From an uncultured Deferribacteres bacterium (GTDB lineage Bacteria; Zhuqueibacterota; Zhuqueibacteria; Zhuqueibacterales; Geothermadaptataceae), in assembly GCA_964014485.1 (NCBI GenBank), contig CAXHAT010000002.1, positions 1 to 64,000 on the forward strand: a stretch of 64,000 nucleotides of DNA, in the 5' to 3' direction. This document shows positions 1 through 64,000 of the stretch, piece by piece. The translations under genes and the position numbers were made by a program. A model generated the notes under the pieces. It saw only the letters and a program-made list of their open reading frames with translations, ran no database searches and was not told the origin of the DNA. Numbering within the stretch: the first letter of the stretch is position 1; every line of letters begins with the position of its first letter.

Positions 1-1632
1 CATCTCGGCGCCATGCTTCCTGTCGCCGCCGGTTTTGGCTTGGCTTTTCAGCTAAAAAAGGAAAAACGCGTCGCACTCGCTTTTACAGGCGACGGTGCAA
101 CGAGCGAAGGCGATTTCCACGAGGCGCTCAATCTCGCCGCCGTTTGGCAACTGCCTGTTATTTTTCTGGTTGAAAACAATGGCTACGGTCTTTCCACGCC
201 AACGCGAGAACAGTTTGTGTGTGAGCGGCTGGCCGACAAAGGAATAGGCTACGGCGTTCCCGGGATTCAAATTGACGGCAACGATATTTTGGCTGTACAT
301 CGCGCCGTCAAAGAAGCCGGAATGCGGGCGAGAAACGGTGAAGGCCCGACGCTGATTGAAGCAATGACTTTTCGGATGCGCGGGCACGAGGAAGCTTCCG
401 GAACGAAGTACGTGCCGAAGTCTCTTTTCGAACTTTGGGAAAAGAAAGATCCTTTGCTACGCTACGAAAAGCACCTTGACGAGAACAAGATTCTGGGGCA
501 AGCTGAACGCGAAGAAATTGCCGACGAATTTAAAGCGCAAATTAATCAGGCTGTGGAAGAAGCGTTTGCAGCACCAAAACCGACGAGCACAGTAGAAAAG
601 GAGTTGTCGGACGTTTACGCTCCGGCCATTCATGTCGCTCGCAACGGCGAAGCCGGGAAATCGGAAAAGCGCTACATCGACGCTATCAGCGACGGCCTGC
701 GCCAGAAAATGCGCGAAGACGAATCCATTTTGATTATGGGGCAAGATATTGCCGAATACGGCGGCGTTTTCAAAATCACGCAAGGGTTTCAGGAGGAGTT
801 TGGCAAAAGCCGGGTTCGGAATACGCCGATTATCGAATCCGGCGCGATTGGCGCTGCACTTGGCTTGGCTTTGGAAGGTTTGAAAACCGTCGTTGAAATG
901 CAATTTGCCGACTTTGTGACTTGCGGCTTTAATCAAATTGTGAACAATCTCGCCAAGACGCACTATCGGTGGGGCGAACCGGTAAACGTGACAATCCGCT
1001 TGCCTTTTGGCGGCGATATTGGCGCCGGACCGTTTCATTCGCAGACTCCCGAAGCCTGGTTTTTTCATACGCCAGGCTTAAAGCTTGTCGCGCCTTCCAA
1101 TCCTTACGACGCCAAAGGTCTCACCATCGCGGCTTTGGAAGACCCGAATCCCGTCCTTGTTTTGGAACATAAGGCGCTCTATCGCAGCCAAAAAACGGCA
1201 ATTCCGAATAATCTCTACGCTGCGGAAATCGGCAAGGGCGCACTCAGGCGTGAGGGAGACCGCCTCACGATCATCTCGTATGGGCTGGCCGTTCATTGGG
1301 CTATGGAAGCGGCTGAAAAATTTTCCCGGGAAGGCATTGAAATCGAAGTGATCGATCTGCGCAGTTTGACGCCGTGGGATAAGGAACTGGTCTTGAATTC
1401 GGTGAAAAAGACGAGCCGGGCCGTCGTTTTGCATGAAGCAAATATGTCTGGAGGCATTGGCGGTGAAATCGTGTCTGTAATCGCCGATCAAGCGTTTTCG
1501 TGGCTCGACGCTCCCGTGAAGCGCATCGCCAGTCTGGATATGCCAATTCCGTTCAGCGAACAATTGGAAAAGACGATTTACCTGCCAAAAGAGCGGCTTG
1601 AGCCGACGATTCGCGACGTTCTGAGCTTTTAG
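1..1632 (+). CDS. 2-oxoacid dehydrogenase E1 component, fused alpha/beta subunits (probably branched-chain type); 5' end lies outside the window
   Basis: Frame is open from base 1. ThDP motif GDGATSEG...ENN and RMRGHEE, followed in the same ORF by E1-beta motifs GQDIAEYGGVFK, TPIIESG, EMQFADF and GPFHSQ. Confidence 0.9.
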   Translation, partial: HLGAMLPVAAGFGLAFQLKKEKRVALAFTGDGATSEGDFHEALNLAAVWQLPVIFLVENNGYGLSTPTREQFVCERLADKGIGYGVPGIQIDGNDILAVHRAVKEAGMRARNGEGPTLIEAMTFRMRGHEEASGTKYVPKSLFELWEKKDPLLRYEKHLDENKILGQAEREEIADEFKAQINQAVEEAFAAPKPTSTVEKELSDVYAPAIHVARNGEAGKSEKRYIDAISDGLRQKMREDESILIMGQDIAEYGGVFKITQGFQEEFGKSRVRNTPIIESGAIGAALGLALEGLKTVVEMQFADFVTCGFNQIVNNLAKTHYRWGEPVNVTIRLPFGGDIGAGPFHSQTPEAWFFHTPGLKLVAPSNPYDAKGLTIAALEDPNPVLVLEHKALYRSQKTAIPNNLYAAEIGKGALRREGDRLTIISYGLAVHWAMEAAEKFSREGIEIEVIDLRSLTPWDKELVLNSVKKTSRAVVLHEANMSGGIGGEIVSVIADQAFSWLDAPVKRIASLDMPIPFSEQLEKTIYLPKERLEPTIRDVLSF

Positions 1633-1726
1633 CGTCCGTCAATGTTCTTAACATCTGATGGCCGATACACACAAAACTTATTCGTTTTGTCGAAGAGTTT
1701 GATGCGCTTCCGCGATAAATCGGGCA

Positions 1727-1742
1727 TGGTACGCCTCTTGCC
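1727..1742 (+). promoter_or_regulatory. Putative sigma54 (-24/-12) promoter
   Basis: TGGTACGCCTCTTGCC: GG-N10-GC with a TGGYACG...TTGC match, about 50 bp upstream of the lipoprotein gene. Confidence 0.55.
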
Positions 1743-1791
1743 GTTACTCTGGTAATTTTCAGGTTTATCAAAAGAAATTTGGAGGCGATTG

Positions 1792-2160
1792 ATGAAAAGT
1801 GTGCTAATCGTATTCCTGGCGCTTTTTATTGGCGGGTGCGCCGGATCAGGCGGGGGGAGGTATGACGGCCACTCTCGCGGCGTTGCCTTTCTGACAATCA
1901 AAAACACGCTCAACAAAACCGCTCGAATTTACTGGCAAAGCCATAATGAGCGGCCGATCTATCTTGGCAGGGTTAAGGCAAAGCGGCGGAAGACGCTGAG
2001 AATCAAAGGCCCGTTCTTTGACGAAGGGTTTCGCATTATCGCGCGGCCAACCTTAGGAAGAGCCATAATCGCCAATGTGCCTGTTGGAATTGAGCATGGT
2101 GAAAAGGCCGTCTGGGTGCTTTCAAAAAACAATTTGAAATGGAAGAGAAGCGAACGATAA
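1792..2160 (+). CDS. Small basic lipoprotein of unknown function
   Basis: GGAGG RBS before ATG 1792; signal peptide MKSVLIVFLALFIGGC with lipobox Cys. Confidence 0.75.
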   Translation: MKSVLIVFLALFIGGCAGSGGGRYDGHSRGVAFLTIKNTLNKTARIYWQSHNERPIYLGRVKAKRRKTLRIKGPFFDEGFRIIARPTLGRAIIANVPVGIEHGEKAVWVLSKNNLKWKRSER

Positions 2161-2223
2161 ATAGTAAGAGGCGCCTGTAAAATCTTTGTCACCCCGCGAT
2201 TGCAAAGCCGCAGGCGCCGAAAC

Positions 2224-2667
2224 TTAGTCGCCTCGAACCCTTTGTCCAATCTGGCTGAAGAAATCAGCAATCGAGTCCCTGTCCATTTTGTTGCCCTCGA
2301 CAGAGTTGATCTTGCTGCTCAAGTCTTCCTTAAACTTTTCCACCAGCGACCTCAGATCGCCGTTTTCTTGTTCAAGATCCAACAAGTTCGTTTCCAGCTC
2401 ATCTCTGAGCTCTTTGTCAAGCGCAGACATTTTTGAATCTAACTCTACGAGCTTGGATTCTGTCTTGCTAATGAGTTCCTTAACGCCCTTTTCCATCTTC
2501 GAGATTCTGGTCTCCCAGGAAGAAATATATTCTCCCAACAGAATATCCCGAATTGTCCCAAGGCCGTTAGGCAACGCCTGGTCGACCGGCTTTGGCGCGG
2601 CTTCTTTCTTAGTCGACTTTGAAGCCGTCTTTGTTGTTTTCGAATTTGAATTCGCTTGTGTACTCAT
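2224..2667 (-). CDS. Coiled-coil hypothetical protein (IRDILxG motif)
   Basis: 147 aa ORF with a Lys/Thr-rich N-terminus, TIRDILLGE and a long heptad-like charged region. Confidence 0.7.
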   Translation of the reverse strand: MSTQANSNSKTTKTASKSTKKEAAPKPVDQALPNGLGTIRDILLGEYISSWETRISKMEKGVKELISKTESKLVELDSKMSALDKELRDELETNLLDLEQENGDLRSLVEKFKEDLSSKINSVEGNKMDRDSIADFFSQIGQRVRGD

Positions 2668-2912
2668 TCATTATCCCCGAGCTGAGGTGATTTTCATGTT
2701 TACTGCGATCTCTATAATTCCTGGGATAGTGACATATGATAAGTCTGGCGGGAGGGCGGAGCTAAAAATGGGTTGGCAAAATGCTTTGTCCCAATAAGTT
2801 AAGCGTTAAGTCTACGCATCCCTGCCGACTTAGCTGAGTATCACTAACTTTAGGTTTGCGTTAGAATGTTACGCACAAATTCGGAAGACGCAGAAAAATA
2901 AGTTTTCTTCTG

Positions 2913-3683
2913 CTAAAGCTCGTTTAGCCTTAAAAGTAATTCTTGAGCAAGCGTTTTGAATTCCCCGGGGAGTTGTTCCGCGCTGCGTAATGCGCTTTCC
3001 GCCCCTTGGCGGTTTCCGGCCAAAAGATGGCCCTGAGCAATAAACCAAAACGCTCGTTGTCGCAATGCAGGCGAAGGCGATTTTAGTGCGCTGTGCAAAT
3101 GCGTCATTGCACTGTCGGTCTTTTGGAGATGCAGGTAGGTCAGGCCAATCAGTCGTTCAGCAAAGACAATGTATTCAAGCTTTTCCAGCGAAGCGGAAGT
3201 TTTGTTCAAAACAAGCAGCGCGTCGTTATGGCGTTCCGTTTGATGAAAATTGAGGGCGTTTTGCAGCGCTCCGGAGCTGTCCGTCACGCCTGGGTCTAAC
3301 CTTCTTTCCAGTTCAAGCTCTGCAAGTTGTTGCAATTGAAATTGAGGGTCTTGAGATTTCCAGATAAGCGGGCCTGCCGTAAACGCAAAAAGAACGCCGG
3401 CGATAATCAAGACCAGCTTCCAGTTCATGTTTTTAAATAGACTGCGACGTTTGTGAAAATTAGAGATTTCGTCGATCTGTTCCTGTTTCCATCCGGCCTT
3501 TCTCGCCGCTTTGGTCAATCGCGACAGGATTTTTTGCTGTTCTTTGAGAACGGCCGAACAATCCGGACATTCCTTGAGATGAGACTCCATCTCCTTTTGC
3601 GCTTTTCGCCCCATGCCTCCCAAGAGATATTTCTCCACAAGTTCCGCGCGATCCGTGTTCTCACAGTCGATTTTTGCTGACAT
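2913..3683 (-). CDS. zf-HC2 (ZAS anti-sigma-like) membrane protein with C-terminal TPR-like helices
   Basis: HxxxCxxC (HLKECPDC), one TM helix (LVLIIAGVLFAFTAGPLIW), TPR-like repeats. Confidence 0.75.
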   Translation of the reverse strand: MSAKIDCENTDRAELVEKYLLGGMGRKAQKEMESHLKECPDCSAVLKEQQKILSRLTKAARKAGWKQEQIDEISNFHKRRSLFKNMNWKLVLIIAGVLFAFTAGPLIWKSQDPQFQLQQLAELELERRLDPGVTDSSGALQNALNFHQTERHNDALLVLNKTSASLEKLEYIVFAERLIGLTYLHLQKTDSAMTHLHSALKSPSPALRQRAFWFIAQGHLLAGNRQGAESALRSAEQLPGEFKTLAQELLLRLNEL

Positions 3684-3884
3684 AGGCGATTGATTGAAAA
3701 GAAATCAATAAAATTAATAATTACCGTCGAATTGTAAAATCATTAAGTTCGCAGGACATTTTGGCTTTTGCTTTTGCGCATTCTCGATAATTCGAGCTTA
3801 ACATATTATCATGTTGCGGTCGCCAACCGCAAGAAGTTTTAGAGTCGAATCAGTACCATCGAATTATCGTAGAAGGAGGTAATT

Positions 3885-4139
3885 TTGGCTTTGGAGGAGC
3901 GCGAAATCGGTACCGTCAAATGGTTCAACAATGCAAAAGGCTATGGCTTTATCTTTCGCGAACAAGGCGGTGAAATATTTGTTCATTACAGTGCAATTAA
4001 CGGCTCGGGATATCGTTCTTTAAAAGAAGGACAACGCGTAGAATATACGGTTCTCCGAGGAGACAAGGGGCTGCAAGCCCAAGGCGTTGAAGAGTTGCCT
4101 GAAGGCGTTGTTGCAAACACCAACGGTGCGGAATTGTGA
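3885..4139 (+). CDS. Cold-shock domain protein (CspA family)
   Basis: GTVKWFN, RNP1 KGYGFI, RNP2 IFVHY; AGGAGGT RBS before a TTG start. Confidence 0.95.
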   Translation: MALEEREIGTVKWFNNAKGYGFIFREQGGEIFVHYSAINGSGYRSLKEGQRVEYTVLRGDKGLQAQGVEELPEGVVANTNGAEL

Positions 4140-4166
4140 TTTCGGAAGCGCCATGCTTGTCGAAGC

Positions 4167-4183
4167 GATGATGATGATGATGA
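4167..4183. repeat. (GAT)5 trinucleotide microsatellite
   Basis: gatgatgatgatgatga between the convergent csp and ArsR genes. Confidence 0.8.
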
Positions 4184-4234
4184 AACACTTTTTGTCACGC
4201 ATCGACAGGATGGCGTTTACCGTAAAATGGAAAC

Positions 4235-4615
4235 TCACTTGCCAAGCAGTTTAATAACGAACTTGTCAAGAAATTGAATGTTCTTGCCTTTCTCGAGATA
4301 CGTAAAAAATTGCAATCCCATCTCGCGCCAAAGCGGTTTGTTTATTTCGTAGTAGATATTCTTGCCGTCTCGGCTTGTGATAACCAGGTCAGCGTTTCTG
4401 AGGAGCGATAAATGATGGCTCAAGCTCGTTTGGCTGACGCCCAGCGCGTGGCACATTTCGCTAACGTAGGCCCTTCCTTCTTTTGCTAAATACAGCATGA
4501 TGCGCAACCGCGACTCATCGGAAAGCAGCTTCAAGATTTTTGAAGACCTTTTGATATAAGTTTCTGGAAAGAATTCTGTTTTCGTCGCTTCTGAGCGAAC
4601 CGTCTTTTTGATCAA
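4235..4615 (-). CDS. ArsR/SmtB family transcriptional regulator
   Basis: KLLSDESRLRIM, SQTSLSHHLSLLR, LVITSRDGKNIYYEI winged-HTH pattern. Confidence 0.9.
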   Translation of the reverse strand: MIKKTVRSEATKTEFFPETYIKRSSKILKLLSDESRLRIMLYLAKEGRAYVSEMCHALGVSQTSLSHHLSLLRNADLVITSRDGKNIYYEINKPLWREMGLQFFTYLEKGKNIQFLDKFVIKLLGK

Positions 4616-4646
4616 ACTGCTTTCAAATCCCGCTTTTCAGTTCATT

Positions 4647-5873
4647 TCAATTTTCTAAAACTGCGCTGCAGTAGCTGACGTGCGAAACGCCGTCGTCCAT
4701 TTTGCCCTGTTCATACTTCAAAATTTCGCCGCGACCGGCGTTGCAGACTTGCAACATCGTATAGACCGGAGAAAAACCGCAAATTCGATATCGGTCTTTT
4801 GTTTCCGCATTTGTCTTCAACCAACCTTCAGCATCAACCTGTGAAATATGCTCGAGCGCCGCGCGATCATGTCGTTCTACCTCAGCCAGAAAGTTATGAT
4901 CGATCGTGTGTTGATCCCCGTAGCGCGGACCCACATGCGAAAGATCGACGCTCGCTACCAAGGTGACTGTGCCTTCATAATCGCGAATCGTTTTCTGCAA
5001 CGCTTCGGCAAATGCTGCGATTAGCTCTTTTTCACGACTGAATTCGGAGAACGTTAAGGCCTGGAAACTAAACGAGCATAAGATGGGAACGATTTTGACC
5101 TTCCTTTGAGGAAAGGCGTGACGCAGAAAGACGGTTTGAAATTCGATTGTATGCTCCGTTCCATGGAGGAAGGCGTCGTTAAACAATTCGAAGTCGTAGT
5201 TTTTTTGCAGATTCGCGATGAATTTTTTATCAACGGGCGTCACGCCAAGGGGCGTTTCAAAATCTACCGGCAGAACTGAGAAAACGTCTTTTAAGCCCGC
5301 GTGTCCCGTCCCTAGAATAACGTAAACGTCCGCAGGTTCGGATTCCGCGATTCTCCGCCAGGCGTGCGTATAAGCTGCGCCGCCAATACGAAGATCGATA
5401 TGCGGCGCGACGACCGCAGCGGGCGTCGAAAGCTTTTTCTTACTATCATCAGGCTTCCCCGCACCATTTTGGGCGTTGAAAAAGCTGTTAAGTCGCTTGT
5501 GCAAATCATCTCGATTGTCTGGATAGCTGACGCCGGCGTGGCGCGCTTCTCGGACTTCGGCATTCAACAGCGCTTCTTCCAAAGAGCTCTTCTTCCTCTG
5601 AAAGCTTTGATTATCTAAAAAGAATAACTCGTCCAGGCGACTGACCAGTTCTTGAATCATTCGCTTTTCAACTTGCGCCTGCCCTGCGATATATGCGGAT
5701 GACGTCAATTCTTCAATGTTGCGACAACCATCCATAAATTGCATCACAAACAACGCCGTCCTGCTGACGACGATCATTTCATCGGCTATTCCCAGCGGAT
5801 CGCGCAGTGCGAACATTTCGCCTTGATCAGTATCGACCGGGATGACGTCAACGTACCGTAATTTAGGCTTCAA
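4647..5873 (-). CDS. MEMO1 family protein (AmmeMemoRadiSam protein B), long form with N-terminal extension
   Basis: RHAGVSYP, VAPHID, LGTGH, EHTIEFQ, ASVDLSHVG and ICG motifs. Confidence 0.9.
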   Translation of the reverse strand: MKPKLRYVDVIPVDTDQGEMFALRDPLGIADEMIVVSRTALFVMQFMDGCRNIEELTSSAYIAGQAQVEKRMIQELVSRLDELFFLDNQSFQRKKSSLEEALLNAEVREARHAGVSYPDNRDDLHKRLNSFFNAQNGAGKPDDSKKKLSTPAAVVAPHIDLRIGGAAYTHAWRRIAESEPADVYVILGTGHAGLKDVFSVLPVDFETPLGVTPVDKKFIANLQKNYDFELFNDAFLHGTEHTIEFQTVFLRHAFPQRKVKIVPILCSFSFQALTFSEFSREKELIAAFAEALQKTIRDYEGTVTLVASVDLSHVGPRYGDQHTIDHNFLAEVERHDRAALEHISQVDAEGWLKTNAETKDRYRICGFSPVYTMLQVCNAGRGEILKYEQGKMDDGVSHVSYCSAVLEN

Positions 5874-5911
5874 GGTTGGCTCGTCTTCCTAAAATTCGTG
5901 AGTCATTTTCA

Positions 5912-6952
5912 TTACCTGTCAATAACGGATAGCGGAGCTGGTTCCTTGGCCGAATGGATTGTCAATTGCGCCTCGCCCTCCAGGATTTTGCGGCGAATTC
6001 TGGCGATCCCCTGATATTCTCCGGCTTGTCCTGGAATTTCACAAAGGGAGGTCAACTCGCCAACTTCCTTGCCGTTTGCAAAAACGGCAACGGGCAAAGT
6101 CTGTTCAAATCCTGATTTCAAGCGGCAGCGAACACGTGAATAAATGAATTTGATTTTATCATAAGTGTCTAATCGTGCAATCACTTCCTGGCCGGTGTAG
6201 CATCCTTTCGTGTAGCTGATGTACTTGCTTAATCCGGCTTCGTAGGGATTCACTTCGTTCGTTATTTCAGAGCCGTGAGCCGGAACGCCTTGCTCCACGC
6301 GAAGAGCTTGATACGCCGTGCTTCCCGCCGGACGGCAGTTTTCGCTTTCAACCAAGTAACGAAAAACATGATGCGATTTGTCCCGAGGGGCTTTCAAAAG
6401 AACACCCTCGGGCAACAAGCCTTCAACTCCGGATTGTGTGATCGGAACGCCGTCCATCTCGACTTGAGAAACAAGGAACTTTTGTGCCTTGTTTGCAAGC
6501 AATGACGGCATTGCTGCACCGCACAGCAAAAAGTAGTCGTAATCATTGTCAGCTTTTTGACATTGCACATCTTCGATAAACACAAACCGATCTATCCATT
6601 CGAGTAAAACGTTTCCCTTGCCTGCGCCCGTGATAAGCTCAATATCGTCTTGCCCCAGCACTTGGAAAAACGCGTCGACAACTTTCCCCTTCGCGTCGGG
6701 CAAGGCGTTGACGATCATTTCACCCGGCTTCATGTTCCGCATTTCGTTCATCGTGATTCTGTGCAGCAGAGAAGAAGCGTCTTTCCCGGCGACTTTGACG
6801 GTTTCCCAGCCGGTTAAATGAAACAGCGCACAAGATGTTTTCGCCGCCGTATACTCCTGAGTCGGGTCACCGTAGGACGCGATGCGAAGCGAATTAATGC
6901 GCTCGGAAAAAATCGCGCCATAACTTTTCTGCAATAGTTCAAGTTCAGTCAT
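5912..6952 (-). CDS. ygfZ: YgfZ/GcvT family folate-binding protein
   Basis: KGCYTGQEVIAR signature; GcvT-like N-terminus; start assigned to ATG 6952. Confidence 0.85.
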   Translation of the reverse strand: MTELELLQKSYGAIFSERINSLRIASYGDPTQEYTAAKTSCALFHLTGWETVKVAGKDASSLLHRITMNEMRNMKPGEMIVNALPDAKGKVVDAFFQVLGQDDIELITGAGKGNVLLEWIDRFVFIEDVQCQKADNDYDYFLLCGAAMPSLLANKAQKFLVSQVEMDGVPITQSGVEGLLPEGVLLKAPRDKSHHVFRYLVESENCRPAGSTAYQALRVEQGVPAHGSEITNEVNPYEAGLSKYISYTKGCYTGQEVIARLDTYDKIKFIYSRVRCRLKSGFEQTLPVAVFANGKEVGELTSLCEIPGQAGEYQGIARIRRKILEGEAQLTIHSAKEPAPLSVIDR

Positions 6953-7303
6953 GTAGATCAGGCCTGCAACCAATTTACTTATAATTTATTCTTGTAAAGA
7001 GCACGTTTGTGTAGAATCTTTTTTAATGAACAGTGTTTGAGCTAAAGTCTGTTTGTTCTGAGACAGGCCACCTGCATGTGATCGGTTTGCCGCCAGACGC
7101 ATCAGATTTTGTACTCATTTTCTAAAATACACCAAAAGCGTCGCTCTTGACAGCGGGTAAGCTCAAGAAAAGAGAATTAGTTTCTCTAATGTTTTGGTAT
7201 TAATTTAACTTGTTTTTACATGGAAACGTCGTATATTATATCAATTCGCAGGTCATAAAACAATTTAATTAATTTTATCAACCCGATCAAATCGCTTAAA
7301 ACT

Positions 7304-8215
7304 ATGCAGATACGAACACTGAAGACCTTTTGCGACGTAGTCGAACTCCATTCTTTTTCCGAAGCGGCGAAAATTAACCATCTCACACAATCCGCCGTCA
7401 GTCAGCAGATCAGCCACATTGAAAACGAATACGGCGTCCGGATGATTGAGCGTGCACAACGGAACTTGACGCTGACGCCGGCCGGGCAAGTTTTTTATGA
7501 CGCCTGCAAAGAAATTCTGCAGAAGCTCGATGATGTTCGAATTTCAATCAATGAAATCTCGAACATCGTTGCAGGTACGATTAAATTGGAAAGCATTTAC
7601 ACAATCGGTCTGCATGACTTGCCTCGATTTGTTCAGCATTTTATGTCTCTCTATCAAGACGTTCAACTGCACCTGAGCTATCGCCATGCGGCGGAAATTT
7701 ATCATGACGTTTTGAGCAATATGGCGCATCTTGGCGTCGTGGCTCATCCTCAAAAAAACCGACAATTGGACGTGCATCCGTGCTGGAATGAGAAGCTGGT
7801 GGTGATCGCCAAGCCGGACAATGAGTTTTCGCTTCAATCGCCTTGCCCGATCAACGCTTTGGAAGATGTTCCATACGTCGCCTTCGAGAGAAATATCCCG
7901 ACCAGAAAGATTATCGATCGCGTCTTTCGCAAAAATCACGTTCAACCCAAGATTGTCATGACGCTGGACAACATCGAAACCATCAAGCGTGTTGTTGAAA
8001 ACGGCACGGGCGTTTCGATTGTACCGGAAAATTCCATTCGTGAAGAACTTCACGCCGGAAAATTGACTTTCTTTGAAGTTGACAGCATCAAAATGGTGCG
8101 CGAAATTGCCATTATCAGTAAGAAAGGCCGCGTGCTCTCTAACGCTGAGAAAAAATTCATTGAATTGATGCGCAGCGGTTTATACGCTCCCGGCGGCGTT
8201 GTTTCCGGCGACTAG
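7304..8215 (+). CDS. LysR family transcriptional regulator
   Basis: SFSEAAKINHLTQSAVSQQI HTH, LTPAG, substrate-binding domain, 303 aa. Confidence 0.95.
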   Translation: MQIRTLKTFCDVVELHSFSEAAKINHLTQSAVSQQISHIENEYGVRMIERAQRNLTLTPAGQVFYDACKEILQKLDDVRISINEISNIVAGTIKLESIYTIGLHDLPRFVQHFMSLYQDVQLHLSYRHAAEIYHDVLSNMAHLGVVAHPQKNRQLDVHPCWNEKLVVIAKPDNEFSLQSPCPINALEDVPYVAFERNIPTRKIIDRVFRKNHVQPKIVMTLDNIETIKRVVENGTGVSIVPENSIREELHAGKLTFFEVDSIKMVREIAIISKKGRVLSNAEKKFIELMRSGLYAPGGVVSGD

Positions 8216-8241
8216 TTTTTTTGAGTTGAGGAGAAAGGAAG

Positions 8242-8267
8242 GGCCGTCCATATGGGCGGCCTTTTTT
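8242..8267 (+). terminator. Rho-independent terminator after the LysR gene
   Basis: ggccgtcca-ta-tgggcggcc hairpin followed by tttttt. Confidence 0.75.
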
Positions 8268-8296
8268 ATTTGTCATTGCAGCCAGGTGAAAAGTGT

Positions 8297-9244
8297 ATGG
8301 CATTATACACCAGCTTGCGTCGGCGAGACGTCGATGAAATCGCACGCATCTACGGTCTCGACCTTACGGGGTTTGAGCATATGCCGGGCGGAGCAAGCAA
8401 CACCAGCTACATTCTCAAAACGCAGTCGGCGAAGTTTGTTTTGACCGTTTTCGATAACAAGCCATTAGCGCTTGTCCGGAAAATGGCGCGAATCCTGAGA
8501 CTGCTTTCGCAAAATCAAATTCCGTCCACTTCTGTTATTTCCTCCCAAAGCGGCGAAGAAATAGTCGTATTCAAGAACCAGCCGATAATGTTAAAAACGT
8601 ATGCCCGCGGCGGCGCCTTTCGCGATTTGAACGCTGAACGACTCAGGCAAGCCGGAGCAGCATTAGCTGAGCTTCACGCCATTCCAGCGCCAGATTTTTT
8701 GGATCAAAACCATTATTATAATTTGGAGACGATTCCTTTCGTTCTGGAAAATGTTTCTCATGAAGAATTTCAGATGTGGCTGCGGGGTGCGATCAAGAAT
8801 TATGAAAAAAAGACTGGCGGAACCTTGCCGAAAGGCTTCATTCACGGCGACTTATTTTATGACAATATTCTTTTCGACGACAATCGTCTGAGCGCGATTA
8901 TCGATTTTGAAGACGCTTGCAATTATTACAAGATTTTTGACATAGGAATGGCCGGAGTCGGGTTATGTTCGTCTGAAGATGGATTTTCAATTGAAAAGCT
9001 TGGCGCAATGGTCGGCGGTTATCAAAAGAAGAGAGAGCTGGAGGTCGTGGAAAAGGCGGCGCTAAAAGCTTGCGTCGCATATGCTGCGGCAGCAACGGCG
9101 TCGTGGCGATTTTGGAAATACCGCATTGATGCTCCGTCACCGGAAAAAAGAGACGCATATTTGAAAATGGTCGCATTGGCCGATGCGGTTCAGGCAATCC
9201 CGGAAACGCATTTTCAAGAGCAGGTCTTCAATCAACGGAATTGA
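8297..9244 (+). CDS. thrB: Homoserine kinase type II / APH-family phosphotransferase
   Basis: MALYT N-terminus, GGASNTSY, IHGDLFYDN, IIDFEDA. Confidence 0.75.
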   Translation: MALYTSLRRRDVDEIARIYGLDLTGFEHMPGGASNTSYILKTQSAKFVLTVFDNKPLALVRKMARILRLLSQNQIPSTSVISSQSGEEIVVFKNQPIMLKTYARGGAFRDLNAERLRQAGAALAELHAIPAPDFLDQNHYYNLETIPFVLENVSHEEFQMWLRGAIKNYEKKTGGTLPKGFIHGDLFYDNILFDDNRLSAIIDFEDACNYYKIFDIGMAGVGLCSSEDGFSIEKLGAMVGGYQKKRELEVVEKAALKACVAYAAAATASWRFWKYRIDAPSPEKRDAYLKMVALADAVQAIPETHFQEQVFNQRN

Positions 9245-9263
9245 TCCGAGAGCGATTAAGTTT

Positions 9264-9352
9264 AAGTGATGTTTCGCACGTCAACGCATCGTTTGTTGCT
9301 CAAGCGTAAACATCGTTTCATTAGCGCCGAGCTTGAGCCCGGTGACGCGCAA
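9264..9352 (+). repeat. Truncated copy of family-A REP-containing element (left third)
   Basis: aagtgatgtttcgcacg...ttcattagcgccgagcttgagcccggtgac matches the left part of 11894-12138. Confidence 0.8.
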
Positions 9353-9358
9353 TGCGTG

Positions 9359-10528
9359 TTAGAGATTTGTTTCGATTGGAATGCGGAGTTTGACTTTTAA
9401 GCCTTTCGATGCTTGATTTTCCAATGTTAGCAAGCGTTTACTCCCATAGATTTGCGCAAGCCTTTCGACCGTGTTTTTGAGTCCAACGCCTTTTGCGAAG
9501 GCTTCGGACTCTGGTATTTTTAGTCCCGGCCCTGAATCAATCACTGCAATTTCAAGCACTTTTCCCTCTCGTTTTTTGGCGGATACTTTCACCACGCCTC
9601 CCCCGCCGTCTTGTTCAAAGCCGTGCTTAATAGCATTTTCTACCAACGGCTGCAAAATTAGATTTGGAACTTGCAAATCAAGCGCGTCTGGTTCAATTTC
9701 AATCTCCGCCTGTAATCGATCTTGAAACCGGGTTTTCATAATTTCAAGATAAAGGTTTAAGAACGCGATCTCCTCCCGCAAGGGGACGAACTGCCTGCCT
9801 GAATTATCCAGAGCGAGCCGCAGAAGATCACTCAATTGGCGAATCATTTTATCCGCGGCGCGAACGTCCTCATAGATTAGCGAAGACAAAGTATGCAGCG
9901 CATTGAACAGAAAATGGGGCCGAAGTTGATCTTTTAAGGCTTGCAATTGCGCACTTGCCAATTGCGTTTCGAGACGCGTTGCGTGCAGAGCGCGCTCTTG
10001 ATATTTCTTATAATATTTGACCCCGTTTGCAAATCCAAGCACGATCCAATAGCCAAAAAACGCCGCATTTAGATTTCGTAAAACGGCAAGAAAAACAATT
10101 AACGACGCGTCAGGTTGCTGCCCCCGAAGCTGGCCTCGCGGCGGAACGCCCGGCGCGCCGGGAAAAAAGGACGGGATGCGCCTCGGTCTGTCAATGAACA
10201 AGTCCATCAAATAGACATGCAAGGCCGCGAGCAAAATTGCTGCAATCGCGTGAACCAAAATCGACCAATACCACGCTTTTTTTTCAAAAGAAAAGCGATG
10301 TGAAAGCGCAAAAATAACGGGCACGAAAAAACCAAAGAGATAAAACGCGAGCGAGATTCTGTATACGGCGCGGCGAACATACATCGGGGTTTCGGAATAA
10401 AGATCGCTGATCAAGAAAAGCTGCCACAGCGCCCAGCCAAAAACGGCCCATCCAACCAGGTAGAGCGCCCAGCGCACCGCCGGGCGCAACAAAAACATGC
10501 GTATTGAATTTTCTTTTACAGTTTGCAT
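9359..10528 (-). CDS. LytS/YehU-type membrane sensor histidine kinase
   Basis: N-terminal TM helices; QLRPHFLFNAL H-box, LQPLVENAIKHG, DSGPG, GVGLKN. Confidence 0.9.
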   Translation of the reverse strand: MQTVKENSIRMFLLRPAVRWALYLVGWAVFGWALWQLFLISDLYSETPMYVRRAVYRISLAFYLFGFFVPVIFALSHRFSFEKKAWYWSILVHAIAAILLAALHVYLMDLFIDRPRRIPSFFPGAPGVPPRGQLRGQQPDASLIVFLAVLRNLNAAFFGYWIVLGFANGVKYYKKYQERALHATRLETQLASAQLQALKDQLRPHFLFNALHTLSSLIYEDVRAADKMIRQLSDLLRLALDNSGRQFVPLREEIAFLNLYLEIMKTRFQDRLQAEIEIEPDALDLQVPNLILQPLVENAIKHGFEQDGGGGVVKVSAKKREGKVLEIAVIDSGPGLKIPESEAFAKGVGLKNTVERLAQIYGSKRLLTLENQASKGLKVKLRIPIETNL

Positions 10529-10558
10529 CCCGGCTCTATCGCCAATTTACAGGAACCG

Positions 10559-11638
10559 TTATTTGACCGTTTTCGCATAATCGTCTCCATAGTACTTGCT
10601 CGTGGTTTTCGTATGAAATTCCAACGCTGAAATCGGTGCATATTTCGGCTCCCCAAGTCCCGGCAAAACTTCGAGCGTTTCATCTTCCCACACATAAACC
10701 GCCATTGGGAACGTCACCCGAGGCTGGCCGCGCAATCTTGGTTCAATCGGCTTGCTCACGCGATGCGTCGTCGAAGGCAGGCGGTCGTTCGTAATGCGCT
10801 GCATGTAATCGCCGGTGTTGAGAATAATGCTGCCCTCCGGCGGATTCAAACGAATCCATTTCATATTCTCACGATTGAGCACTTGCAGCCCGTCCACCGA
10901 TTGCGACGGCAAAATCGTGAAAAGATCAACGTCTTCGTGCCCCAACATGCGCCCGGCGCCGGACTTGTCGTCTTCCTCGTTGATTGGCGGATAATAATTC
11001 AGGCGAAAGCCAAAATTCGTCCCCGTCAAGCGCTCGTCATAAAGATGCGGATCACAGTCAAGATAACGTAATATGCTCTGCATAATCGGCAAGATCAAGC
11101 CTTCGTGAGCCTGGACGATTTTTCGAAAAAATGCTTCGTGGCCGGACGTTGGCCAGAACGCCGCATCGTCAAAGTCAGCCTTAGCGTCCAGGTTAAAAGC
11201 GCGACGGCAAAAAACCCACCCTTCCACCAAATCCGGATGAATGATCGTCGTCTCTTTCATGGGGAAGTAGCCCTGATTGACTGAGCCAAAGCGTTTGGAT
11301 TTGTACTTCATGCGATGTTCGCGCGTCGTATTTTCGAAAATTTCGCATGTTTTTGTAAAGCCTTCACGGTACAGGCTAACGTCTACGTCATGATTCGTTA
11401 AAATCGCGAAGCCAATGCCCTCCATTGCTGCGCCGAGCTCTTGCGCGAATTTTGCCTTGCCCGCCGCGCCGCCGTGAATAAACTGCGCCATGTCGCAGAC
11501 CTTGATTTCATACGCCTCATCGTATTGATCTTCTTCCTCATGCTCTGCTAAATGATAGGTCTGCTTTTTCTCAACCTGATCGTAGCGGCTGAATTCCTGG
11601 TTGACGGCTGAAATGCCTTTTTCTTGGTTCCTTGCCAT
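10559..11638 (-). CDS. Isopenicillin N synthase-like 2OG-Fe(II) oxygenase
   Basis: RLNYYPP, HED (HxD), NTGDYMQRITN, HRV, RVT. Confidence 0.9.
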   Translation of the reverse strand: MARNQEKGISAVNQEFSRYDQVEKKQTYHLAEHEEEDQYDEAYEIKVCDMAQFIHGGAAGKAKFAQELGAAMEGIGFAILTNHDVDVSLYREGFTKTCEIFENTTREHRMKYKSKRFGSVNQGYFPMKETTIIHPDLVEGWVFCRRAFNLDAKADFDDAAFWPTSGHEAFFRKIVQAHEGLILPIMQSILRYLDCDPHLYDERLTGTNFGFRLNYYPPINEEDDKSGAGRMLGHEDVDLFTILPSQSVDGLQVLNRENMKWIRLNPPEGSIILNTGDYMQRITNDRLPSTTHRVSKPIEPRLRGQPRVTFPMAVYVWEDETLEVLPGLGEPKYAPISALEFHTKTTSKYYGDDYAKTVK

Positions 11639-11712
11639 GATTTTGCTCCGTTTTGTTCTGCGATTTATGCGGCGATATTCACTGCTCCTTCTTATGGAAA
11701 GCGTCTAATTTA

Positions 11713-11888
11713 AACTGATGTCATGCGCTCCGCAAACGTAAGGAGTGCAAAGCTTGCTTTGCTTTTCAGCTTCGGCCAACAAGGAACGGAGCATTCTGAA
11801 CTTTAACGAAAAAGTTTAGGAAAAAGCGTAGCGGATAGCAAGGCAAGCTTTGTACTCCATTTTCTACATTGGCTGCGTAAAATCAGTT
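11713..11888. mobile_element. Non-autonomous element: family-A terminal repeats around a GGAG-foot REP doublet
   Basis: Ends aactgatgtcatgcg and tgcgtaaaatcagtt; inverted pair ggagtgcaaagcttgctttgct (11742-11763) and agcaaggcaagctttgtactcc (11837-11858). Confidence 0.7.
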
Positions 11889-11893
11889 ATTTC

Positions 11894-12138
11894 AACTGAT
11901 TTTACGAATGCCAACGCATTGCCTGTTGCTTAAACGTGAACATGGTTTCATTAGCGCCGGGCTTGAGCCCGGTGACGTGCGAAACGCTCATTTTCATCTC
12001 TTCCGCCGCGCCAGCGCGGCGGAAGAGATGGGGCGGCTGTCTTTAAAAATCTCCGCTCTGAAGAACGGAGCTAATGAGAATCAAAAGTTGCTCACGGGCT
12101 TTGATCGCGCGTGCCAAACGGCGCGTGCGTAACATCAG
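11894..12138 (+). mobile_element. Family-A MITE/REPIN-like element (about 245 bp)
   Basis: Terminal repeats (aa)ctgat.ttacg / cgtaacatcag; three internal hairpins; homologous to 38766-39009 (inverted) and 45006-45252. Confidence 0.85.
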
Positions 12139-12227
12139 ATTTTAAATCGTTTCTGGTTTGCTCGCGATCATCAGCCGTTGAAGTGCTTGGCAAGATCGAG
12201 CCCGTTCGATACCTCTGCCAGGAGCTA

Positions 12228-13298
12228 TTATCGCGGGAATCGTTCATTGCGGCCAGGCAAGGACGGAAACGCACTGTGCGGCTCAGTTTGATACCAAAAA
12301 GCTGTTGAAGCGACGTCATCGGTCAATGGCTGATATTTATTATTTGGCCACCAACCAAGCGCCTGAACGGTGACGCGTAAATCCTTTTTAAACCGAATCG
12401 GATCAAAAACGTGCCAGCGATACAAACTGTGCTTCGGAACTTTTCCTGCTTCCTTTTGCCAAAAAGGATAGCCCAGAAACGGCGTACTATAAGTGTCGCC
12501 GAAACACCAGGCGCCGCCAAAATAATCTTCCGTGCCTGTGCCGCAAATCGTCGGGAAATCCTGATCGCCGTCGATAAAAAATTTGACTTCGCCCTCGCCC
12601 CACCAGCCGTCGGAAAGCTGCGTCCATGCGATGAAAGTTCCGACATAATGCCCTTGCCCGGCAACGCCGTCCAGAATCGCGTGTTCCGGGCGTTCCCGAG
12701 AAGTGAGACTTCGGCGCCACTGGGCATGAAAATATGCAGCGCTTTCGGGGATTTCTTCCAGGCTGTAAGAAATTTGATAAAAAAAGTGCTTAATCTCTTC
12801 GTCGCGCTGATTTTCGATGGTAATTTTTGCACTTTTGCGAAACGGCATGGCCCAGTAACAATTAAAGCCGCCGCTTGGATTGACCGCGATCATCATCGAA
12901 TTGACATTGTAGCGCACGCCGTGCCCGACGGCGAAAAAATCGCCCACAGGCGCTTCGATCGACGGCGTTGGTTCGTCGTCCCAAAAGAATCTCAGAATGC
13001 AGTCGCGATAGGCCTTGGGATCGACCGTCATCCAGATGTGTTGGACGACGCCCGGCCCTTCGATTTTAGCAAGCGTTGTCGTTTTTTGCGCCGGAAGGTC
13101 GATGCAAGGCCGCACTTTCCAACCACGACCTAAGTCTGATGCGGCGTTGTTTGATTCTGGAATAGCTCTGGCGCCGCCGCCTTTTTCGCCTGTCGGGTTT
13201 TCGGCGGAAATCGATCTGGTTTCTGCATTTTTAAGCAAGGGCAGCGTGTGGATAAACGCCGAAGAAGGTGACGTTGTCATCTGGGGTTTTGAGGTCAA
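12228..13298 (-). CDS. DUF2961 / glycoside hydrolase family 172 protein
   Basis: TRSISAENPTGEKG, GPGVVQHIW, WWGEGEVKFFIDG, GTGTEDYF, YRWHVFDPIRF; start is TTG 13298 or ATG 13280. Confidence 0.9.
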   Translation of the reverse strand: MTSKPQMTTSPSSAFIHTLPLLKNAETRSISAENPTGEKGGGARAIPESNNAASDLGRGWKVRPCIDLPAQKTTTLAKIEGPGVVQHIWMTVDPKAYRDCILRFFWDDEPTPSIEAPVGDFFAVGHGVRYNVNSMMIAVNPSGGFNCYWAMPFRKSAKITIENQRDEEIKHFFYQISYSLEEIPESAAYFHAQWRRSLTSRERPEHAILDGVAGQGHYVGTFIAWTQLSDGWWGEGEVKFFIDGDQDFPTICGTGTEDYFGGAWCFGDTYSTPFLGYPFWQKEAGKVPKHSLYRWHVFDPIRFKKDLRVTVQALGWWPNNKYQPLTDDVASTAFWYQTEPHSAFPSLPGRNERFPR

Positions 13299-14035
13299 TT
13301 CGAAGACAGGTTTTGGTCAAGAAACTCAGCAAAATGCACGATTTTCATATTCATGTTTTTTTCCGTCGCTTCCTGGCGCATGTGCATGATGCAGCCCGGA
13401 TCGTTTGAAACGAGGGTTTCAACGCCCTCTTTTGCAAAATAATCAAGCCGCGATTCGGCCATTGCTTCGGCGATTGAAGAAAATTTTATTGAAAACAGGC
13501 CGCCGAAACCGCAGCAAATTGGATTTCCGGCGGGCATGACAACGTCGTTCGTGAAACGGTGCAGAATTTCCAACGGCGCCTCAGCGATGCGCAATTCGCG
13601 CAGGCTGTGGCAGGAATTGTGAAAGCCGATTTTGCCCGAAAACGTATTTTCAAAGCCCGCGAAATCAGCGTACTCGATCAGAAATTCGGAAAGCTCAAAC
13701 ACGGAATCCGCAACCTTTTTGGTTTCCTTTGCTTCAGGCGCACCCTCGAAAAGTTTTCCGTAATATCGCCGAACCATTGCCGTGCACGAACCGGAAGGCG
13801 AAACGATCAGATCATCATCCCCGAACACTCTCAAAAAGTTCTTTGCGACAACGCGGGATTCTGCGTGATTGCCGGAATTAAATGCCGGCTGGCCGCAACA
13901 AGTTTGCTGCGAATCGTACTTGACCTTGAAGCCGAAACGTCGCAGAACGTTGAGCATAGCGACGCCAATTTCCGGATAAACCTGATCGACAAGACAAGGG
14001 ATAAAAAGCGAGACGGGAGATTGTGTTTTTGGCAT
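13295..14035 (-). CDS. lutA: LutA/YkgE-like CCG-domain Fe-S protein
   Basis: FIPCLVD, QTCCGQPAFNSG, SGSC, HNSCH, CCGFGG, DPGCIMH. Confidence 0.8.
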   Translation of the reverse strand: MPKTQSPVSLFIPCLVDQVYPEIGVAMLNVLRRFGFKVKYDSQQTCCGQPAFNSGNHAESRVVAKNFLRVFGDDDLIVSPSGSCTAMVRRYYGKLFEGAPEAKETKKVADSVFELSEFLIEYADFAGFENTFSGKIGFHNSCHSLRELRIAEAPLEILHRFTNDVVMPAGNPICCGFGGLFSIKFSSIAEAMAESRLDYFAKEGVETLVSNDPGCIMHMRQEATEKNMNMKIVHFAEFLDQNLSSN

Positions 14036-14088
14036 CGAATGATTTGAGAAAATGCTTGCGGTTTCTTTGACTGAATAAGCCGGGCTCT

Positions 14089-14282
14089 CTACCAGACACT
14101 TTTTTATAAACTGTATTTTCGAGCCGTCGAAAGGCCCGTTTTGTCATTCTGAAGGAATCTTTGTTATCGTCCAGTGCAGATCATGCTCAAAAGTTCAAGG
14201 ATCGGATCAAAAAGATGCTTCCAGCATGACAATTCAGGTCTCTTTCGCCAGTTTAGAAGCCTATACAAAAAGTGTCAGGTAG
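14089..14282. mobile_element. Family-B MITE-like element
   Basis: Terminal inverted repeats ctaccagacacttttt / aaaaagtgtcaggtag; internal tgtcattctg...agatgcttccagcatgaca; inverted homolog at 44932-45393. Confidence 0.8.
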
Positions 14283-14338
14283 TGAAAAACCGGATTAAAG
14301 GGACGTGTTAGAATTGCACTAAGCGATGTTACGCGCGA

Positions 14339-15505
14339 TTATGTTTTCCGAATAAGCTCAGCGCCGTTGTTCGCTGTCGTCAGATAAAAAGCCGGTTTGA
14401 TTCCGAATTTTTCCTGATAACTTCGTTCAACGCGTTGCTGAACTTCATCCGCGAGTTCGCGCCGGACAAGATTGACCGTGCAGCCGCCAAACCCGGCGCC
14501 GGTAAGCCTCGCGCCAACGCCGCCGTTGAAAGTCAAAACCTGATCGACAAGAAAATCAAGTTCGGCGCAACTGACTTCATAATTTTCTTTCAAGCTGACG
14601 TGGGATTCAAACATCAAGCTGCCGAACATGCTCAAATCTCCGCGCGTCAAAGCGTCGACTCCGGCTTTGACGCGCAGATTTTCAGCAAGAACGTGCCTCG
14701 CACGGCGAGCAATGTATGCCGGAATCGATTGAACGACGCCTAAAACCGATTCAAAATCTTCCAGATCTACGTCTCGCAAATTCGAAATTTCCGGCATGTA
14801 TGATTTTAAATGTCTAATCGCTTTTTCACACTCGATTCGCCGTTCCTTGTACTTGCTTGTCGCCAGCGTACGCGCCTTTTTGGAATCGATAATCAGCAAA
14901 ACATGGCCGCCCAAGTTCAGCGGGATCTGCTGTGATTCCAGCGAACGACAATCGAGCAGCAACGCGTGATCTTTTTGGCCGACAATGGAAACAAATTGAT
15001 CCATCACGCCGCAAGGCACGCCGACAAATTCAGCCTCCGCCGCGTGCGCGATTTGAATCAGATCGTCGTTCGATAATTCAAAGCCGTGGGAATCATTGAT
15101 TATCCGCGCCGTCGCGGCTTCAATCGATGCGGAACTGCTCAGCCCGGCTCCCAAGGGCACGTCGCTCCAAAAGAACAAATCCATGCCGCGCAGTTGAAAG
15201 CCGCGCGTGACAAACGCGTCCAAAACGCCGATTGGGTAGTCCGCCCAGGAATACGTTTTGCGAACATTGCCCGCGTTGGAGTCGATCCGACGCTCTTTCT
15301 GCGCGGAAACCAGTGATATTTTTTTATCATCTCGAAACGCCGCCGCGCAAAATGTTGCGCGATTGACGGCAATCGGCAGGACGAAACCGTCGTTATAATC
15401 CGTGTGCTCGCCGAGCAAGTTGACGCGTCCGGGCGCTTTGGCGACGAACTCCGGCGGACGCTCGTAGACAGCGGCGAACAATTTTTCGAGTGATAAAATG
15501 TCCAT
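14339..15505 (-). CDS. galK: Galactokinase
   Basis: APGRVNLLGEHTDYNDG, PLGAGLSSSAS, GVMDQF, GARLTGAGFGGC. Confidence 0.95.
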   Translation of the reverse strand: MDILSLEKLFAAVYERPPEFVAKAPGRVNLLGEHTDYNDGFVLPIAVNRATFCAAAFRDDKKISLVSAQKERRIDSNAGNVRKTYSWADYPIGVLDAFVTRGFQLRGMDLFFWSDVPLGAGLSSSASIEAATARIINDSHGFELSNDDLIQIAHAAEAEFVGVPCGVMDQFVSIVGQKDHALLLDCRSLESQQIPLNLGGHVLLIIDSKKARTLATSKYKERRIECEKAIRHLKSYMPEISNLRDVDLEDFESVLGVVQSIPAYIARRARHVLAENLRVKAGVDALTRGDLSMFGSLMFESHVSLKENYEVSCAELDFLVDQVLTFNGGVGARLTGAGFGGCTVNLVRRELADEVQQRVERSYQEKFGIKPAFYLTTANNGAELIRKT

Positions 15506-15681
15506 GCGTTCCGGGTTGTTCAGACATTTTTCCAACTGTAACCAGACGTTAAGAAAAACGTCGCGATTGTCAATCTATATCTGGCGGCGCGAAACCATTG
15601 CTCCATTGCAAAGCGCCGGATTTAGTTGTATACTGCGCCCTGGCAAATCACGTGTACAATGCATTCAATTTTCATTAAACC

Positions 15682-17958
15682 ATGCTCTCAAAATTCTTGC
15701 GACATTTGTTTGTTTTCCTGGTTTTTAGCGCGGCCTGTGCGCAGCCGCAGGAAAATGAGCGCGCCTGGATGGAAACCGCGAAGCAAAAAGCCGAGGACAA
15801 AATGAACTCTTCCTCTGAATTTATCAAAAGACAACTTGAAAAAGGGCTGAAGCCAAATCGTCTCATTGAAGAAAAAAGCCCCTACCTGTTGCAGCACGCT
15901 TTTAACCCGGTTGATTGGTTTCCCTGGGGCGAAGAAGCCTTTGAAAAAGCGCGTGTGACGGGAAAACCCATTTTTCTATCCATCGGCTATTCGACCTGCC
16001 ACTGGTGCCACGTGATGGAGCACGAATCCTTCGAAAATTCGGCTATTGCCGCGATTATGAACGCGCATTTCATCAACATCAAGGTGGATCGCGAAGAGCG
16101 CCCAGACGTGGATCGCGTCTATATGGCGGCGGTGCAAGCGCTGACCGGCGCGGGGGGCTGGCCAATGTCCGTTTTTTTGACGCCGGAGCTCAAACCATTC
16201 TACGGCGGTACTTATTTTCCGCCTGACGATCGCTTTGGACGACCGGGTTTTCCCGCCTTGCTCACGCGCATCAACCAGGCGTGGCAAGACAAAAACGCGG
16301 ACATTTTGACCTCGGCTGACGAAATTACCGCCGCGCTCAAACAAAGACAAGTCGCTCCCGCAAAAGCCGATTCATTATCAACTGCCGCGCTGGATGAAGT
16401 GTACGAAATTTTCAGACGCAGCTACGACGCCAGGCTGGGCGGTTTTTCAGGCGCGCCGAAATTTCCGCGTCCCGCGATTTTTGATTTCCTGTTTCAGTAC
16501 GGCGCGCGCACCGAAAACAAGCAAGCGCATGAAATGGCGCTGACGACGCTGCGAAAGATGCACGCCGGCGGCATGTACGACCATCTTGGCGGCGGCTTCC
16601 ACCGCTACTCCGTCGATGAGCACTGGCGCGTGCCGCATTTTGAAAAGATGCTCTACGATCAAGGCCAGCTCGTCAACAGCTACCTCGACGCTTTTCAGGC
16701 TTCGGGCGATTCCGGTTACGCTGAAATCGCCGAAGACGTTTTGCAGTACGTTTTGCGGGACATGACTTCGCCCGACGGCGGTTTTTATTCTGCGGAAGAC
16801 GCTGACAGCGCGCCCGATCCGCAGAACCCCGACCATAAAATTGAAGGAGCCTTTTATCTCTGGGAAATCAAGGAAATTGAAGGAATTTTGGGCCAAGAAC
16901 ACGCGGAGATTTTCACCTATGTTTTTGGGCTGGAGTCGGGAGGCAATACCATCTCCGATCCGCACGGTGATTTTGGAACCACGAATGTGTTTTACCTGGC
17001 GCAGCCTTTAGACAGCGCGGCGAGCCGGTTTCAAAAGGCTGAGGATGAATTGTTTCGGATTTTGCGGGAGGGCAGAGAAAAGCTTGTGGCTGTGCGCAAC
17101 ACGCGCTTGCGGCCCTTGCGCGACGACAAAATCGTCACGGCCTGGAATGGCTTGATGATTTCAGCTTTCGCGCGCGCCGGAATGATTTTAAACAACGAAG
17201 AGTATGAAAACGCCGCCGTTCGCGCCGCGGACTTTATCATCGCGAATCTTATGGATCGTGAAAGCGGGCGCTTGCTGCGGCGATTCCGAAACGGCGAAGC
17301 GCGCTATCCCGCCCATCTTGACGATTACGCCTACTTGATCGTCGGCCTTCTCGATGTTTACGAAGCCGGCGCTGAAATTCGTTTCTTGCAGCGCGCCGAG
17401 AAGCTGGCTGAAATCATGCTGGAAAATTTCTATGACGAAAATGAGCAAAACTTCTATGACTCCGCGCCGGAATCGCAAGAACTCCTGTTCCGCACCAAGG
17501 AACTTTACGACGGCGCTGAACCGTCCGGCGCCTCGATGGCCATGCTCGGGCTGCTGAGGCTGGGGCACATGACGGCGAATCAGGAATTTTTGAGCGTTGC
17601 CGAAAATACCGCTCACACCAGCATCTCCTGGCTGCAGCAATCACCCAGCGCTTTCCCCAAAGTGGCGACGGCGATTGATTTTGCCATGTCCAAAGGCAAG
17701 CAAATCGTCATTGCCGGCGCGAAAGACGCACCGGATACGCAAAAGTTGTTGGCGGGAATTCACAAAAGCTACCTGCCGAACCGCGTGATTATTTATGCTG
17801 ACGGCGAGGAAGGACAAAATTGGCTGGGACAAAAATCCGAAGCCGTTGCCGCAATGACCGCGCTTGACGGCAAGCCGACCGTCTACGTCTGCGAAAATTT
17901 CGCCTGCGAACTCCCGACTTCTGATGTCGATGTTTTGAGAAAATTACTCAGCAAATAG
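15682..17958 (+). CDS. YyaL/SPATA20-like protein (DUF255 thioredoxin plus alpha/alpha barrel) with a putative lipoprotein signal
   Basis: [54 protein letters not shown]-terminal LVFSAAC. Confidence 0.92.
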
Positions 17959-17987
17959 CCGCTTTCGAGCATTGAAGTTGTTTGAAA

Positions 17988-18014
17988 TGTCATACCCGCG
18001 CAGGCGGGTATCCA
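17988..18014. repeat. Single REP-like palindrome
   Basis: tgtcatacccgcgcaggcgggtatcca (atacccgc-gcag-gcgggtat hairpin) just after the stop codon. Confidence 0.55.
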
Positions 18015-18062
18015 GGCAGCGGTGAACATAATTAACAGAGCTCGCAGAAAAAGGACATATTT

Positions 18063-18509
18063 ATGAAAAGGACTTTCATTCTTCTACTCACCGGATTTGC
18101 TACGCTGATATTTGCCGCTGCGCCCGCTTCGGCGCAAGACACGCGCGAATGGGATGCGGTGAAGTTCGGATTTTTCGATCTGGATGATGCGGCGCTTGGG
18201 CTCGGCTTTAAAGTCGCGGACATTTCCCCGCATTTAAACTTGAATTTTGACGCCGACCTCATGCTCTCCGGCCAGCCGCGCCTCTTGCTGGACGTTTCCG
18301 TGCGCTACCATTTTCGCCGGAGCGGACGCAGAACCTTGCCTTACGCCGGCGGCGGGCTAGGCGTGGCCTTGGGAAAAAGCAACTTCCTGCCCGGCCACAT
18401 TCTCGGCGGCCTGGATCTCAAGGTGGACGCGATTCCGATATTTACTGAAATTAAAATACATTTTGGGAAGGCCGATGCGGTGAGTTTATGGTTTGGGGTA
18501 AGGTATTAA
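18063..18509 (+). CDS. Small outer-membrane beta-barrel protein
   Basis: Signal peptide ending ASA-Q, amphipathic strands, PYAGGGLG, C-terminal FGVRY. Confidence 0.8.
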   Translation: MKRTFILLLTGFATLIFAAAPASAQDTREWDAVKFGFFDLDDAALGLGFKVADISPHLNLNFDADLMLSGQPRLLLDVSVRYHFRRSGRRTLPYAGGGLGVALGKSNFLPGHILGGLDLKVDAIPIFTEIKIHFGKADAVSLWFGVRY

Positions 18510-18632
18510 CGGGCAACGAAACTGAGCGCCGAAACACACGATGCACTAAACTTTGAATGATTTCTGCCGACGCTCGAAAGCCCCAAATTCGAAATTCCCG
18601 CCAAGCTTTTCGACGTTCAGGCGGCATGATTA

Positions 18633-21600
18633 TTACCGAATCAGCACAAGGCTTTTCAATTGTTCTTTCTTTTTGTCGCCGTCGTTCACGCTAAAGTGTA
18701 GGATATATCTGCCGTTGCGGGCCTGGCGGCCGTCGATGGTTGTGCCGCCCCAGGAGAAGTGTTGCGGGCCTTTGAAAACCGGCTGGCGGTCGGCGAGAAT
18801 AGCGACGAGCTGCCCTTCGAGATTATAGATTTTCGCTGTCACTGAAGGCAGCGCCACGCGATTGCTGGTGACGGAAAAAGCTATGGCCACGCCCGGTTCG
18901 CCAAATTGATTTTGCCGCGTCGGCGAGAACGGATTGGGCGTGATTTGTAAATCGAGAATGCCGAGCGCCGCCGAGAATTCCGCCAGCGCATAATCGCCGC
19001 CTTGAAGAATTTCCCGCGCCACTCTGCCGGAATCGCTCGTTGCCACGGATTCGACTGCCGTGCGATCTTCCCACACGCTCAATAAATTATTCCAACGCAA
19101 AATCGTCACCTGCGCCGCGTCCACGCCGGCGGGAACGGGGAGCGAAAAAACGGCGGGCGCTTCAAACTCAATATTTTCCGGGCTAATGCGAAAAATCTCC
19201 GAAACGATCCTGAAATCCTCCTCGACGTTTTGCAGCGGCAGAAGATTGGCGACCGAGGAGCGGATGGTAAATTGCGAGTTGAACAAATTTTCGGCAAATT
19301 CAATCCGCTGCCCAAAGCGTCCGAAAAACCGCAATTCCTTCTCTGGCCTGAGCACGCCGAGCACGTTGACCTCGAGCGTATCGCGCACGCCGAACTCTTC
19401 CGCCAAAACGGAAACTTTTAGATCGCCAATATAGCCGGAATCGGTGCTCAAAAAGCCGGTCGAAGAGACGCTTGCCGTGTCGGCGCCGAGATCGACGCTC
19501 CAGAGTAAATTCGGCACGCTGTTTACGCTGCGCCCGGCAGTATCAACGGCGGCGACGCTGTATTGCGAACCGTCTTGTTCGCCGCCAAGAATTTCCGTCG
19601 GCCCCTGGATCGCTAAAGAAGCGAGCACCTGACTTTCTAAAGAAAAGTCCAGGACGACTGAAGTGTCATTTGGCGCTAACTCCACGAGATGCTGCGAAGG
19701 CGTGGAGAAAAAAAGCGGCGCTTGCGCCAAAACGCGATATTGTCCCGGAAAAACCTGGGCGAAAAAGCGCCCGTCGAGCCCGGACGTCGTAGTGTCGCTA
19801 CGTGCAAAAGCGTCCAGACTGGCGAAGATGACGCGCGCATCCGGAAAGCCGTCGTCAGTTCCAGCGCGGGTGACGCGGCCTTGCATAAAAGAGAAAATCC
19901 GGTCGAGCGCAATCTGCAAAGAGTCGTTCGGCGCATTAATGGAGAACACTTGGGCTTTGAAATTCGGGTGTGAAATTTCGAGCGAATACTCAAAGGTAAA
20001 GGTCAGGCCGCTAAATAAAAAAGCGCCGTCGTCTCCGGTTTGAAACTCACGGGTGATTTCACCGGGTCTGAGCAAGCGCACTGTTGCGGAAGAAACGGGC
20101 AGGTTCTCGTCCGCACTGACGACGGTTCCGCCAATCGTTGCGTTGGTGGCGAAAAGGGCAAAATCGATATTTTCCTGATTGACTTCGACGGAGTCCAGCG
20201 GCGCAGCTTGACGAAAGCCCTCCTTGCTCGCCAATACGCGAAAAACGCGTCCCGGCGCCACCGGCAGGCCGTCGATGCGATACTCGCCGTTCGGCGCGGT
20301 GGAAAGCGCTTGCACAAAAGTGGCCGTGCCCTGCACCTGCGCGACCACGAGCGCGCCTTCTATTCCGGCGTCGGTAAAGCCGTCAAGAATGCGGCCGGAA
20401 AGAAAGCCGTCGTTGCGAAACATAGTGATTGTCGGCTCGATGGTTTCGCGCGCCGGTACGACGACGTTGAGCGGATCGGCGAAAAAGTCGTCGGAGCGGG
20501 TAAAAATCGTCGCTTCGCCGGGGATGATTTTCTCGAAAGTAAAAATCCCCGCTGCGTTCGAACTGGTGACGATTTGCTGGAACGTGTTGACGAAAATGAC
20601 CTGCACGCCGGACAACGGTTCGCCAAAATCAGATTGCACCCGGCCTTGAATCGTGCCAAAATTTTCCGGGAGAAAAAAGTTTACGCCGCCGAGCGAGTCA
20701 ACGTTGGCGACGATGATCGAAGTGTCCTGATTGGCATAGCCGACGCGCGAGGCAAGAAGAAAATACGGGCCGGGCTCAAGGCAAAGCTGGTAGGCCCCAC
20801 TGCTGTCTGTACGCGCGGTGAAGTTTTCCTGCCCGGCGGCGAAAATAGAAGCGTCAAAAATGGGCTGACCGAACTGATCGAAAACGAAGCCCGTGACCGA
20901 AGTCGCGACGCCGGTGAGTTCCAAAACAATGTCCGCAGCCTGCCCCAGTGCGACCGATGTTTCCATGATTTGCGAGCTTTGACAGCCGAGCATGGCTTGT
21001 AGGGAATAGTCTCCCGGCTCGACGGAAATTTCGAACAAGCCCTGTTCGTCCGTGCGGATCGATCTGCCGCGCCCGATCAGATTGACTTGCGCATTGGCGA
21101 CCGCCCCGTCGGCATTGCGCACGAGACCTCGAATGACGGCGGATGCCGGATTCATTAAAAAATCAACGCGCGCCGAGTCGCCTTCCGCCACGCTGACCGG
21201 CATAACGCCGTCGCTGACAAAGCCGGGCAGACTCGCGTCGAGCAAGTATGCGCGTCCAGCTTCGGCGATAAAGCTCCAGACGCCGTTCGCGTCAGTAACC
21301 GCCAAAGCCTGGCCGTTCGAAGTTGCCACGATTTCAACGTTCGTGAGCGGCGCTTGCGTTTCTTCCGTGCGTACGGTTCCCCAAATGATGCTCGCCCGTG
21401 AGAGCGTGACGTCCAATTCGGTTTTCATGCCGTCGAGCAGTTGTACCGAGGTTTGGAACGGTGCGAAACCGTCTTTGACGGCGGTGAGCTGGTAAAGTCC
21501 GGCGGGCGCATCGAAAGAATAAACGCCGAAATTGTCGCTGGTCGTCGTTTGCGTTTTGCCGTCGCTGTCGGCGGTCAAGGTCACAGTCGCTCCGGCGGTC

Positions 21601-23594
21601 AATTGATTGTCAGCGAAAACGCGCCCTTCGAGCATGGCGGCTCTGGAAAATGTAAACGACGCCTGCGCCGTTTGGCCGGATTGCAAATTGATCGTGTAGG
21701 ACGGCGGAATGCTGTGATATCCCTCGTACGCAGCTTGGACTTTCCATGCACCGGCGGGCAGCGAAAATTCATAGCTCTCGCTGCGCCCGTTGACGACTTC
21801 GAAGGTCTTGCCCTGATTTTCGAGCTTGAATCGCACGCCGGACAAGGGCAGCCCGTTCTCATCGAGCAGCGTACCGCTGACTTTGGCGTCGCCGCGCGTC
21901 AGAACAATGTCGCCGATATTCGCCAAACCCAGCGCATCAAATGCGGGCACGGAAATTTCCTGTTGGCTGAACCCAAAGGCGGAGACGAACAGGCTGGCGG
22001 GTTTGTCGTCAGCGGCGAGGGCGAAGAATCCAAGACCGTCGGCTTTTTCCGGTTTGGCGGACGGGGCCGTCGCAATTTCGGCGAAAGGCACGGGCGAACC
22101 GTCGGGCTCGACCACGCGGCCAAGAACGAGCCGCTGCGCGGGTGAATGGCGAACAATTGCGTCAGCATTTTGACCGCCGCCTAATTCAACGTCGACCGAA
22201 GAGGGCGCATAGCCGCGAACATTGCTGGAAATGGTGTAATCGCCGGACGGCGCATCAAATTCGATGTTGCCGCTGAAGCCGGTGAAAAGAGAAAAAGGCG
22301 GCCCTACGCCTTGCCCCCGAGAAATTTCAATATCAGCGAAGGGGATGGCAGCGCCGGTGGCGCGATCTACGCTGCGGATTTGCAGCGTGCCTTTGGAAGA
22401 TTGAAAAGAAAACGTGCGCGGCGGCGAGGCGGAGTACGTGCGGGGATTTTCAGCAAAAACCGTCACTGTTTGTTCCCGGCCAATGATAAAATCACGCGCC
22501 AGGAATTGTGCGCTGGTGTCGACGGTGATTTTTTGCCAAAGTACAATCGAGCCTTCGCCGAGATTTTCGTCTTCGATCAGTTCCTGCAAAACAACGCGGT
22601 AACGGGTCGCTCCGGGGACGCCGCGCCAGCGAAAGTCGATTTGATCCGTGCTGACGGTGGCGTCCTGTCCCGGAGTAAGAATTTGCGGGACGGGTAAGCT
22701 CACGTTGGCGGCCACTTCAAATTGGGTGGCGAAGAGGGGGAACAGCTCAAAAGTGACGTTGCGCAGATCAGGAGCAAATGCGCTGAACACGACCCAACTG
22801 TAGGTTTCTCCCGGAATGAGCGGCGGCGTATTCTGATCCGGCCAGAATCCTGACAAATCCGTCTCGCCGTAGCGTATCGACGAATTTTGTGTAAAAGCCT
22901 GCCAAACGACGTTAATGCCGACAATGTTTTCAATCTCGCCAGTCTCGGGATCGGTTTCAATGGACAATTCACCCTGCGAAACGACGAGATAATAATACGG
23001 GACGCCGCTGATCGGCGCCCAGCTAAAAATTGGCTCGTCGTTGTCCAAATTGAGCGTGTTTTCCGGCCCGATGACGCGGACTGGCGCTGGCGGCTGGACG
23101 AAAATCGGGAATTCAATCGAGGTTTCATCAGGCGTATCGACGTCTTGCAGAATGCAGTAGTATATGCCGACCGGCAAGTCCGGAAAAACGTCTCCGACGT
23201 CGAGCCGTCCCTGGCCGACTAGGTTGACGGCTTCAGGGTAGGCGGCGGGATCGCCTCCGCCCGGAGATGTGCTGTAGCGAATGCGGCAGCGGCGCTGATT
23301 ATCGATCCAAGAAATGCGCAGCGTGTCTTCCTTGCCCTGAGAAACAAAAGCGCTGTTGATCGAGCGAATGGTGATTTCCGAGCGAATGTTTTCGGGAGAA
23401 GCGAGCCTGACGTCGATGGCGGCGGAAGCGTTGTTTTTTAAAATTGGCTGGGATTGAGCGACAAGAATCGTTGGAATTATGGAAAAAAGAATCGTTAGAA
23501 ACGGGCTTTGTACAAAATTTTTTACATGGCGGAAAAACACCTCTCTTGCCCCCTTCGAAAGGGGGATTTTCACCGCTTCGTTCCTGATCATCAC
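18633..23594 (-). CDS. Large secreted protein with many carboxypeptidase-regulatory-like (CnaB-type) repeats and a FlgD-Ig/T9SS-like C-terminal domain
   Basis: Repeated GxV...GxP+xxAxV...TDxxGxY/F...GY units; C-terminal PNPFSP...KIYNLEGQLV...WGG...NGRYI...KSLVLIR. Confidence 0.85.
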   Translation of the reverse strand: MMIRNEAVKIPLSKGAREVFFRHVKNFVQSPFLTILFSIIPTILVAQSQPILKNNASAAIDVRLASPENIRSEITIRSINSAFVSQGKEDTLRISWIDNQRRCRIRYSTSPGGGDPAAYPEAVNLVGQGRLDVGDVFPDLPVGIYYCILQDVDTPDETSIEFPIFVQPPAPVRVIGPENTLNLDNDEPIFSWAPISGVPYYYLVVSQGELSIETDPETGEIENIVGINVVWQAFTQNSSIRYGETDLSGFWPDQNTPPLIPGETYSWVVFSAFAPDLRNVTFELFPLFATQFEVAANVSLPVPQILTPGQDATVSTDQIDFRWRGVPGATRYRVVLQELIEDENLGEGSIVLWQKITVDTSAQFLARDFIIGREQTVTVFAENPRTYSASPPRTFSFQSSKGTLQIRSVDRATGAAIPFADIEISRGQGVGPPFSLFTGFSGNIEFDAPSGDYTISSNVRGYAPSSVDVELGGGQNADAIVRHSPAQRLVLGRVVEPDGSPVPFAEIATAPSAKPEKADGLGFFALAADDKPASLFVSAFGFSQQEISVPAFDALGLANIGDIVLTRGDAKVSGTLLDENGLPLSGVRFKLENQGKTFEVVNGRSESYEFSLPAGAWKVQAAYEGYHSIPPSYTINLQSGQTAQASFTFSRAAMLEGRVFADNQLTAGATVTLTADSDGKTQTTTSDNFGVYSFDAPAGLYQLTAVKDGFAPFQTSVQLLDGMKTELDVTLSRASIIWGTVRTEETQAPLTNVEIVATSNGQALAVTDANGVWSFIAEAGRAYLLDASLPGFVSDGVMPVSVAEGDSARVDFLMNPASAVIRGLVRNADGAVANAQVNLIGRGRSIRTDEQGLFEISVEPGDYSLQAMLGCQSSQIMETSVALGQAADIVLELTGVATSVTGFVFDQFGQPIFDASIFAAGQENFTARTDSSGAYQLCLEPGPYFLLASRVGYANQDTSIIVANVDSLGGVNFFLPENFGTIQGRVQSDFGEPLSGVQVIFVNTFQQIVTSSNAAGIFTFEKIIPGEATIFTRSDDFFADPLNVVVPARETIEPTITMFRNDGFLSGRILDGFTDAGIEGALVVAQVQGTATFVQALSTAPNGEYRIDGLPVAPGRVFRVLASKEGFRQAAPLDSVEVNQENIDFALFATNATIGGTVVSADENLPVSSATVRLLRPGEITREFQTGDDGAFLFSGLTFTFEYSLEISHPNFKAQVFSINAPNDSLQIALDRIFSFMQGRVTRAGTDDGFPDARVIFASLDAFARSDTTTSGLDGRFFAQVFPGQYRVLAQAPLFFSTPSQHLVELAPNDTSVVLDFSLESQVLASLAIQGPTEILGGEQDGSQYSVAAVDTAGRSVNSVPNLLWSVDLGADTASVSSTGFLSTDSGYIGDLKVSVLAEEFGVRDTLEVNVLGVLRPEKELRFFGRFGQRIEFAENLFNSQFTIRSSVANLLPLQNVEEDFRIVSEIFRISPENIEFEAPAVFSLPVPAGVDAAQVTILRWNNLLSVWEDRTAVESVATSDSGRVAREILQGGDYALAEFSAALGILDLQITPNPFSPTRQNQFGEPGVAIAFSVTSNRVALPSVTAKIYNLEGQLVAILADRQPVFKGPQHFSWGGTTIDGRQARNGRYILHFSVNDGDKKKEQLKSLVLIR

Positions 23595-25102
23595 AGCCCC
23601 ACCGTCACGCCAAGTTGGGCGAATGAAGTGATTCCGAAAGTCAGGGCGTAATCGAGACGAAGGCGTTGCCAGTAGACGCGGTTGACGCCGCCGGAGACGG
23701 CAAAAATCGGGAACCAGAGCGTAGTTTGGGTCAGCTTTTCCGTCTCGTTTATGCTATGGATAAACGGGCGCGTTTGTACGGCGCCGAGCTTGACCTGCAG
23801 CCAGTCCGCGCCAAGATTGGTAAAAATGACGCGGCGCGGTTTCAGGCCAAGCTGGCGCATTCCTTCGGAATTGACTTGGGCTGAATCGCCAAACACGATG
23901 TACCGATAAGACAAGCTCGCGGCCTTGCCGTAAAAACCGTAAGTCAGGCTGGCTCGACCGGTTTTCCATTTTGTGGAGGCGGAAAAAGCAAAATGACGCG
24001 GAAAGGTGAAAGCGATGTCGGAGAGCAGGACGTTTCTTTGTAGCGTGCCGGTAAACTTGTCCTGAATGAGCCGGTTTGCGTCGAGAAACTGCTCGTCGGC
24101 TTCGGCTTTTAGGTCGATGGCCGCGACTTTGTCATAGCGAAGATTGAGTTCCTCGGGCATGGAAATGGAAGCGCCCCCAAAATACGCGGCATCCAACGAA
24201 AGTTTTTGCCAAAGCCTGTAGCTCACACCCAACCGCCAGCGCGCTCCAACGCCGTTGAGATTGCCGCGTAGAAATGCACGCAGGCTGTCGTAGTGAGTTG
24301 AAGTGGGGCTGTTAAATGCGAATTCCTGCGCGCCGCTGGAAACTTGCGCTTCCGGCGCCATGACGCCGGCGACAGTCATGGTTGAAGCGTAACGGTCGTA
24401 GCCAAGTCCGACGCCAAGATTATTGCCCACGCGCTTGCCGATGGCGAAGCTCAGTCCTCGCAGCCCAATTTCCGAAGAGAGCGCGCCGTTGACGCGCCCC
24501 AAGAGTCGAATCGTGGTGCCGCCGCCCGAAGCCTCGCTGACTGCGCTAAAGCGCCCGCCGTCGATTGAAAAGTCGAGACCTAGGCTGGTTTTGTTGTGAA
24601 TGGCAAGGCCGATTACAAAATATTTGTTGGTTAAAATTCCGCTGACATTGCCCTGTCTCCCCAAATACTTGACTTGCGGGCTGACTTCCACGCCTTCAAA
24701 ATCAAATGACGCCCGATCCTGCACGAAATCCTGAATGCCGAGCTCGATTTGATCATTAGTGTAACGCTGAACGTTGAAAACTCGGTTGACGGGAACGCTT
24801 AACGGCGGTTGGAAACTGGAATAGACGAGGCCTTTTTCTATGAACGCCAGCCCCGCCGGATTCCACCGTACGGTTTTGCCGCCGGGCGTGATTTGCGCAA
24901 TGCCGTCGCCTGCGCTTTCAAACGTGCCTGTGAATGAATTAAGTCCGTTGCCGCCAAAACGTACATCGAGGCCGACAACGCCGCCGTGAAACAATTCAAG
25001 GTTGCTGGACTGTGCGTTCAAGCTCACGATTGTGAAGATCTGAATGGAAATCAGGGAGATATAAATTAATGCGCGGTTCATTCTGCGTTTTGGCTGATTC
25101 AA
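23591..25102 (-). CDS. FadL/PorV-like outer-membrane beta-barrel protein
   Basis: Signal peptide, WNPAGLAF motif, beta-strand periodicity; stop overlaps the next start (GTGA). Confidence 0.65.
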   Translation of the reverse strand: MNQPKRRMNRALIYISLISIQIFTIVSLNAQSSNLELFHGGVVGLDVRFGGNGLNSFTGTFESAGDGIAQITPGGKTVRWNPAGLAFIEKGLVYSSFQPPLSVPVNRVFNVQRYTNDQIELGIQDFVQDRASFDFEGVEVSPQVKYLGRQGNVSGILTNKYFVIGLAIHNKTSLGLDFSIDGGRFSAVSEASGGGTTIRLLGRVNGALSSEIGLRGLSFAIGKRVGNNLGVGLGYDRYASTMTVAGVMAPEAQVSSGAQEFAFNSPTSTHYDSLRAFLRGNLNGVGARWRLGVSYRLWQKLSLDAAYFGGASISMPEELNLRYDKVAAIDLKAEADEQFLDANRLIQDKFTGTLQRNVLLSDIAFTFPRHFAFSASTKWKTGRASLTYGFYGKAASLSYRYIVFGDSAQVNSEGMRQLGLKPRRVIFTNLGADWLQVKLGAVQTRPFIHSINETEKLTQTTLWFPIFAVSGGVNRVYWQRLRLDYALTFGITSFAQLGVTVGL

Positions 25103-25111
25103 ATGAACTGA

Positions 25112-25471
25112 TCAGGCGTTTCCAACGGCTTTTTGCCAAGCCCGTCCAAGCACCTCTCGCAATTCCGATCTTTTGACCGTCGGGATGCGAACAAGGATGA
25201 ATGGGTAGTTGGCGTAATGGTCTGTTATGTAGTAAGTTAAAGGATTCTCATTCATCAGGCTTTCGCGATGATCAAAAGTCGTTTTCACGACCAAGGCGTC
25301 TTCTTTCTGGTGAATGCGCGCAATCAGCTTTTTCTTGACGCGCCAAGCGCGAGTGCCATAAGAAAGCCCTTCTTCAACGTCCGGTAATTCGGAAAAAATC
25401 TGCCGGATTTCATCGAGCGACACGATTTTGTGCGGGTTTTCACTGTCTTTCGCCTTGAGTGACATTTTCAA
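25112..25471 (-). CDS. MmcQ/YjbR family protein
   Basis: LPDVEEGLSYGTRAWRVKKKLIAR...YYITDHYANYPFILVRI; exact start uncertain. Confidence 0.85.
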   Translation of the reverse strand: MKMSLKAKDSENPHKIVSLDEIRQIFSELPDVEEGLSYGTRAWRVKKKLIARIHQKEDALVVKTTFDHRESLMNENPLTYYITDHYANYPFILVRIPTVKRSELREVLGRAWQKAVGNA

Positions 25472-25559
25472 GTCGACTTGGTTTAACGAGACAAATATCT
25501 ATTCAGTCCGGCAGGACGAGTCGCAACGCGCCTCTACGAAAAAGCTCCTTTCGCCGAAA

Positions 25560-26414
25560 TTACTCAGAAGCGTTTTTAGAATGATCGGACGTGTGCTTTT
25601 TCTGACGTAATTTTGGAAAAAACTTTGAGATCGGATAGAATAATCTCCCCAAAAGACCTTCCGGATATTGATCCATATCTTCGAAGCCCAGCTTCTCGGG
25701 CTCGTCTCGATCTTTTGGCCAGTAGACTGTGCCGAATAGCCAATCCCAGACGCTCAAAACAATGCCGAAATTTTGTCCGCCGCGCCCGTGCTGAACCACG
25801 TCATGGTGCCAGACGTGCATTTTGGGCGAATTGATCACATACTTGAGCGGGCCGTAATCAAAGGGTAAATTAGCGTGGTTTAAGTCCTGCATCAAGGTGC
25901 CAATCACTGCAATGATCAGAATGATCGACCCGTCGACGCCGAGAATGACAAGCGGGAGATAGGAAAGCGTTTTGTAGACGACGACTTCGCCCCAATGAAA
26001 TCGGAAATTGCCGATCCAGTCCAACTCCTCGATGCTATGATGGAGCTTATGGAATTCCCAGAGCCAGGGAGTGTTGTGCAGGAGACGGTGGATGTTCCAC
26101 TCGATGAAGTCTTTCAAGATAAAGAAAACGATGAATTGCAGCCACAATGGAGAATTCTGCATAAGCGCGATGTTTTCGGGCACTGGCAGGCCTGCGTTGT
26201 ACAGGACGCCATTTAACCATAGAACCAGCTTTCCGGTTAATATTGCCATCAGCAAGCCCAGGTAGTGGCCGTTGAAGACGAGCCAAAAGAGGTCTTGCCA
26301 GAAGCCTTTCCGCAAAACCTTTTGTTTTTTTCTCCAGGGCGAAATTCGCTCAAGCCCGAAGCATAGCAACGACACGCCAATTAGCCAGAAATAATATTGT
26401 AGATAAACCGGCAT
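25560..26414 (-). CDS. Sterol desaturase / fatty acid hydroxylase family membrane protein
   Basis: His boxes HRLLH, HKLHH, RFHWGE, HVWHH; NFGIVLSVWDWLFGT. Confidence 0.92.
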   Translation of the reverse strand: MPVYLQYYFWLIGVSLLCFGLERISPWRKKQKVLRKGFWQDLFWLVFNGHYLGLLMAILTGKLVLWLNGVLYNAGLPVPENIALMQNSPLWLQFIVFFILKDFIEWNIHRLLHNTPWLWEFHKLHHSIEELDWIGNFRFHWGEVVVYKTLSYLPLVILGVDGSIILIIAVIGTLMQDLNHANLPFDYGPLKYVINSPKMHVWHHDVVQHGRGGQNFGIVLSVWDWLFGTVYWPKDRDEPEKLGFEDMDQYPEGLLGRLFYPISKFFPKLRQKKHTSDHSKNASE

Positions 26415-26547
26415 TTGGATTTTAGGACAATAAATTCAGTGCGTCAATTTTGATTTATCGAACCGTTTGAAACAAGCCTTTTAGTGAAGGCAAATAATAA
26501 CATCGACACACTTACTAATCAAACAAGATTAGCCAGAATTACATTTC

Positions 26548-26563
26548 TGGCATGACCTGTGCG
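26548..26563 (+). promoter_or_regulatory. Putative sigma54 (-24/-12) promoter
   Basis: TGGCATGACCTGTGCG: TGGCAT-N5-GTGC with exact GG-N10-GC spacing. Confidence 0.5.
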
Positions 26564-26573
26564 TTAAAAATGG

Positions 26574-26800
26574 TATAACTGAGAAGCATCATTTGGGGGA
26601 AGCGAAGCTTCTTTATGGCTCTTAGGGGTGAGTTTAAGGAGGTGTGCTTGGGTGTTTTGAGGTTATTCCGGGAAAGGGGGAGCGCTGTCGCAGGTTTGGG
26701 CAGCGCCGCTACTGGCCAGGGCGACTGGGGGGATCGCCTTGGCCGGCGATCCGGAAGCAGATTATTGACATCAAGACTGGAGTCTTTTGTCTCCACTTTT
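26574..26800 (+). ncRNA. Putative structured G-rich small RNA (or sORF transcript)
   Basis: Downstream of the sigma54-like motif; hairpins with G-U pairs on + (26682-26706, 26712-26746); repeated G3-G6 tracts; no convincing protein ORF. Ends are estimates. Confidence 0.35.
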
Positions 26801-26831
26801 GTCCGTTTCGCCGGAATGTTTCTCGAAAGCT

Positions 26832-27389
26832 TTAACCGGCTAAGGACGGACGCCAATTATTTTTGCTGTTGAAAATCCAATAATTACATGCTCGGTCATG
26901 GACATAACCTTGTCTTATGTTGCTGGACGAAATGTCCATGTTGTCGGAAGTGCGGGAGCGAGGCTTGGTAACAATTCTAATTTCCTTCAATTTTCTTTTC
27001 TTTCTAAGTCGATTGAACTCAAGGAACAGGTCGTAATATTCGCTCGTGACTAGCGCGTGCGTTATTTTGCTTCCATCGTCGTTTTTGTTTGAAAGGTCTT
27101 TGCCCAAATGCCGCCTGCTGGGCAACGGGCGAATGCTATACTCGATTTTTTTTCCCAATTGCTCGCACAATTCGTCGATGAATTGCTGGATGCGTTGCTT
27201 TCGAAATTCGTAGGGAAGAATTTTATACTTTTTGTTTTTGTTGGCGAATCCGTCGCTCGAAACATAGATCAAAGCGTTTTTGCTAATTTCAAACGCCATT
27301 CGAATATACTCTTTGTGCCCTTTGTGTAAAGCGTCAAACGTGCCGCCAATGACAATGCGTCGTTCATTATCATTATGATTATTAGACAT
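26832..27389 (-). CDS. HxGH nucleotidyltransferase resembling archaeal/eukaryotic-type phosphopantetheine adenylyltransferase
   Basis: IGGTFDALHKGH, SSDGFA..KK.KILPYEFR, FNRLRKKRKLKEIRIV, DISSSNIRQG. Confidence 0.8.
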   Translation of the reverse strand: MSNNHNDNERRIVIGGTFDALHKGHKEYIRMAFEISKNALIYVSSDGFANKNKKYKILPYEFRKQRIQQFIDELCEQLGKKIEYSIRPLPSRRHLGKDLSNKNDDGSKITHALVTSEYYDLFLEFNRLRKKRKLKEIRIVTKPRSRTSDNMDISSSNIRQGYVHDRACNYWIFNSKNNWRPSLAG

Positions 27390-27606
27390 GATTTTTCATC
27401 CTGAAATAATTGCGGGGACGGCCGCTAATCCTTAGCGCCCCCCAGATTACGGGTATCAGCAAAAAAATTTCGTTTTATTATACTTTCTATTTCCGATCAA
27501 TGCGGATGCGCCGCCCGCAGCCGACGATTCCTTCACTGCCGAAACTACCGCTCTATTCGAAACAAGGAATGTTATAGAGTCAGCAGGAATAATATCAGGG
27601 AGGAGT

Positions 27607-30600
27607 ATGATGAAAAATGAAAGCAATGGCGCCTTGAGCAAGCTCAGCGATTTTATTTCCAAACTCACTGACGCAAATCATACATTGCTTGCAAATTATC
27701 ATCATTCAGAAAAGCGCATCGTTTGCGAATTTTGCACAAAGACATGCGACAAAACACATGCATCAAATTGTTCGTTCAGTTTGGTAAGCGCTTCAGGCAG
27801 AACTCAAACTTATTTTGAAACGGGCTTTTCTAAAGGAGTCGTTTATTCTCCGAAAAAGGGAGAAATATTTGAAACGGAAACCAAGATTTTCCCATTGGTC
27901 GAAAGGGAAGCGCCGCCGTTTAATACGATTATACTTGAATTGTCTGGGAATCGCGACTTTGGGGAATCGGAAATCAGCCTCATGCATATCGCAGCTTATT
28001 TTGCGATAGACGCATTAGAGCGCGATGCTAACAATCTTCGCATGATTGAAAAATTGAATTTGTTATCCCACGCAAGCAACGGCCTTCTGAAGCAGGTCGA
28101 ACACACGCAACTTACTCGAAAACTCGACGACATTGTGAAGACGGCCGCACTGGCGTTGGATGCTGAATTATGCACGCTTTGGCGCGTGCGAAACGGAAGC
28201 GTCGCTATAGAAACGAGTTATTCGCAGAGCGGAAAAGTCTTAGCGTCTGAATCTGAGTTTTCCCCCATCGCGCCTACGCCTGAAGACGGTATAACGGGTT
28301 ACATTGTCAATGAACTCGCGGAGAAAAAAGCGCCTGTTTACATCAACAAAAAGCAGCTTGACAAGCTTAAACGGGAGCGTTCGCGAAAATATTTGAAACC
28401 GGTTGATTTTACGAAATCCGCTGACACATACTGCGAATTGGCTTCTCCTATTCTCGACGACGGCGGGCGTCTTGTCGGGGCGCTTTTGGCTTACAACAAG
28501 CTGAACGCCGAAGGCGAGCCAATTCAAGGTTGCGGGTTCGACGAAAAACTTGATGGCCCGTTGGTCAAGATCCTCTGTTCCAAAATACACATCGCTTTGC
28601 AGAACGCAGATCAAGTACGAGACCTTAACAGTTACAAACTCATCATTGAAAGCACCCCGGACCCGGTCATTATCTCTGACCGTACCGGGCGGATTACTTA
28701 TATCAATCCGGGCGCTTTCAATATTTTCGGCGATTTAAAAGGGAAAAATGTTCTCACCCAGTATGTTGACAAAGACGGACAAATTAATGAGACTGAAGCC
28801 AGAGACGTCAGGCGGAATCTGTTAAATTCGCCCAAGAAACGACTGACGGATTATGAAACGCATTTCAAGAGCATTTCCGGCGAGATTATCCCTATCAGCT
28901 TGTCTGTCAGTTTGTTGCATGACGAAAACGGCGATGAAGCCGGGACGATTGGAATCGCCAAAGACTTGCGCCGTTTCAAAGCCCTCTCGGACGTCAGTCA
29001 GTCCTTGTTAGAAACGCATGAAGCGGATGAAATCCTTGAGAGCATCACGGTCTTTTCGCGAGAACTGCTGAACTGCAAACGCGCTTATATCAAAACATAT
29101 AAAGAACGAGACAATACGCTGGCTTTTCGGGAAATCAGCTCAGAAATTTCCGGGGAAAAGCTGCCTGTTCTCTCTACTCCTGTGGCGGCTGGCATGACAG
29201 GCTATGCCTTCGAAAATAATCAGTCCGTAATGGCCGGCAATCTCAGCAAAGAGCCGCTCTATGATTATGACCCCGTTTTTCCCAACGTTGAATCAAAATT
29301 AGCTGCGCCAATTGCGTGCGAGGACGGGACCACGGGTGAAATTCGAAGGCTGGGCGTTATCAGTGTTGACAGCGAGGAAATAGACGCATTCACGAGCAGC
29401 GACCTGGCTTTTCTACGGACGTTGGCAAGCAGCGCGGCGATCGCTCTGAAAAATGCCGAAACAATCCAGACGCAACAAAAAAGCATTGCCCGGCTGGCCG
29501 CTTTTGACAGAGTTCAGCAAGCGACCTTGCAAGAACAGCCGGATCAGGATCAAATATACGACGCTTTGCTGGATGCGGCTGTTGATACATTGGGGTTTGG
29601 CTACGCGGTCGTCGCTACGGTTGACAGAAAAAAGCAAATAATCAAGTCTGTCAAGGGTCGAAATATCCCGCATGATTTTCTTGAAAGTCCGGCTCATCAT
29701 CTCAACAGTAAGGATATCCAAGCCTGGGTGGTCCGGAACAAAGAGAGTGAGTATTTGGACGGCTGGGACGAGCGGCTCGATAAGGAAATTTATGAGAAAT
29801 ACGACCACGAAAACCTCGTTCGCATTTTCATTCCGATTATTGCACGCGGTGAAGTTCTGGGGACGCTAGAAGCTGGCTACCAAAAAGCTGACAAGCAACG
29901 TATTGAAGAGACTGAGATTCACACGCTCAATCAGTTGGTCAACCTTGCGGCCAGCGGCATGGCTCACATCATTTTGCTCACCAAGCTAAAAGAAGATTTG
30001 GCGCTTCGCACTTCGCTTGAGAACCAACTTGAAACGCTTAATCAGGCAATCTTGAAAATCATGGACGCTCAGAACGAGCAAGAAGCCGCAAAAATTATCT
30101 TTTCCAACCTCGAAAAAATCGGTTATAAAAAAGGGCTGTTGTCCCTGATAAACGACGGCACGGGAAAACTCGAAGGGAAATATGCGAACGGGAAGAACTG
30201 GGGCAGGCTGAAAAGCAGGCTCTCCTACGGTTTGTCAGGAAAGAACATTCTCGCTCAGGCGCTCAGAACCCGCTCGCCGATTCTTGCCAAAAACAGCTTA
30301 CAAGACCACCGCTGGAACCGCAAAATCGCGGCGGAATCGAATATCCTTTCCCATTATGTCATTCCCTTGACGGTGCAAAATGAGCCGATTGGCGTGCTGC
30401 AAATAGACCTTTCAGACGACCAGAAATTGGTTCATGGGGACAAGGCGGTTTTTCAGCGGAAAATGCAGATTCTAAATACTTTCGCCAACCAATGCGCCAT
30501 TGCGATTCGGAATATTCGGCAATTCATGATCATCAAAAACCTGGAAACGAATATCGCTGAAACCGCGCATGAATTCCGCAGTCCGCTTCACAATATCATG

Positions 30601-31275
30601 ACGCAGGTCGGGGGGCTGCGAGAGTCGCTTGAACTCGATGAGAACCAGGAAAGCATCTCACAATTCGTCGAAGTGATCGAAGAAGAAATCTATCGTGCGA
30701 AGCGCCAGGTCGATAACTCGTTGCTGCTTACGGAGCATACAAGAGAAGCGATGGAATTCAACTTTCGTGAAGGGCGGATTCAAGACATAGTTCACGTCTG
30801 CGTGGACGCCTACAAGTTGAGAGCGCTAGAGCGCGGCATACGCTTCATCGTCCCCGAGAGCGTTTTGCACCTCAAGCCCTTTGCTTTTGATCACGACCGT
30901 ATGAAGCAGGCGATCACCAATCTCATTGATAACGCCGTAAAATACTCGCACTACCACCAATTTATCCACGTTTCGGGCAATGACGACGGGACGCAAATTA
31001 ATTTGGAAATTGCAGACCGAGGCTTAGGCATTCCGCCCGATCAGTTCGAAACCATTTTTGAAGGATTTCAACGAAGCGATGCAAAAGATGAAATTCGATA
31101 CATCCCGGGAACCGGCCTCGGGCTCAAAATTTCGAAAGAGATCGTTGAGCGCCACGGCGGCCGAATCGCAGTTATGAGCGATCCTTATTCGCGGAACCCT
31201 TTGAAAATTGAACAATTGCAGGATTACAAAACAGTGTTCAGGCTGACGCTCCCCAAAAAACAAAAGAAGAGGTAG
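27607..31275 (+). CDS. Soluble multi-sensor histidine kinase (GAF-PAS-GAF-GAF-GAF-HisKA-HATPase)
   Basis: GAF-type segments (GITGYI, GMTGYA...SKLAAPI, FIPIIARGEVLG, VIPLTVQNEPIG); PAS DPVIISDRTGRITYINP; AHEFRSPL, NAVKY, DRGLGI, GTGLGL; no TM helix seen. Confidence 0.9.
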   Translation: MMKNESNGALSKLSDFISKLTDANHTLLANYHHSEKRIVCEFCTKTCDKTHASNCSFSLVSASGRTQTYFETGFSKGVVYSPKKGEIFETETKIFPLVEREAPPFNTIILELSGNRDFGESEISLMHIAAYFAIDALERDANNLRMIEKLNLLSHASNGLLKQVEHTQLTRKLDDIVKTAALALDAELCTLWRVRNGSVAIETSYSQSGKVLASESEFSPIAPTPEDGITGYIVNELAEKKAPVYINKKQLDKLKRERSRKYLKPVDFTKSADTYCELASPILDDGGRLVGALLAYNKLNAEGEPIQGCGFDEKLDGPLVKILCSKIHIALQNADQVRDLNSYKLIIESTPDPVIISDRTGRITYINPGAFNIFGDLKGKNVLTQYVDKDGQINETEARDVRRNLLNSPKKRLTDYETHFKSISGEIIPISLSVSLLHDENGDEAGTIGIAKDLRRFKALSDVSQSLLETHEADEILESITVFSRELLNCKRAYIKTYKERDNTLAFREISSEISGEKLPVLSTPVAAGMTGYAFENNQSVMAGNLSKEPLYDYDPVFPNVESKLAAPIACEDGTTGEIRRLGVISVDSEEIDAFTSSDLAFLRTLASSAAIALKNAETIQTQQKSIARLAAFDRVQQATLQEQPDQDQIYDALLDAAVDTLGFGYAVVATVDRKKQIIKSVKGRNIPHDFLESPAHHLNSKDIQAWVVRNKESEYLDGWDERLDKEIYEKYDHENLVRIFIPIIARGEVLGTLEAGYQKADKQRIEETEIHTLNQLVNLAASGMAHIILLTKLKEDLALRTSLENQLETLNQAILKIMDAQNEQEAAKIIFSNLEKIGYKKGLLSLINDGTGKLEGKYANGKNWGRLKSRLSYGLSGKNILAQALRTRSPILAKNSLQDHRWNRKIAAESNILSHYVIPLTVQNEPIGVLQIDLSDDQKLVHGDKAVFQRKMQILNTFANQCAIAIRNIRQFMIIKNLETNIAETAHEFRSPLHNIMTQVGGLRESLELDENQESISQFVEVIEEEIYRAKRQVDNSLLLTEHTREAMEFNFREGRIQDIVHVCVDAYKLRALERGIRFIVPESVLHLKPFAFDHDRMKQAITNLIDNAVKYSHYHQFIHVSGNDDGTQINLEIADRGLGIPPDQFETIFEGFQRSDAKDEIRYIPGTGLGLKISKEIVERHGGRIAVMSDPYSRNPLKIEQLQDYKTVFRLTLPKKQKKR

Positions 31276-31277
31276 TT

Positions 31278-31721
31278 ATGACCAAAACGCTATTCGTGGA
31301 GGATGAGCCGAGGGGAGTGAATCCGTACTTTACCGGTCTGAAACGAAGAAGCATAGAGTGTGAGTTAGCCCAAAACTTTGATGAAGCGCTATACAAATTG
31401 GAACGCGGTCGCTACGACCTGGTGTCTTTAGACCTTAACTTCGCTCGCGGCAAAAACAGACTTGCCCAGTTCGATCCGCTTTCCGCGGGCTTAAAGCTTT
31501 TGGAATTGATCCGTGGCGGAAAGATAAAGAACTGCCCGGATGACGTCGTTGTCATTGTCCTAACGGCCTCCAGCAGCAGGTCTGTTGAAAAACAGATTAA
31601 GTCGCTGGGCGTGTTTGAGTATTTGACAAAACCCGTCGATTATCGTTCTGTCATGGCAACGTTCGAGCGAGCTCAAGGGCATTTGCTTGCACAAAAAAGC
31701 TCCGGTCAAAACAATGAATGA
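31278..31721 (+). CDS. Single-domain response regulator
   Basis: LFVEDE, SLD (phospho-Asp), VLTA, TKP; no output domain. Confidence 0.9.
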   Translation: MTKTLFVEDEPRGVNPYFTGLKRRSIECELAQNFDEALYKLERGRYDLVSLDLNFARGKNRLAQFDPLSAGLKLLELIRGGKIKNCPDDVVVIVLTASSSRSVEKQIKSLGVFEYLTKPVDYRSVMATFERAQGHLLAQKSSGQNNE

Positions 31722-34700
31722 TAACCCATTTGTTTTTAATCAACCTGTTGATCCCAAAAACAATCGTTCGGTTTTTTTTCATCGCGAACGCAGCTTGAAA
31801 AAGGCCGTTCTGAATATCCAGGCAGGCGAATGGCTTCTGATCACCGGGCCTCGGAAGTGCGGTAAATCCAGCTTTATCCGACAATTGCACAGCCTGCTCG
31901 GTGAGTATGGTTCTGGAGCATTTTGCTGCGTTGTAGAAAATACGGGAGCTCTGCTCTCGGATGATTTTAGCAAATTCGCCGACGACTTAATTGCAAAACT
32001 TGGAAAAACCTTAAAGCTTCAATCCTCTGCTAAAAAGCGACTTTTCAACGATTCGACCGACCTTAAGACTGCGCTTGCTGACCTCATTAAACTCACGAGC
32101 GCTAAAACGAGAATCGTCATCGTAATTGACGGTTTTGAGAATGCTTCATCCAAATTTGCTCGCGAACTGTTTGCTCAAATATCCAGAATTTTTTGTTCGC
32201 TTCCCGCCGAGCCGGATTTGCGAAAAATTCAATTCATATTTTCAGGAAGTTTTTCAAGCGAGAACATTAGCCTGGAAGATGAAGGCTTCCTTCGAGAATC
32301 TTCAACGACAATTGAGCTGAAAGACGTCGGTTTCAGCGAAAGCAACAGGATGCTGGAGAAGGTTTGCGCGCGGTACGATATCACGCTCGAACCGGGCTTT
32401 ACACGATTGATTTATGAAGAAACCCAAGGCACGCCCTACCTGATTCAGAGAATATGCAGCGCCATCGTCGAAAACGCGCTATTGAGCCGTAAATCGCCGG
32501 TTTTTGCAAAACAGGAAGCTGAGAAGGTTCTCTCAGAGTTTGTTAAAAACGGCGACGCTTTGCTCGAAAAAATTGTAAGAACTGTAGAACAAAGCCAATC
32601 GCTGCTCAAGTCGTTGGTCAGATTTTTCTCGAACAGTGCTGTTAAGCAGTCACGATTGGACAGAGAATTAAGCCGGTTGCACGCCCTCGGCGCTCTCAGT
32701 TTTAATAGCGGCGTTTTCAGGTTTCGAAACCCGCTGTTTGCAAGATTTTTTCAAGGGTATTTTACGACTGAGCGATTGACGAAAATTTATATTTCACATC
32801 GCGACTTTTTGGCTGCAGGAAAAACTCAGGCCGCCTCTCAAGCTGCGCATCAAAATGCTGAAGACGCTCTGCAAAGCTTGCTGGCAAACGCCCAACGTTT
32901 CGAAGAAATTTCGAACAGCTCTGGTTTGATCGAAAAGGTTTTGACCGTCTTTTTGAAGTCGATTGAAGGCGCGCATCATTGTGGATTATTCGTATTCGAT
33001 GAATTAAGCAAGAAAATTCATGTAAAGGACATGGTTGGCCCGGCGACAAAAGCGCTCAAAGGTTTCAGGGCTAGATTTGGAGAAGGGGTCACTGGAGCGG
33101 TGTTCCAAACCGGAAAAGCGCGGATCATTAAAGATGTAACGGATGAAATTGAAACGCCGGATTTCATCGTACGTCAGGAAGCTGAACGTTTGAACCTGGG
33201 AGCAATGGCCTCACTCCCTCTGGTTGCTCACGGTGAGGTTTTCGCCGTCGTCAATTTGTGTCTAAGCAAACCTTACGTCATCACGCCTAGTGATGAGAAA
33301 CTGTTGAAGACCATGGCGTACCAGGCAAGTCTTGTGCTTCAGAATTTTCCAGCCAGAATGAACGAAAATTCTCGGCGGCTTGAAATGCTTGAACAAGTTT
33401 TTGAAGCCGTCAACACTCACATTGATTCAGAAATCGCCTTCAATCACATCCTGACGGCTTTTGCTAAAATGCGGAATCAAAAAACGGTTTTTGTAGCATG
33501 GCAAGAGCAGAGTAACTTGGTGTGGCGTTTCAAATTTAATCTCGAGGAGGCTGACGTTTCTGCTTCATTGAGTTTGGGGATGAACTCAATCGACAGTCGC
33601 CCGTTAGGAAGCGCGGAAGCGTTGCTTGGCGCTGCCAAGAAAGTTTTGAAAGAAGGACGCCCAGGGTATAATGTTTCTGAATGGCGGTGGGTTCAGTTCG
33701 CTCAGGCCTGGCCGATTAAGTGCGATTCCGACAGGGTTGGTTATCTCGTCGCAGCTTCGCCTCGCAAACGAAAAACGTCTCGGTTTGAAGCCGGACTATT
33801 TGCATTGTTGGCCCAAATGTGCGCGGCTGTTATTTCCAAAAAACGAATCTACAACGTTGCGCGCAAAAAGACGGACCAGTTTGTGAGTCTTGCCGGGGTC
33901 GGTGAATTTATTAGCAAACAATTGAATGAGAAAGAATTGTTAGGACGCATTGCCCAGGCAGGATTAGATGCTATAGACGGGGTTAATAAGAGCGTTCAGG
34001 TCCTGCTCAAAGAGAACGAGAAAGAGCAGTTGGTCGTGAAGGCGGTTCAAGGGGGGAGCTCTTGTGCTCTAAAAGTCGATGACGTTGTGCCTTTTTCTGA
34101 TGATACGCCGTTAACGCGAGCACTACGAGAAAAAGAGCTTCAGCTTTCAAAGCCAAACAATCGAAAAGGAGCTACTGATAGAAAGGAGCAAGAAGACACT
34201 TCTGAATTTGCCGCGCCGATTGTTTTTCAAGAGGAGGTTTTGGGCGTTATTTCCGCCAAGAGCCGGGGACGAACCGACGCTCGCGAATTGAACAAGGAAT
34301 CTTTGCAAGCCTTGTCGCGAAATGCGGCAATCGCAATCAAGGTCGCGGATCTGTGCGGTAACCAGCTTCGTGAGCTTCAAGTTTTGTATGGAACGGGACA
34401 GAAAATCGTGGTGATGCGCAACATAGATCAGATTTTGAGAACGATCTGTCTCTCGGCGCTGCGAGCTTTTGGCAGTCACGAGCGTCTGGTTTCGATTTAT
34501 CTTCTTTATGAAGCGGACAATCGGATCGCCCGCAAGTTTAGTCGAGGATTCAAACGCAAATATAATGGCGATACGCAGGTCCGATTAGAGCAAAACGCGT
34601 TCTATGAGCTTGTTGTGAATAGACGCAAGCGCGTGTTTATTCCAGATATCAGCATCGGCCCCAAATTCCGGCCCAGCTCGCCGGACATAAAGTCCGCCTT

Positions 34701-36009
34701 GGTTGTGCCAATTTTGATAAATAGTCCGGCAAATGGATTCGTTGTCATGGAAAGCGAAATTGAGGATGACTTTGGCGACGCAGAATTTAGACTCCTGAAG
34801 GGATTGGCCGACCAGGCAGGCATTGCAATTGAAAATGCAATGCTAAAAAAAGAATTGGCCCAAACACAAACAGCGTTCGAGCTTGCGGCAATTGAAGAAG
34901 CGTTTGCCGAGATCGCGCACGACATTCGCAACGTTTCTACCATGATTAGCGGTGAAACGCAATGGCTTGTGAAAAACCAAAAGGACGGCGTTGTTAGTTT
35001 TGCGGAGGTAGAAGCCGCCGCCTTGAAAATTGAAGCGCAAGTCAAAAGAATCGAAACTTTGGCGAACCCCGCGGATCATATGCACAAGCTGCCGCCTGTG
35101 TTAAAGCCGGTAGATATTGGCGATTTGTTAAATGAAGCGATTGCGCTTGTTGAAACTTCTGCGCACGAAGATGGGATAAGAATCAGATTAATTCAGCGCG
35201 GTGTTAAAACAAAAATGCCTGCCGACGGCCATAGATTGGTTCGCGCCTTCTTCAATATTTTAAAAAATGCTGTGGATGCAAGCCCTCCGGGCGGGGCTAT
35301 TAAGATTTCCGTGATGCAAACGGAAAATGAGTTCGTTGTGCAATTCGTCGATTCCGGTAAAGGTATCGATGAAGAAATACAGCATAAAATCTTTACGCCG
35401 CTTTTCACAACAAAAACCACTGGTTCCGGTCTCGGACTTTCTTTGACCAGGCGCATTATTGAGCGTGATCACGGCGGAAGCCTGAGCGTTGAAAGCAACT
35501 TGGGCGCGGGGACGACGGTTTGCGTATCACTGCCAATCAAACCTCAAAAAAAACGAGAAGAGAAATTGATTGATCCGATCGTTTCTATGCCCGGTCAAAC
35601 TGATGTCGGCGGTTTAAAGGTGCAGCATAAACATATTCTTGTTGTCAACGATGAAACGGACTTGCTGCAAAGAATTCAACATACGCTGCAAGATTCCGGT
35701 TTTATGACGACGGGGATGGAGCGTGGCGCTGAAGCGGTGAAACTCTGCAAGAAAAAACGCTACGATCTTGTTTTGATGGATTTTGATCTCAAGAAAGACA
35801 CGAGTGAAAACAGGAACGCTTCGGACTTTCTTCCTGAAATCCGCAATTTGCTGCCCGAAACGCCTATAATTATCACTTCAGCTTCGGTGTCGAAGAATGA
35901 ATTGCCGCGAAAAAACTATAACAGCTTTTTGGAAATTAATTCGACCTTTTGGACTCAATTGAGTTGCATTGTGGACGATTTTCTGCATAATAGTGCGAAA
36001 GGAGCTTAA
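31714..36009 (+). CDS. STAND-like P-loop NTPase fused to GAF domains, a histidine kinase and an atypical receiver
   Basis: NPFVFNQPV...FFHRE, Walker A GPRKCGKS, Walker B IVIVIDG, GxP TQGTPYLIQRIC; several GAFs; IAHDIRN, NAVDA, DSGKGI, GSGLGL; REC ILVVNDE...LMD. Start assigned to ATG 31714, overlapping the upstream stop. Confidence 0.85.
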   Translation: MNDNPFVFNQPVDPKNNRSVFFHRERSLKKAVLNIQAGEWLLITGPRKCGKSSFIRQLHSLLGEYGSGAFCCVVENTGALLSDDFSKFADDLIAKLGKTLKLQSSAKKRLFNDSTDLKTALADLIKLTSAKTRIVIVIDGFENASSKFARELFAQISRIFCSLPAEPDLRKIQFIFSGSFSSENISLEDEGFLRESSTTIELKDVGFSESNRMLEKVCARYDITLEPGFTRLIYEETQGTPYLIQRICSAIVENALLSRKSPVFAKQEAEKVLSEFVKNGDALLEKIVRTVEQSQSLLKSLVRFFSNSAVKQSRLDRELSRLHALGALSFNSGVFRFRNPLFARFFQGYFTTERLTKIYISHRDFLAAGKTQAASQAAHQNAEDALQSLLANAQRFEEISNSSGLIEKVLTVFLKSIEGAHHCGLFVFDELSKKIHVKDMVGPATKALKGFRARFGEGVTGAVFQTGKARIIKDVTDEIETPDFIVRQEAERLNLGAMASLPLVAHGEVFAVVNLCLSKPYVITPSDEKLLKTMAYQASLVLQNFPARMNENSRRLEMLEQVFEAVNTHIDSEIAFNHILTAFAKMRNQKTVFVAWQEQSNLVWRFKFNLEEADVSASLSLGMNSIDSRPLGSAEALLGAAKKVLKEGRPGYNVSEWRWVQFAQAWPIKCDSDRVGYLVAASPRKRKTSRFEAGLFALLAQMCAAVISKKRIYNVARKKTDQFVSLAGVGEFISKQLNEKELLGRIAQAGLDAIDGVNKSVQVLLKENEKEQLVVKAVQGGSSCALKVDDVVPFSDDTPLTRALREKELQLSKPNNRKGATDRKEQEDTSEFAAPIVFQEEVLGVISAKSRGRTDARELNKESLQALSRNAAIAIKVADLCGNQLRELQVLYGTGQKIVVMRNIDQILRTICLSALRAFGSHERLVSIYLLYEADNRIARKFSRGFKRKYNGDTQVRLEQNAFYELVVNRRKRVFIPDISIGPKFRPSSPDIKSALVVPILINSPANGFVVMESEIEDDFGDAEFRLLKGLADQAGIAIENAMLKKELAQTQTAFELAAIEEAFAEIAHDIRNVSTMISGETQWLVKNQKDGVVSFAEVEAAALKIEAQVKRIETLANPADHMHKLPPVLKPVDIGDLLNEAIALVETSAHEDGIRIRLIQRGVKTKMPADGHRLVRAFFNILKNAVDASPPGGAIKISVMQTENEFVVQFVDSGKGIDEEIQHKIFTPLFTTKTTGSGLGLSLTRRIIERDHGGSLSVESNLGAGTTVCVSLPIKPQKKREEKLIDPIVSMPGQTDVGGLKVQHKHILVVNDETDLLQRIQHTLQDSGFMTTGMERGAEAVKLCKKKRYDLVLMDFDLKKDTSENRNASDFLPEIRNLLPETPIIITSASVSKNELPRKNYNSFLEINSTFWTQLSCIVDDFLHNSAKGA

Positions 36010-36060
36010 CTAAACCCAGCCGAGTGTTGGGAAAAGGGGTACAGGGGTAAGAGGGGCCGC

Positions 36061-37437
36061 ATGAGTTACTATAAATTGCTCATCGTTGACGATGAAGCCG
36101 GAATCAGGGAGCAGCTTCTTCGCTGGCTAAACAATGAGGGCTTTTCAGCCGAGCAAGCAGCCGCGGGACAGGAAGCGCTCAACCTGCTCAAGAAGCGAAA
36201 TTTCAATATCGTTTTGCTCGATTTGCGACTGCCGGACATGAGCGGATTTCGAATCCTTGAAGAAATCCGTAAAAGTTATCCGGATATTTGTACGATCGTT
36301 TTGACTGGTTACGGCAATGATGCGTCGCTTCAGGAAGCGCGGAAGGCGGGAGCTTTCGATTTTTTGACCAAGCCGTTTCAATTTTCCGATTTGGGGGGAA
36401 GGATTGACGCCGCCATGCGTCAATTCATGAAGCACAGAGAAGTTGAATCGCAAACGGAAGAGCAGCGACGTCATTTCCAATTTGAAAATATCATTGGCGA
36501 AAGCCCGGCTATGCAGCAGGTCTACGACAAAATAAAGACCGTTGCACCCACCGATGAAACAGTCCTCATTCTCGGAGAAAGCGGCACCGGCAAAGAGCTT
36601 GTCGCGGGAGCCATTCACTACAACAGCCGACGCAGGCAACATCGTCTGATCATGGAAAATTGCAGCGTCATTCAGGCGAATCTCGTTGAAAGCGAATTGT
36701 TCGGGCATGAGAAAGGCGCTTTTACCAGCGCCTCGGCAAGAAAGATCGGCAAATTTGAGTTGGCGCACGAGAAGAGTCTTTTTCTCGACGAAATCGGAGA
36801 ACTCTCACTCGCTTTACAAGTGAAGTTTTTACAGTTCTTGCAGTATAGGACTTTTGAAAGAGTGGGCGGCAACGAGCCCATTCAGGTTGATGTTCGCGTT
36901 ATCGCTGCAACCAACAAAGACTTGCCCGAGGCCGTGGAAAACAAAGAATTCCGCGAAGACCTTTTTTATCGTTTGGATCGATTTTCTATTCGCGTTCCTC
37001 CGCTCAGGGAAAGGGTTTCAGACATTCCGCTTTTAGTTAATCATTTTATCAAGAAGGCTAATAGGCGCAATAATCAAAACGTCGAGGGCGTTTCGGACAG
37101 CGCGCTAGACCTTTTGCAGAGCCATGATTATCCGGGAAACGTTCGAGAACTGGAAAATATTATCGTGCAAGCGATGCTCTACAACACAAAGCCGATCATA
37201 CAAGCGGATACAATTCGAAGCTGCATTCGGCCGAGCAAGGCGATGAACGGTAAAATGCACTTTCACGACATGGCTTATCGCGAAGCAAAGGAAATATTTG
37301 AGCGTGCCTATTTTGCGCAAATGCTTGAATTAACAAACGGCAACATTTCTCGCGGCGCGATCAAGGCTGGATTGGACAGGACGTGGTTTCGTAAAAAGCT
37401 GAAAGAACTGGGGCTTTGGACCGGGGGGGCTGATTGA
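36061..37437 (+). CDS. NtrC/AtoC-family sigma54-dependent response regulator
   Basis: REC (IVDDE, LLD, TKP), GESGTGKE, ESELFGHEKGAFTSA, LFLDEIG, REDLFYRL, PGNVREL, Fis-like HTH. Confidence 0.95.
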   Translation: MSYYKLLIVDDEAGIREQLLRWLNNEGFSAEQAAAGQEALNLLKKRNFNIVLLDLRLPDMSGFRILEEIRKSYPDICTIVLTGYGNDASLQEARKAGAFDFLTKPFQFSDLGGRIDAAMRQFMKHREVESQTEEQRRHFQFENIIGESPAMQQVYDKIKTVAPTDETVLILGESGTGKELVAGAIHYNSRRRQHRLIMENCSVIQANLVESELFGHEKGAFTSASARKIGKFELAHEKSLFLDEIGELSLALQVKFLQFLQYRTFERVGGNEPIQVDVRVIAATNKDLPEAVENKEFREDLFYRLDRFSIRVPPLRERVSDIPLLVNHFIKKANRRNNQNVEGVSDSALDLLQSHDYPGNVRELENIIVQAMLYNTKPIIQADTIRSCIRPSKAMNGKMHFHDMAYREAKEIFERAYFAQMLELTNGNISRGAIKAGLDRTWFRKKLKELGLWTGGAD

Positions 37438-37448
37438 AGCTGAACTTG

Positions 37449-37478
37449 AGCGCGGCGACCATGCGCCGTCGCGCTTTT
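37449..37478 (+). terminator. Probable intrinsic terminator of the signalling operon
   Basis: agcgcggcg...cgtcgcgct hairpin followed by a short T run. Confidence 0.55.
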
Positions 37479-37488
37479 GAAAAGGCGA

Positions 37489-38118
37489 TTAGCGTAAAGA
37501 ACGTGCCGTTTCTCCCCACGCGCCCTCAAATACGAAATCTTTAAGCGGTTTTCTCGTTCTCTTCTCTCGCTCCAAGTCTTGAATGTCTTTCGGTAAATCT
37601 TCAATTGAGCCAGGATAGCCAAGCGTCATCGCTGCGACCGGTTCACAATGATCCGGGATTTGGTATGCTCGCCGCGCCTTTTCTTCGTCGAAACCGGCCA
37701 TTTGATGAATAAACATTCCCAGTGCTACAGCTTGCAAGCTCATGCTGGCTGCGGCTTGCCCAACGTCATGCCAAGCGTGGCGATTGTGTTTGCCGTTACG
37801 GGCAAATTTTGTTGCCGCAACGCTTAACAAAAGAACGGGTGCATGTTTCGCCCAACTCTGATTCCAATCACCCAGGCAAAACAATAGCTTTTCAAAAGCC
37901 GACGGCTCTTCTTTTGTGGCAATGACAAAATGCCACGGTTGTTCGTTGAAACAAGAGGCGGGCCAGCGCGCCGCTTCCAGAACCGAAAGCAACTTTTCTC
38001 TTTCTACTGGTTTTTCGCTGTACGCCCTGGGGCTCCACCGCCTCTTGATTAAATCATGAACGGGGAAATCCGCGACAGCCGTTTTTGCGTGATTTAGGAT
38101 CAGCTTTTTCTCAGTCAA
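37489..38118 (-). CDS. Nitroreductase family protein
   Basis: RRWSPRAYS, ARWPASCFNEQPWHF, HQMAGFD, RTRKPL. Confidence 0.93.
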   Translation of the reverse strand: MTEKKLILNHAKTAVADFPVHDLIKRRWSPRAYSEKPVEREKLLSVLEAARWPASCFNEQPWHFVIATKEEPSAFEKLLFCLGDWNQSWAKHAPVLLLSVAATKFARNGKHNRHAWHDVGQAAASMSLQAVALGMFIHQMAGFDEEKARRAYQIPDHCEPVAAMTLGYPGSIEDLPKDIQDLEREKRTRKPLKDFVFEGAWGETARSLR

Positions 38119-38731
38119 ATTTTACCTTGTGGTGAGAGCCGTCGCAAAACGGCTTGTTTTGAGATTCTCCGCAACGACACAAAGTGAAACGTCGCACGCT
38201 TGGCGGCTGCAACTCGTGCTTGAGATGAACATCGCCAGTCACGCGATACGGGCCGCCTTTCTCAGCTTCAACGCTGGGGGCAGATTCAAAATTACGGTGT
38301 TGAACGTCATCGATTGAATAGCTCAGCGCGCCGGAAGGACAGCGCTTGACAAGCTCGACAACGCTGTCAACCGTGTCTCCGTCCGGGTTTACCCACGGAC
38401 GCGATTTTAGGGTGAAAACAGAAGCCAATTCTCGAACGCAATGACCGGCATGAGCGCAAATAACACGGTTGTCATGAACAATGACGTCCTTGCCGCGATA
38501 CGCCTTTTCTCTATCCATCGGTTTTTCACTGATTCTTTTTCCACTGAAGCCGCTTTTTGAATGCGATCCGTCGCAAAAAGGCTTGTCGGCGGATTTCCCG
38601 CACCGGCAAAGCGCCATGACATTTTTTTCAGAAACAGCTTCACCGTCCTTTGTTCGAACGCGGTGTAAACCGCGAACGATTAAAGGCCCGTTTTCCATCA
38701 CTTCGATTGTAGCTTCGTCTTTTAGCGCCAT
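38111..38731 (-). CDS. CDGSH iron-sulfur protein (CDGSH - divergent ferredoxin - CDGSH)
   Basis: Two LCRCGxSxxKPFCDGSH motifs flanking CAHAGHC...CPSGAL. Confidence 0.93.
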   Translation of the reverse strand: MALKDEATIEVMENGPLIVRGLHRVRTKDGEAVSEKNVMALCRCGKSADKPFCDGSHSKSGFSGKRISEKPMDREKAYRGKDVIVHDNRVICAHAGHCVRELASVFTLKSRPWVNPDGDTVDSVVELVKRCPSGALSYSIDDVQHRNFESAPSVEAEKGGPYRVTGDVHLKHELQPPSVRRFTLCRCGESQNKPFCDGSHHKVKFD

Positions 38732-38765
38732 TTCTTGCCTCCATCGCGTCTATTCAAATTATTTT

Positions 38766-39009
38766 CTGATGTTACGCACCGCCGTTTGGCACGCGCGATT
38801 AAAGCCCGCAGACAACTTTTTAATTCTCATTAGCTCCGTTCTTCAGAGCGGAGATTTTTGAAGACGCCTCCCCATCCCTTCCGCCGCGCCAGTGCGGCGG
38901 AAGGGATGAAAATGAGCGCCTTGCATGTCACCGGGCTCAAGCCCGGTGCTAATGAAACCATGTTCAAGTCTGAGCAACAGGCGATGCATTGGCGCGCGTA
39001 ACATCAGTT
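38766..39009 (-). mobile_element. Family-A MITE/REPIN-like element, inverted copy
   Basis: ctgatgttacgca...cgcgtaacatcagtt; reverse-complement homolog of 11894-12138. Confidence 0.85.
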
Positions 39010-39016
39010 ATTTTGT

Positions 39017-39793
39017 TTAGGTAAAAAAAGGATAATCGACTTTCTGCGGCACGTCAATGATTACAAGACGCAGCTCATCCGTTCCTGCTTCAATGGTAAT
39101 TTCGGAATGATCATTTGCTTTTATTATTGTGAAATCTTTTGTCGCGAAAGGCGCTTCAGCCTCGCCTGACCAACTCCCGGAACCCGAAACGGCGACGGCC
39201 GCCAAGCTGTGACCCGCTTCCAGAGCGAGTTCATGCGTTTTTTCCGGCTGGATGCTGACGTCAATCATTTTGGCGTCAACAACCAATGAAATCGGCGAAT
39301 CACCGCCGAGAATGGTTTTGATTTCAACGCCTCCCGATGTGCTGTTACGCGGGAAATCTTCATCATTGAAATCCTTGTAAACCGGATCGCGTTGAATCGC
39401 TTCCCGCAAGTTCGGCTCGAACCAAATTTGAAAAAACTGGGTGCGTTCACCAAACATTTCTTCCTGATGATAGACGCCTGAGCCTGTTTGCATCACCTGA
39501 ACGCCGCCTGTTCCAACACGCATCCTGTTCTTGAGCGTATCGGAATGGCCGACTTCGCCTTCGAGAACATAGCTCATGATTTCAAATCCCTGATGCGGAT
39601 GCATTCCAATGACGCCGTCCCCGTTGGCTGAAGCCCAGGCCCAATAAAGTAGCGGGCCAATGCGTTTTGCGTCAGACAGGCCGCCGGGAAAATCGATCGG
39701 CTTGATTTCCGTGATTTTGCCGTTGTCAAATTGCCCTCGCCCTTGGCGAGCAGGCGGGAAAACTTCTATTGTGAAGCTCGATTCAACACTCAT
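39017..39793 (-). CDS. Pirin family protein
   Basis: HPHQGFEIMSYV, HSD, MQTGSGVYHQE, FQIWF; start ATG 39793 with a GAGG RBS. Confidence 0.9.
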   Translation of the reverse strand: MSVESSFTIEVFPPARQGRGQFDNGKITEIKPIDFPGGLSDAKRIGPLLYWAWASANGDGVIGMHPHQGFEIMSYVLEGEVGHSDTLKNRMRVGTGGVQVMQTGSGVYHQEEMFGERTQFFQIWFEPNLREAIQRDPVYKDFNDEDFPRNSTSGGVEIKTILGGDSPISLVVDAKMIDVSIQPEKTHELALEAGHSLAAVAVSGSGSWSGEAEAPFATKDFTIIKANDHSEITIEAGTDELRLVIIDVPQKVDYPFFT

Positions 39794-39875
39794 TCGTTTG
39801 ACCTCGTTCATTAGCTGAAAGTCTCTTATTCTTTGGGAACGTCTTACAAATATAAAGAGTTTTGGGCAAGAAAAC

Positions 39876-40628
39876 ATGATGAAACAATTCCTTGCTCTCT
39901 TGCTAATTCTAAACTTGGCCTGTTCCAGACCGCAGAAATCCGAGAATTCACTTTTTGTTTTTGCTGCGGCCAGTCTGACGAACGTATTGCCGGAAGCAGT
40001 CGATTCCATCAGACAGGAATTCCCGGAGCTTGAATTCAAGTTTAATTTTGCTGGTTCCTCAATACTTGCCAAGCAAATAGATCAAGGTGCGCCAGCCGAT
40101 ATTTTTATCTCTGCTGATCCTCTTTGGACGAATACGCTGCTTCAAAGCGGCGCTCTTGATTCAGCCGAAACACTTCCGTTCGTGAAGAACCGACTGGTAA
40201 TCGTCGTTCCCAAAAACAGCTCGACACGCGTCGAAGAAGTCGCAGATGCGGCTTCCCTGAAAATAAAATATGTTGCGATGGGCGATCCTGAGCATGTGCC
40301 TGCCGGCAGGTATGCTCGGCAAGCGCTGCAACATTCAGGAGTTTGGCAAGATTTAAAAGGACGAATTATTACAGCGCCGAATGTCCGGGCGGCTTTGGCG
40401 TTTGTCGAAACGGGTGAGACGGACCTTGGCTTGGTCTATCAGACGGACGCACTCGTGAGTGAACGCGTCAAAACAGCGTTTGTCATTCCGGAGCGTTTTC
40501 AGCCGGACATTTTGTACGTTGCATTGTTGACGAACGATCAGAATAAAAATGCACGCCGGTTTTTCAGGGCGCTGCTTTCTCAAGAAGCAAAGGCGGTTTT
40601 TGAGAAGCACGGTTTTCAAACGTTTTGA
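39876..40628 (+). CDS. modA: Molybdate ABC transporter substrate-binding lipoprotein
   Basis: Lipobox NLAC, FAAASL, AGSSILAKQI.QGAPADIFISA, DPEHVPAGRYA, VYQTDA. Confidence 0.92.
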   Translation: MMKQFLALLLILNLACSRPQKSENSLFVFAAASLTNVLPEAVDSIRQEFPELEFKFNFAGSSILAKQIDQGAPADIFISADPLWTNTLLQSGALDSAETLPFVKNRLVIVVPKNSSTRVEEVADAASLKIKYVAMGDPEHVPAGRYARQALQHSGVWQDLKGRIITAPNVRAALAFVETGETDLGLVYQTDALVSERVKTAFVIPERFQPDILYVALLTNDQNKNARRFFRALLSQEAKAVFEKHGFQTF

Positions 40629-40777
40629 GAAAGTAAGTGCGACTTCAGCGCTCTACGAAAGACGCTCCCTGCGTGTGACGACGATGAACCGTCGCACTCC
40701 GAGATGGTTGCTCTGAAAGGTTTGTAAAAACTGTGAGCAAATGTTGTGTTGCACGACTATTCGCCGGAATAGATTCG

Positions 40778-42796
40778 TTATTTTACCTTCACCACGACAA
40801 ACGTCACGTCATCTTCTTGGGCGCGTCCGTCCGCCCACTCTTCTCCGGCCAGGCACAATGCGTTCACAATTTCTTCGGGGGAATTCGAGCCAATGACCGA
40901 GAGCAAATCCTTCACCCTATGTTCACCGTATAGTTGGTTCTGGTGATTGAACATTTCCGGGAGTCCGTCGCTCATAAAAAGCACTGTGTCGCCAGATTCA
41001 AGACTAAGTTTTTTCCCCTGGTAAGGGAAATCGTCAAACCCGCCTAACGGCATTCCTTTCAATTCGATCTCTTCGACGGCGCCTGTTTTTGAGCGGTAAA
41101 CCAGGGGGTAGGGCATTCCTGCGGCGGCAATGTGAATTTCCTTGCCGCGAAATTTGGCGACGGTCAGCGCCATAAACATCCTGTGCAAGCCCATGCTTTT
41201 CAGCGCTTTTGTCCCGCGTTTCAAAATCCGCACAGGCTCCGGGTCGTCTGCGACGGCGGTGAACAAGCCTTTCGTCGCGGAAACCATGGCGCCGGCTTGC
41301 ATTCCATGGCCGGTTGCGTCGCCAATGGCCGCCGTCAAGGCGCCGTCGTCATGCAATTTAAAATCGTAATAGTCGCCGCCAACTTCCGTCGCCGGGCGCA
41401 TGTATACGGCGATTTCAAGTTCAGGCAAAACGGGAACGGCGCTCGGAAGCATTGATTGCTGGATTCTTCGCGCTTCCTCAAGTTCTTGCGACTTTCGTGC
41501 GTTTTCTGCTTCCAGACGCGCGCGCTCAAGCTCTTGCTGCAAATTTTCTTCGGACAATTTTTTGACTTCGACGAGCTTGGTTTCGAGACGGCGGTTAGTC
41601 ATGGCAAAGTGGCGCGCCAGAAAAAAAGACATGGCGATCATGAAACCGAGCATTCCGTAGTACGGCGTTGGAAAATCGACAAAGCTCCAATGCATGGTCA
41701 GCACGCCAAATGCGCCTAAAATATTGTAAAGCGCTCCAACGACGAGAAACATGGCTCCCGCGCCGATAATCCAACCGCCTTCGATCTGTTTTTGCCGCCC
41801 GCGCATGGAAATAAAAGAGCGGGCGATCTCAATGATGACAATGAGCATAAACAGAAAAAGCGGTTGGTCTACAGCGAAAGGCCGGAGCCAGGTCCAAACG
41901 GCAAGCGCGGCGCTGATGATTGAAAATGCAAAGAACTGGCGCGGCAGCTTCGCGTAATTCACCGCGTACATGAAGCGCAAGCAGGCGAGTGTAAAGAAAA
42001 TAAACGAGGTCTGCGCAAGTCTTTTCGACAGCAGCAATGTCGCCGGGTCGCCGGTCAAGTTCAGTTGAAATTCAAAGAATATGTTGACCGCCGCCAAAAC
42101 GGTGATGAAGGCGTAATACAAATTGGCGCGCATCCGGGCGTAGAAGACGTAGAGCAGGCCGTGCAAGAGCGCGAACGCCAGACAGATGCTCATAAGCGCA
42201 AACTGATTGGTCGTCACTTTTCTCACAAATGCGTTTTGCAGCGCATTCATTTCCGCCAAATCTCCTGCCTGAAAAGTAACGCTCGGGCGGAATCCAGTCC
42301 AGGCCGGCGCCTTGAAGGAAGTTTTCTGATAGTGTATGGCTAAAACATGGCGGGAGGTTGAAAGGGACGAGTTTGCATCTCGTTCAAATGAAAGTGCGGT
42401 GAGCATTCTTAACGACGCTGCGCGATTGCTCTGCATCGAGCCGTCTGAATCGCGCTCAGATTCGCCGAATTTTCCAACAAATCGGCCATCTAACCAGACT
42501 TCGGCGACGCCGCGAAGTGTAAGCAAAAGCCCTTGTTGGATGGCCACTGAATCAGAACGAAGCGTAAAAGTGTGGCGAAACCAGCTTTTTTCTTTTAGCG
42601 CGCTGTGCGGAAAAACGCCGCTCGCCAGCCTCGGCCAGGCGTCGTCGTCAAAATCGGGATTCATCCACCCTGCCGGGGCGTCGCTGCCTGTGTAGTAGGC
42701 GTATTCATTAAAAAACGATATTTCCTGAATATTCTCGGCAGAAGGATAGACTCCCGCTAAAGATTGGGCAAGCAGAATTAAAAGCGGCACTTTCAT
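40778..42796 (-). CDS. Membrane PP2C/SpoIIE-family phosphatase with extracytoplasmic jelly-roll-like and 7TM domains
   Basis: Signal peptide; WMNPDFDDDAW; about 7 TM helices; VGGDYYD, IGDATGHG, SDGLPE, DDVT. Confidence 0.88.
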   Translation of the reverse strand: MKVPLLILLAQSLAGVYPSAENIQEISFFNEYAYYTGSDAPAGWMNPDFDDDAWPRLASGVFPHSALKEKSWFRHTFTLRSDSVAIQQGLLLTLRGVAEVWLDGRFVGKFGESERDSDGSMQSNRAASLRMLTALSFERDANSSLSTSRHVLAIHYQKTSFKAPAWTGFRPSVTFQAGDLAEMNALQNAFVRKVTTNQFALMSICLAFALLHGLLYVFYARMRANLYYAFITVLAAVNIFFEFQLNLTGDPATLLLSKRLAQTSFIFFTLACLRFMYAVNYAKLPRQFFAFSIISAALAVWTWLRPFAVDQPLFLFMLIVIIEIARSFISMRGRQKQIEGGWIIGAGAMFLVVGALYNILGAFGVLTMHWSFVDFPTPYYGMLGFMIAMSFFLARHFAMTNRRLETKLVEVKKLSEENLQQELERARLEAENARKSQELEEARRIQQSMLPSAVPVLPELEIAVYMRPATEVGGDYYDFKLHDDGALTAAIGDATGHGMQAGAMVSATKGLFTAVADDPEPVRILKRGTKALKSMGLHRMFMALTVAKFRGKEIHIAAAGMPYPLVYRSKTGAVEEIELKGMPLGGFDDFPYQGKKLSLESGDTVLFMSDGLPEMFNHQNQLYGEHRVKDLLSVIGSNSPEEIVNALCLAGEEWADGRAQEDDVTFVVVKVK

Positions 42797-42942
42797 AGAA
42801 TCAGGTTATCAGGAAATTGGCGTCACTTGCGAAACAGGCGGAATCAACGTTTTGATAATTGTCATCCAAAAAAAAGATTAACCCGGACTCCGCGTCATAA
42901 GTTTCAGACAACCTGAAGACAATCAAGGTTTATTTCTCAAAT

Positions 42943-44841
42943 TCATCGCGGTTGAATGACGGAAAATCGCTGAGAGCGCTCGTTGGTCTGCCCTGAGATT
43001 TTATCCGTCAACGTCAAGGTCAGCATGTAATACCCTCGCGCTAAATTCAGAATACTTATTCCCAGCGGTTCTTTGGCGGTTTCGCCGGCGCTGCTAAGAT
43101 CGAAGGTGCTGGTAATTGCTTCTTCGTCAATCGAAGGGCGACCGGCTTCGTCGGTTCGGGAGACTTTTATATTGACTTCGTACTGCGATTCGCCTTGCTT
43201 GTCTACACTGAGGTGATAAGCTTCGAAATAAATTTGCAGCGGCTCGATATTCATAAACCGTTCGCCCGGGAGTACGGGGAAAGGAAATTGCGAGTAATCC
43301 ACGCCGGCGGGGTATGCCGTGCCAACGATAATATCGCTCAACTCCAGCGAATCCGGATTCATGGAAAGCGGTTCTCTTTTTCTAAGCTCCGCTTTTCCGG
43401 CTGCAAACACGTGACTTTGCGGCAAACCGTCGACTCTGGGCGATGACTTGGCGGAGACCGCTTCAGCGGAAATTGTGTAATGAACGGTTTTGTCAATATC
43501 CTTGATGATGAAAATAGCTACGTTCTCAACGCCTTCTATAACGCCCGCTTTTTCTCGGTCAACCTCGTCGAGTCTTTCATCACGAGCAATGATCGTATGT
43601 TCAATGGAGAATTCCGGCACTTTGATCGCTTTTTTGTCAATGATTTCAACTTCGCCGGGCTTAAACTTGGGGTAGGAAAAAGCGAAAACCGCGAGCTTGG
43701 GTTGGTTGTTCTCATCCAGAAAACGCCCTTGACGCGTGCGAACGGTGATGCGCGAAAAATTCTGTTCATAGTCGGACTTTTCGGGGACGGCGTACTTCGT
43801 TGCCGGGTCAAATTCGTCCACCGTTGAAAATTGCAGACGCGTGTCTTTCAGCTTGTTGACGTTCGGCCCGCGGCTTTGGCTCCATTCATTGTTCAATTCG
43901 CCGTATCGCCGATCAAAAAACGTATCCATCACCCGAAGTTCATTGTAATACATAAGCTGCAAATAATAACCGGCGGGAATGCCTGTGTGTCGATTTGCCG
44001 AGCCGCCAAAAACGCGTTGCGGAATCAAGTCTTCAACGCCGTTGAGCAAAGCCCAGGCGCCATGACCGTCTCTGGGGCCAAACAGAAAAACTCCAGAGCC
44101 GCCCGGAGCCAGGTTTTCGTAGACCCAAAGTTCGTAATCCGGGTGTTCGTCAAAACGGGCGATGTCGGCGCGAATCGCCGGATCTCTAACCAAGCGTACA
44201 AGCTCGCTACGGTTCAGCCCCATGGTGCCGCTTTTGGTTCGGTGCGGCTTACCATATTTGACATAAATTTCAGCGCGAGGGTCTGCGAGATAGGGCAGGC
44301 GAACGTTATTTCTGTACTCCTTTCTCGCGTAAATTATGCGTTCCCAATGTTCGATAAGGCGCTCGTTTCCTTGGGTCGTCGGCGTCGGGTCGCGCAGCAG
44401 CCAGAAGGTCTTTATTTTTTCGTACAGCTCTGGATAATTTTCTTCTTTTTCCAGCTTCTGCCATTCTTTCCGCGCCTTGGTTTGCAGCAACGGGTACAGC
44501 CGAAGCAATTCGAGCTTGAACTCCCGGGCGGATTCTTCGGGATCGATTTTCGAAAATCCCCAGACATACAAGGTTGAAGCGGTGCCGAAATATTTGAACG
44601 CCTTTTTTGAAACGGCAAGTTCAATGAACCCGACTCCGATCCGGGGGTCGGAAAGACCTTCCATATCCAATGCGTTATAGCCGCGCCACCAGGTTTGCAG
44701 CGCTTTTTCCCAAGCCGGGGTATTGAGAAACACCTTCCCTTCTTCGTAATAGTCGCGATCTTGCGCGTGTGACGGCGGAGCGATGAACGCCGTCGAAATC
44801 AGGCATGTTAAAATGAAAGAAAACGCTGTCTGCTTATTCAT
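42943..44841 (-). CDS. Exported GWxTD-like domain protein
   Basis: Signal peptide; FWLLRDPTPTTQGNE...HWERIIYA...DPRAEIYVKYGKP, ELWVY. Confidence 0.75.
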   Translation of the reverse strand: MNKQTAFSFILTCLISTAFIAPPSHAQDRDYYEEGKVFLNTPAWEKALQTWWRGYNALDMEGLSDPRIGVGFIELAVSKKAFKYFGTASTLYVWGFSKIDPEESAREFKLELLRLYPLLQTKARKEWQKLEKEENYPELYEKIKTFWLLRDPTPTTQGNERLIEHWERIIYARKEYRNNVRLPYLADPRAEIYVKYGKPHRTKSGTMGLNRSELVRLVRDPAIRADIARFDEHPDYELWVYENLAPGGSGVFLFGPRDGHGAWALLNGVEDLIPQRVFGGSANRHTGIPAGYYLQLMYYNELRVMDTFFDRRYGELNNEWSQSRGPNVNKLKDTRLQFSTVDEFDPATKYAVPEKSDYEQNFSRITVRTRQGRFLDENNQPKLAVFAFSYPKFKPGEVEIIDKKAIKVPEFSIEHTIIARDERLDEVDREKAGVIEGVENVAIFIIKDIDKTVHYTISAEAVSAKSSPRVDGLPQSHVFAAGKAELRKREPLSMNPDSLELSDIIVGTAYPAGVDYSQFPFPVLPGERFMNIEPLQIYFEAYHLSVDKQGESQYEVNIKVSRTDEAGRPSIDEEAITSTFDLSSAGETAKEPLGISILNLARGYYMLTLTLTDKISGQTNERSQRFSVIQPR

Positions 44842-44931
44842 ATTTTCGCCGATTTTCTGTTGAAACGTTTATTTTCGAAGACGCTTTTGTGACGGAACGC
44901 GTCAGTCTTTTTTCCTGAGAAAAAGAATTCA

Positions 44932-45393
44932 CTGCCTGACACTTTTTGTGTGGGCTTATGAATCTGACAAAAAACTCGGAATTGTCATAATGGAGGCGAC
45001 TTTTGAACTGATGTCACGCACGGCAATGAACGTCCTGAATCTTAGGGGAAATCTCATCTCATTAGCGCCGGGCTTCAGCCCGGTGACATGCAAAACGCCC
45101 ATGATCTTCTCTTCCGCCGCGCCAGCGCGGCGGAAGAAAAGGGAGAGCTATCCCAAATATTCTCCGCTCTGAAGAGCGGAGCTAATGAGAATCAAAAGTT
45201 GCCTGCAGGTTTTTGGTCGCGAGTACCAAACAACGCGTGCGAAACATCAGTTTTTAAATTTAATTCTCGCACGTTGAAATATTCTATGCCAGATGATAAC
45301 AAATATCTTGCTTCGCTGGCCTTCGGCTATGCAGAATGACAAAACGAGACTTTTCGCTGGTTCAAAATTGCAGTTCAAAAAAGTGTCAGGTAG
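44932..45393. mobile_element. Family-B MITE-like element interrupted by a family-A element
   Basis: Terminal repeats ctgcctgacactttttg / aaaaaagtgtcaggtag; both arms align with the reverse complement of 14089-14282. Confidence 0.8.
45006..45252 (+). mobile_element. Family-A MITE/REPIN-like element (nested copy)
   Basis: aactgatgtcacgca...tgcgaaacatcagtt with the same three internal hairpins. Confidence 0.85.
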
Positions 45394-45613
45394 CGAAAAA
45401 GAAAGTAGATTATTTGCAAAATCCAATAAGGCCGAAACAAGACGTCGTGCGTTGAACGCTTCTCATTGATTTTTTGAAGTTCTCGATTTAAATACGCCTA
45501 TTGCTCATCAAAGCGCTTCAACCCGCCTGCTTCCGGTTCAGTTTCCGTAAAAAACAGAAAGTTTGCGTATATCAATGATAATCTTCTCTTGATCAATCTC
45601 CCGGAAATATAGC

Positions 45614-48600
45614 ATGCGTCCCTGTTTTCGAAAAGCTTTAACGCCAAAGACCGTTTTGCGTTCGATTAGCCTTTTGTTGCTTCTTGCGCTGAAGACGTAC
45701 GCTAATCCCGGAATTCGGTTCGAACACCTCTCAATCGACGACGGATTGTCTCAGAATTCCGTCTATTCCATTTTGCAAGACTCCAAGGGCTTCATGTGGT
45801 TCGGCACGCTGGACGGTTTGAACAAGTTCGACGGCTATAACTTCACGGTTTTTAAGCATAACGGTTCTGATTCCGCTTCCATTGCCAATAACTACATTTA
45901 CACCATTTTCGAGGACGACTCTGGGTATATTTGGGCGGGCACTCGCGGCGGCTTGAGCAGATTCGACCCGGCCACGGAGCGCTTCAAAAATTACCGGCAT
46001 GACCCCAAAGATCCGCACAGCCTAAGCAACAATCTTGTGCTTGCAATCACGGAGTTCTCTGATGAAGGAAAATCTGAACTTTGGATCGGCACTTACGGCG
46101 GCGGACTGAATCGGTTTGATCCTGAGACGGAGAAATTTTCGCACTATCGACACGACCCGAATGAAAAAAGCTCTCTCAAAAGCAATTTCGTTCGTTCGCT
46201 GCATATTTCAGAATATTCCGGAGAGGAAATTCTTTGGGTGGGAACGGCGGGCGGATTAGACAATACGAAGCTAGGGGCGGAACATACACAAAATAGAAAA
46301 TTCACTCATTTCCTTCACGACCCCAACGACCCGAAAACAATTAGCAGCAATAACATCTGGGAAATCTACGAAGACAGCCGGAAAAGGCTATGGCTCGCGA
46401 CATTGGGCGGCGGCGCGAATCGGCTGACTTTTGCGCACGATCTAAGTCCCCACGCGTCGACGCCGACGCCCGAATCGGCGGAGGTTGCGCGTTTTTCGAC
46501 AAGCACCAGCCGGGCGACTCTCTCTGCGGGAGAGATCATTCAAACCATTACAGAAGATCGATCCGGGAATATCTGGTTTGGCGGCAAAGAGGGGTTGTAC
46601 AAAATTTCAGGCGAGGCCAATGATCTTGCCCAGGTCGTTCATATGCGTTACAGCCCTTTTCAGCTCGGCGGTCTGAGCGGCGGCGACGTCACCTCGGTCT
46701 ATGAAGACGAATTTGGCACGCTTTGGGTCGGCACTTCCGAAGGCGGGATTAACAAATATAGCAAGGAGAGTCAGCGTTTTAGACGATTCTCTCACAACCC
46801 GTTTGACGCGAACAGCCTTGGGCGAAATATGGTGCTGTCTTTCGGCGAGACCGTGCAAAACGGCGGTCGAGCCTTGTGGGTTGGCACGGAAAACGGCGGG
46901 CTCTACGAGTTTATTGAAAGCGAAAATCGGTTCGTCTCATATGTGCCGCAAGGGCGCTTTTCAGACGCCTTTGAAAGAAAAACGATCAACGCTCTTCTTG
47001 GAACAACAGCGGACAAAACTTCAACCCTGTGGGTTGGTGCGGCGGACGGCCTTTTTCGTATTCAATCAACGCAAGAAGATGAACGTTTGCAATTCCTGGT
47101 TGTTGTCCCGGGCTCTGAAAACCGCAGCATTCGCGTCATTTGCGAAGACCCGTTCGATCCCGGGGGCGCCGTTTGGGTTGGGACGGAAAGCGCCGGTCTG
47201 CACAAGCTGGACAGTCGGTCGGGCGCTTCTCTTGAATCGTATTTTTCGGAAGATTTGTCCGTTCCGTCGAAAAGAATTTTTGCTATGCACCCGGACAAGC
47301 GCAGCGGCGAGGAAGGGTTTTGGATCGGCGCCTTCGACGGACTCTACAAAGTCGACATTAAAACGGGGGCCTTCTCAAGGTTCCTGGCAAACGGGGATTC
47401 CGTTTCATTAAGCAGCAACGTCATTTATTCCATCAGCGTTGATGATTCCGGGACGCTCTGGGTCGGCACGGATCGAGGGCTCAACAAATCCACGGACGGA
47501 GGCAAGACTTTCAAACAGTTTTTTGTCCGCGACGGCCTGCCGAACAACGTGATTTACGGCGTGCAGGCGGACGACAACGGGTTCCTGTGGCTGAGCACAA
47601 ACAAAGGAATCGCAAAGTACGACCCGAAATCCAAAGCCTTTGAACGCTATGACGTTTTCGACGGCCTGCAGAGCAATGAATTTAATTTTGGTGCTTCCTT
47701 CAAAAGCGGAAACGGTGATCTTTATTTCGGCGGCATTCGCGGATTTAACGTTTTTTCCCCAAACGACATTGTCGCCGAAAATCCGCATCCGCCGAAAGTC
47801 GTCCTGACCTCGTTCACGATCATGAACGACGTTATCTCCCCTGGCAAAACCTACAAAGACAGAATGCTGCTTGAGAAATCCATTTCCGAAACGGAAGAGA
47901 TAACGCTCTCACATGCAGATTTGTCCGTAGAGTTTGAATTTACCGCGCTGCATTATGTCAATCCGCGTCAGAATGTTTATGCTTACAAAATGGAAGGCTT
48001 CGAGGATCAGTGGCACAACGCCGGACAGCGCCGCATGGCGCAATATACAAACCTGCCTCCTGGAAATTTCACTTTTCGCGTGAGGGCGGCCAACAGCGAC
48101 GGCGTTTGGAATAATGATGGCGCTGCTCTCAAAATTCATGTTACGCCGCCTTTTTGGAAAACGACCTGGTTTTTATTTGCCGCGGTACTGACCGGCGTCT
48201 TGATCGTTTACAGTTTTATTCGTTACAGAACCGGGTTGTTGCGAATTCGCACCAGGGAATTGCAAGACATGGTGCGGTTGAGGACAACTGAAATCTCCAA
48301 GGCGAACTCTGATCTTCAAAACGAAGTCCTCCGGCGCAGGCAGATCGAAGAAGCTTTGATTAGAGCAAAAGAATCGGCGGAAGCGGCGGATCACGCCAAG
48401 AGTGAATTTCTTGCAAACATGAGCCACGAAATCCGCACGCCCCTAAACGGCGTCATCGGTATGAACACGCTGCTCCTCGACGCCGGTCTTGACAAGACGC
48501 AGCGCGGATATGCTCAAGTCATCCAAACCAGCGCCAAATCATTGCAACGCGTGATCAGCGACATCCTGGATTTTTCGAAAATTGAGGCCGGTAAACTCAA

Positions 48601-49546
48601 ACTTGAGAACATTAATTTTCAGCCAAAAACCGCCATCCGCGACGTGCATCAGATTCTGAGTTTCCAAGCTGAAGGAAAAAACGTTGATTTTTCGGCGCAG
48701 GTCGATCCTCAAATCCCAGAGACTGTTTACGGTGATCCGGAACGGCTCAAACAGATACTCCTGAACCTTACGCAAAACTCAATCAAGTTTACGCAAGAAG
48801 GCGCTGTCCGGCTCAGGGCTGATTTAGAAAAAATTACCGATACGGAAGCGCTCATACGGTTTTCCGTTTCGGATACGGGCGTAGGCATTCCCCAGGATCG
48901 GCTTGATGACCTGTTTCAACCGTTTGCGCAATTAGACACGTCCACTACTCGGAAATTCGGCGGGACCGGGCTTGGGTTAAGCATTGTAAGGCAGCTTGTC
49001 GATTTGATGGGCGGGGGAATTGAAGCGGAAAGCGAGGAAGGCAAAGGCTCGCGGTTTCGGGTGACTATTCCTTTTGCAACGCATCGAGACGAGTTTAAGG
49101 AAAACGGCTCTGATTTGCTGAGAGGCGAAGGCTTTGCTCCGCGCACTGGAGATGCGTCTCATTCCGCGACTCATCTTTTGCTCGTCGAAGACGACGTTAC
49201 CAACCAGGCGGTGGCGTCGCTCATTTTGCAAAAGCTGGGTTACCAGGTGAACATTGCTTCGAACGGCAAAGAAGCGCTCGAATTTTTGAAAAACGAAAGC
49301 TGCGATCTGGTGCTGATGGATGTGCAGATGCCGGAAATGGACGGCTTTGAAACGACGCAAATTATTCGCGACCCGAATTCTGAAGTCAAGAATCATGAGA
49401 TTCCGATCATTGCGATGACGGCGCATTCAATGGAAGGCGACCAATTGCGCTGTCTCGCCGTCGGTATGAATGACTACGTCTCGAAGCCGTTCGAGCCCGA
49501 AGTATTACACCAAACTATTCAGAAGTATGCAAAGGCCGAAGCATGA
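45614..49546 (+). CDS. Hybrid sensor histidine kinase with periplasmic beta-propeller and Y_Y_Y domains
   Basis: Many D..G.+W+GT..GL repeats, YAYKMEG...YTNLPPG, PPFWKT plus TM helix, [30 protein letters not shown]...SKP. Confidence 0.95.
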
Positions 49547-50331
49547 GTCTTTTGACAATCGTCTGCATTGTCGCGATATTTACAACGCTTCTTTTGGCTA
49601 TTCTATGCGGCATGCTTCGTTCGCGCCTGAAATTTTCTCGCGAGCAGTTGGCGCAACTTGAGCGTCAAGCGGCGACGACGAGCGAAATTGCCGGAGAAGT
49701 TGCTGATGATCAACTCAAAAATCTCCTCCACCGTGTAAAAAACGATCTGCAGGTGATATCAAGCTTGCTCAACTTGCAAATAGATCATACTATTGATCGT
49801 GAAGCGCAGCGTCAACTTAAGACGGTTAGTTTGAGAATTCGATGCGTTTCATTGCTGTATGAACAATTGCATGGCGTCGACCAGAAGTTTCAAATTGGAT
49901 TTGCAGAGTATGCAAATCGGCTCGTAGACCATGTGGTTCAAGCCCATCCGGACGCTGTGGGGCGCATAGGCGTCAACATTTCCGTTGCAAGCGTCACATG
50001 TAATTTGCAAACCGCGGTTTCATGCGGACTGATTCTATCTGAACTGATTGAGAACGCTTTGACGCACGCCTTCCCGGAAGATCGCTCAGGGAAGATTAAC
50101 GTCGTTCTCAGGCAGAAAAACCCGTCATCGGGGGCGATTTTAGAAGCGTCTCAAAACACTTTGATTGTCAGAGACAACGGCGTCGGTCTGGATTCCGAGT
50201 TTGATCCGGGACAATCTGAAAACTTTGGAATGCAGTTAGTTGCAGCACTTGTGCGACAACTAAAAGGGGAATTCAGGCATTACTCTGACAACGGCGCGAT
50301 TTTTGAAATTACTTTTCCGAGAAGCCGATAA
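49543..50331 (+). CDS. HisKA_2-family histidine kinase with a single TM anchor
   Basis: HRVKNDLQVISSLL, ELIENALTHAF, DNGVG, FGMQLV; ATGA overlap with the upstream gene. Confidence 0.85.
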   Translation: MSLLTIVCIVAIFTTLLLAILCGMLRSRLKFSREQLAQLERQAATTSEIAGEVADDQLKNLLHRVKNDLQVISSLLNLQIDHTIDREAQRQLKTVSLRIRCVSLLYEQLHGVDQKFQIGFAEYANRLVDHVVQAHPDAVGRIGVNISVASVTCNLQTAVSCGLILSELIENALTHAFPEDRSGKINVVLRQKNPSSGAILEASQNTLIVRDNGVGLDSEFDPGQSENFGMQLVAALVRQLKGEFRHYSDNGAIFEITFPRSR

Positions 50332-50371
50332 AACGCAGGAACGCCGGGCTAGCCGGCAGAGCTGGAGCATT

Positions 50372-52318
50372 ATGACAACGCCGACAATTCTTATCGCAGA
50401 AGACGAAACTATCGTCGCGCTAGATATTCGCAAAACCGTTGAGAAGCTGGGGTACCCGGTTGTGAATATTGTTTCTACTGGCGAGCAAGCGATCAATTCT
50501 GCGGTAGATCTTCAGCCAGACCTTGCTTTGATGGACATTATGCTGGAAGGCGAGATTGACGGCGTTGCGGCGGCTGAGAAGATCCAGAGAGACGTCGGCG
50601 TGCCCGTTGTTTTTTTAACGGCGTTCTCCGACGATGCGACTCTGGAGCGTGCGAAAGTTGCAAATCCTTATGGATTTCTGATCAAGCCGTTCAGTAAACG
50701 TGAGCTCAAATCAATCATTGAGATCGCGCTGTACAAGCACAAAATGCAAACGGAGGTTGAAGACCACAAACGTTGGTTGACAACAATTCTGCAAAATATT
50801 GGCGAGGCCGTCATCGCCGTCGATTCGGAAAAAAAGATTCGGTTTATCAATCCTGTTGCCGCGAAAAACATTGGCATTGCCAGACAAAAAGCGTTGGGTT
50901 GCGATCTTGACGAAGTATTGAAAACTTTTGACCCGAAAAGCGGCGACCCGGTCAAGTTTACCCCGGCGTCTTTTACAAAAGATAACGCGATTGCTTTCGA
51001 CAACCTTTTGTTGAAAGCAATAGACGGCGGCGGCTCTCCCATCGAATATTCCGCGACTGCGATCAAGAATAAATTAGGGCGATTTGACGGCTGCGTTATC
51101 GTCTTTCAGGATATTTCAAACCGCTTGCGCGAGGAAGAAAGACGACAAAAGATGGAAGCGCAGCTCCAGATTTCTCAAAAAATGGAAAGCCTCGGCGCAC
51201 TTGCCGGAGGCGTGGCCCATGATTTCAATAATCTCCTCACGGGAATCCTGGGCAACGTCGGCCTCGCCCAACTTGATCTAACCGACCAATCTCCGATTCA
51301 AGATACGATAGAACAAATTGAGAACGCCGCCCTGCGCGCCGCGGAATTGTGCAAACAAATGTTGGCGTATGCAGGTCGGAGTCAATTCGCCATCGAGCCG
51401 GTCAGTCTCAATGACGTTATCCGGGAAATGAGCCCCTTGCTCCGCGTCTCGGTCTCGAAAAAAGCAATGATCAAATATCGATTGTCAGACAGTGTTCCAG
51501 CTATCGAGGCCGACGCGGCGCAACTACGACAAGTCATTATGAATCTGGCAATTAACGCCGCCGACGCCATCAGCGGCAATAAAGGGGAGATAGAAATCAG
51601 CACTGGCGCCGCGTTCTGCGAAAAGGATGATCTAAGGGAAAATATCCTGGGCGACAAAAGCCTTCCGGGAGAATATGTTTTTCTGGAAATAAAAGACTCC
51701 GGGCAAGGCATGCATCCTTCCGTTCAGGAGAGAATTTTTGAACCGTTTTTTACCACAAAGTTTCTTGGACGCGGGCTTGGGTTGGCTGCGGTTTTAGGCA
51801 TTATTCGCGGACATCGGGGCATGATTCACATTCATTCTCAACAAGATGTCGGGACAACTTTCAAAATATTCTTGCCGCAAGCGCATAATGAACAGATTAA
51901 GCAGGCTCCGAGAGTTGAAGAATTTGGCGAGTGGCGGGATTCCGGGACGGTTTTGATCGTTGACGATGAAGAAGCTGCGCTCAATGTTGGACGCAAAATT
52001 CTTGAACGCATTGGCTATGAAACGCTGATTGCCGAGAACGGGCGAGACGCCGTCGAGGTTTTTAAGGAGCGGAAAGGCGAGGTTAAGCTCGTTCTCCTGG
52101 ACGTCACCATGCCGATCATGAACGGCGGGGAGACTTTGGAAGCCCTGCGAGAAATTCGAGACGACGTAAAAGTGATTCTCTCAAGCGGTTATCACGAGCA
52201 GGCGGCAACGGAAAAAATTGATGTTGAAAAGCTTGCCGGATTTATTCACAAGCCGTACCTGCCCATGCAAATGATCTCAAAGGTGCGAGACGTGATGATG
52301 AAAAGTTCGCAGTTATAA
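50372..52318 (+). CDS. Hybrid kinase REC-PAS-HisKA-HATPase-REC
   Basis: ILIAEDE...LMD...KP; PAS; AGGVAHDFNNLL; FEPFFTTK; GLGL; C-terminal REC; start ATG 50372 with a GGAG RBS. Confidence 0.93.
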   Translation: MTTPTILIAEDETIVALDIRKTVEKLGYPVVNIVSTGEQAINSAVDLQPDLALMDIMLEGEIDGVAAAEKIQRDVGVPVVFLTAFSDDATLERAKVANPYGFLIKPFSKRELKSIIEIALYKHKMQTEVEDHKRWLTTILQNIGEAVIAVDSEKKIRFINPVAAKNIGIARQKALGCDLDEVLKTFDPKSGDPVKFTPASFTKDNAIAFDNLLLKAIDGGGSPIEYSATAIKNKLGRFDGCVIVFQDISNRLREEERRQKMEAQLQISQKMESLGALAGGVAHDFNNLLTGILGNVGLAQLDLTDQSPIQDTIEQIENAALRAAELCKQMLAYAGRSQFAIEPVSLNDVIREMSPLLRVSVSKKAMIKYRLSDSVPAIEADAAQLRQVIMNLAINAADAISGNKGEIEISTGAAFCEKDDLRENILGDKSLPGEYVFLEIKDSGQGMHPSVQERIFEPFFTTKFLGRGLGLAAVLGIIRGHRGMIHIHSQQDVGTTFKIFLPQAHNEQIKQAPRVEEFGEWRDSGTVLIVDDEEAALNVGRKILERIGYETLIAENGRDAVEVFKERKGEVKLVLLDVTMPIMNGGETLEALREIRDDVKVILSSGYHEQAATEKIDVEKLAGFIHKPYLPMQMISKVRDVMMKSSQL

Positions 52319-54340
52319 GAGTGCGCTTTCTGCATTCTCCGTTTCAACAGCTTCTTCTTTTGGCTCCATCCACATCCCATGCTTTTTGATCAACTCGATC
52401 AATCGGCGGTCAGCGTCTTCTTCCGGGATGTTTCTTTCCACACATTCCTTGCCCACAAACAAATTGACTTTTTTGTGTCCCGAACCAACATAGCCGAAAT
52501 CAGCGTCAGCCATTTCTCCCGGCCCGTTTACGATGCATCCCATAATGGCGATTTTCACGCCTTTTAAGTGATCTGTTTGCGCTTGAATTCGCTTTGTCGT
52601 CGTCTGCAGATTAAACAGGGTTCTGCCGCAAGACGGACAGGCGATGTACTCGGTTTTAGAAATCCGAATACGCGTCGCTTGCAAGAGCGTATAAATGAAA
52701 CGAAGCGCTTCTTCGTGATTCGTCGCTCCGGAAATTGAGACGGCGTCGCCAATGCCGTCATTGAGCAACGCGCCCATCGTTGCCGCGGCGTCCAATTGCC
52801 AATCTTTTTGGTCGCTCAAAACGCGGTAATTCAAAAGCAGCGGCGCGTCTAACCCAATTTCAGCTAGGGTTGCCAAGAATCGGCGAATATTCGTCAAAGC
52901 GCCGATCACATTAGCTGGCACGTTTACCCCCATAATAATTTTCCAAAAATCGTATTTCCGACATTGCGTAACCAGAAGGTTCAGGTTTTGGAAAAGCTGC
53001 GCTTGCTCAAACTCTGGAAGAGAAAAGCCGTCAAAGTCAACGAGCAGAGGTTGGTTCTTGCGAACGGCTTTTTTCACGGCTGAATGAAAGACACGTTTAA
53101 GATCGCCGACCTGGTTGATGGAAACAGAAATGCGTTGTGCATCTCCAATGCCGTCCGTGCTTGAAATTATTGGCGTCCAGCCGTAGTTATGCGTGCGCAT
53201 TTTCCCATTTTCTGCAATGACCCACTCCGGCTTTTGCTCTGCGGCCTGGCCAAGCACGGGCAGTTTGAGCGAGCCGCTGTTGGCGAAAACGCTGTCATGC
53301 AAAACTATGCGTACAGGCTCATTTCCTCCAACGCCTTCCCCAACGATTTGTACTGGATAAGAAACTCTTCTGGCGGGATTGAGAGGCGTGAAGCGTTTGA
53401 AATAATCACCCTCGTCCGCGCCGTCCTCTGCATTTGGTGACTGCGTTTCAATCCGAGAATTATATTTTTCGGCCAACGCCCGTGCAACGGGGATTTCGTA
53501 AATCGCATCTTCGGTCAAAGAAACGCGAATCGTGTCGCCGACGCCGTCCTCCAGCAAAGTGCCAATGCCGACAGCGGATTTAATGCGTCCGTCTTCGCCG
53601 TTGCCCGCTTCCGTAACGCCGAGATGCAGCGGATAAGTCATGTTGAGTTCATACATTTTGGCGACGAGCTGTCGGTAGGCCTGAATCATCACTTTTGTGT
53701 TCGACGCCTTCATTGAAATCACAATGTCGCGGTAGCTCAGGTCTTCGCAAATATGCAAAAATTCCAGCGCCGAAGCGACCATGCCTTCCGGGGTGTCGCC
53801 GTAACGATTCATCACGCGGTCGGAAAGCGAGCCGTGGTTGACGCCGATCCGCATCGCTACGCCGTTTTGTTTGCACTTGACGACCAGGGGAGAAAAACGC
53901 TCGCGAATTCGCTCCAGCTCCGCGAGATATTCCGAGTCTGAATACTCGCGAACTTCAAATTTTTTCTTGTCAGCGTAATTTCCCGGGTTAATGCGAACTT
54001 TATCAACATAATCCGCTGCGATCAGCGCTGCGTTTGGCGTGAAATGGATGTCCGCCACAAGGGGGACTTTGACGCTCGCTTTTTTAAGCGCTTGTTTTAT
54101 GTTGGCGAGATTGTGCGCCTCTTTCATTGAAGGCGCGGTAATTCGCACGATCTCACAGCCGGCCTCGGCCAAGCCAACGGCTTCGCGAACCGTCGCTTCC
54201 GTGTCCATCGTGTCAGAAATTGTCATCGACTGAACGCGGATCGGGTTTTCCCCGCCAATGCCGATGTCGCCGACCATGACTTCGTGGGTTGGTCGACGTT
54301 TATATTGAAAAACGCTCTCGCAATATTTCTGTCCGAACAT
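52313..54340 (-). CDS. ispG: HMBPP synthase IspG, long form with inserted domain
   Basis: PIRVQSMT, PLVADIHF, RINPGN, RIGVNHGSL, PLHLGVTEAG, GDTIRVSLT, ACPSCGRT, MGCIVNGPGE. Confidence 0.97.
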   Translation of the reverse strand: MFGQKYCESVFQYKRRPTHEVMVGDIGIGGENPIRVQSMTISDTMDTEATVREAVGLAEAGCEIVRITAPSMKEAHNLANIKQALKKASVKVPLVADIHFTPNAALIAADYVDKVRINPGNYADKKKFEVREYSDSEYLAELERIRERFSPLVVKCKQNGVAMRIGVNHGSLSDRVMNRYGDTPEGMVASALEFLHICEDLSYRDIVISMKASNTKVMIQAYRQLVAKMYELNMTYPLHLGVTEAGNGEDGRIKSAVGIGTLLEDGVGDTIRVSLTEDAIYEIPVARALAEKYNSRIETQSPNAEDGADEGDYFKRFTPLNPARRVSYPVQIVGEGVGGNEPVRIVLHDSVFANSGSLKLPVLGQAAEQKPEWVIAENGKMRTHNYGWTPIISSTDGIGDAQRISVSINQVGDLKRVFHSAVKKAVRKNQPLLVDFDGFSLPEFEQAQLFQNLNLLVTQCRKYDFWKIIMGVNVPANVIGALTNIRRFLATLAEIGLDAPLLLNYRVLSDQKDWQLDAAATMGALLNDGIGDAVSISGATNHEEALRFIYTLLQATRIRISKTEYIACPSCGRTLFNLQTTTKRIQAQTDHLKGVKIAIMGCIVNGPGEMADADFGYVGSGHKKVNLFVGKECVERNIPEEDADRRLIELIKKHGMWMEPKEEAVETENAESALL

Positions 54341-54537
54341 TTCGGAGTTCTCCTGCTGAGGGTAAAAATCAAAAAGGCCGAAAATAAGATTTTGGAAGGG
54401 TAAAATCAAGCGCTCCAATTTGCCGTTTGGCTACGAATACGTGGAGATATTGGTTTGGCGAGTGAAATGATTGGCTTAAACTGAGCGTACGGCGCTAAAT
54501 TGTTGTTTTGGAAGATGCTTTGGGCGGCAGATGCAAA

Positions 54538-54610
54538 AGCGAATGACGAGATTCGAACTCGCGACATCCGGCTTGGGAAGCCGACGCTCTACCAACTGAG
54601 CTACATTCGC
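54538..54610 (-). tRNA. tRNA-Gly (anticodon CCC), CCA not encoded
   Basis: Reverse complement gcgaatgtagctcagttggtagagcgtcggcttcccaagccggatgtcgcgagttcgaatctcgtcattcgct folds as a cloverleaf. Confidence 0.97.
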
Positions 54611-54718
54611 TTATGACTGAAGATGATCGTTATAATACGCGATTTCTGAAAATAAGCAAGCGAAAAGTAGAAGTGCGGCATGTGAAAAGGCGCAATATTT
54701 TGCGCCTCAAAAAAAGAT

Positions 54719-57103
54719 TTACGCCGCACGTCGGCGAGATCTGGCGATTAGCGGGAAGACAATTCCTGCTATCAAGAGAAACCCGCCAAGCCCCATCATC
54801 ACGTGGGCTTGCATTGCTCCAGACAGCCCTGTCGTGGCTTGCAATGTGTTGGCGCTTCCGCCGAAGCGCTGTCCCCAGAGAACCGTTGATTTCGGAACGA
54901 GGCTGTTCGATTCAAATTGAAAAATGTCTCCTGATTGCGCCGTCAGCACAACGTCCAGTTTTTCATCCCCGCGAAAATCAGCGATGACCGGCATACTGGT
55001 TCTTTCTCGCAAAGGCTCCGCTGTGTTCCAGACAGCTTTGCCTGTAGCGCCGTCCAGGATTTTGACGACTCCGGTCATGTCGACGTAAATAACGTCGGCA
55101 AGACGGTCTTTGTTGACGTCAGCGAGCGTCATGCCTTGCATAATGGCTGCGCCGTTATTTGGCGTGTGTTCCCAAAGCGGTTTTGCGCCGCCGCCTTCTC
55201 CGCTTCCCTGAAACGCTTGCAAACGACCGCTTTCGCTGGCGACGACAACATCACTGAGTCCGTCTCCGGTCAAGTCGCCGAGGGCAATTGGAAAGACGAA
55301 ATCCTGCGTAAGTGAAAGTCCGTCGCTAAGCTTCGCCTCCCAAAGCCCTTCGCGCCGCGCGCCGTCAACCACGATAATGTTGCCCTGCACGCTGCTCATC
55401 GCAAGGTCAGGCGTCTTGTCGCCGTTAAAATCAGCCACGCCGACAGGAAAACGAATTTGATTCTCGCCGTAGAATGAACCTCGCGCCTTGTTCAGCTCGG
55501 TGTTCATATCCACGGAGCCGGCGATTTGACGCGTTGCGCCGTCTATGATTAAAACCAGGCCGCGATCCGTGCCGCTCAAAATTTCACTCTTGCCGTCCTG
55601 ATCCAGGTCAGCGCTGGCAAGTGCGCTTTTCACCGGCAAGCCGAGTTCAACCAGCGTCCATTCCATATTGTTGACTGCGTCGCCATAGCCGATTCTTACG
55701 GCGCCGTGCTCTTCCGCGATAGCTGCGTCGATGTTACCGTCGCCGTTAAAATCAGCCGCGATGGGCGCGCCAGTAAACGGGCCGTTGAAAAACGGGCTCA
55801 TCCAGATTTCAGCGCCGATCTTTCCGTCAACGGCGAAAATCCGTCCGTTGTCCGAAACGAACAGCAAATCGGCCAGGCCGTTCTTGTTTAAATCCGCCGC
55901 AACGAGCTGCGCCGCCGGCCGGGCTTGCACTGTTGTCATCGTCCAGACGCTGCGTCGTCGTTCGCCGTCGATAAGCATTGGATTGTTGCTCGAAGTCAGC
56001 ATTGCAATATCAACAAGGCCGTCGCCGTTGAAATCGCTGACCGCCGGTGAAGGCTGGAAAATGTTGACGCCGCCGTATGAAGATTGCAGTCCGAAGCTTT
56101 CGGATGAGCCGTCCGCGCTTTGGCCCCAGTCGGTCATCTGAACGGAAAACGGATCAGGTTTTTGCGCAATCACCGAGCGATCGAGCCAACCTTTGGTCAA
56201 AAGAAAAATTCCGCTCAAAACCGCGGCGGCGGCGACGAGCGTGGAAAGCTTGCTGCGATAACGCACCGACCAAACGCCCGCTTTTTTCGGGGGCGCGAAA
56301 CTGGCGCTTTGTTCTTCTGCAAAGCGGAAAATCGTGCTCTGCTGGTCGCTGACAATTTCGATCTCATCGCCGGGCTGGAGCACGGTCTCGCCGGTTTCCG
56401 GAATTTCAATTTGATTGACGAAAGTTCTGGTCTTGCTGCGCTTGTCGCTAACAACAAACTGCCCGTCGCGATACTGCACCGTGGCGTGTCTGCGCGAAAT
56501 GCTCGGGTCGATTTCACCGCGCTTGTTTTCACGAATAACAATGTCGTTCAATTTGTTATCGCGCCCAATTCTGGTTTCGCCATAACGCAGGCGAAACTTT
56601 TTGCCGCGATAAGGGCCGTAAATCGCCAGCAAGTAGTAGGGCGCCGTCTCTCCGGCGCCGCCGATAGATTGCTCGTAACTCTGGGAACTTTCATTCATCG
56701 TCACCGGTGAAGCGTCGACTGTGATTTCTCCGGTCGCTGAGCCTTCGCCCGCCGCCGATTCTGCTGCGGCATGTGTGATTTCTGGAGAACTTTGGCCAAT
56801 GTAGTCAAGCGGATTGTCGAACAAAATTTCGTGTTCGCCGATTTTGATTTGGTCGCCGTTGTTCAGTGGCTGGCGCTTGCTCAACTTGGCGCCGTTTAAC
56901 AGCGTGCCAAATGCACTTTTCATGTCCTGAACAAAAAACGCATTATCAATTCTGGTTAACTTGACGTGGGTCATGGAGACGCGCTTGTCTTCCAGGACCA
57001 GGTCATTTTGGTCTTCCGAACCTATGGTGAAGTATTTTTGTTCACCTGAAAGGTTAAGTTCTTTGAGAACTTCCGCTTTTTTCTTAACGATCAACCGTGG
57101 CAT
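54719..57103 (-). CDS. FHA-FHA-TM-FG-GAP/PQQ-like propeller-TM protein
   Basis: Two FHA-like domains (IGS...VSMTH; IGR...ISRRH), TM helix, repeated DxNxDGxxD loops, C-terminal TM helix plus RSRRR. Confidence 0.85.
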   Translation of the reverse strand: MPRLIVKKKAEVLKELNLSGEQKYFTIGSEDQNDLVLEDKRVSMTHVKLTRIDNAFFVQDMKSAFGTLLNGAKLSKRQPLNNGDQIKIGEHEILFDNPLDYIGQSSPEITHAAAESAAGEGSATGEITVDASPVTMNESSQSYEQSIGGAGETAPYYLLAIYGPYRGKKFRLRYGETRIGRDNKLNDIVIRENKRGEIDPSISRRHATVQYRDGQFVVSDKRSKTRTFVNQIEIPETGETVLQPGDEIEIVSDQQSTIFRFAEEQSASFAPPKKAGVWSVRYRSKLSTLVAAAAVLSGIFLLTKGWLDRSVIAQKPDPFSVQMTDWGQSADGSSESFGLQSSYGGVNIFQPSPAVSDFNGDGLVDIAMLTSSNNPMLIDGERRRSVWTMTTVQARPAAQLVAADLNKNGLADLLFVSDNGRIFAVDGKIGAEIWMSPFFNGPFTGAPIAADFNGDGNIDAAIAEEHGAVRIGYGDAVNNMEWTLVELGLPVKSALASADLDQDGKSEILSGTDRGLVLIIDGATRQIAGSVDMNTELNKARGSFYGENQIRFPVGVADFNGDKTPDLAMSSVQGNIIVVDGARREGLWEAKLSDGLSLTQDFVFPIALGDLTGDGLSDVVVASESGRLQAFQGSGEGGGAKPLWEHTPNNGAAIMQGMTLADVNKDRLADVIYVDMTGVVKILDGATGKAVWNTAEPLRERTSMPVIADFRGDEKLDVVLTAQSGDIFQFESNSLVPKSTVLWGQRFGGSANTLQATTGLSGAMQAHVMMGLGGFLLIAGIVFPLIARSRRRAA

Positions 57104-57143
57104 CTATGCATCTCCCTTGCAACGTGCGAGAATTTCCTTAAAT

Positions 57144-59996
57144 CTATTTTCTTGCGGTCAGCCGAAAAGTCAACCTGTTTTGCTGATCGGTTCTAATTCT
57201 GAGGTTTTTGGTGCTGGCCTCATAGCCCGGCTTAATAACGGTGAATTGATAATTGCCTGGAGGTAATTCGCCAATAACCGCCCCGGCCGGATCGGATACG
57301 CCAAGCTGCTGCTCTCTCTCCTGAGCCCCCCGAATTTTGTACAAAACCTGTGAAACGTTGACAGGTTCGTTGCTGTTATCGTCAACGATAAAAATGGAAA
57401 TGGCCGCCGTTTCCGGCTTCATTCGCGCCACAATCGTTTTGGCGTCGGGCGGAATCTGGACATAAGTGTCTTTGTGCCCTTTTTTTCGGAGAACAGCCGT
57501 GTAGCGCAGCGGCAGCAGGGTGACGTCGGTTGGCGTCGTTTCGTTGAATTTGGTTGAATTGTCGCGAGAACGCAGTTCAACCAAAGTTGCTTCAAGATCG
57601 CTGTCATCGCCGCTGTTTGCGTCTTTCGCAAAAATGCGAACCACCCGTGAAAGACTTTCCGTGAGTTCAACAGGCGTGTTTTGATCGACGTCCAGGCTGA
57701 AACGGCGCGGCAAATAACCGCCCTTGCGCAGCGTAATCACATGCTGCCCAACGGTCAAAAACAATGACCCGCTCAAGCCGGTAATACCGACGGGGCGCTC
57801 ATCTTCGTCGAGATAAATTTCAGCGCGCGCCGGATTGGAGTTTATCGTAATGCCTTTTCTGAACACGCCTTCGATGGCAAAATGATCTTTGGTGTTGTCG
57901 AGACGCTGAAATTTCCAGAAACGACGGTCGCTGATGGTTTCAGCTCCCTGAACGCCGTCGATTTCCATGCCTTCAAGGGTCGGAAAACCTGGGCGCGACA
58001 TGCGGATGCGCATCGGTTCTTCCGACACGTCCCAATAAACTGTTGTCGGCGTTTGCTGCGCCAATTTCACTTCGTTAATAAAAACGTCCGCCCCGGGAGG
58101 TTGTGAAGAAAGCTCCAACTGCGCTTTGAATTTAAACACGTACGGCGTACTCGCACTGCGAGACTCTTCTCCGGCAATCTTGAGTTGTTCACCTTGCCCG
58201 GGAACAGTAATCGATTTCACGATGGGATCGAAGCGCGGAATCGTCAGCATGAGTTTGTGAACGCCTGGCGTGATTTCTTCGATTCTCAGCGGAGTCGTTT
58301 GTTGCAAAGGTTTGTCATCAATGAAGACTTGCGCTCCGGCGGGGACAGATTCGATTTTGATAGCCGGGGGAAAAATCGTGTCGTAAATCGCGACGCCGAA
58401 GGGTGTGAATTGCATAAACGCGTCCGCTGCAGCGAAGCCAATAAACAGAGTCAGCAGGGAAAACAAGCCGATCAAAAGGCCGCGCTTGTGCGAGCGTGCG
58501 GAAAGCCTGACGACGTCAATAATCGTCTTTAATTCTTCATCTTCACCCTCGTCAGCGACGCCGACGTCATTTTTTTGTTCGGGCATGATCGTATAAAATG
58601 AAGAAACAGGCTCCGCGCTTTGAGCGTTTTCCGTTTCCAAGACTTCAACGACCGGTTCGTCTTCGACAGGCGGCGCTTTCTCTTTTTTGGCGCGTTTGGG
58701 TTTTGCCTTTCTACCTTTTGATTTTGGAGCGTCGTCCGTTTTCGTTGAAGCGCTTTTTTCAGAATCTTGATTCATTTGCCGGGTCAGCTTTTCCACTTCC
58801 GTGGTTTGCGTCGCCTCTTTCAGCTCAACCTTTTCTTGCGATTGCTGACTTTCAAGTTCATTCACGGCTTGATCTGAAATTTCGATCAAGTCTTCCAATC
58901 CGTCATTGGTCGCGCCTGCGGGAACGGCGTTTTCTGTTTTCTTAGCTGTCTTGGCGCGCGTTTTTTTCGCACTGCGGCGCTTGGAAGATGAAGTTGTTTT
59001 GGCGCTTTGCGCTTTTTTGCGAGTCGGCGGCTTTTTCTTTGGTTCCGCCTTTGTGGGGGGCGCCGTGTCCTCAGCCGGAGCCGCTGCGCCGACAAATTCG
59101 GAAAGCTCTTGTACAAAATCTGATGCCGGAGCCGTCATAATCAAGTGGTGCATCAAATCCATGTACATGTGATTAGCGCTTGGGTAACGTTCTTCAGGCT
59201 TGGGAGCAAGCGCTCTTTTAACGGCGTCGCGCAGCTTTTCCGGTGTTTCCAAAGCGTCGAGTTTGGAAACGTCCCATTTGCCGCTTTGAAGTTGCGTGAT
59301 GGTCTCTTGCGGCGATGTGGAAGCGAAGAGCCGTTCGCCGGTGATGATTTCGTACAAAACGAGACCAAGTGAGAAAATATCCGTTCTGCGGTCGGGGTCG
59401 GTTTGACCGTTTAGCTGCTCCGGAGCGAGATAATTGAGCGTGCCTTGTACCGAGATTTCATTTTTTTTCTTAGACTGTTGACGGCGCAAATTCGCCATCC
59501 CAAAGTCGATAATCTTGACTTCGCCGTTGCGCGTAATCATGATATTCGACGGAGAAATATCCTGGTGGACAACGTTGAGCGGCTCATTCGTTTCAGTGTC
59601 GCGCCGGTTATGCGCGAAGTCGAGACCGGCGCAAGATTCCGCGACGATGTAAACGCCCAAGTGCAATGGAATTTGCTTTCCGCTCTTTTGGGCCGATTTC
59701 AGCAGTTGCGACAAATCCGGGCCGTCGATAAATTCCATGATGATATAGAATTGGCCGTTATCGCCGCGCTTGATGTCAAACACATGAACGATATTGTGGT
59801 GATTTAGCCTGGCGATGTGCAGCGCTTCGGCTTGAAACATGTCGATGTATTTTGCTTCTCCCAAAAGCGAGGGATCGACGGCTTTAATAGCCACGGATTT
59901 CCCGAAGAGCAAGTCCGTACCCCGGTAAATGATACCGAAGCCTCCGCGCTTGATCTCTTGTTGAATTTCGTACTTTTCGTCAATGACGGTTGTCAT
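57144..59996 (-). CDS. Membrane Ser/Thr protein kinase (Hanks type) with PEGA domains
   Basis: RGGFGIIY, VAIK, HQDISPSN, DFG, YLAPE; Lys-rich linker; TM helix; SxPxGAxV+I PEGA repeats; start assigned to ATG 59996. Confidence 0.92.
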   Translation of the reverse strand: MTTVIDEKYEIQQEIKRGGFGIIYRGTDLLFGKSVAIKAVDPSLLGEAKYIDMFQAEALHIARLNHHNIVHVFDIKRGDNGQFYIIMEFIDGPDLSQLLKSAQKSGKQIPLHLGVYIVAESCAGLDFAHNRRDTETNEPLNVVHQDISPSNIMITRNGEVKIIDFGMANLRRQQSKKKNEISVQGTLNYLAPEQLNGQTDPDRRTDIFSLGLVLYEIITGERLFASTSPQETITQLQSGKWDVSKLDALETPEKLRDAVKRALAPKPEERYPSANHMYMDLMHHLIMTAPASDFVQELSEFVGAAAPAEDTAPPTKAEPKKKPPTRKKAQSAKTTSSSKRRSAKKTRAKTAKKTENAVPAGATNDGLEDLIEISDQAVNELESQQSQEKVELKEATQTTEVEKLTRQMNQDSEKSASTKTDDAPKSKGRKAKPKRAKKEKAPPVEDEPVVEVLETENAQSAEPVSSFYTIMPEQKNDVGVADEGEDEELKTIIDVVRLSARSHKRGLLIGLFSLLTLFIGFAAADAFMQFTPFGVAIYDTIFPPAIKIESVPAGAQVFIDDKPLQQTTPLRIEEITPGVHKLMLTIPRFDPIVKSITVPGQGEQLKIAGEESRSASTPYVFKFKAQLELSSQPPGADVFINEVKLAQQTPTTVYWDVSEEPMRIRMSRPGFPTLEGMEIDGVQGAETISDRRFWKFQRLDNTKDHFAIEGVFRKGITINSNPARAEIYLDEDERPVGITGLSGSLFLTVGQHVITLRKGGYLPRRFSLDVDQNTPVELTESLSRVVRIFAKDANSGDDSDLEATLVELRSRDNSTKFNETTPTDVTLLPLRYTAVLRKKGHKDTYVQIPPDAKTIVARMKPETAAISIFIVDDNSNEPVNVSQVLYKIRGAQEREQQLGVSDPAGAVIGELPPGNYQFTVIKPGYEASTKNLRIRTDQQNRLTFRLTARK

Positions 59997-60104
59997 AGTT
60001 TTCGCAATCCTCAATACTTCAGCTTTGCTATAAAAGATTGGCCGCTTCCATGTACATTTTCCCGGAGGGTGTTCAGGCAGGCGATAATGCGTGCTTCGCG
60101 CCAA

Positions 60105-60120
60105 AGCAATTAATATGCCA
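60105..60120 (-). promoter_or_regulatory. Putative sigma54 (-24/-12) promoter of the kinase-FHA genes
   Basis: Minus strand reads TGGCATATTAATTGCT: near-consensus with exact spacing. Confidence 0.65.
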
Positions 60121-60417
60121 CTGGTCGTGTGTAGTAGGTTGTTGATTTAAAAGAATTTAAGGCGCCTTGAAAGTTTCTGGATTGACACATCGCAAGAAAC
60201 TTGTATCACGCTGAAACAGGCGTCTTGGATCGGACAATAAGCGTCGCTCGAGCTGATAAAAACAAAGGCCAAAACGGATTTCGCGCCGCCGCGCGCCGAA
60301 CGCCGACTCCAATAAATGACGAGCGGAATGAATTCGCAAAGAGCGCATCCAGGAAGGTTCAACTTTGCCTGTTTTCACCATTAAAATTCGAAGAATCGGA
60401 AGCCGCCCGGAGATGTT

Positions 60418-62055
60418 CTAAGACTCCGTGCGCCGCTCAGCCATTTCTTTTTTCAACGCGTCCTCAAGCACAAGAATGGCTTCATTGTCAGGTTTGCCCG
60501 CCCCAAGGTAGCTGTTTGTGACGATTGTGTTGATTTCAGCAAACCGCCTTGTTTCAAGCTTTAACTTTAGCACTGTTTTATAAATTTTCATCGCTTCAAT
60601 ATCTTCCCTGCCGCTCAAAAGATAAAGATTCGCGAGGGCGGCGTAGAGCTTGAGATTGCCCGGATTCCGTTCCATCGCTTTTTCATAAATGAGCGCCGCC
60701 GCGTGGTAGTTACCGCGCATGGTGTACAGTTTGGCGCGCGCCACAGGCGAAAACGCCGCAAAGATGATCAAAGGAATCATGACGCCGGCGATGACGCCGC
60801 CGCGCAGAATCCAGCCGTCAAAGCCGGTGCTCTGCTCAGGGTGCTTTTCAATTTCTGAGGAGTAAGCGTCGTTAAAGTTGGATTTCGCCGTTTCCATGAG
60901 GGCGTTAACGTCGCGAAAAGCCGTGTCGTGGGAAACGATGATTTCGAGATTCGCTAGGCTTTCTCGCCACTTGTCGTCATCCTGAAAAGCCAATGCTCCT
61001 AGATACAATGAATCCAGATAGGCTTCGGTTGCGGTTGTTTCATCTTGCTCGAGATTCGGGCTTGCGTTTTCCAAAATTTCTTCGCCTTCGCTGGCGAGTT
61101 CTGGAATAAAACCGCTGCTGCTATCGGCGCTGGCAACAAGAGTATCTGGAATTGAAGAAACACTGGATGGCGATTTTTGTGGAACGACGGCGTCGGCAAC
61201 CTTTGCGGAATCCTGTACGCCATCTTGCCCAACCAAATTTTGGGTAGAGTCTGAAACGGCTTTAGAAACAAAAACGGGCGGCTTCTCATGCTTTTTGAGC
61301 CGTTCGTTCTGAGCTGCGGCGCGTCTTGTTTCCAACTGTTCCTTTAAAATCGCATCAATCTCCGCCAGGCGCTCCGTCACGTTGCGGAAATCAGGCTTTT
61401 TCTGGCTGATTTGCAGCAGCAGCGCCTTGGCGCCGTACAAATCCTGAGATTCAATCTTCTGCATTGCGGCGTCGTAAAGCTTCTGCAGTTCTTGCGCAGC
61501 TTTTGTCATGGAAAGCAGATTGTCAAAGTAGCTTCGGTCGCCCGCGTTATAAGCGCGACCGGCTTGCAGTTCAACGATTGCTTCGTCGTACCGCCCTTGG
61601 TTGTATAAAATTCGCCCGCTTTCAAAGCGCGTCCGCGAAAGGAGGGACTTGTCCACGTTGAGGTTGCGAGCTTGTTGGAAAAACTGTAGGGCGAGGTTTG
61701 CGTTGCCAACTTTTGAGTGTAATTTTGCCAGTTGGAAAAGCACTTTATACTGCGTTCGAGCCCCGCTGCCGGGAAAGGCGCTCTTGTGCGCTCTGTTTAA
61801 GTAGATTTCTGCGCGTTTGAAATTCGTCTTTTGCTGGTAAATTGTTGCCAACTCGAGCAGTGCGGCAATATTGTCGGGGTCTGCTTCCAGAGTCTTTTGC
61901 AGCGCATCGATCTTTTTGTTGTCGTCTTTTTTCTTAAGAGCGCGCTCATGTTGCTTCTTGGCGTCGCCGCCCTTTTCTTGAGCTTGCAAAGCGTCGCCCC
62001 ATTGAAACAATATTCCCCCCAAAAGCACTGCTATAACGCCGGTGAATTTCCTCAT
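60418..62055 (-). CDS. TPR-repeat membrane protein
   Basis: Signal peptide, N-terminal TPRs, acidic linker, TM helix (GGVIAGVMIPLIIFAAF), C-terminal TPR. Confidence 0.8.
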   Translation of the reverse strand: MRKFTGVIAVLLGGILFQWGDALQAQEKGGDAKKQHERALKKKDDNKKIDALQKTLEADPDNIAALLELATIYQQKTNFKRAEIYLNRAHKSAFPGSGARTQYKVLFQLAKLHSKVGNANLALQFFQQARNLNVDKSLLSRTRFESGRILYNQGRYDEAIVELQAGRAYNAGDRSYFDNLLSMTKAAQELQKLYDAAMQKIESQDLYGAKALLLQISQKKPDFRNVTERLAEIDAILKEQLETRRAAAQNERLKKHEKPPVFVSKAVSDSTQNLVGQDGVQDSAKVADAVVPQKSPSSVSSIPDTLVASADSSSGFIPELASEGEEILENASPNLEQDETTATEAYLDSLYLGALAFQDDDKWRESLANLEIIVSHDTAFRDVNALMETAKSNFNDAYSSEIEKHPEQSTGFDGWILRGGVIAGVMIPLIIFAAFSPVARAKLYTMRGNYHAAALIYEKAMERNPGNLKLYAALANLYLLSGREDIEAMKIYKTVLKLKLETRRFAEINTIVTNSYLGAGKPDNEAILVLEDALKKEMAERRTES

Positions 62056-62448
62056 GACGCCTCTCTGCTTCGGTATAGCTGTCGTCTTTTTTTGTCATGA
62101 TCCCCAAAACCGGACTTGTAAAACAGACTATTCCGATTACTCTGACTCAGCTTTGTTCAAAATGAAAATGTTGAAGCGCACGGACTGCCTTGCCGTTCCG
62201 TTTAAGTTGGCCCACAAGCAACCGCCCGGCTTTTCCGGCCCGTTTCTTCTTTTATTCGGTTTCAATAAAAGCAAGTAGCGTGAATCCTGGCTTTCATCGA
62301 TTTAAACGTATTGTAGTAAGTACTGAAAAATTGTCGAATTTGCGGTAAGAGAAATGTAATTAATCATAGGAAGAAGGTGGAGTGAGCGCGACCGATTCTC
62401 GACCGCGCTTGTATAAAATGATTCGCCCCCTGCGAAAGGCTTGCCTCA

Positions 62449-64000
62449 CTAAAACGATTGTGAGAAACGAATTATTGCCAGACGGCCAACCTCAGGCGCC
62501 CCGATCATCTCCCTGTGACGGCGATTCAGCAGATTCTGTACTGAGAGCGTGGCCTGCGTATTTTGGAAAATATTGAAATTAGCGTTGAAATCGACCACGG
62601 TATAAGCTTCAATTTCCCCAACAAACGCACCTGAGTTAACCGGAAAACCGTCCACAAAACGGAACCTTACCTGCGCGTTCAGGCCGCGAGTGAAATCGGA
62701 ATAATTCAAGAAAGCGCCTGCCTTATTTTTTGGAGCGTTCAAGGCAATGTCCGCCACGCCGTCGAGGTTCTCGAAAAGGTCGCGGCTGACAAAGGAGTAG
62801 TTGCCGCCAACTCTCCATTTTGGCGAAAGCGACCAGGAAAAGCGGGCGTCAGCGCCAGTCAACCAGATGCTGCCGAAGTTTCGATAGGTCACGAGAACGT
62901 CGTTTTCCGTGGCAAGCTGGGTCGGCGTAAGTACGCCCACCGGAATATTTTCCAGATTGAGCGGCGAAGCGGGGTTGTAGATTTCCGCGACAGTCGCTTG
63001 CGCCGTGCTGCGCGCCAATGCTTCCGGCGTGCCAAGAGCAACCAGACGCTGGACAATGTCTTCTTCAAGCACCGGGCCGACCAATGCCTGGGCCGCATGA
63101 ACTGTCGGCGTAATCACGATCAGCGGACTGACGAAATTTTCGATGTGCGAACGATAAATATCAAAGTCGAAAGATAGTTTTTCGAACAACACGCCCTTGT
63201 AACCGAACTCGAATGAGTTGGTGACGGTCTCCCGGATCGGCTCTGCATCGAATGCGTTTTGGGCAAGATTTCCAGTCACCGGATCGATAAACGCCAGCGG
63301 AACATTTTGACTCAAAGTTTCGGGCAACACGGCGTCAGCCTGCGGATTTGCGGCGACCAAAATGGCGCGCAACTTGGGCCAGACGCTGTTAATGCGCGCT
63401 TCAGAATAGCCGTCAACGGCGTCAAATTGCGAACGCATCTGGGCGCGTCCGTCATTCCCAAGTTCGAAGGAAAACCCGCCTTCTGCGGGAACGCCTTTGA
63501 CGCGAATATTGACGATGTTTTCGCTAAGGCCAAGCGCGGCTTGCAACGGCGCCGGAAGCGGATTGGGAACGCTTTCTTGCAAAAGGTCTAAGAAAAGCGT
63601 GTTGCTGGTCGGCGTGCTGAAGGCTCTGTTAAAAGTGAATCGAAAATTGTTTTGTTGGTTCGGGCGCAGAACAAGCGCGGCGCGCGGTGAAAAAACCGGC
63701 TTTTCAATGAAATTGTGTTCATCGATGCGACCGGCGGCGACAAACCTCAATTTCGATGAAAGATCGAGCTCGGATTGAACGTAAAAGCCAAACTCATTAA
63801 TGCTGTCATTATCTTCATTCTCGCCGTTGATCGTGCGCTCTGTGTTTGGCCGCGTGAGCAAAACGTCCGTTCCCCAAGTGACGCGCCGAGTTTCCCCAAA
63901 CGACAATGCGTGTTGAACTTGAGCGACATAGAGTCGCGACTTGTCCACGATGGGATCGCCCGTGCGCAAAACAAAGGAATCGCCGGCGTTGGTTAAATTG
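62449..64000 (-). CDS. TonB-dependent receptor, C-terminal part (5' end outside the window)
   Basis: GRIDEH, FSPRAAL, NRAFSTP, E.V.SFEFGYK, SVQNLLN, terminal Phe; frame is open to the window edge. Confidence 0.9.
   Translation of the reverse strand, partial: NLTNAGDSFVLRTGDPIVDKSRLYVAQVQHALSFGETRRVTWGTDVLLTRPNTERTINGENEDNDSINEFGFYVQSELDLSSKLRFVAAGRIDEHNFIEKPVFSPRAALVLRPNQQNNFRFTFNRAFSTPTSNTLFLDLLQESVPNPLPAPLQAALGLSENIVNIRVKGVPAEGGFSFELGNDGRAQMRSQFDAVDGYSEARINSVWPKLRAILVAANPQADAVLPETLSQNVPLAFIDPVTGNLAQNAFDAEPIRETVTNSFEFGYKGVLFEKLSFDFDIYRSHIENFVSPLIVITPTVHAAQALVGPVLEEDIVQRLVALGTPEALARSTAQATVAEIYNPASPLNLENIPVGVLTPTQLATENDVLVTYRNFGSIWLTGADARFSWSLSPKWRVGGNYSFVSRDLFENLDGVADIALNAPKNKAGAFLNYSDFTRGLNAQVRFRFVDGFPVNSGAFVGEIEAYTVVDFNANFNIFQNTQATLSVQNLLNRRHREMIGAPEVGRLAIIRFSQSF

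Follow-up and report, generated by a model that had tools for sequence, protein, structure and literature searches.

The locus described here is an operon of four genes that are inherited together. Two of them encode soluble kinases loaded with GAF and PAS domains, one a receiver that stands alone and one an NtrC/AtoC-type activator. The system is not of a new kind but varies, in an uncharacterised form, on a familiar bacterial signalling pathway; searches of the published literature turned up no description of the module. We favour, at somewhat better than even confidence, the interpretation that the genes form a lineage-restricted, wholly cytoplasmic, multi-kinase two-component module, in which the activator would open sigma-54 promoters situated beside the operon. 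The features are listed in Table 1, with positions referring to the window, i.e., the whole stretch of 64,000 nucleotides that was analysed.

Table 1. Features of the signalling operon and of the region to its left, with positions in the window.
Feature	Position	Strand	Evidence or remark
Terminator-like 7-bp inverted repeat, overlapping the -24 box	26532-26551	-	fold -15.1 kcal/mol, z -3.9
Sigma-54-type promoter candidate, TGGCATGACCTGTGCG (TGGCAT-N5-GTGCG)	26548-26563	+	GG-N10-GC kept
Putative sigma-54 transcript, GC-rich and structured; sRNA or small-protein mRNA	26575-26800	+	core 26655-26765
85-codon ORF with ATG start	26615-26872	+	ORF list; alternative in-frame TTG at 26648 behind AAGGAGG
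Weak terminator-like hairpin followed by CUUUUGU	26778-26795	+	26765-26815: -14.1 kcal/mol, z -2.1
PPAT-like (archaeal-type) nucleotidyltransferase, extra paralogue	26832-27389	-	PF01467, 45.9 bits
Divergent intergenic region, transferase / first kinase	27390-27606	.	sigma-70-like site 27383-27410 (+)
First kinase gene	27607-31275	+	PAS/multi-GAF histidine kinase
Receiver gene	31278-31721	+	single-domain response regulator, receiver only, PF00072
NTPase-kinase gene	31714-36009	+	AAA_35/ATPase_2-type NTPase + GAFs + kinase + receiver
Activator gene	36061-37437	+	NtrC/AtoC-type sigma-54 enhancer-binding response regulator
Operon-end hairpin, intrinsic-terminator-like	37448-37478	+	fold

The four signalling genes are co-directional ORFs: 2 bp separate the first two, the second and third overlap by 8 bp, and 51 bp precede the fourth, the tight linkage that a preliminary description of this DNA had reported. 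The terminator that it placed at the end of the operon is a 10-bp GC-rich hairpin (37448-37476) followed by UUUU, with a folding energy of -20.2 kcal/mol. Its statement that the four proteins are devoid of transmembrane (TM) helices holds as well, the maximum Kyte-Doolittle value in 19-residue windows being 1.59 and none of the segments being TM-like. By Pfam, there are one PAS and seven GAF domains, of which four belong to the first kinase and three to the second; because there are two further segments of ~170 aa without a Pfam assignment, the earlier count of roughly eight GAFs was a fair one. At 0.46-0.48, the GC content of the operon is near the genome mean (0.50), and the neighbours in its flanks include no genes of mobile or defence type. 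Horizontal transfer of the operon was considered as well, and was rejected in view of the near-mean GC content together with an NtrC tree that places the window with its own family.

The first kinase comprises, in order of its Pfam matches, an unassigned N-terminus, a weak GAF (23.6 bits), a PAS, three GAFs, a HisKA domain (32.5 bits) with the H-box AHEFRSPL, and a HATPase_c domain (80.8 bits). Its orthologues in full-length loci are 38-58% identical. The stand-alone receiver has a complete pocket, with the acidic residues, the phospho-Asp, the Thr and the Lys all present, and residues E8, D9, D52, T96 and K118 are invariant in 11 of 11 aligned orthologues. A complex prediction for this receiver and the NTPase domain returned a score of 0.00, which weighs neither for nor against their pairing.

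The second kinase is a hybrid protein that opens with an NTPase (residues 1 to ~390) and continues with three recognised GAFs plus one unassigned segment, an AtoS/NtrB-like DHp, a HATPase_c domain (89.1 bits) and a receiver that is partial, because the profile match covers just positions 1-83 of 111 (1-79 to 1-88 in orthologues). HisKA gives a weak match of 14.9 bits in the segment 34870-35100, the H-box is AHDIRN, and the best named models for the protein are AtoS and ZraS. The NTPase has the Walker A sequence GPRKCGKS and the Walker B sequence VIVIDG; in a 12-row alignment, K48, G50 and K51 of the P-loop are invariant and the acidic position of Walker B is kept.

The preliminary description had classified this domain as a STAND NTPase, a label that is apt in one respect and doubtful in another. 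The Walker motifs fit, and ATPase_2 exceeds its Pfam cut-off (51.9 vs 33.2 bits), but the STAND family models fall below theirs (nSTAND1, 22.6 vs 27.1 bits; AAA_35, 23.9 vs 27 bits), AAA_35 being above cut-off in more distant fused relatives. The structure model of the NTPase-kinase has a pLDDT of 81.8. In a Foldseek search with the NTPase model, the top matches are 2fna and 2qen, both of the ATPase_2 family (target-normalised TM 0.63-0.65), and the next are ORC/Cdc6, RuvB and RFC; CED-4 comes 28th in the list and MalT 33rd. A profile search of the NTPase family gave 4464 representatives at E<=1e-3 and 867 at E<=1e-10, and those looked up carry nothing beyond generic automatic names. Among the 28 nearest representatives that were scanned, 16 combine GAF with HATPase_c, and five are fusions with Pkinase, CHAT, TIR+EAD7 or caspase+SMODS. 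A word-indexed protein search with the NTPase part returned zero matches, a result explained by the sensitivity limit of that search.

The activator contains a sigma-54 activation domain (PF00158, 223.9 bits vs a cut-off of 20.2), a receiver (99 bits) and a C-terminal HTH_8 match that is under cut-off (16.8 vs 22 bits). AtoC is the best of its named models at 421 bits, and the PEP-CTERM regulator and NtrC models also score. The GAFTGA loop of NtrC-family activators contacts sigma-54; here the loop reads GAFTSA instead, a form found in 2 of the 34 such motifs in the window's genome. In 11 orthologue loci, two of them from unpublished genomes, the loop is GAFTGA in nine, GAFSGA in one and unmatched in one. 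The genome has one rpoN (a single Sigma54_DBD gene) and 54 Sigma54_activat matches, 44 of which are above 130 bits.

The relatives available for comparison are MAGs of candidate division KSB1 / Calditrichota, uncultured sediment bacteria. As far as the signalling genes are concerned, the co-occurrence supposed in the preliminary description is borne out by all 16 of the relatives' loci examined, in which the gene order is the same. HK1-RR-NTPase-HK is found in 16/16, and the NtrC gene is next in 13/16, the other three ending at contig ends. The genomes behind two of these loci, L042 and L047, are unpublished (G023 and G016), and the 16 loci are kin, amounting to about five independent lineages. 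Of 151 genomes of the phylum, 14 have an NTPase orthologue (E<=1e-30), and these belong to four families within a single class. The NtrCs linked to the operon make up one clade (support 96/99), separate from three other activators of the genome, and the window's activator groups with its own family (98/97). These relationships argue for vertical inheritance with losses.

All lineages whose flanks are readable have sigma-54-like sites beside the operon. In G003 and G006, TGGCAC-N5-TTGAA is located 65-69 nt before a TM ORF of 78 or 72 aa, and a second site (one and three mismatches) is located 250 and 179 nt, respectively, before HK1. In G142, a one-mismatch site lies 80 nt before a hydrophobic ORF of 46 aa that is immediately upstream of HK1. 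In the genera g6, g7 and g9, a homologous small ORF follows a sigma-54-like site in all seven loci that include the flank (two or fewer mismatches in five loci, three in one and four in one), and in g6 and g7 the site starts 74-76 nt before the ORF. TM-like segments are present in six of seven small ORFs scored. Altogether, the relatives' small hydrophobic ORFs directly behind such sites range from 46 to 164 aa, and no family was matched by them. No shared upstream activator-binding motif was seen across the lineages when the promoter flanks were compared by eye. An FRG-domain gene is present in g6 loci.

We infer the wiring of the module from domain types and gene order. The first kinase, with its PhoR/WalK-like DHp, would pass phosphate to the stand-alone receiver and/or to the partial receiver of the second kinase. 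The N-terminal AAA_35/ATPase_2 NTPase would gate the output of the second kinase through nucleotide-dependent assembly, and the second kinase, with an AtoS/NtrB-like DHp, would in turn phosphorylate the NtrC-type activator. The activator would then open the sigma-54 promoters immediately beside the operon. In relatives these operon-side promoters would govern the small hydrophobic ORFs, which would code for membrane proteins; in one genus they would probably govern the operon as well. In the window, the 26548 site may direct a unique transcript of ~250 nt, either an sRNA or the message for a small basic protein. The PPAT-like transferase would be a frequent yet dispensable neighbour.

How firmly the window itself fits this pattern depends on the 26548 site. 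The preliminary description had proposed a sigma-54-type promoter at this left end, and the evidence on it is equivocal. The GG-N10-GC arrangement is intact, but there are three mismatches to TGGCAC-N5-TTGCW, and the -12 box carries a G at a position that is usually T. Sites equally good by mismatch count number 40 in the window and 4879 genome-wide, no more than chance would give. Under a sigma-54 matrix trained on the genome's 61 sites with one or no mismatch, the site scores 13.9 bits and ranks 2nd in the window and 160th in the genome (8.4 Mb), a high rank that is partly circular because the matrix was built from consensus-selected sites. Its flanks (ATTTCTGG...TGCGTT) are similar to those of the operon-side sites of relatives, and it points in the same direction as the operon, as do the sites in G003, G006 and G142. 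The divergent intergenic region between transferase and first kinase has no sigma-54-like site scoring >0.0 bits by the same genome-trained matrix.

It is possible, though less probable, that the operon is real and the 26548 match fortuitous, in which case the hairpins in 26551-26831 would belong to the 3′ UTR and terminator region of the transferase mRNA and the targets of the activator would lie elsewhere in the genome. Such a reading would account for the chance-level mismatch count and for the position of the -24 box, whose TGGC sits inside the 7-bp inverted repeat as part of a minus-strand hairpin with a T-rich tail; this hairpin could end the nucleotidyltransferase transcript. The structured region claimed for the left end is indeed present, since 26570-26835 folds better than shuffles, but its fold is stronger on the minus strand (z -4.8) than on the plus strand (z -3.4). 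Searches of relatives revealed no conservation of 26551-26831, and activators with a GAFTSA loop may be weak. The matrix rank of the site, within a spacer of 417 bp, is harder to reconcile with coincidence, as is the finding that the lineages with readable flanks all have an operon-side sigma-54-like site whose spacing to a small ORF is fixed. In the window, too, an ATG occurs at this spacing, and a 3′ UTR of 280 nt would be unusually long.

If the promoter is functional, as we favour, its product may be an sRNA or the small protein of the 26615 ORF. The core of the putative transcript folds with -53.1 kcal/mol (z -3.5) and has a GC content of 60%, compared with 36% in the flank. The ATG of the 85-codon ORF is 67 nt downstream of the start of the 26548 site (65-80 nt in relatives), and the ORF overlaps the 3′ end of the transferase gene by 41 nt. 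It is GC-rich, strongly folded and non-hydrophobic, without a TM segment, and its codon usage is below that of 99.6% of true coding windows (99.3-99.9% for the three ORFs of the structured region). Homologues of the ORF were not found, a word-indexed protein search included; its alignment with the relatives' small ORFs is unconvincing (17% identity, gapped), and when the latter were searched against the whole genome by tblastn, no match had an E value under 1.3.

At the RNA level, the structured region had no match in Rfam, and a second copy was not found in its own genome; a repeat or mobile-element origin was considered and dismissed, because the sequence is unique in the genome. When three intergenic regions were compared with 25 loci, blastn found short chance matches only and nhmmer found none. 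A single-sequence covariance model of the 111-nt core, which has low sensitivity, yielded only matches of E 0.1-0.26 among 40 relatives, in three that are without the operon. Metagenome scans for closer relatives of the intergenic region returned no match to the transferase, and for the first kinase a single, unrelated match of 1.3 kb. The earlier proposal of an RNA as the output of the circuit is weakened, given that the region has neither an Rfam match nor a sequence or structure homologue in the relatives, whose local outputs are small hydrophobic proteins.

The divergent gene at the left end had been described as an HxGH nucleotidyltransferase, and correctly so: it encodes a CTP_transf_like enzyme, in whose translation the motifs HKGH and ISSSNIR can be read. 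HxGH and ISxxxxR are the nucleotide-binding motifs of phosphopantetheine adenylyltransferases (PPATs). The best family model, NCBIfam NF001985, gives 97.5 bits, which is below its cut-off of 104, and the best solved relative is a PPAT, 3do8 (E 1.3e-9). The concern that the transferase might be the only housekeeping CoaD can be set aside. A canonical bacterial CoaD (TIGR01510, 169 bits) is encoded elsewhere in the genome, which makes the transferase an extra paralogue; NadD and RibF are encoded as well. The transferase adjoins the operon divergently in 10/10 genomes that have both (one of them the unpublished G016). The other genes flanking the operon vary, unlike the transferase. The operon is without the transferase in G003, G006, G023 and G025 (4 of the 14 operon genomes) and at the G142 locus, and the transferase is without the operon in G011 and G024, where it occupies the same spot between two peptidase genes. 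Since each of the two can be present on its own, their link is facultative. The role of the transferase is accessory at most; it may share a divergent control region with the operon or act as a ligand-related enzyme.

This distribution bears directly on the self-contained circuit envisaged in the preliminary description. In its fullest form, a small molecule adenylylated by the PPAT-like enzyme would be sensed by the GAFs, and the relay would lead through sigma-54 to a Pxr- or Qrr-like sRNA. We think this unlikely. The transferase is, to be sure, an extra paralogue beside a true CoaD, with both motifs intact, and its constant divergent position contrasts with the variable genes around it; in its codon usage the transcript region resembles non-coding sequence, and it is strongly folded; and L053, a distant operon with an AAA_35-GAF-kinase, likewise encodes an enzyme of nucleotide signalling, in this case a receiver-cyclase. 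There is moreover a precedent in Myxococcus, where pxr sits downstream of nla19, a sigma-54 regulator, and is apparently transcribed from a sigma-54 promoter, as stated in PMC5568312. However, an enzyme that is missing from more than a quarter of the operon genomes, and that keeps its spot in two operon-less ones, does not make the circuit self-contained, and the RNA homologue and covariation sought in relatives were not found, their outputs being proteins.

A bolder interpretation, to which we give only a slim chance, is that a nucleotide-gated soluble kinase cascade serves for intracellular surveillance in KSB1/Calditrichota. The GAFs would sense a metabolite or a derivative of a nucleotide, which may be a product of the transferase, assembly of the NTPase would turn the kinase on, and sigma-54 would deploy a fast-evolving effector, a membrane peptide in most lineages and a structured RNA here. 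If true, a STAND-type switch would be wired to transcription by phosphorelay, with interchangeable protein and RNA outputs. A separate, conflict-type reading, in which the NTPase-kinase is a surveillance sensor and the sigma-54-induced small hydrophobic peptides are membrane effectors for dormancy or abortive infection, is highly improbable: it would suit the Pkinase, CHAT, TIR+EAD7 and caspase+SMODS fusions of the NTPase family, the lineage-variable small hydrophobic ORFs and the FRG-domain gene of g6 loci, but the module is vertically inherited with GC near the genome mean, its flanks are free of mobile and defence genes, and histidine-kinase domains were not found among the effectors of the systems surveyed in PMC7159879.

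The favoured reading, a cytoplasmic two-component module with local sigma-54 promoters, opens no new category; it adds a well-delimited, class-restricted two-component variant in a phylum with almost no experimental genetics. Fusions of soluble multi-GAF kinases with AAA_35/ATPase_2 NTPases are common in metagenomes, and the locus supplies a fixed genetic context for such a fusion: a kinase lies upstream, a receiver and an NtrC-type activator accompany it, and a local sigma-54 output can be identified. Its input-output logic is therefore open to reporters and phosphotransfer assays, and such work would reveal the coupling between an NTPase switch and a phosphorelay.

Finally, we compare the locus with known systems. 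The transferase resembles the archaeal/eukaryotic-type PPATs in its best model, best structure and both motifs, but it differs in scoring below cut-off and in coexisting with a canonical CoaD, and the likeness does not imply a substrate assignment. The NTPase shares Walker A and B and a helical and winged-helix-like extension with the STAND-like AAA_35/ATPase_2 assemblage (PF14516/PF01637), whereas here it is joined to GAF arrays and a histidine kinase. The Psp system and the MgrB-type feedback peptides provide examples of small membrane proteins induced by sigma-54 or by two-component systems. The relatives' small hydrophobic ORFs are comparable in sitting behind sigma-54-like sites, but they are family-less, the window's own ORF is non-hydrophobic and the kinases are cytoplasmic. 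Vibrio LuxO-Qrr is an activator-adjacent sigma-54 small RNA system. With it and with Nla19-Pxr, the locus has in common a sigma-54-type site by the activator's operon, followed by a short, strongly folded and apparently non-coding stretch; it differs in that no conservation or covariation was found here, in that the relatives' sites precede small membrane-protein ORFs, and in that the window too has an ORF starting at the conserved distance. Lastly, AtoS/AtoC and NtrB/NtrC are matched by a second kinase that scores best against AtoS/ZraS and by an activator composed of a receiver, an AAA+ sigma-54 domain and an HTH-like tail. The locus proteins are not orthologues of either pair, because the named models are all below cut-off. 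Both kinases of the locus are soluble, with three to four GAFs each, the activator loop is GAFTSA, and the two-gene plan is extended in the locus by a further kinase, by a receiver that stands alone and by an NTPase module.

The signalling genes at 27607-37437 (+ strand) form a four-ORF operon in a genome of 8.4 Mb (465 contigs, 97% complete). The preliminary description had reported four tightly linked genes that end in a terminator and encode no TM helices, and the coordinates, the junctions (gaps of 2 bp and 51 bp at the first and third, an overlap of 8 bp at the second) and the terminator hairpin are all borne out; likewise, 0 of the 19-residue windows in any protein of the set reach membrane-helix hydropathy. 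The catalytic motifs of the kinases, NTPase and transferase are intact. The H-boxes of the two kinases read AHEFRSPL and AHDIRN, the Walker A motif of the NTPase is GPRKCGKS, the motifs HKGH and ISSSNIR occur in the transferase, and the phospho-acceptor D54 is present in the activator. The sigma-54 contact loop of the activator (residues ~226-231) is GAFTSA rather than GAFTGA; among 11 operon-linked orthologue loci the loop is GAFTGA in nine and GAFSGA in one, and of 34 such motifs in the window's own genome, two are GAFTSA and four GAFTDA. The C-terminal HTH_8 match of the activator is below threshold. In the hybrid kinase, a segment of ~170 aa alongside the three GAFs has no domain assignment. 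The receiver match of this protein (35620-36009) runs from the start of the profile to position ~83 of 111, with no K-P motif seen, and the same shortening occurs in orthologous representatives, so that the domain may be degenerate or specialised.

Features of the signalling region and of the comparison loci
Feature	Coordinates	Strand	Description
85-codon ORF	from ATG 26615	+	start 67 nt after the 26548 site; co-directional with operon
Weak hairpin and U-run	26778-26800	+	
Transferase	26832-27389	-	CTP_transf_like, 185 aa, divergent from first kinase
First kinase	27607-31275	+	1222 aa: unassigned N-terminus, weak GAF, PAS, three clear GAFs, HisKA, HATPase_c (Pfam)
Stand-alone receiver	31278-31721	+	147 aa, receiver only
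Hybrid kinase	31714-36009	+	1431 aa: P-loop NTPase, three recognised GAFs, weak HisKA, HATPase_c, partial receiver
Activator	36061-37437	+	458 aa: receiver, Sigma54_activat (223.9 bits), AAA lid
Hairpin 3′ of last operon gene		+	10-bp stem into UUUU
FRG-domain genes of genus g6	L032:16904-17557; L033:2220-3026; L036:8887-9693; L037:16726-17523		

The four signalling genes also occur together elsewhere. With the NTPase part as query, an orthologue was found in 14 of 41 related genomes, the window's own included (E<=1e-46). These orthologues lie in ORFs of 1201-1582 aa and are 27-32% identical over ~390 residues; the own genome holds no close paralogue, its next best match being at E 2.8e-6. A profile search of 151 genomes of the phylum again returned 14, all within four families of one class, and no orthologue in the other 21 families sampled. 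The relatives' MAGs are titled candidate division KSB1 or Calditrichaeota, and two third-party assemblies are labelled otherwise. At 16 relatives' loci (12 by handle plus L041/L066, L042, L047 and L050, of which L042 belongs to G023 and L047 to G016, both unpublished), the kinase-receiver-NTPase-kinase order is kept in 16/16; the activator follows in 13, and the remaining three loci reach contig edges. In a tree with three other activators from the own genome, the ten operon-linked activators group as a single clade (96/99), within which the window's one is sister to the two sequences from its own family (98/97). GC content of the operon genes is 0.46-0.48, against a genome mean of 0.50. Given the conserved order, the single activator clade and the near-mean GC, the operon is therefore old, vertically inherited and often lost, and is not an island. 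No account of a kinase fusion of this sort, or of the operon, turned up in literature lying mostly outside subscription journals.

The name "STAND-kinase" given in the preliminary description holds in part for the hybrid kinase. Its NTPase passes the Pfam cut-off for ATPase_2 (51.9 bits), whereas AAA_35 and nSTAND1 fall below theirs. The model of residues 1-400 (pLDDT 81.8, pTM 0.78) is nearest to 2fna and 2qen, archaeal ATPase_2-family proteins, followed by ORC/Cdc6, RuvB and RFC; the solved STAND-type folds CED-4 and MalT rank 28 and 33. A profile of 12 orthologues run against 1.84 billion representatives gave 4464 matches at E<=1e-3, of which 867 pass 1e-10 and 26 pass 1e-30; the top 11 are 1078-1501 aa long. 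In a Pfam scan of 28 representatives, GAF and HATPase_c occur together in 16, and some of the rest have GAF only or the kinase domain only. In five, the fusion partner of the NTPase is Pkinase, CHAT, TIR+EAD7 or caspase+SMODS. Many of the representatives exceed the cut-off for AAA_35. "STAND-like AAA_35/ATPase_2 NTPase" is the label that can be defended. Ten family members that were looked up carry generic names only, and one distant member comes from an Anaerolineae MAG. In the portions available of two Aravind-group papers, GAF is mentioned as a nucleotide-binding domain, as are receivers that act without kinases (PMC7159879, PMC8195603); the first of the two reports finding no histidine-kinase domains among its surveyed effectors (PMC7159879). 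A distant AAA_35-GAF-kinase (NTPase 21% identical) lies in a different operon on a MAG contig (L053:1900-11300). There, two 1-mismatch sigma-54 sites precede genes for a 357-aa Sigma54_DBD protein and a RapZ-N/AAA protein, and next come the AAA_35-GAF-kinase itself, a receiver, a protein joining a receiver to an adenylate/guanylate cyclase, and a sigma-54 activator without an HTH match. This operon is a version of the same theme that includes a nucleotide-signal enzyme.

A second question is whether the transferase belongs to the circuit, as its possible source of signal. Its top family model is the archaeal-type PPAT NF001985 (97.5 bits, cut-off 104), and the closest solved relative is the PPAT 3do8 (E 1.3e-9). 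It is not the sole housekeeping CoaD: alongside it, the genome encodes NadD, RibF and, on a fragment that scores 169 bits against TIGR01510, a canonical CoaD, which brings its CTP_transf_like genes to four. Orthologues (E<=1e-10) are present in 12 of 41 genomes, and in all ten genomes that have both enzyme and operon (one being the unpublished G016) the two are adjacent and divergent. The persistence of this adjacency while other neighbours vary argues for coupling of some sort. Nevertheless, the link is facultative, each being found without the other. Four genomes (G003, G006, G023 and G025) have the operon without the transferase, and there is no transferase near the operon of a further relative, G142. 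Conversely, two genomes of genus g7, G011 (locus L063) and G024 (L064), have the transferase without the operon, with a Peptidase_S8 gene on one side of it and a Peptidase_M28 gene on the other. This M28 gene also adjoins the transferase in the operon-bearing g7 genome G014, which implies that the four-gene block was gained or lost cleanly along with its small ORF. In genus g6, an FRG-domain gene convergent with the transferase lies between it and the sigma-54-driven small ORF, and at L036 there is a second, tandem transferase copy.

The sigma-54 promoter proposed at 26548 is equivocal. The site, TGGCATGACCTGTGCG, keeps GG-N10-GC but has three mismatches to consensus; it does not figure among the sites with two or fewer, and the window has 40 sites of its mismatch class, the genome 4879. 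A 24-column matrix was trained on the 61 genomic sites that have no more than one mismatch, 51 of them followed 10-260 nt downstream by the start of an ORF of 80 aa or longer. Under this matrix the 26548 site gets 13.9 bits and ranks second in the window and 160th over 16.8 Mb of strand, a ranking that is partly circular because the training sites were picked by consensus. Since the genome has one rpoN and 44 strong activators, such a rank is plausible. The -24 box falls within an inverted repeat which, read on the minus strand, resembles a terminator. On balance, we consider it fairly probable that the promoter is real. Upstream, the 11-mer ATTAGCCAGAA occurs in two copies ~145 bp apart (26386-26400, within the 5′ end of a fatty-acid hydroxylase gene, and 26528-26545); this may be a chance repeat or a binding site. 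The top-scoring sigma-54 site in the window is elsewhere, at 60105-60120 (-): TGGCATATTAATTGCT, with one mismatch (17.0 bits, 41st genome-wide). About 90 nt downstream of it begins a gene (57144-60014, -) for a Ser/Thr protein kinase that carries PEGA and CarboxypepD_reg domains. A further minus-strand stretch, 18633-25102, encodes a 1653-aa protein of ~ten CarboxypepD_reg repeats and then a 503-aa ORF without a family match, both GC-richer (0.54-0.56) than the signalling genes.

Local sigma-54-like sites are found in every lineage with a readable flank. G003 and G006 belong to the same family as the window's genome; in both, TGGCAC-N5-TTGAA stands 65-69 nt ahead of an ORF of 78 or 72 aa, led by AAGGAGG, that has a TM helix and is followed by a hairpin terminator, and a second site (TGGCACATTTTTCGCA or CGGCATATTTTTCGCA) lies 250 or 179 nt ahead of the first kinase. 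In G142, of another family, a 1-mismatch site stands 80 nt ahead of a 46-aa hydrophobic ORF immediately upstream of the kinase. The window site is co-directional with the operon, as are those of these three genomes. In the genera g6, g7 and g9, all seven loci that extend past the transferase have a homologous small ORF there, preceded by TGGCC..GTTGC-type sites with at most two mismatches at five loci, three at one and four at one; in g6 and g7 the sites begin 74-76 nt before the ORF. A site also precedes a DUF4384 gene downstream of the activator in g6. Of seven relatives' small ORFs scored, six have a TM-like segment, and none of the relatives' small ORFs has a Pfam family match. The relatives are not independent of one another and amount to about five lineages, among which the recurrent design is an operon, an adjacent sigma-54 site and a small, fast-evolving, putative membrane-protein gene.

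What the 26548 site might express is less clear. The structured, non-coding-looking region that had suggested an sRNA is a GC-rich island (26575-26830, 0.60 vs 0.36) with a strong predicted fold, an outer stem enclosing two long hairpins (-53.1 kcal/mol, z -3.5). It is single-copy in the genome and has no match in Rfam, no sequence match in the relatives' DNA and no structure homologue in 40 relatives. An ATG-initiated ORF of 85 codons begins in it, with an in-frame TTG at 26648 behind a perfect AAGGAGG. This ORF is non-hydrophobic (maximum 0.98), has no homologue among the relatives' small ORFs or by protein search, shares 41 nt with the transferase 3′ end, and has codon usage below 99.6% of true coding windows of the genome; two other ORFs in the region score equally poorly. 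An open frame of 85 codons is also not rare at 60% GC. Therefore, if the promoter is real, a small basic protein and an sRNA are about equally probable as its product.

A possible mechanism is as follows. The GAF and PAS arrays would provide several cytoplasmic inputs; the first kinase (PhoR/WalK-like) would pass phosphate to the stand-alone receiver and/or the partial receiver of the hybrid; and the second kinase (AtoS-like), gated by the NTPase, would phosphorylate the AtoC-like activator. Overall, the genes and the folded region of the preliminary description hold, and its interpretation is partly supported: the module is conserved, has no earlier description and carries a local sigma-54 output, but the transferase is tied to it only facultatively and the sRNA is no more than a candidate. 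Systems suited to comparison are LuxO-Qrr, Psp and MgrB. The precedent cited for the proposal, the Myxococcus Pxr sRNA, is correct as judged from PMC5568312, which places pxr downstream of the sigma-54 regulator nla19 and describes its promoter as apparently of the sigma-54 type.

Follow-up and report, generated by a model that had tools for sequence, protein, structure and literature searches.

Histidine kinases and STAND/AAA+ switches are among the main signalling devices of prokaryotes, and their coupling within one polypeptide is not known to have been studied. The question of such coupling is raised by an open reading frame located in the 64,000-nucleotide stretch of DNA analysed here (the window). 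The original prediction, made from the letters of the window, described its product as a STAND-like NTPase fused directly to a GAF-rich hybrid histidine kinase. It is therefore asked whether the fusion is real, to which family the NTPase belongs, and how the nucleotide-binding part may act on the kinase.

Reality of the fusion

The reading frame 31714..36009 (+), whose predicted coordinates proved correct, encodes an NTPase-GAF-kinase-receiver protein of 1431 aa. In the open reading frame listing, the frame is 31687..36009 and begins with TTG. The ATG at 31714 (MNDNPF...) gives the same start as the N-termini of the homologues (M-x-x-NPF) and shares 8 nt with the end of the receiver gene 31278..31721. 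All of the motifs named beforehand are present in the translation: the leader NPFVFNQPVDPKNNRSVFFHRE, the Walker A GPRKCGKS (residues 45-52), the Walker B IVIVIDG (134-140) and GTP (239-241) of the NTPase, followed by the H-box AHDIRN (H1069) and by VVNDE, LVLMDFD, ITSAS and FLEINSTFW of the kinase and receiver. The parts of the protein are the following.

31714..32763 (+), AAA+ NTPase core, helical lid and winged helix, residues 1-350 (Pfam, AF2, fold matches)
31846-31869 (+), Walker A, within the NTPase core
32113-32139 (+), Walker B (IVIVIDGFE), within the NTPase core
32764..32913 (+), helical linker between the winged helix and GAF1, residues 351-400 (model helices 352-361 and 365-379)
32914..33348 (+), GAF1, residues ~401-545 (best GAF_2 stretch 405-543)
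33376..33888 (+), degenerate GAF-like segment, residues ~555-725 (by alignment, the counterpart of the second GAF in relatives)
33901..34353 (+), GAF3, residues ~730-880 (GAF_2; SpoVT_C, GAF-like, at 800-864; alignment)
34381..34839 (+), GAF4, residues ~890-1042 (GAF_3 at 926-1041)
34861..35088 (+), DHp helices with H1069 (AHDIRN) (NCBIfam AtoS/ZraS alignments 1054-1282; two long model helices)
35206..35559 (+), HATPase_c with the N, G1, F and G2 boxes (89.2 bits)
35629..35988 (+), divergent receiver with N1312-D1313, D1356, S1389 and FLEIN 1405-1409 (Response_reg, model)

The NTPase is joined directly to the GAF-rich hybrid kinase, and no Ser/Thr kinase domain is seen by Pfam, as predicted. 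No transmembrane segment was found in the 1431-aa protein, in which the highest 19-residue hydropathy (1.59) lies within GAF1. The protein is a soluble, genuine multi-input hybrid histidine kinase. The source genome is a draft of 465 contigs, in which assembly or gene calling might join an NTPase gene to a kinase gene. The probability of such an artefact is negligible, as the gene is one unbroken frame of 1431 codons in the middle of a 123-kb contig. The full-length architecture is common to 12 independent MAG loci, and single open frames of 1130-1582 aa occur in 15 other genomes of the phylum. This recurrence among relatives led to the rejection of the artefact and establishes that the fusion is real. 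Of the sequencing data listed, none are RNA; the three DNA entries come from a single study, may include the source sample, and therefore do not count as independent support.

Fold and family of the N-terminal module

The first 350 residues are recognised, by profile and predicted fold, as an AAA+ nucleotide-binding module of the ATPase_2/AAA_35 assemblage, built of a P-loop core, a helical lid and a winged helix, a layout shared with ORC/Cdc6 and with STAND/NLR switches. The Pfam family ATPase_2 (PF01637) matches residues 21-245 of the whole protein with 52.0 bits, and the domain by itself scores 55.2 bits. Both values exceed the gathering threshold of 33.2, and the match spans profile positions 1-223 of 225. 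For AAA_35 (PF14516), whose cut-off is 27 bits, the score rises from 23.9 with the whole protein to 27.8 when only residues 1-380 are scanned, a match spanning profile positions 26-330 of 331. The nSTAND1 score stays below its cut-off of 27.1 in both scans (22.6 and 26.1 bits), and the Pfam scan of the protein gives no match to NACHT or NB-ARC. In the language-model features, the closest Atlas clusters are AAA_35, nSTAND2 and NACHT/AAA_16.

The AF2 model of the module (pLDDT 92.8, pTM 0.91) bears out the winged-helix-like end that had been proposed. The best Foldseek matches are 2fna_A (E 1.2e-9) and 2qen, and the re-ranking by VIA-align gives Z 21.6 for 2qen, 19.9 for 2fna, 18.9 for ORC2, 18.7 for the TIR-NLR WRR4A, 18.4 for CED-4 and 16.3 for Apaf-1. 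Residues 11-377 of the model superpose on residues 125-482 of CED-4 (Z 18.4), and the plant NLRs reach Z 17-18.7. The two-copy complex prediction for residues 1-380 (score 0.00, mark 0.42) speaks neither for nor against self-association.

Leipe, Koonin and Aravind are said to have defined the STAND features in 2004 as a P-loop core, a lid with GxP, a winged helix and an hhhhDD/DE Walker B, together with oligomerisation that depends on ligand and nucleotide. The module has the P-loop core with the Walker B Asp, the GxP of the lid (G239-T-P241) and the winged helix after the lid, but not an acid directly after the Walker B Asp (D139-G140), nor a match to any curated nSTAND, NACHT or NB-ARC profile. 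"STAND-like" is a fair description, since the NTPase-lid-winged-helix layout superposes on CED-4 and the plant NLRs. Strict STAND membership fails: the family is ATPase_2/AAA_35, nSTAND1 is below its cut-off, and ORC2/Cdc6 match equally well.

Walker B signature of the kinase-fused NTPases

The glycine noticed in the Walker B motif (G140) indeed follows D139. A new observation is that the 14 kinase-fused NTPases examined all lack the canonical Asp-Glu or Asp-Asp (10 DG, 3 DS, 1 DN) and all carry an acid at position +3 from the Walker B Asp, which is E142 in the protein of the window; the unfused relatives have DE or DD in 63 of 77 cases. In the alignments, G50, K51 and D139 show little or no variation within the family, and the lid signature G-x-x-[YF]-L-[IVA]-Q-K-I-C is strongly conserved among the relatives. 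The G239 of the GxP is also invariant, and its Pro is kept in only 5/14 kinase-fused rows; in 5/14 the first Walker A Gly has given way to C, S or A. Few parts of the protein diverge as strongly as the module, which shows 17-30% identity.

Weak hydrolysis had been suggested on the grounds of the glycine. Because the +3 acid is kept in all 14 kinase-fused relatives, a displaced catalytic acid appears equally possible, and E142 could still support hydrolysis. The NACHT NTPases have a comparable DGxDE arrangement. In the tree of the NTPases (FastTree only), all 22 kinase-fused rows, i.e., 21 matches and the protein of the window, fall into one 34-row region (SH 84 for this cluster). The NTPase of the window belongs to the starred 12-row clade, consisting of 11 kinase-bearing rows and one GAF-only row (1078 aa). 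Given this clustering, the association of the Walker B loss with the fusion may go back to a single event or a few, and need not result from repeated selection.

GAF array, kinase core and receiver

About four GAF domains were expected. Three of them are clear by Pfam (GAF_2 collects 123.8 bits in 3 stretches of the whole protein), but the second one is degenerate. Residues 555-725 scanned alone give no Pfam match at E<=1e-4, yet in the alignments they fall on the second GAF of those relatives for which Pfam reports four; the count is therefore three GAFs and one degenerate. In the downstream kinase core, H1069 is invariant in 13/13 aligned sequences, and the HATPase_c residues N1185, D1213, G1215, G1217, G1239 and G1241 are nearly invariant. 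Pfam HisKA does not match the DHp of the 1431-aa protein. With the DHp His and the N, G1, F and G2 boxes in place, the protein is a sensor histidine kinase.

The fused receiver matches Response_reg with 45.6 bits against a cut-off of 30.2, over profile positions 1-83 of 111 only, and its model has the full (βα)5 fold (block pLDDT mostly 71-93). The profile and the predicted fold agree on a CheY-like receiver. The CheY-like quintet is incomplete, as the first acid is N1312 and no Lys follows β5 (FLEIN), and this pattern is the same in 15/15 sequences. The reading of ND for DD and of a missing Lys is thereby upheld. The accompanying idea of a pseudo-receiver is not, since none of the 15 aligned sequences departs from the acceptor Asp1356 or from Ser1389, and the full (βα)5 fold is predicted; N1312, D1313, A1390 and W1413 are likewise invariant in all 15. 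Because the acceptor Asp, the Ser and the fold are kept, together with the invariant Asn-Asp and the absent β5 Lys, the receiver is divergent but conserved rather than decayed.

Four-gene module

The NTPase-kinase gene is the third of four genes read in the same direction. The other genes and a candidate promoter are as follows.

27383..27410 (+), sigma-70-like promoter candidate, TAGACA-16-AATAAT after TG, in the 217-nt gap upstream of HK1
27607..31275 (+), HK1, first module gene, encoding a 1222-aa soluble GAF/PAS/GAF x3 HisKA-HATPase_c kinase (Pfam)
31278..31721 (+), lone receiver of 147 aa with canonical ED...D...T...KP, starting 3 nt after the end of HK1
36061..37437 (+), NtrC/AtoC-type sigma-54 activator (REC, sigma-54 AAA+, Fis-type HTH), last module gene (Pfam)

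The downstream regulator matches Sigma54_activat with 223.9 bits, and HTH_8 weakly (16.8 bits against a cut-off of 22). The promoter candidate is a consensus match only, from a region in which 16 sigma-70-like sites were found and 11.0 were expected. The terminator scan around the operon gave no convincing site, with promoter and terminator counts near chance. Scanning the window for the sigma-54 -24/-12 consensus with <=2 mismatches returned 11 matches against 33.8 expected, which is below chance, and no candidate sigma-54 target promoter adjoining the module. No Hpt domain was seen in the four-gene module.

Orthologues of the NTPase-kinase lie inside the same module in 12 MAG loci (Calditrichaeota, KSB1 and unclassified), with the order GAF/PAS kinase, lone receiver, NTPase-GAF-kinase and sigma-54 activator; the domain content was checked by Pfam in 5 of the 12. 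The NTPase-kinase is present in 12/12 loci, HK1 and the lone receiver in 11/12 each, and the sigma-54 regulator in 9/12. In the 3 loci without the regulator, the contig ends 51-513 nt past the NTPase-kinase gene. The HK1 orthologues are 38-61% identical across 11/12 loci, a range that holds for the three operon partners together, whereas the NTPase-kinase shows 26-34% identity. Such ~2x faster divergence could mean relaxed constraint and not a finely tuned switch. Among the NCBIfam models, the core of the NTPase-kinase is closest to AtoS/ZraS, the downstream regulator to AtoC and HK1 to WalK/PhoR-type kinases, all below the equivalog cut-offs. The AtoS/ZraS-like core and the AtoC-like regulator offer a hint of their pairing.

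Extent of the family

The word-indexed search with residues 1-380 returned 1 match, being too insensitive at ~30% identity, and exhaustive HMMER was used instead. Among 1.84 billion representatives, it gave 752 matches at E<=1e-3. HATPase_c was found in 14 of the 21 top matches scanned. With a purpose-built HMM, the kinase core was recognised in 21 of the best 150 NTPase clusters (752 matches in all). The architecture is thus not singular, and no characterised member was found. The word-indexed profile search gave 21 matches at E<=1e-50, mostly generic GAF/PAS kinases, and is of no use for counting; its match P0164 (1274 aa, 1554 bits) is a probable family member by score and length alone.

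The family occurs chiefly in the large-genome, uncultured Calditrichaeota and KSB1 lineages. At E<=1e-5, Pfam detects no NTPase family in 7/14 kinase-bearing relatives scanned, and the relatives carry no public name other than "GAF domain-containing protein" or "signal transduction histidine kinase". The fusion is therefore under-counted by architecture databases. In the literature searched, which lies outside subscription journals, no description of the NTPase-GAF-kinase architecture was found. The accessible portions of PMC7159879, PMC5847659 and PMC1592074 do not describe it, and a survey that names "STAND ATPase" among its domains (Methods) gives no detail of a STAND-kinase architecture. 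As far as this literature goes, the NTPase-capped GAF histidine kinases are an undescribed family with a conserved four-gene signalling operon.

Relation to known systems

The best matches in both sequence and fold are the archaeal ATPase_2 proteins SSO1545 (2fna) and PABY2304 (2qen), with Z 19.9-21.6 over 312-314 residues and, for 2fna, a phmmer match to the module at E 0.011. They share with it the F-x-x-R-E leader, the P-loop, the GxP lid and the winged helix. However, both stand alone, at ~350 aa, and their Walker B is canonical (LDEAQE in 2fna), whereas the module is fused to GAFs and a kinase and has D-G; their PDB titles give no function. The STAND/NLR proteins (CED-4, Apaf-1, plant TIR- and CC-NLRs, MalT, Avs) have the same NBD-lid-winged-helix layout, with Z 15-18.7 over ~290-314 residues and MalT at Foldseek rank 12. 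In them, too, a single polypeptide joins the NTPase to sensor and output domains. Their sensors are repeats and their effector is an N-terminal death, TIR or nuclease domain, in contrast to the GAF array and C-terminal histidine kinase found here. The AAA_35 proteins (TPR, WD40, PD40 and TIR/EAD7 fusions) belong to the same wider sequence family, in which the kinase-fused relatives score 51-88 bits, but they keep the hhhhDE Walker B and a G-H-P lid motif and have no kinase. Within the same genome, paralogues pair ATPase_2 or nSTAND1 with TPR or WD40.

Kinases with comparable input are also known. Ser/Thr-kinase-AAA_16-GAF-histidine-kinase proteins of cyanobacteria and myxobacteria have a P-loop NTPase of the STAND neighbourhood upstream of GAF and kinase; here, in contrast, Pfam finds no Pkinase and the NTPase is ATPase_2/AAA_35-type, at the extreme N-terminus. 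The N-terminal domain of KdpD binds ATP. This domain (PF02702) is not AAA+/STAND, and KdpD is membrane-anchored, with USP, one GAF and an OmpR-type partner. It is a precedent for an N-terminal sensory region ahead of GAF and kinase core, the region being cytoplasmic and the core EnvZ-like according to the accessible part of PMC8214093. In AtoS/AtoC, ZraS/ZraR and NtrB/NtrC, the kinase likewise adjoins a sigma-54 activator. The scores are far below the equivalog cut-offs: 148.4 bits against 646 for the core with AtoS, 124 against 479 with ZraS, and 421.2 against 714 for the regulator with AtoC. The locus differs from these pairs in its input domains, in having a receiver fused to the kinase and in its additional kinase and receiver genes.

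Proposed mechanism and alternative readings

The preferred reading, given slightly more than even credence, is a nucleotide- and GAF-gated hybrid kinase that feeds the adjacent NtrC-type regulator within the four-gene module. The domain anatomy, fold, motif states, conservation of family and operon, and lack of membrane segments are computed; that the module binds nucleotide and hydrolyses it slowly, which way the signal runs and which partners exchange the phosphoryl group are inferred. The N-terminal module would bind nucleotide via the intact P-loop and Walker B Asp. It would probably be a slow or non-hydrolysing nucleotide-state switch and not a motor, because the catalytic Glu beside the Walker B Asp is lost across the kinase-fused group. 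Its conformation or self-association would be relayed via the helical linker and the four-GAF array, in which three domains look ligand-competent and one is degenerate. The array would then act on the catalytically complete DHp/CA core, leading to autophosphorylation at His1069. The phosphoryl group would most likely pass to the sigma-54 activator encoded 52 nt downstream, and the fused receiver, with Asp1356 kept and the β5 Lys absent, may be an internal modulator or phosphate sink. A second input to the module would come from the GAF/PAS kinase and the lone receiver encoded upstream.

Other readings have to be weighed against this one. The N-terminal module may be a dead ATPase, acting as a fixed scaffold or oligomerisation platform, with regulation coming from the GAFs, the partner kinase and the receiver. 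This is unlikely, but it deserves real weight given the loss of the canonical Walker B Glu/Asp in every kinase-fused row, the altered first Walker A Gly and GxP Pro, and the high divergence of the module. The invariant or nearly invariant P-loop GK[ST] and Walker B Asp, the +3 acid and the conserved lid signature nevertheless fit a maintained nucleotide pocket. A bacterial NLR-style switch natively wired to a two-component output, in which GAF ligand and the nucleotide loading of a hydrolysis-crippled AAA+/STAND-like module would promote a higher-order assembly that activates the kinase by induced proximity, and in which the family-wide loss of the Walker B Glu would have evolved to prolong the ON state, is a somewhat more doubtful proposal. 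Its model is the effector activation by assembly in apoptosomes and resistosomes, and, if true, such control would differ from the usual intradimer helix-rotation models of kinases.

Improbable is a conflict or immunity sensor of NLR type, whose module and GAFs would detect an invader or second messenger and whose kinase-sigma-54 output would serve defence. The more distant NTPase relatives are fused to TIR, EAD7, TPR or WD40 (P0033, P0031, P0042), combinations that Kaur et al. 2020 (PMC7159879, in its accessible part) place in conflict systems, and the NTPase-kinase evolves faster than its operon partners. However, the PADLOC scan (PADLOC-DB 2.0) assigned the NTPase-kinase to no defence family and gave P-loop-level matches only (best mad8, 21.5 bits, residues 25-76). 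The gene is single-copy, its four-gene module is stable and has syntenic neighbours in 4/12 loci, and no mobile or defence genes adjoin it. Hardly any more probable, and if anything less so, is DNA binding in the manner of ORC/Cdc6, which would make the module a tether of the kinase to a chromosomal site or a one-component regulator. The AF2 model has a winged helix, and ORC2, Cdc6 and Orc1 rank near the top of the structural matches (Z 16-18.9 over 250-318 residues), both in line with it, but equal scores come from CED-4 and the NLRs, which do not bind DNA through that domain. The closest matches, 2fna and 2qen, have titles without a function, and the four-gene module already includes a dedicated DNA-binding output protein.

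Significance

The regulation in Calditrichaeota and KSB1 is essentially unexplored. The family is a compact, soluble test case, with its Asp-Gly/Ser signature in the Walker B motif, its fixed four-gene context and the readout by a sigma-54 activator. The NTPase-GAF-kinase proteins could reveal the way in which a two-component kinase is gated by a nucleotide switch.

Architecture of the NTPase-kinase and its operon

The open frame of the NTPase-kinase runs without interruption from a TTG at 31687 to 36009 on the plus strand. The ATG at 31714, proposed in the original prediction, is the better start, because all full-length homologues have M-x-x-NPF N-termini (the product begins MNDNPF) and because the frame from this ATG runs 8 nt into the end of the upstream gene (31278..31721), as is typical of coupled genes. 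Every motif listed in that prediction is present in the 1431-residue product, numbered here from ATG 31714.

Motifs in the translated product (plus strand)
Leader NPFVFNQPVDPKNNRSVFFHRE, N-terminal part
Residues 45-52, Walker A GPRKCGKS
Residues 134-140, Walker B IVIVIDG
Residues 239-241, lid motif G239-T-P241
H1069, H-box AHDIRN
Receiver motifs VVND, LVLMD(1356)FD, ITS(1389)AS and FLEINSTFW

Pfam matches of the whole protein (score against cut-off, bits)
21-245, ATPase_2, 52.0 against 33.2
34-347, AAA_35, 23.9 against 27
16-240, nSTAND1, 22.6 against 27.1
Three stretches, GAF_2, 123.8 against 28.6
1171-1276, HATPase_c, 89.2 against 26.4
1308-1395, Response_reg, 45.6 against 30.2 (profile positions 1-83 of 111 only)

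Scanned by themselves, residues 1-380 score 55.2 for ATPase_2, 27.8 for AAA_35 (barely above the cut-off) and 26.1 for nSTAND1 (barely below it). About four GAF domains had been predicted, of which three are clear. The remaining segment, 555-725, gives no Pfam match of its own when scanned separately, yet in the alignment it falls on the second GAF of those relatives to which Pfam assigns four, and the count is therefore three GAFs and one degenerate GAF.

The gene is the third of a conserved four-gene module, with intergenic gaps of 2, -8 and 51 nt. Orthologues were counted by BLAST of the module proteins against the ORFs of the 12 loci that a scan of one genome per species returned.

The four-gene module and its orthologues
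27607..31275, plus strand, HK1, the partner kinase (GAF/PAS/GAF x3-HisKA-HATPase_c): 11 of 12 loci, 38-61% identity; the twelfth contig starts within the module
31278..31721, plus strand, lone receiver: 11 of 12 loci, 38-55% identity; none found in L019
31714..36009, plus strand, NTPase-GAF-kinase-receiver: 12 of 12 loci, 26-34% identity
36061..37437, plus strand, NtrC/AtoC-type sigma-54 activator: 9 of 12 loci, 41-59% identity; the remaining 3 contigs stop 51-513 nt past the NTPase-kinase gene

By record title, the twelve loci come from one Calditrichaeota MAG, three of candidate division KSB1, seven unclassified 'bacterium' and one labelled uncultured Gammaproteobacteria. The architectures were confirmed by Pfam in five of the loci. 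No Hpt domain was detected by Pfam in the module, and none of its four proteins contains a hydrophobic stretch of membrane-helix strength (the top 19-residue hydropathy, 1.59, lies inside GAF1). In the locus L019, HK1 and the NTPase-kinase are only about 257 nt apart (5289-5546), and this gap yielded no lone-receiver ORF. In a KSB1 MAG (L024:9600-13859), a separate 132-aa receiver gene directly follows a 1278-aa NTPase-GAF-kinase, a natural split form, and forms of about 1275 aa missing one GAF occur in the search hit P0006 and the locus L017.

Within the same loci, the NTPase-kinase diverges about twice as much as its three partners (26-34% versus 38-61% identity); the NTPase, GAF2 and GAF3 are its most divergent parts (17-32%) and the kinase core is the least divergent (30-48%). 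The HK1 N-terminus (27607-28206) carries a Cys-rich stretch, C-x2-C-x3-C-x8-C in the window, whose cysteine positions are partly common to seven of eight aligned orthologues (among them L015, L018, L019, L021, L022 and L023) and absent in L024; through it, HK1 may sense a metal or the redox state. The only shared flanking gene is a cytidylyltransferase-like gene transcribed away from the module (26832-27389, minus strand), found in L018, L019, L021 and L023 (4 of 12 loci) at 38-43% identity.

Fold and affinity of the N-terminal module

With AlphaFold2 and 91 aligned rows of relatives, residues 1-380 give a confident model (mean pLDDT 92.8, pTM 0.91). It has an α/β P-loop core and a helical lid, and it closes with the helix-strand-helix-hairpin pattern typical of winged helices; a winged-helix-like end had been anticipated in the original prediction. 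The Foldseek ranking against the PDB is headed by the archaeal ATPase_2 proteins 2fna (E 1.2e-9) and 2qen, followed by RFC, ORC/Cdc6 and RuvB, with MalT at rank 12. The top 1000 chains were re-aligned with VIA-align, in which rows no more than one Z unit apart are tied.

VIA-align scores of the model
2qen, PABY2304 (ATPase_2), Z 21.6
2fna, SSO1545 (ATPase_2), Z 19.9
1w5t, ORC2, Z 18.9
9qlv, plant TIR-NLR WRR4A, Z 18.7
2a5y, CED-4 (model 11-377 on 125-482), Z 18.4
7dfv, RPP1, Z 17.7
5juy, Apaf-1, Z 16.3
9jap, EfAvs5, Z 15.1

By this rule, ORC/Cdc6 and the STAND proteins are equally similar to the module. Neither 2qen nor 2fna, the nearest structures solved, is assigned a function in its PDB title, and 2fna is also the sole PDB match by sequence search (E 0.011). 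The nearest ESM Atlas clusters by language-model features are AAA_35, nSTAND2 and NACHT/AAA_16. The prediction of a STAND-like N-terminus stands in part: 'STAND-like' is a fair wording for the fold and layout of the module, and by profile it appears to be a member of the ATPase_2/AAA_35 assemblage.

Origin and spread of the fusion

An exhaustive HMMER search with residues 1-380 against 1.84 billion cluster representatives returned 752 matches at E<=1e-3, of which 71 reach 1e-10 and 7 reach 1e-30; even the top match shares only 32% identity. Pfam found HATPase_c downstream of GAFs in 14 of the 21 top matches scanned, with a receiver as well in seven of these 14; in seven of the 14 the NTPase family goes unreported at E<=1e-5. 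HMMs built from the family alignment detected a kinase core in 21 and GAFs in 23 of the best 150 of the 752 hits, so the proposed direct NTPase-GAF-kinase fusion is both real and recurrent. In a FastTree of 151 NTPase domains, a quick method with several long branches flagged, all 22 kinase-fused rows (21 hits and the window protein) fall within a single 34-row region (SH-like 84). There the NTPase-kinase sits in a starred 12-row clade of 11 kinase-bearing rows and one 1078-aa GAF-only row. The kinase-fusion label requires at least three changes on this tree, and the fusion therefore likely arose in one or a few events.

The kinase-fused NTPases define a family, whose members are publicly named only 'signal transduction histidine kinase/CheY-like chemotaxis protein' or 'GAF domain-containing protein [candidate division KSB1 bacterium]'. 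Within the phylum of the window, 17 of 167 genomes (its own included) have one match each at E<=1e-15, a tally that partly rests on two genomes marked unpublished (G158, G162). Sixteen of these matches are each contained in one open frame, 1130-1582 aa long; the remaining one, a weak match, falls in a frame of 525 aa. NTPase-domain identity is only 27-29% even between genomes of the same family.

An assembly or gene-calling artefact is excluded by the uninterrupted frame, the same fusion in 12 MAG loci and the single frames in 15 other genomes of the phylum.

Walker B and lid changes

The glycine noted at the usual Walker B acid position is correctly read and extends to the whole group. In the 91-row alignment, none of the 14 kinase-fused rows (window included) has Glu or Asp after the Walker B Asp (DG 10, DS 3, DN 1), whereas the 77 unfused rows include 56 DE, 7 DD, 4 EE and only 3 DG, two of which bear GAFs and are probably truncated family members. 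Loss of the acid is therefore a derived and fixed feature of the kinase-fused clade; since the fused rows cluster on the tree, the association may reflect few independent events. The lid also differs: the wider family has hhhhDE at Walker B and T-x-G-H-P-Y-L-x-Q in the lid, the kinase clade G-[TMA]-x-[YF]-L-[IVA]-Q-K-I-C with Pro retained in 5 of 14 rows. At +3 from the Walker B Asp, all 14 fused rows have Glu or Asp (IDGFE in the NTPase-kinase). The weak hydrolysis suggested in the original prediction may follow from the Walker B change, but the conserved +3 acid could also substitute, as is proposed for the DGxDE motif of NACHT proteins.

Kinase core and fused receiver

Pfam HisKA finds no match in the NTPase-kinase. 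The predicted intact H-box is present: across 13 aligned members of the family H1069 does not vary, and the residues of the N, G1 and G2 boxes hardly do. Modelled with AlphaFold2 at lower overall confidence (pLDDT 74.3, 15-row alignment), residues 1040-1431 form two long DHp helices, a CA domain and a receiver with the whole (βα)5 fold, most blocks of which have a pLDDT of 71-93. In the C-terminal alignment N1312-D1313, the acceptor D1356, S1389-A1390 and W1413 are invariant in 15 sequences, and the Lys after β5 is absent from all eight receiver-bearing sequences of the full-length alignment (D-x-F-L-E-I-N-x-x-F-W). The ND for DD and the missing Lys had both been predicted. The receiver is thus atypical in two of five canonical positions, strongly constrained and in possession of its acceptor Asp, and the label 'pseudo-receiver' is not established.

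Other signalling genes of the window and genome

The same genome (G000) has paralogous ATPase_2/nSTAND1 NTPases in classical STAND-style fusions:
C89, L009:5323-8763, ATPase_2+TPR, 1146 aa
C118, L010:3432-5420, TPR+ATPase_2, 662 aa
C382, L011:240-2228, ATPase_2-like protein, 662 aa, beside PEGA and FG-GAP/fn3 genes
C120, L012:1874-6409, nSTAND1+WD40, 1511 aa

A second dense kinase cluster (45614-52318, plus strand) of overlapping or abutting genes encodes a 1310-aa Reg_prop/Y_Y_Y hybrid kinase, a small, 262-aa HisKA_2 kinase and a protein of 671 aa in which two receiver stretches are combined with a PAS and a HisKA/HATPase_c core. The only one-mismatch sigma-54 -24/-12-like element in the window, TGGCATATTAATTGCT (60105-60120, minus strand; overall matches are below chance), directly adjoins the start called for a Ser/Thr kinase-PEGA gene (57144-60104, minus strand); an FHA-FG-GAP gene (54719-57103, minus strand) comes next. 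At 18633-23594 (minus strand), a 1653-aa protein with nine CarboxypepD_reg repeats precedes a 503-aa ORF without a Pfam match.

Proposed mechanism and significance

The computation establishes anatomy, fold, motif states and conservation; the further steps are inferred. The NTPase module would bind nucleotide and work as a slow switch, whose state, together with GAF ligand occupancy, would reach the DHp by way of the helical linker (352-400). The adjacent sigma-54 activator would be phosphorylated from His1069. Such a pairing is hinted at by NCBIfam, where the NTPase-kinase is AtoS/ZraS-like (148 and 124 bits over 1054-1282, both far below the equivalog cut-offs) and the activator AtoC-like, whereas HK1 is WalK/PhoR-like. 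The fused receiver may modulate the kinase or drain phosphate, and HK1 with the lone receiver would supply a second input.

The main alternative is that the NTPase is a dead scaffold, but the invariant GK[ST], Walker B Asp and +3 acid point to a maintained pocket. A role in defence or conflict is suggested only by fast divergence and by distant NTPase relatives fused to TIR/EAD7; PADLOC, however, gives P-loop matches only, and the gene sits in a signalling operon that is stable. ORC-like DNA binding by the N-terminal module is possible, its sole support being the resemblance of the modelled fold. Known NTPase-containing kinases are built differently. The Ser/Thr-kinase-AAA_16-GAF-kinase proteins named in the original prediction carry an extra kinase domain. 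In KdpD (PMC8214093) the N-terminal domain is another one, and the protein is anchored in the membrane and includes a USP domain. The Methods of an S-helix survey (PMC1592074) name 'STAND ATPase' among the surveyed domains, without detail. Full-text searches of openly accessible literature turned up no account of a family with the ATPase_2/AAA_35-GAF-kinase architecture, nor of the operon.

The NTPase-kinase is a sensor kinase whose STAND/ORC-like nucleotide module is undescribed, often left unannotated, and marked by a clade-specific Walker B change. Its architecture is one more item within the very large combinatorial space of kinase inputs, and the family is conserved, soluble, experimentally tractable and linked to a clear hypothesis.
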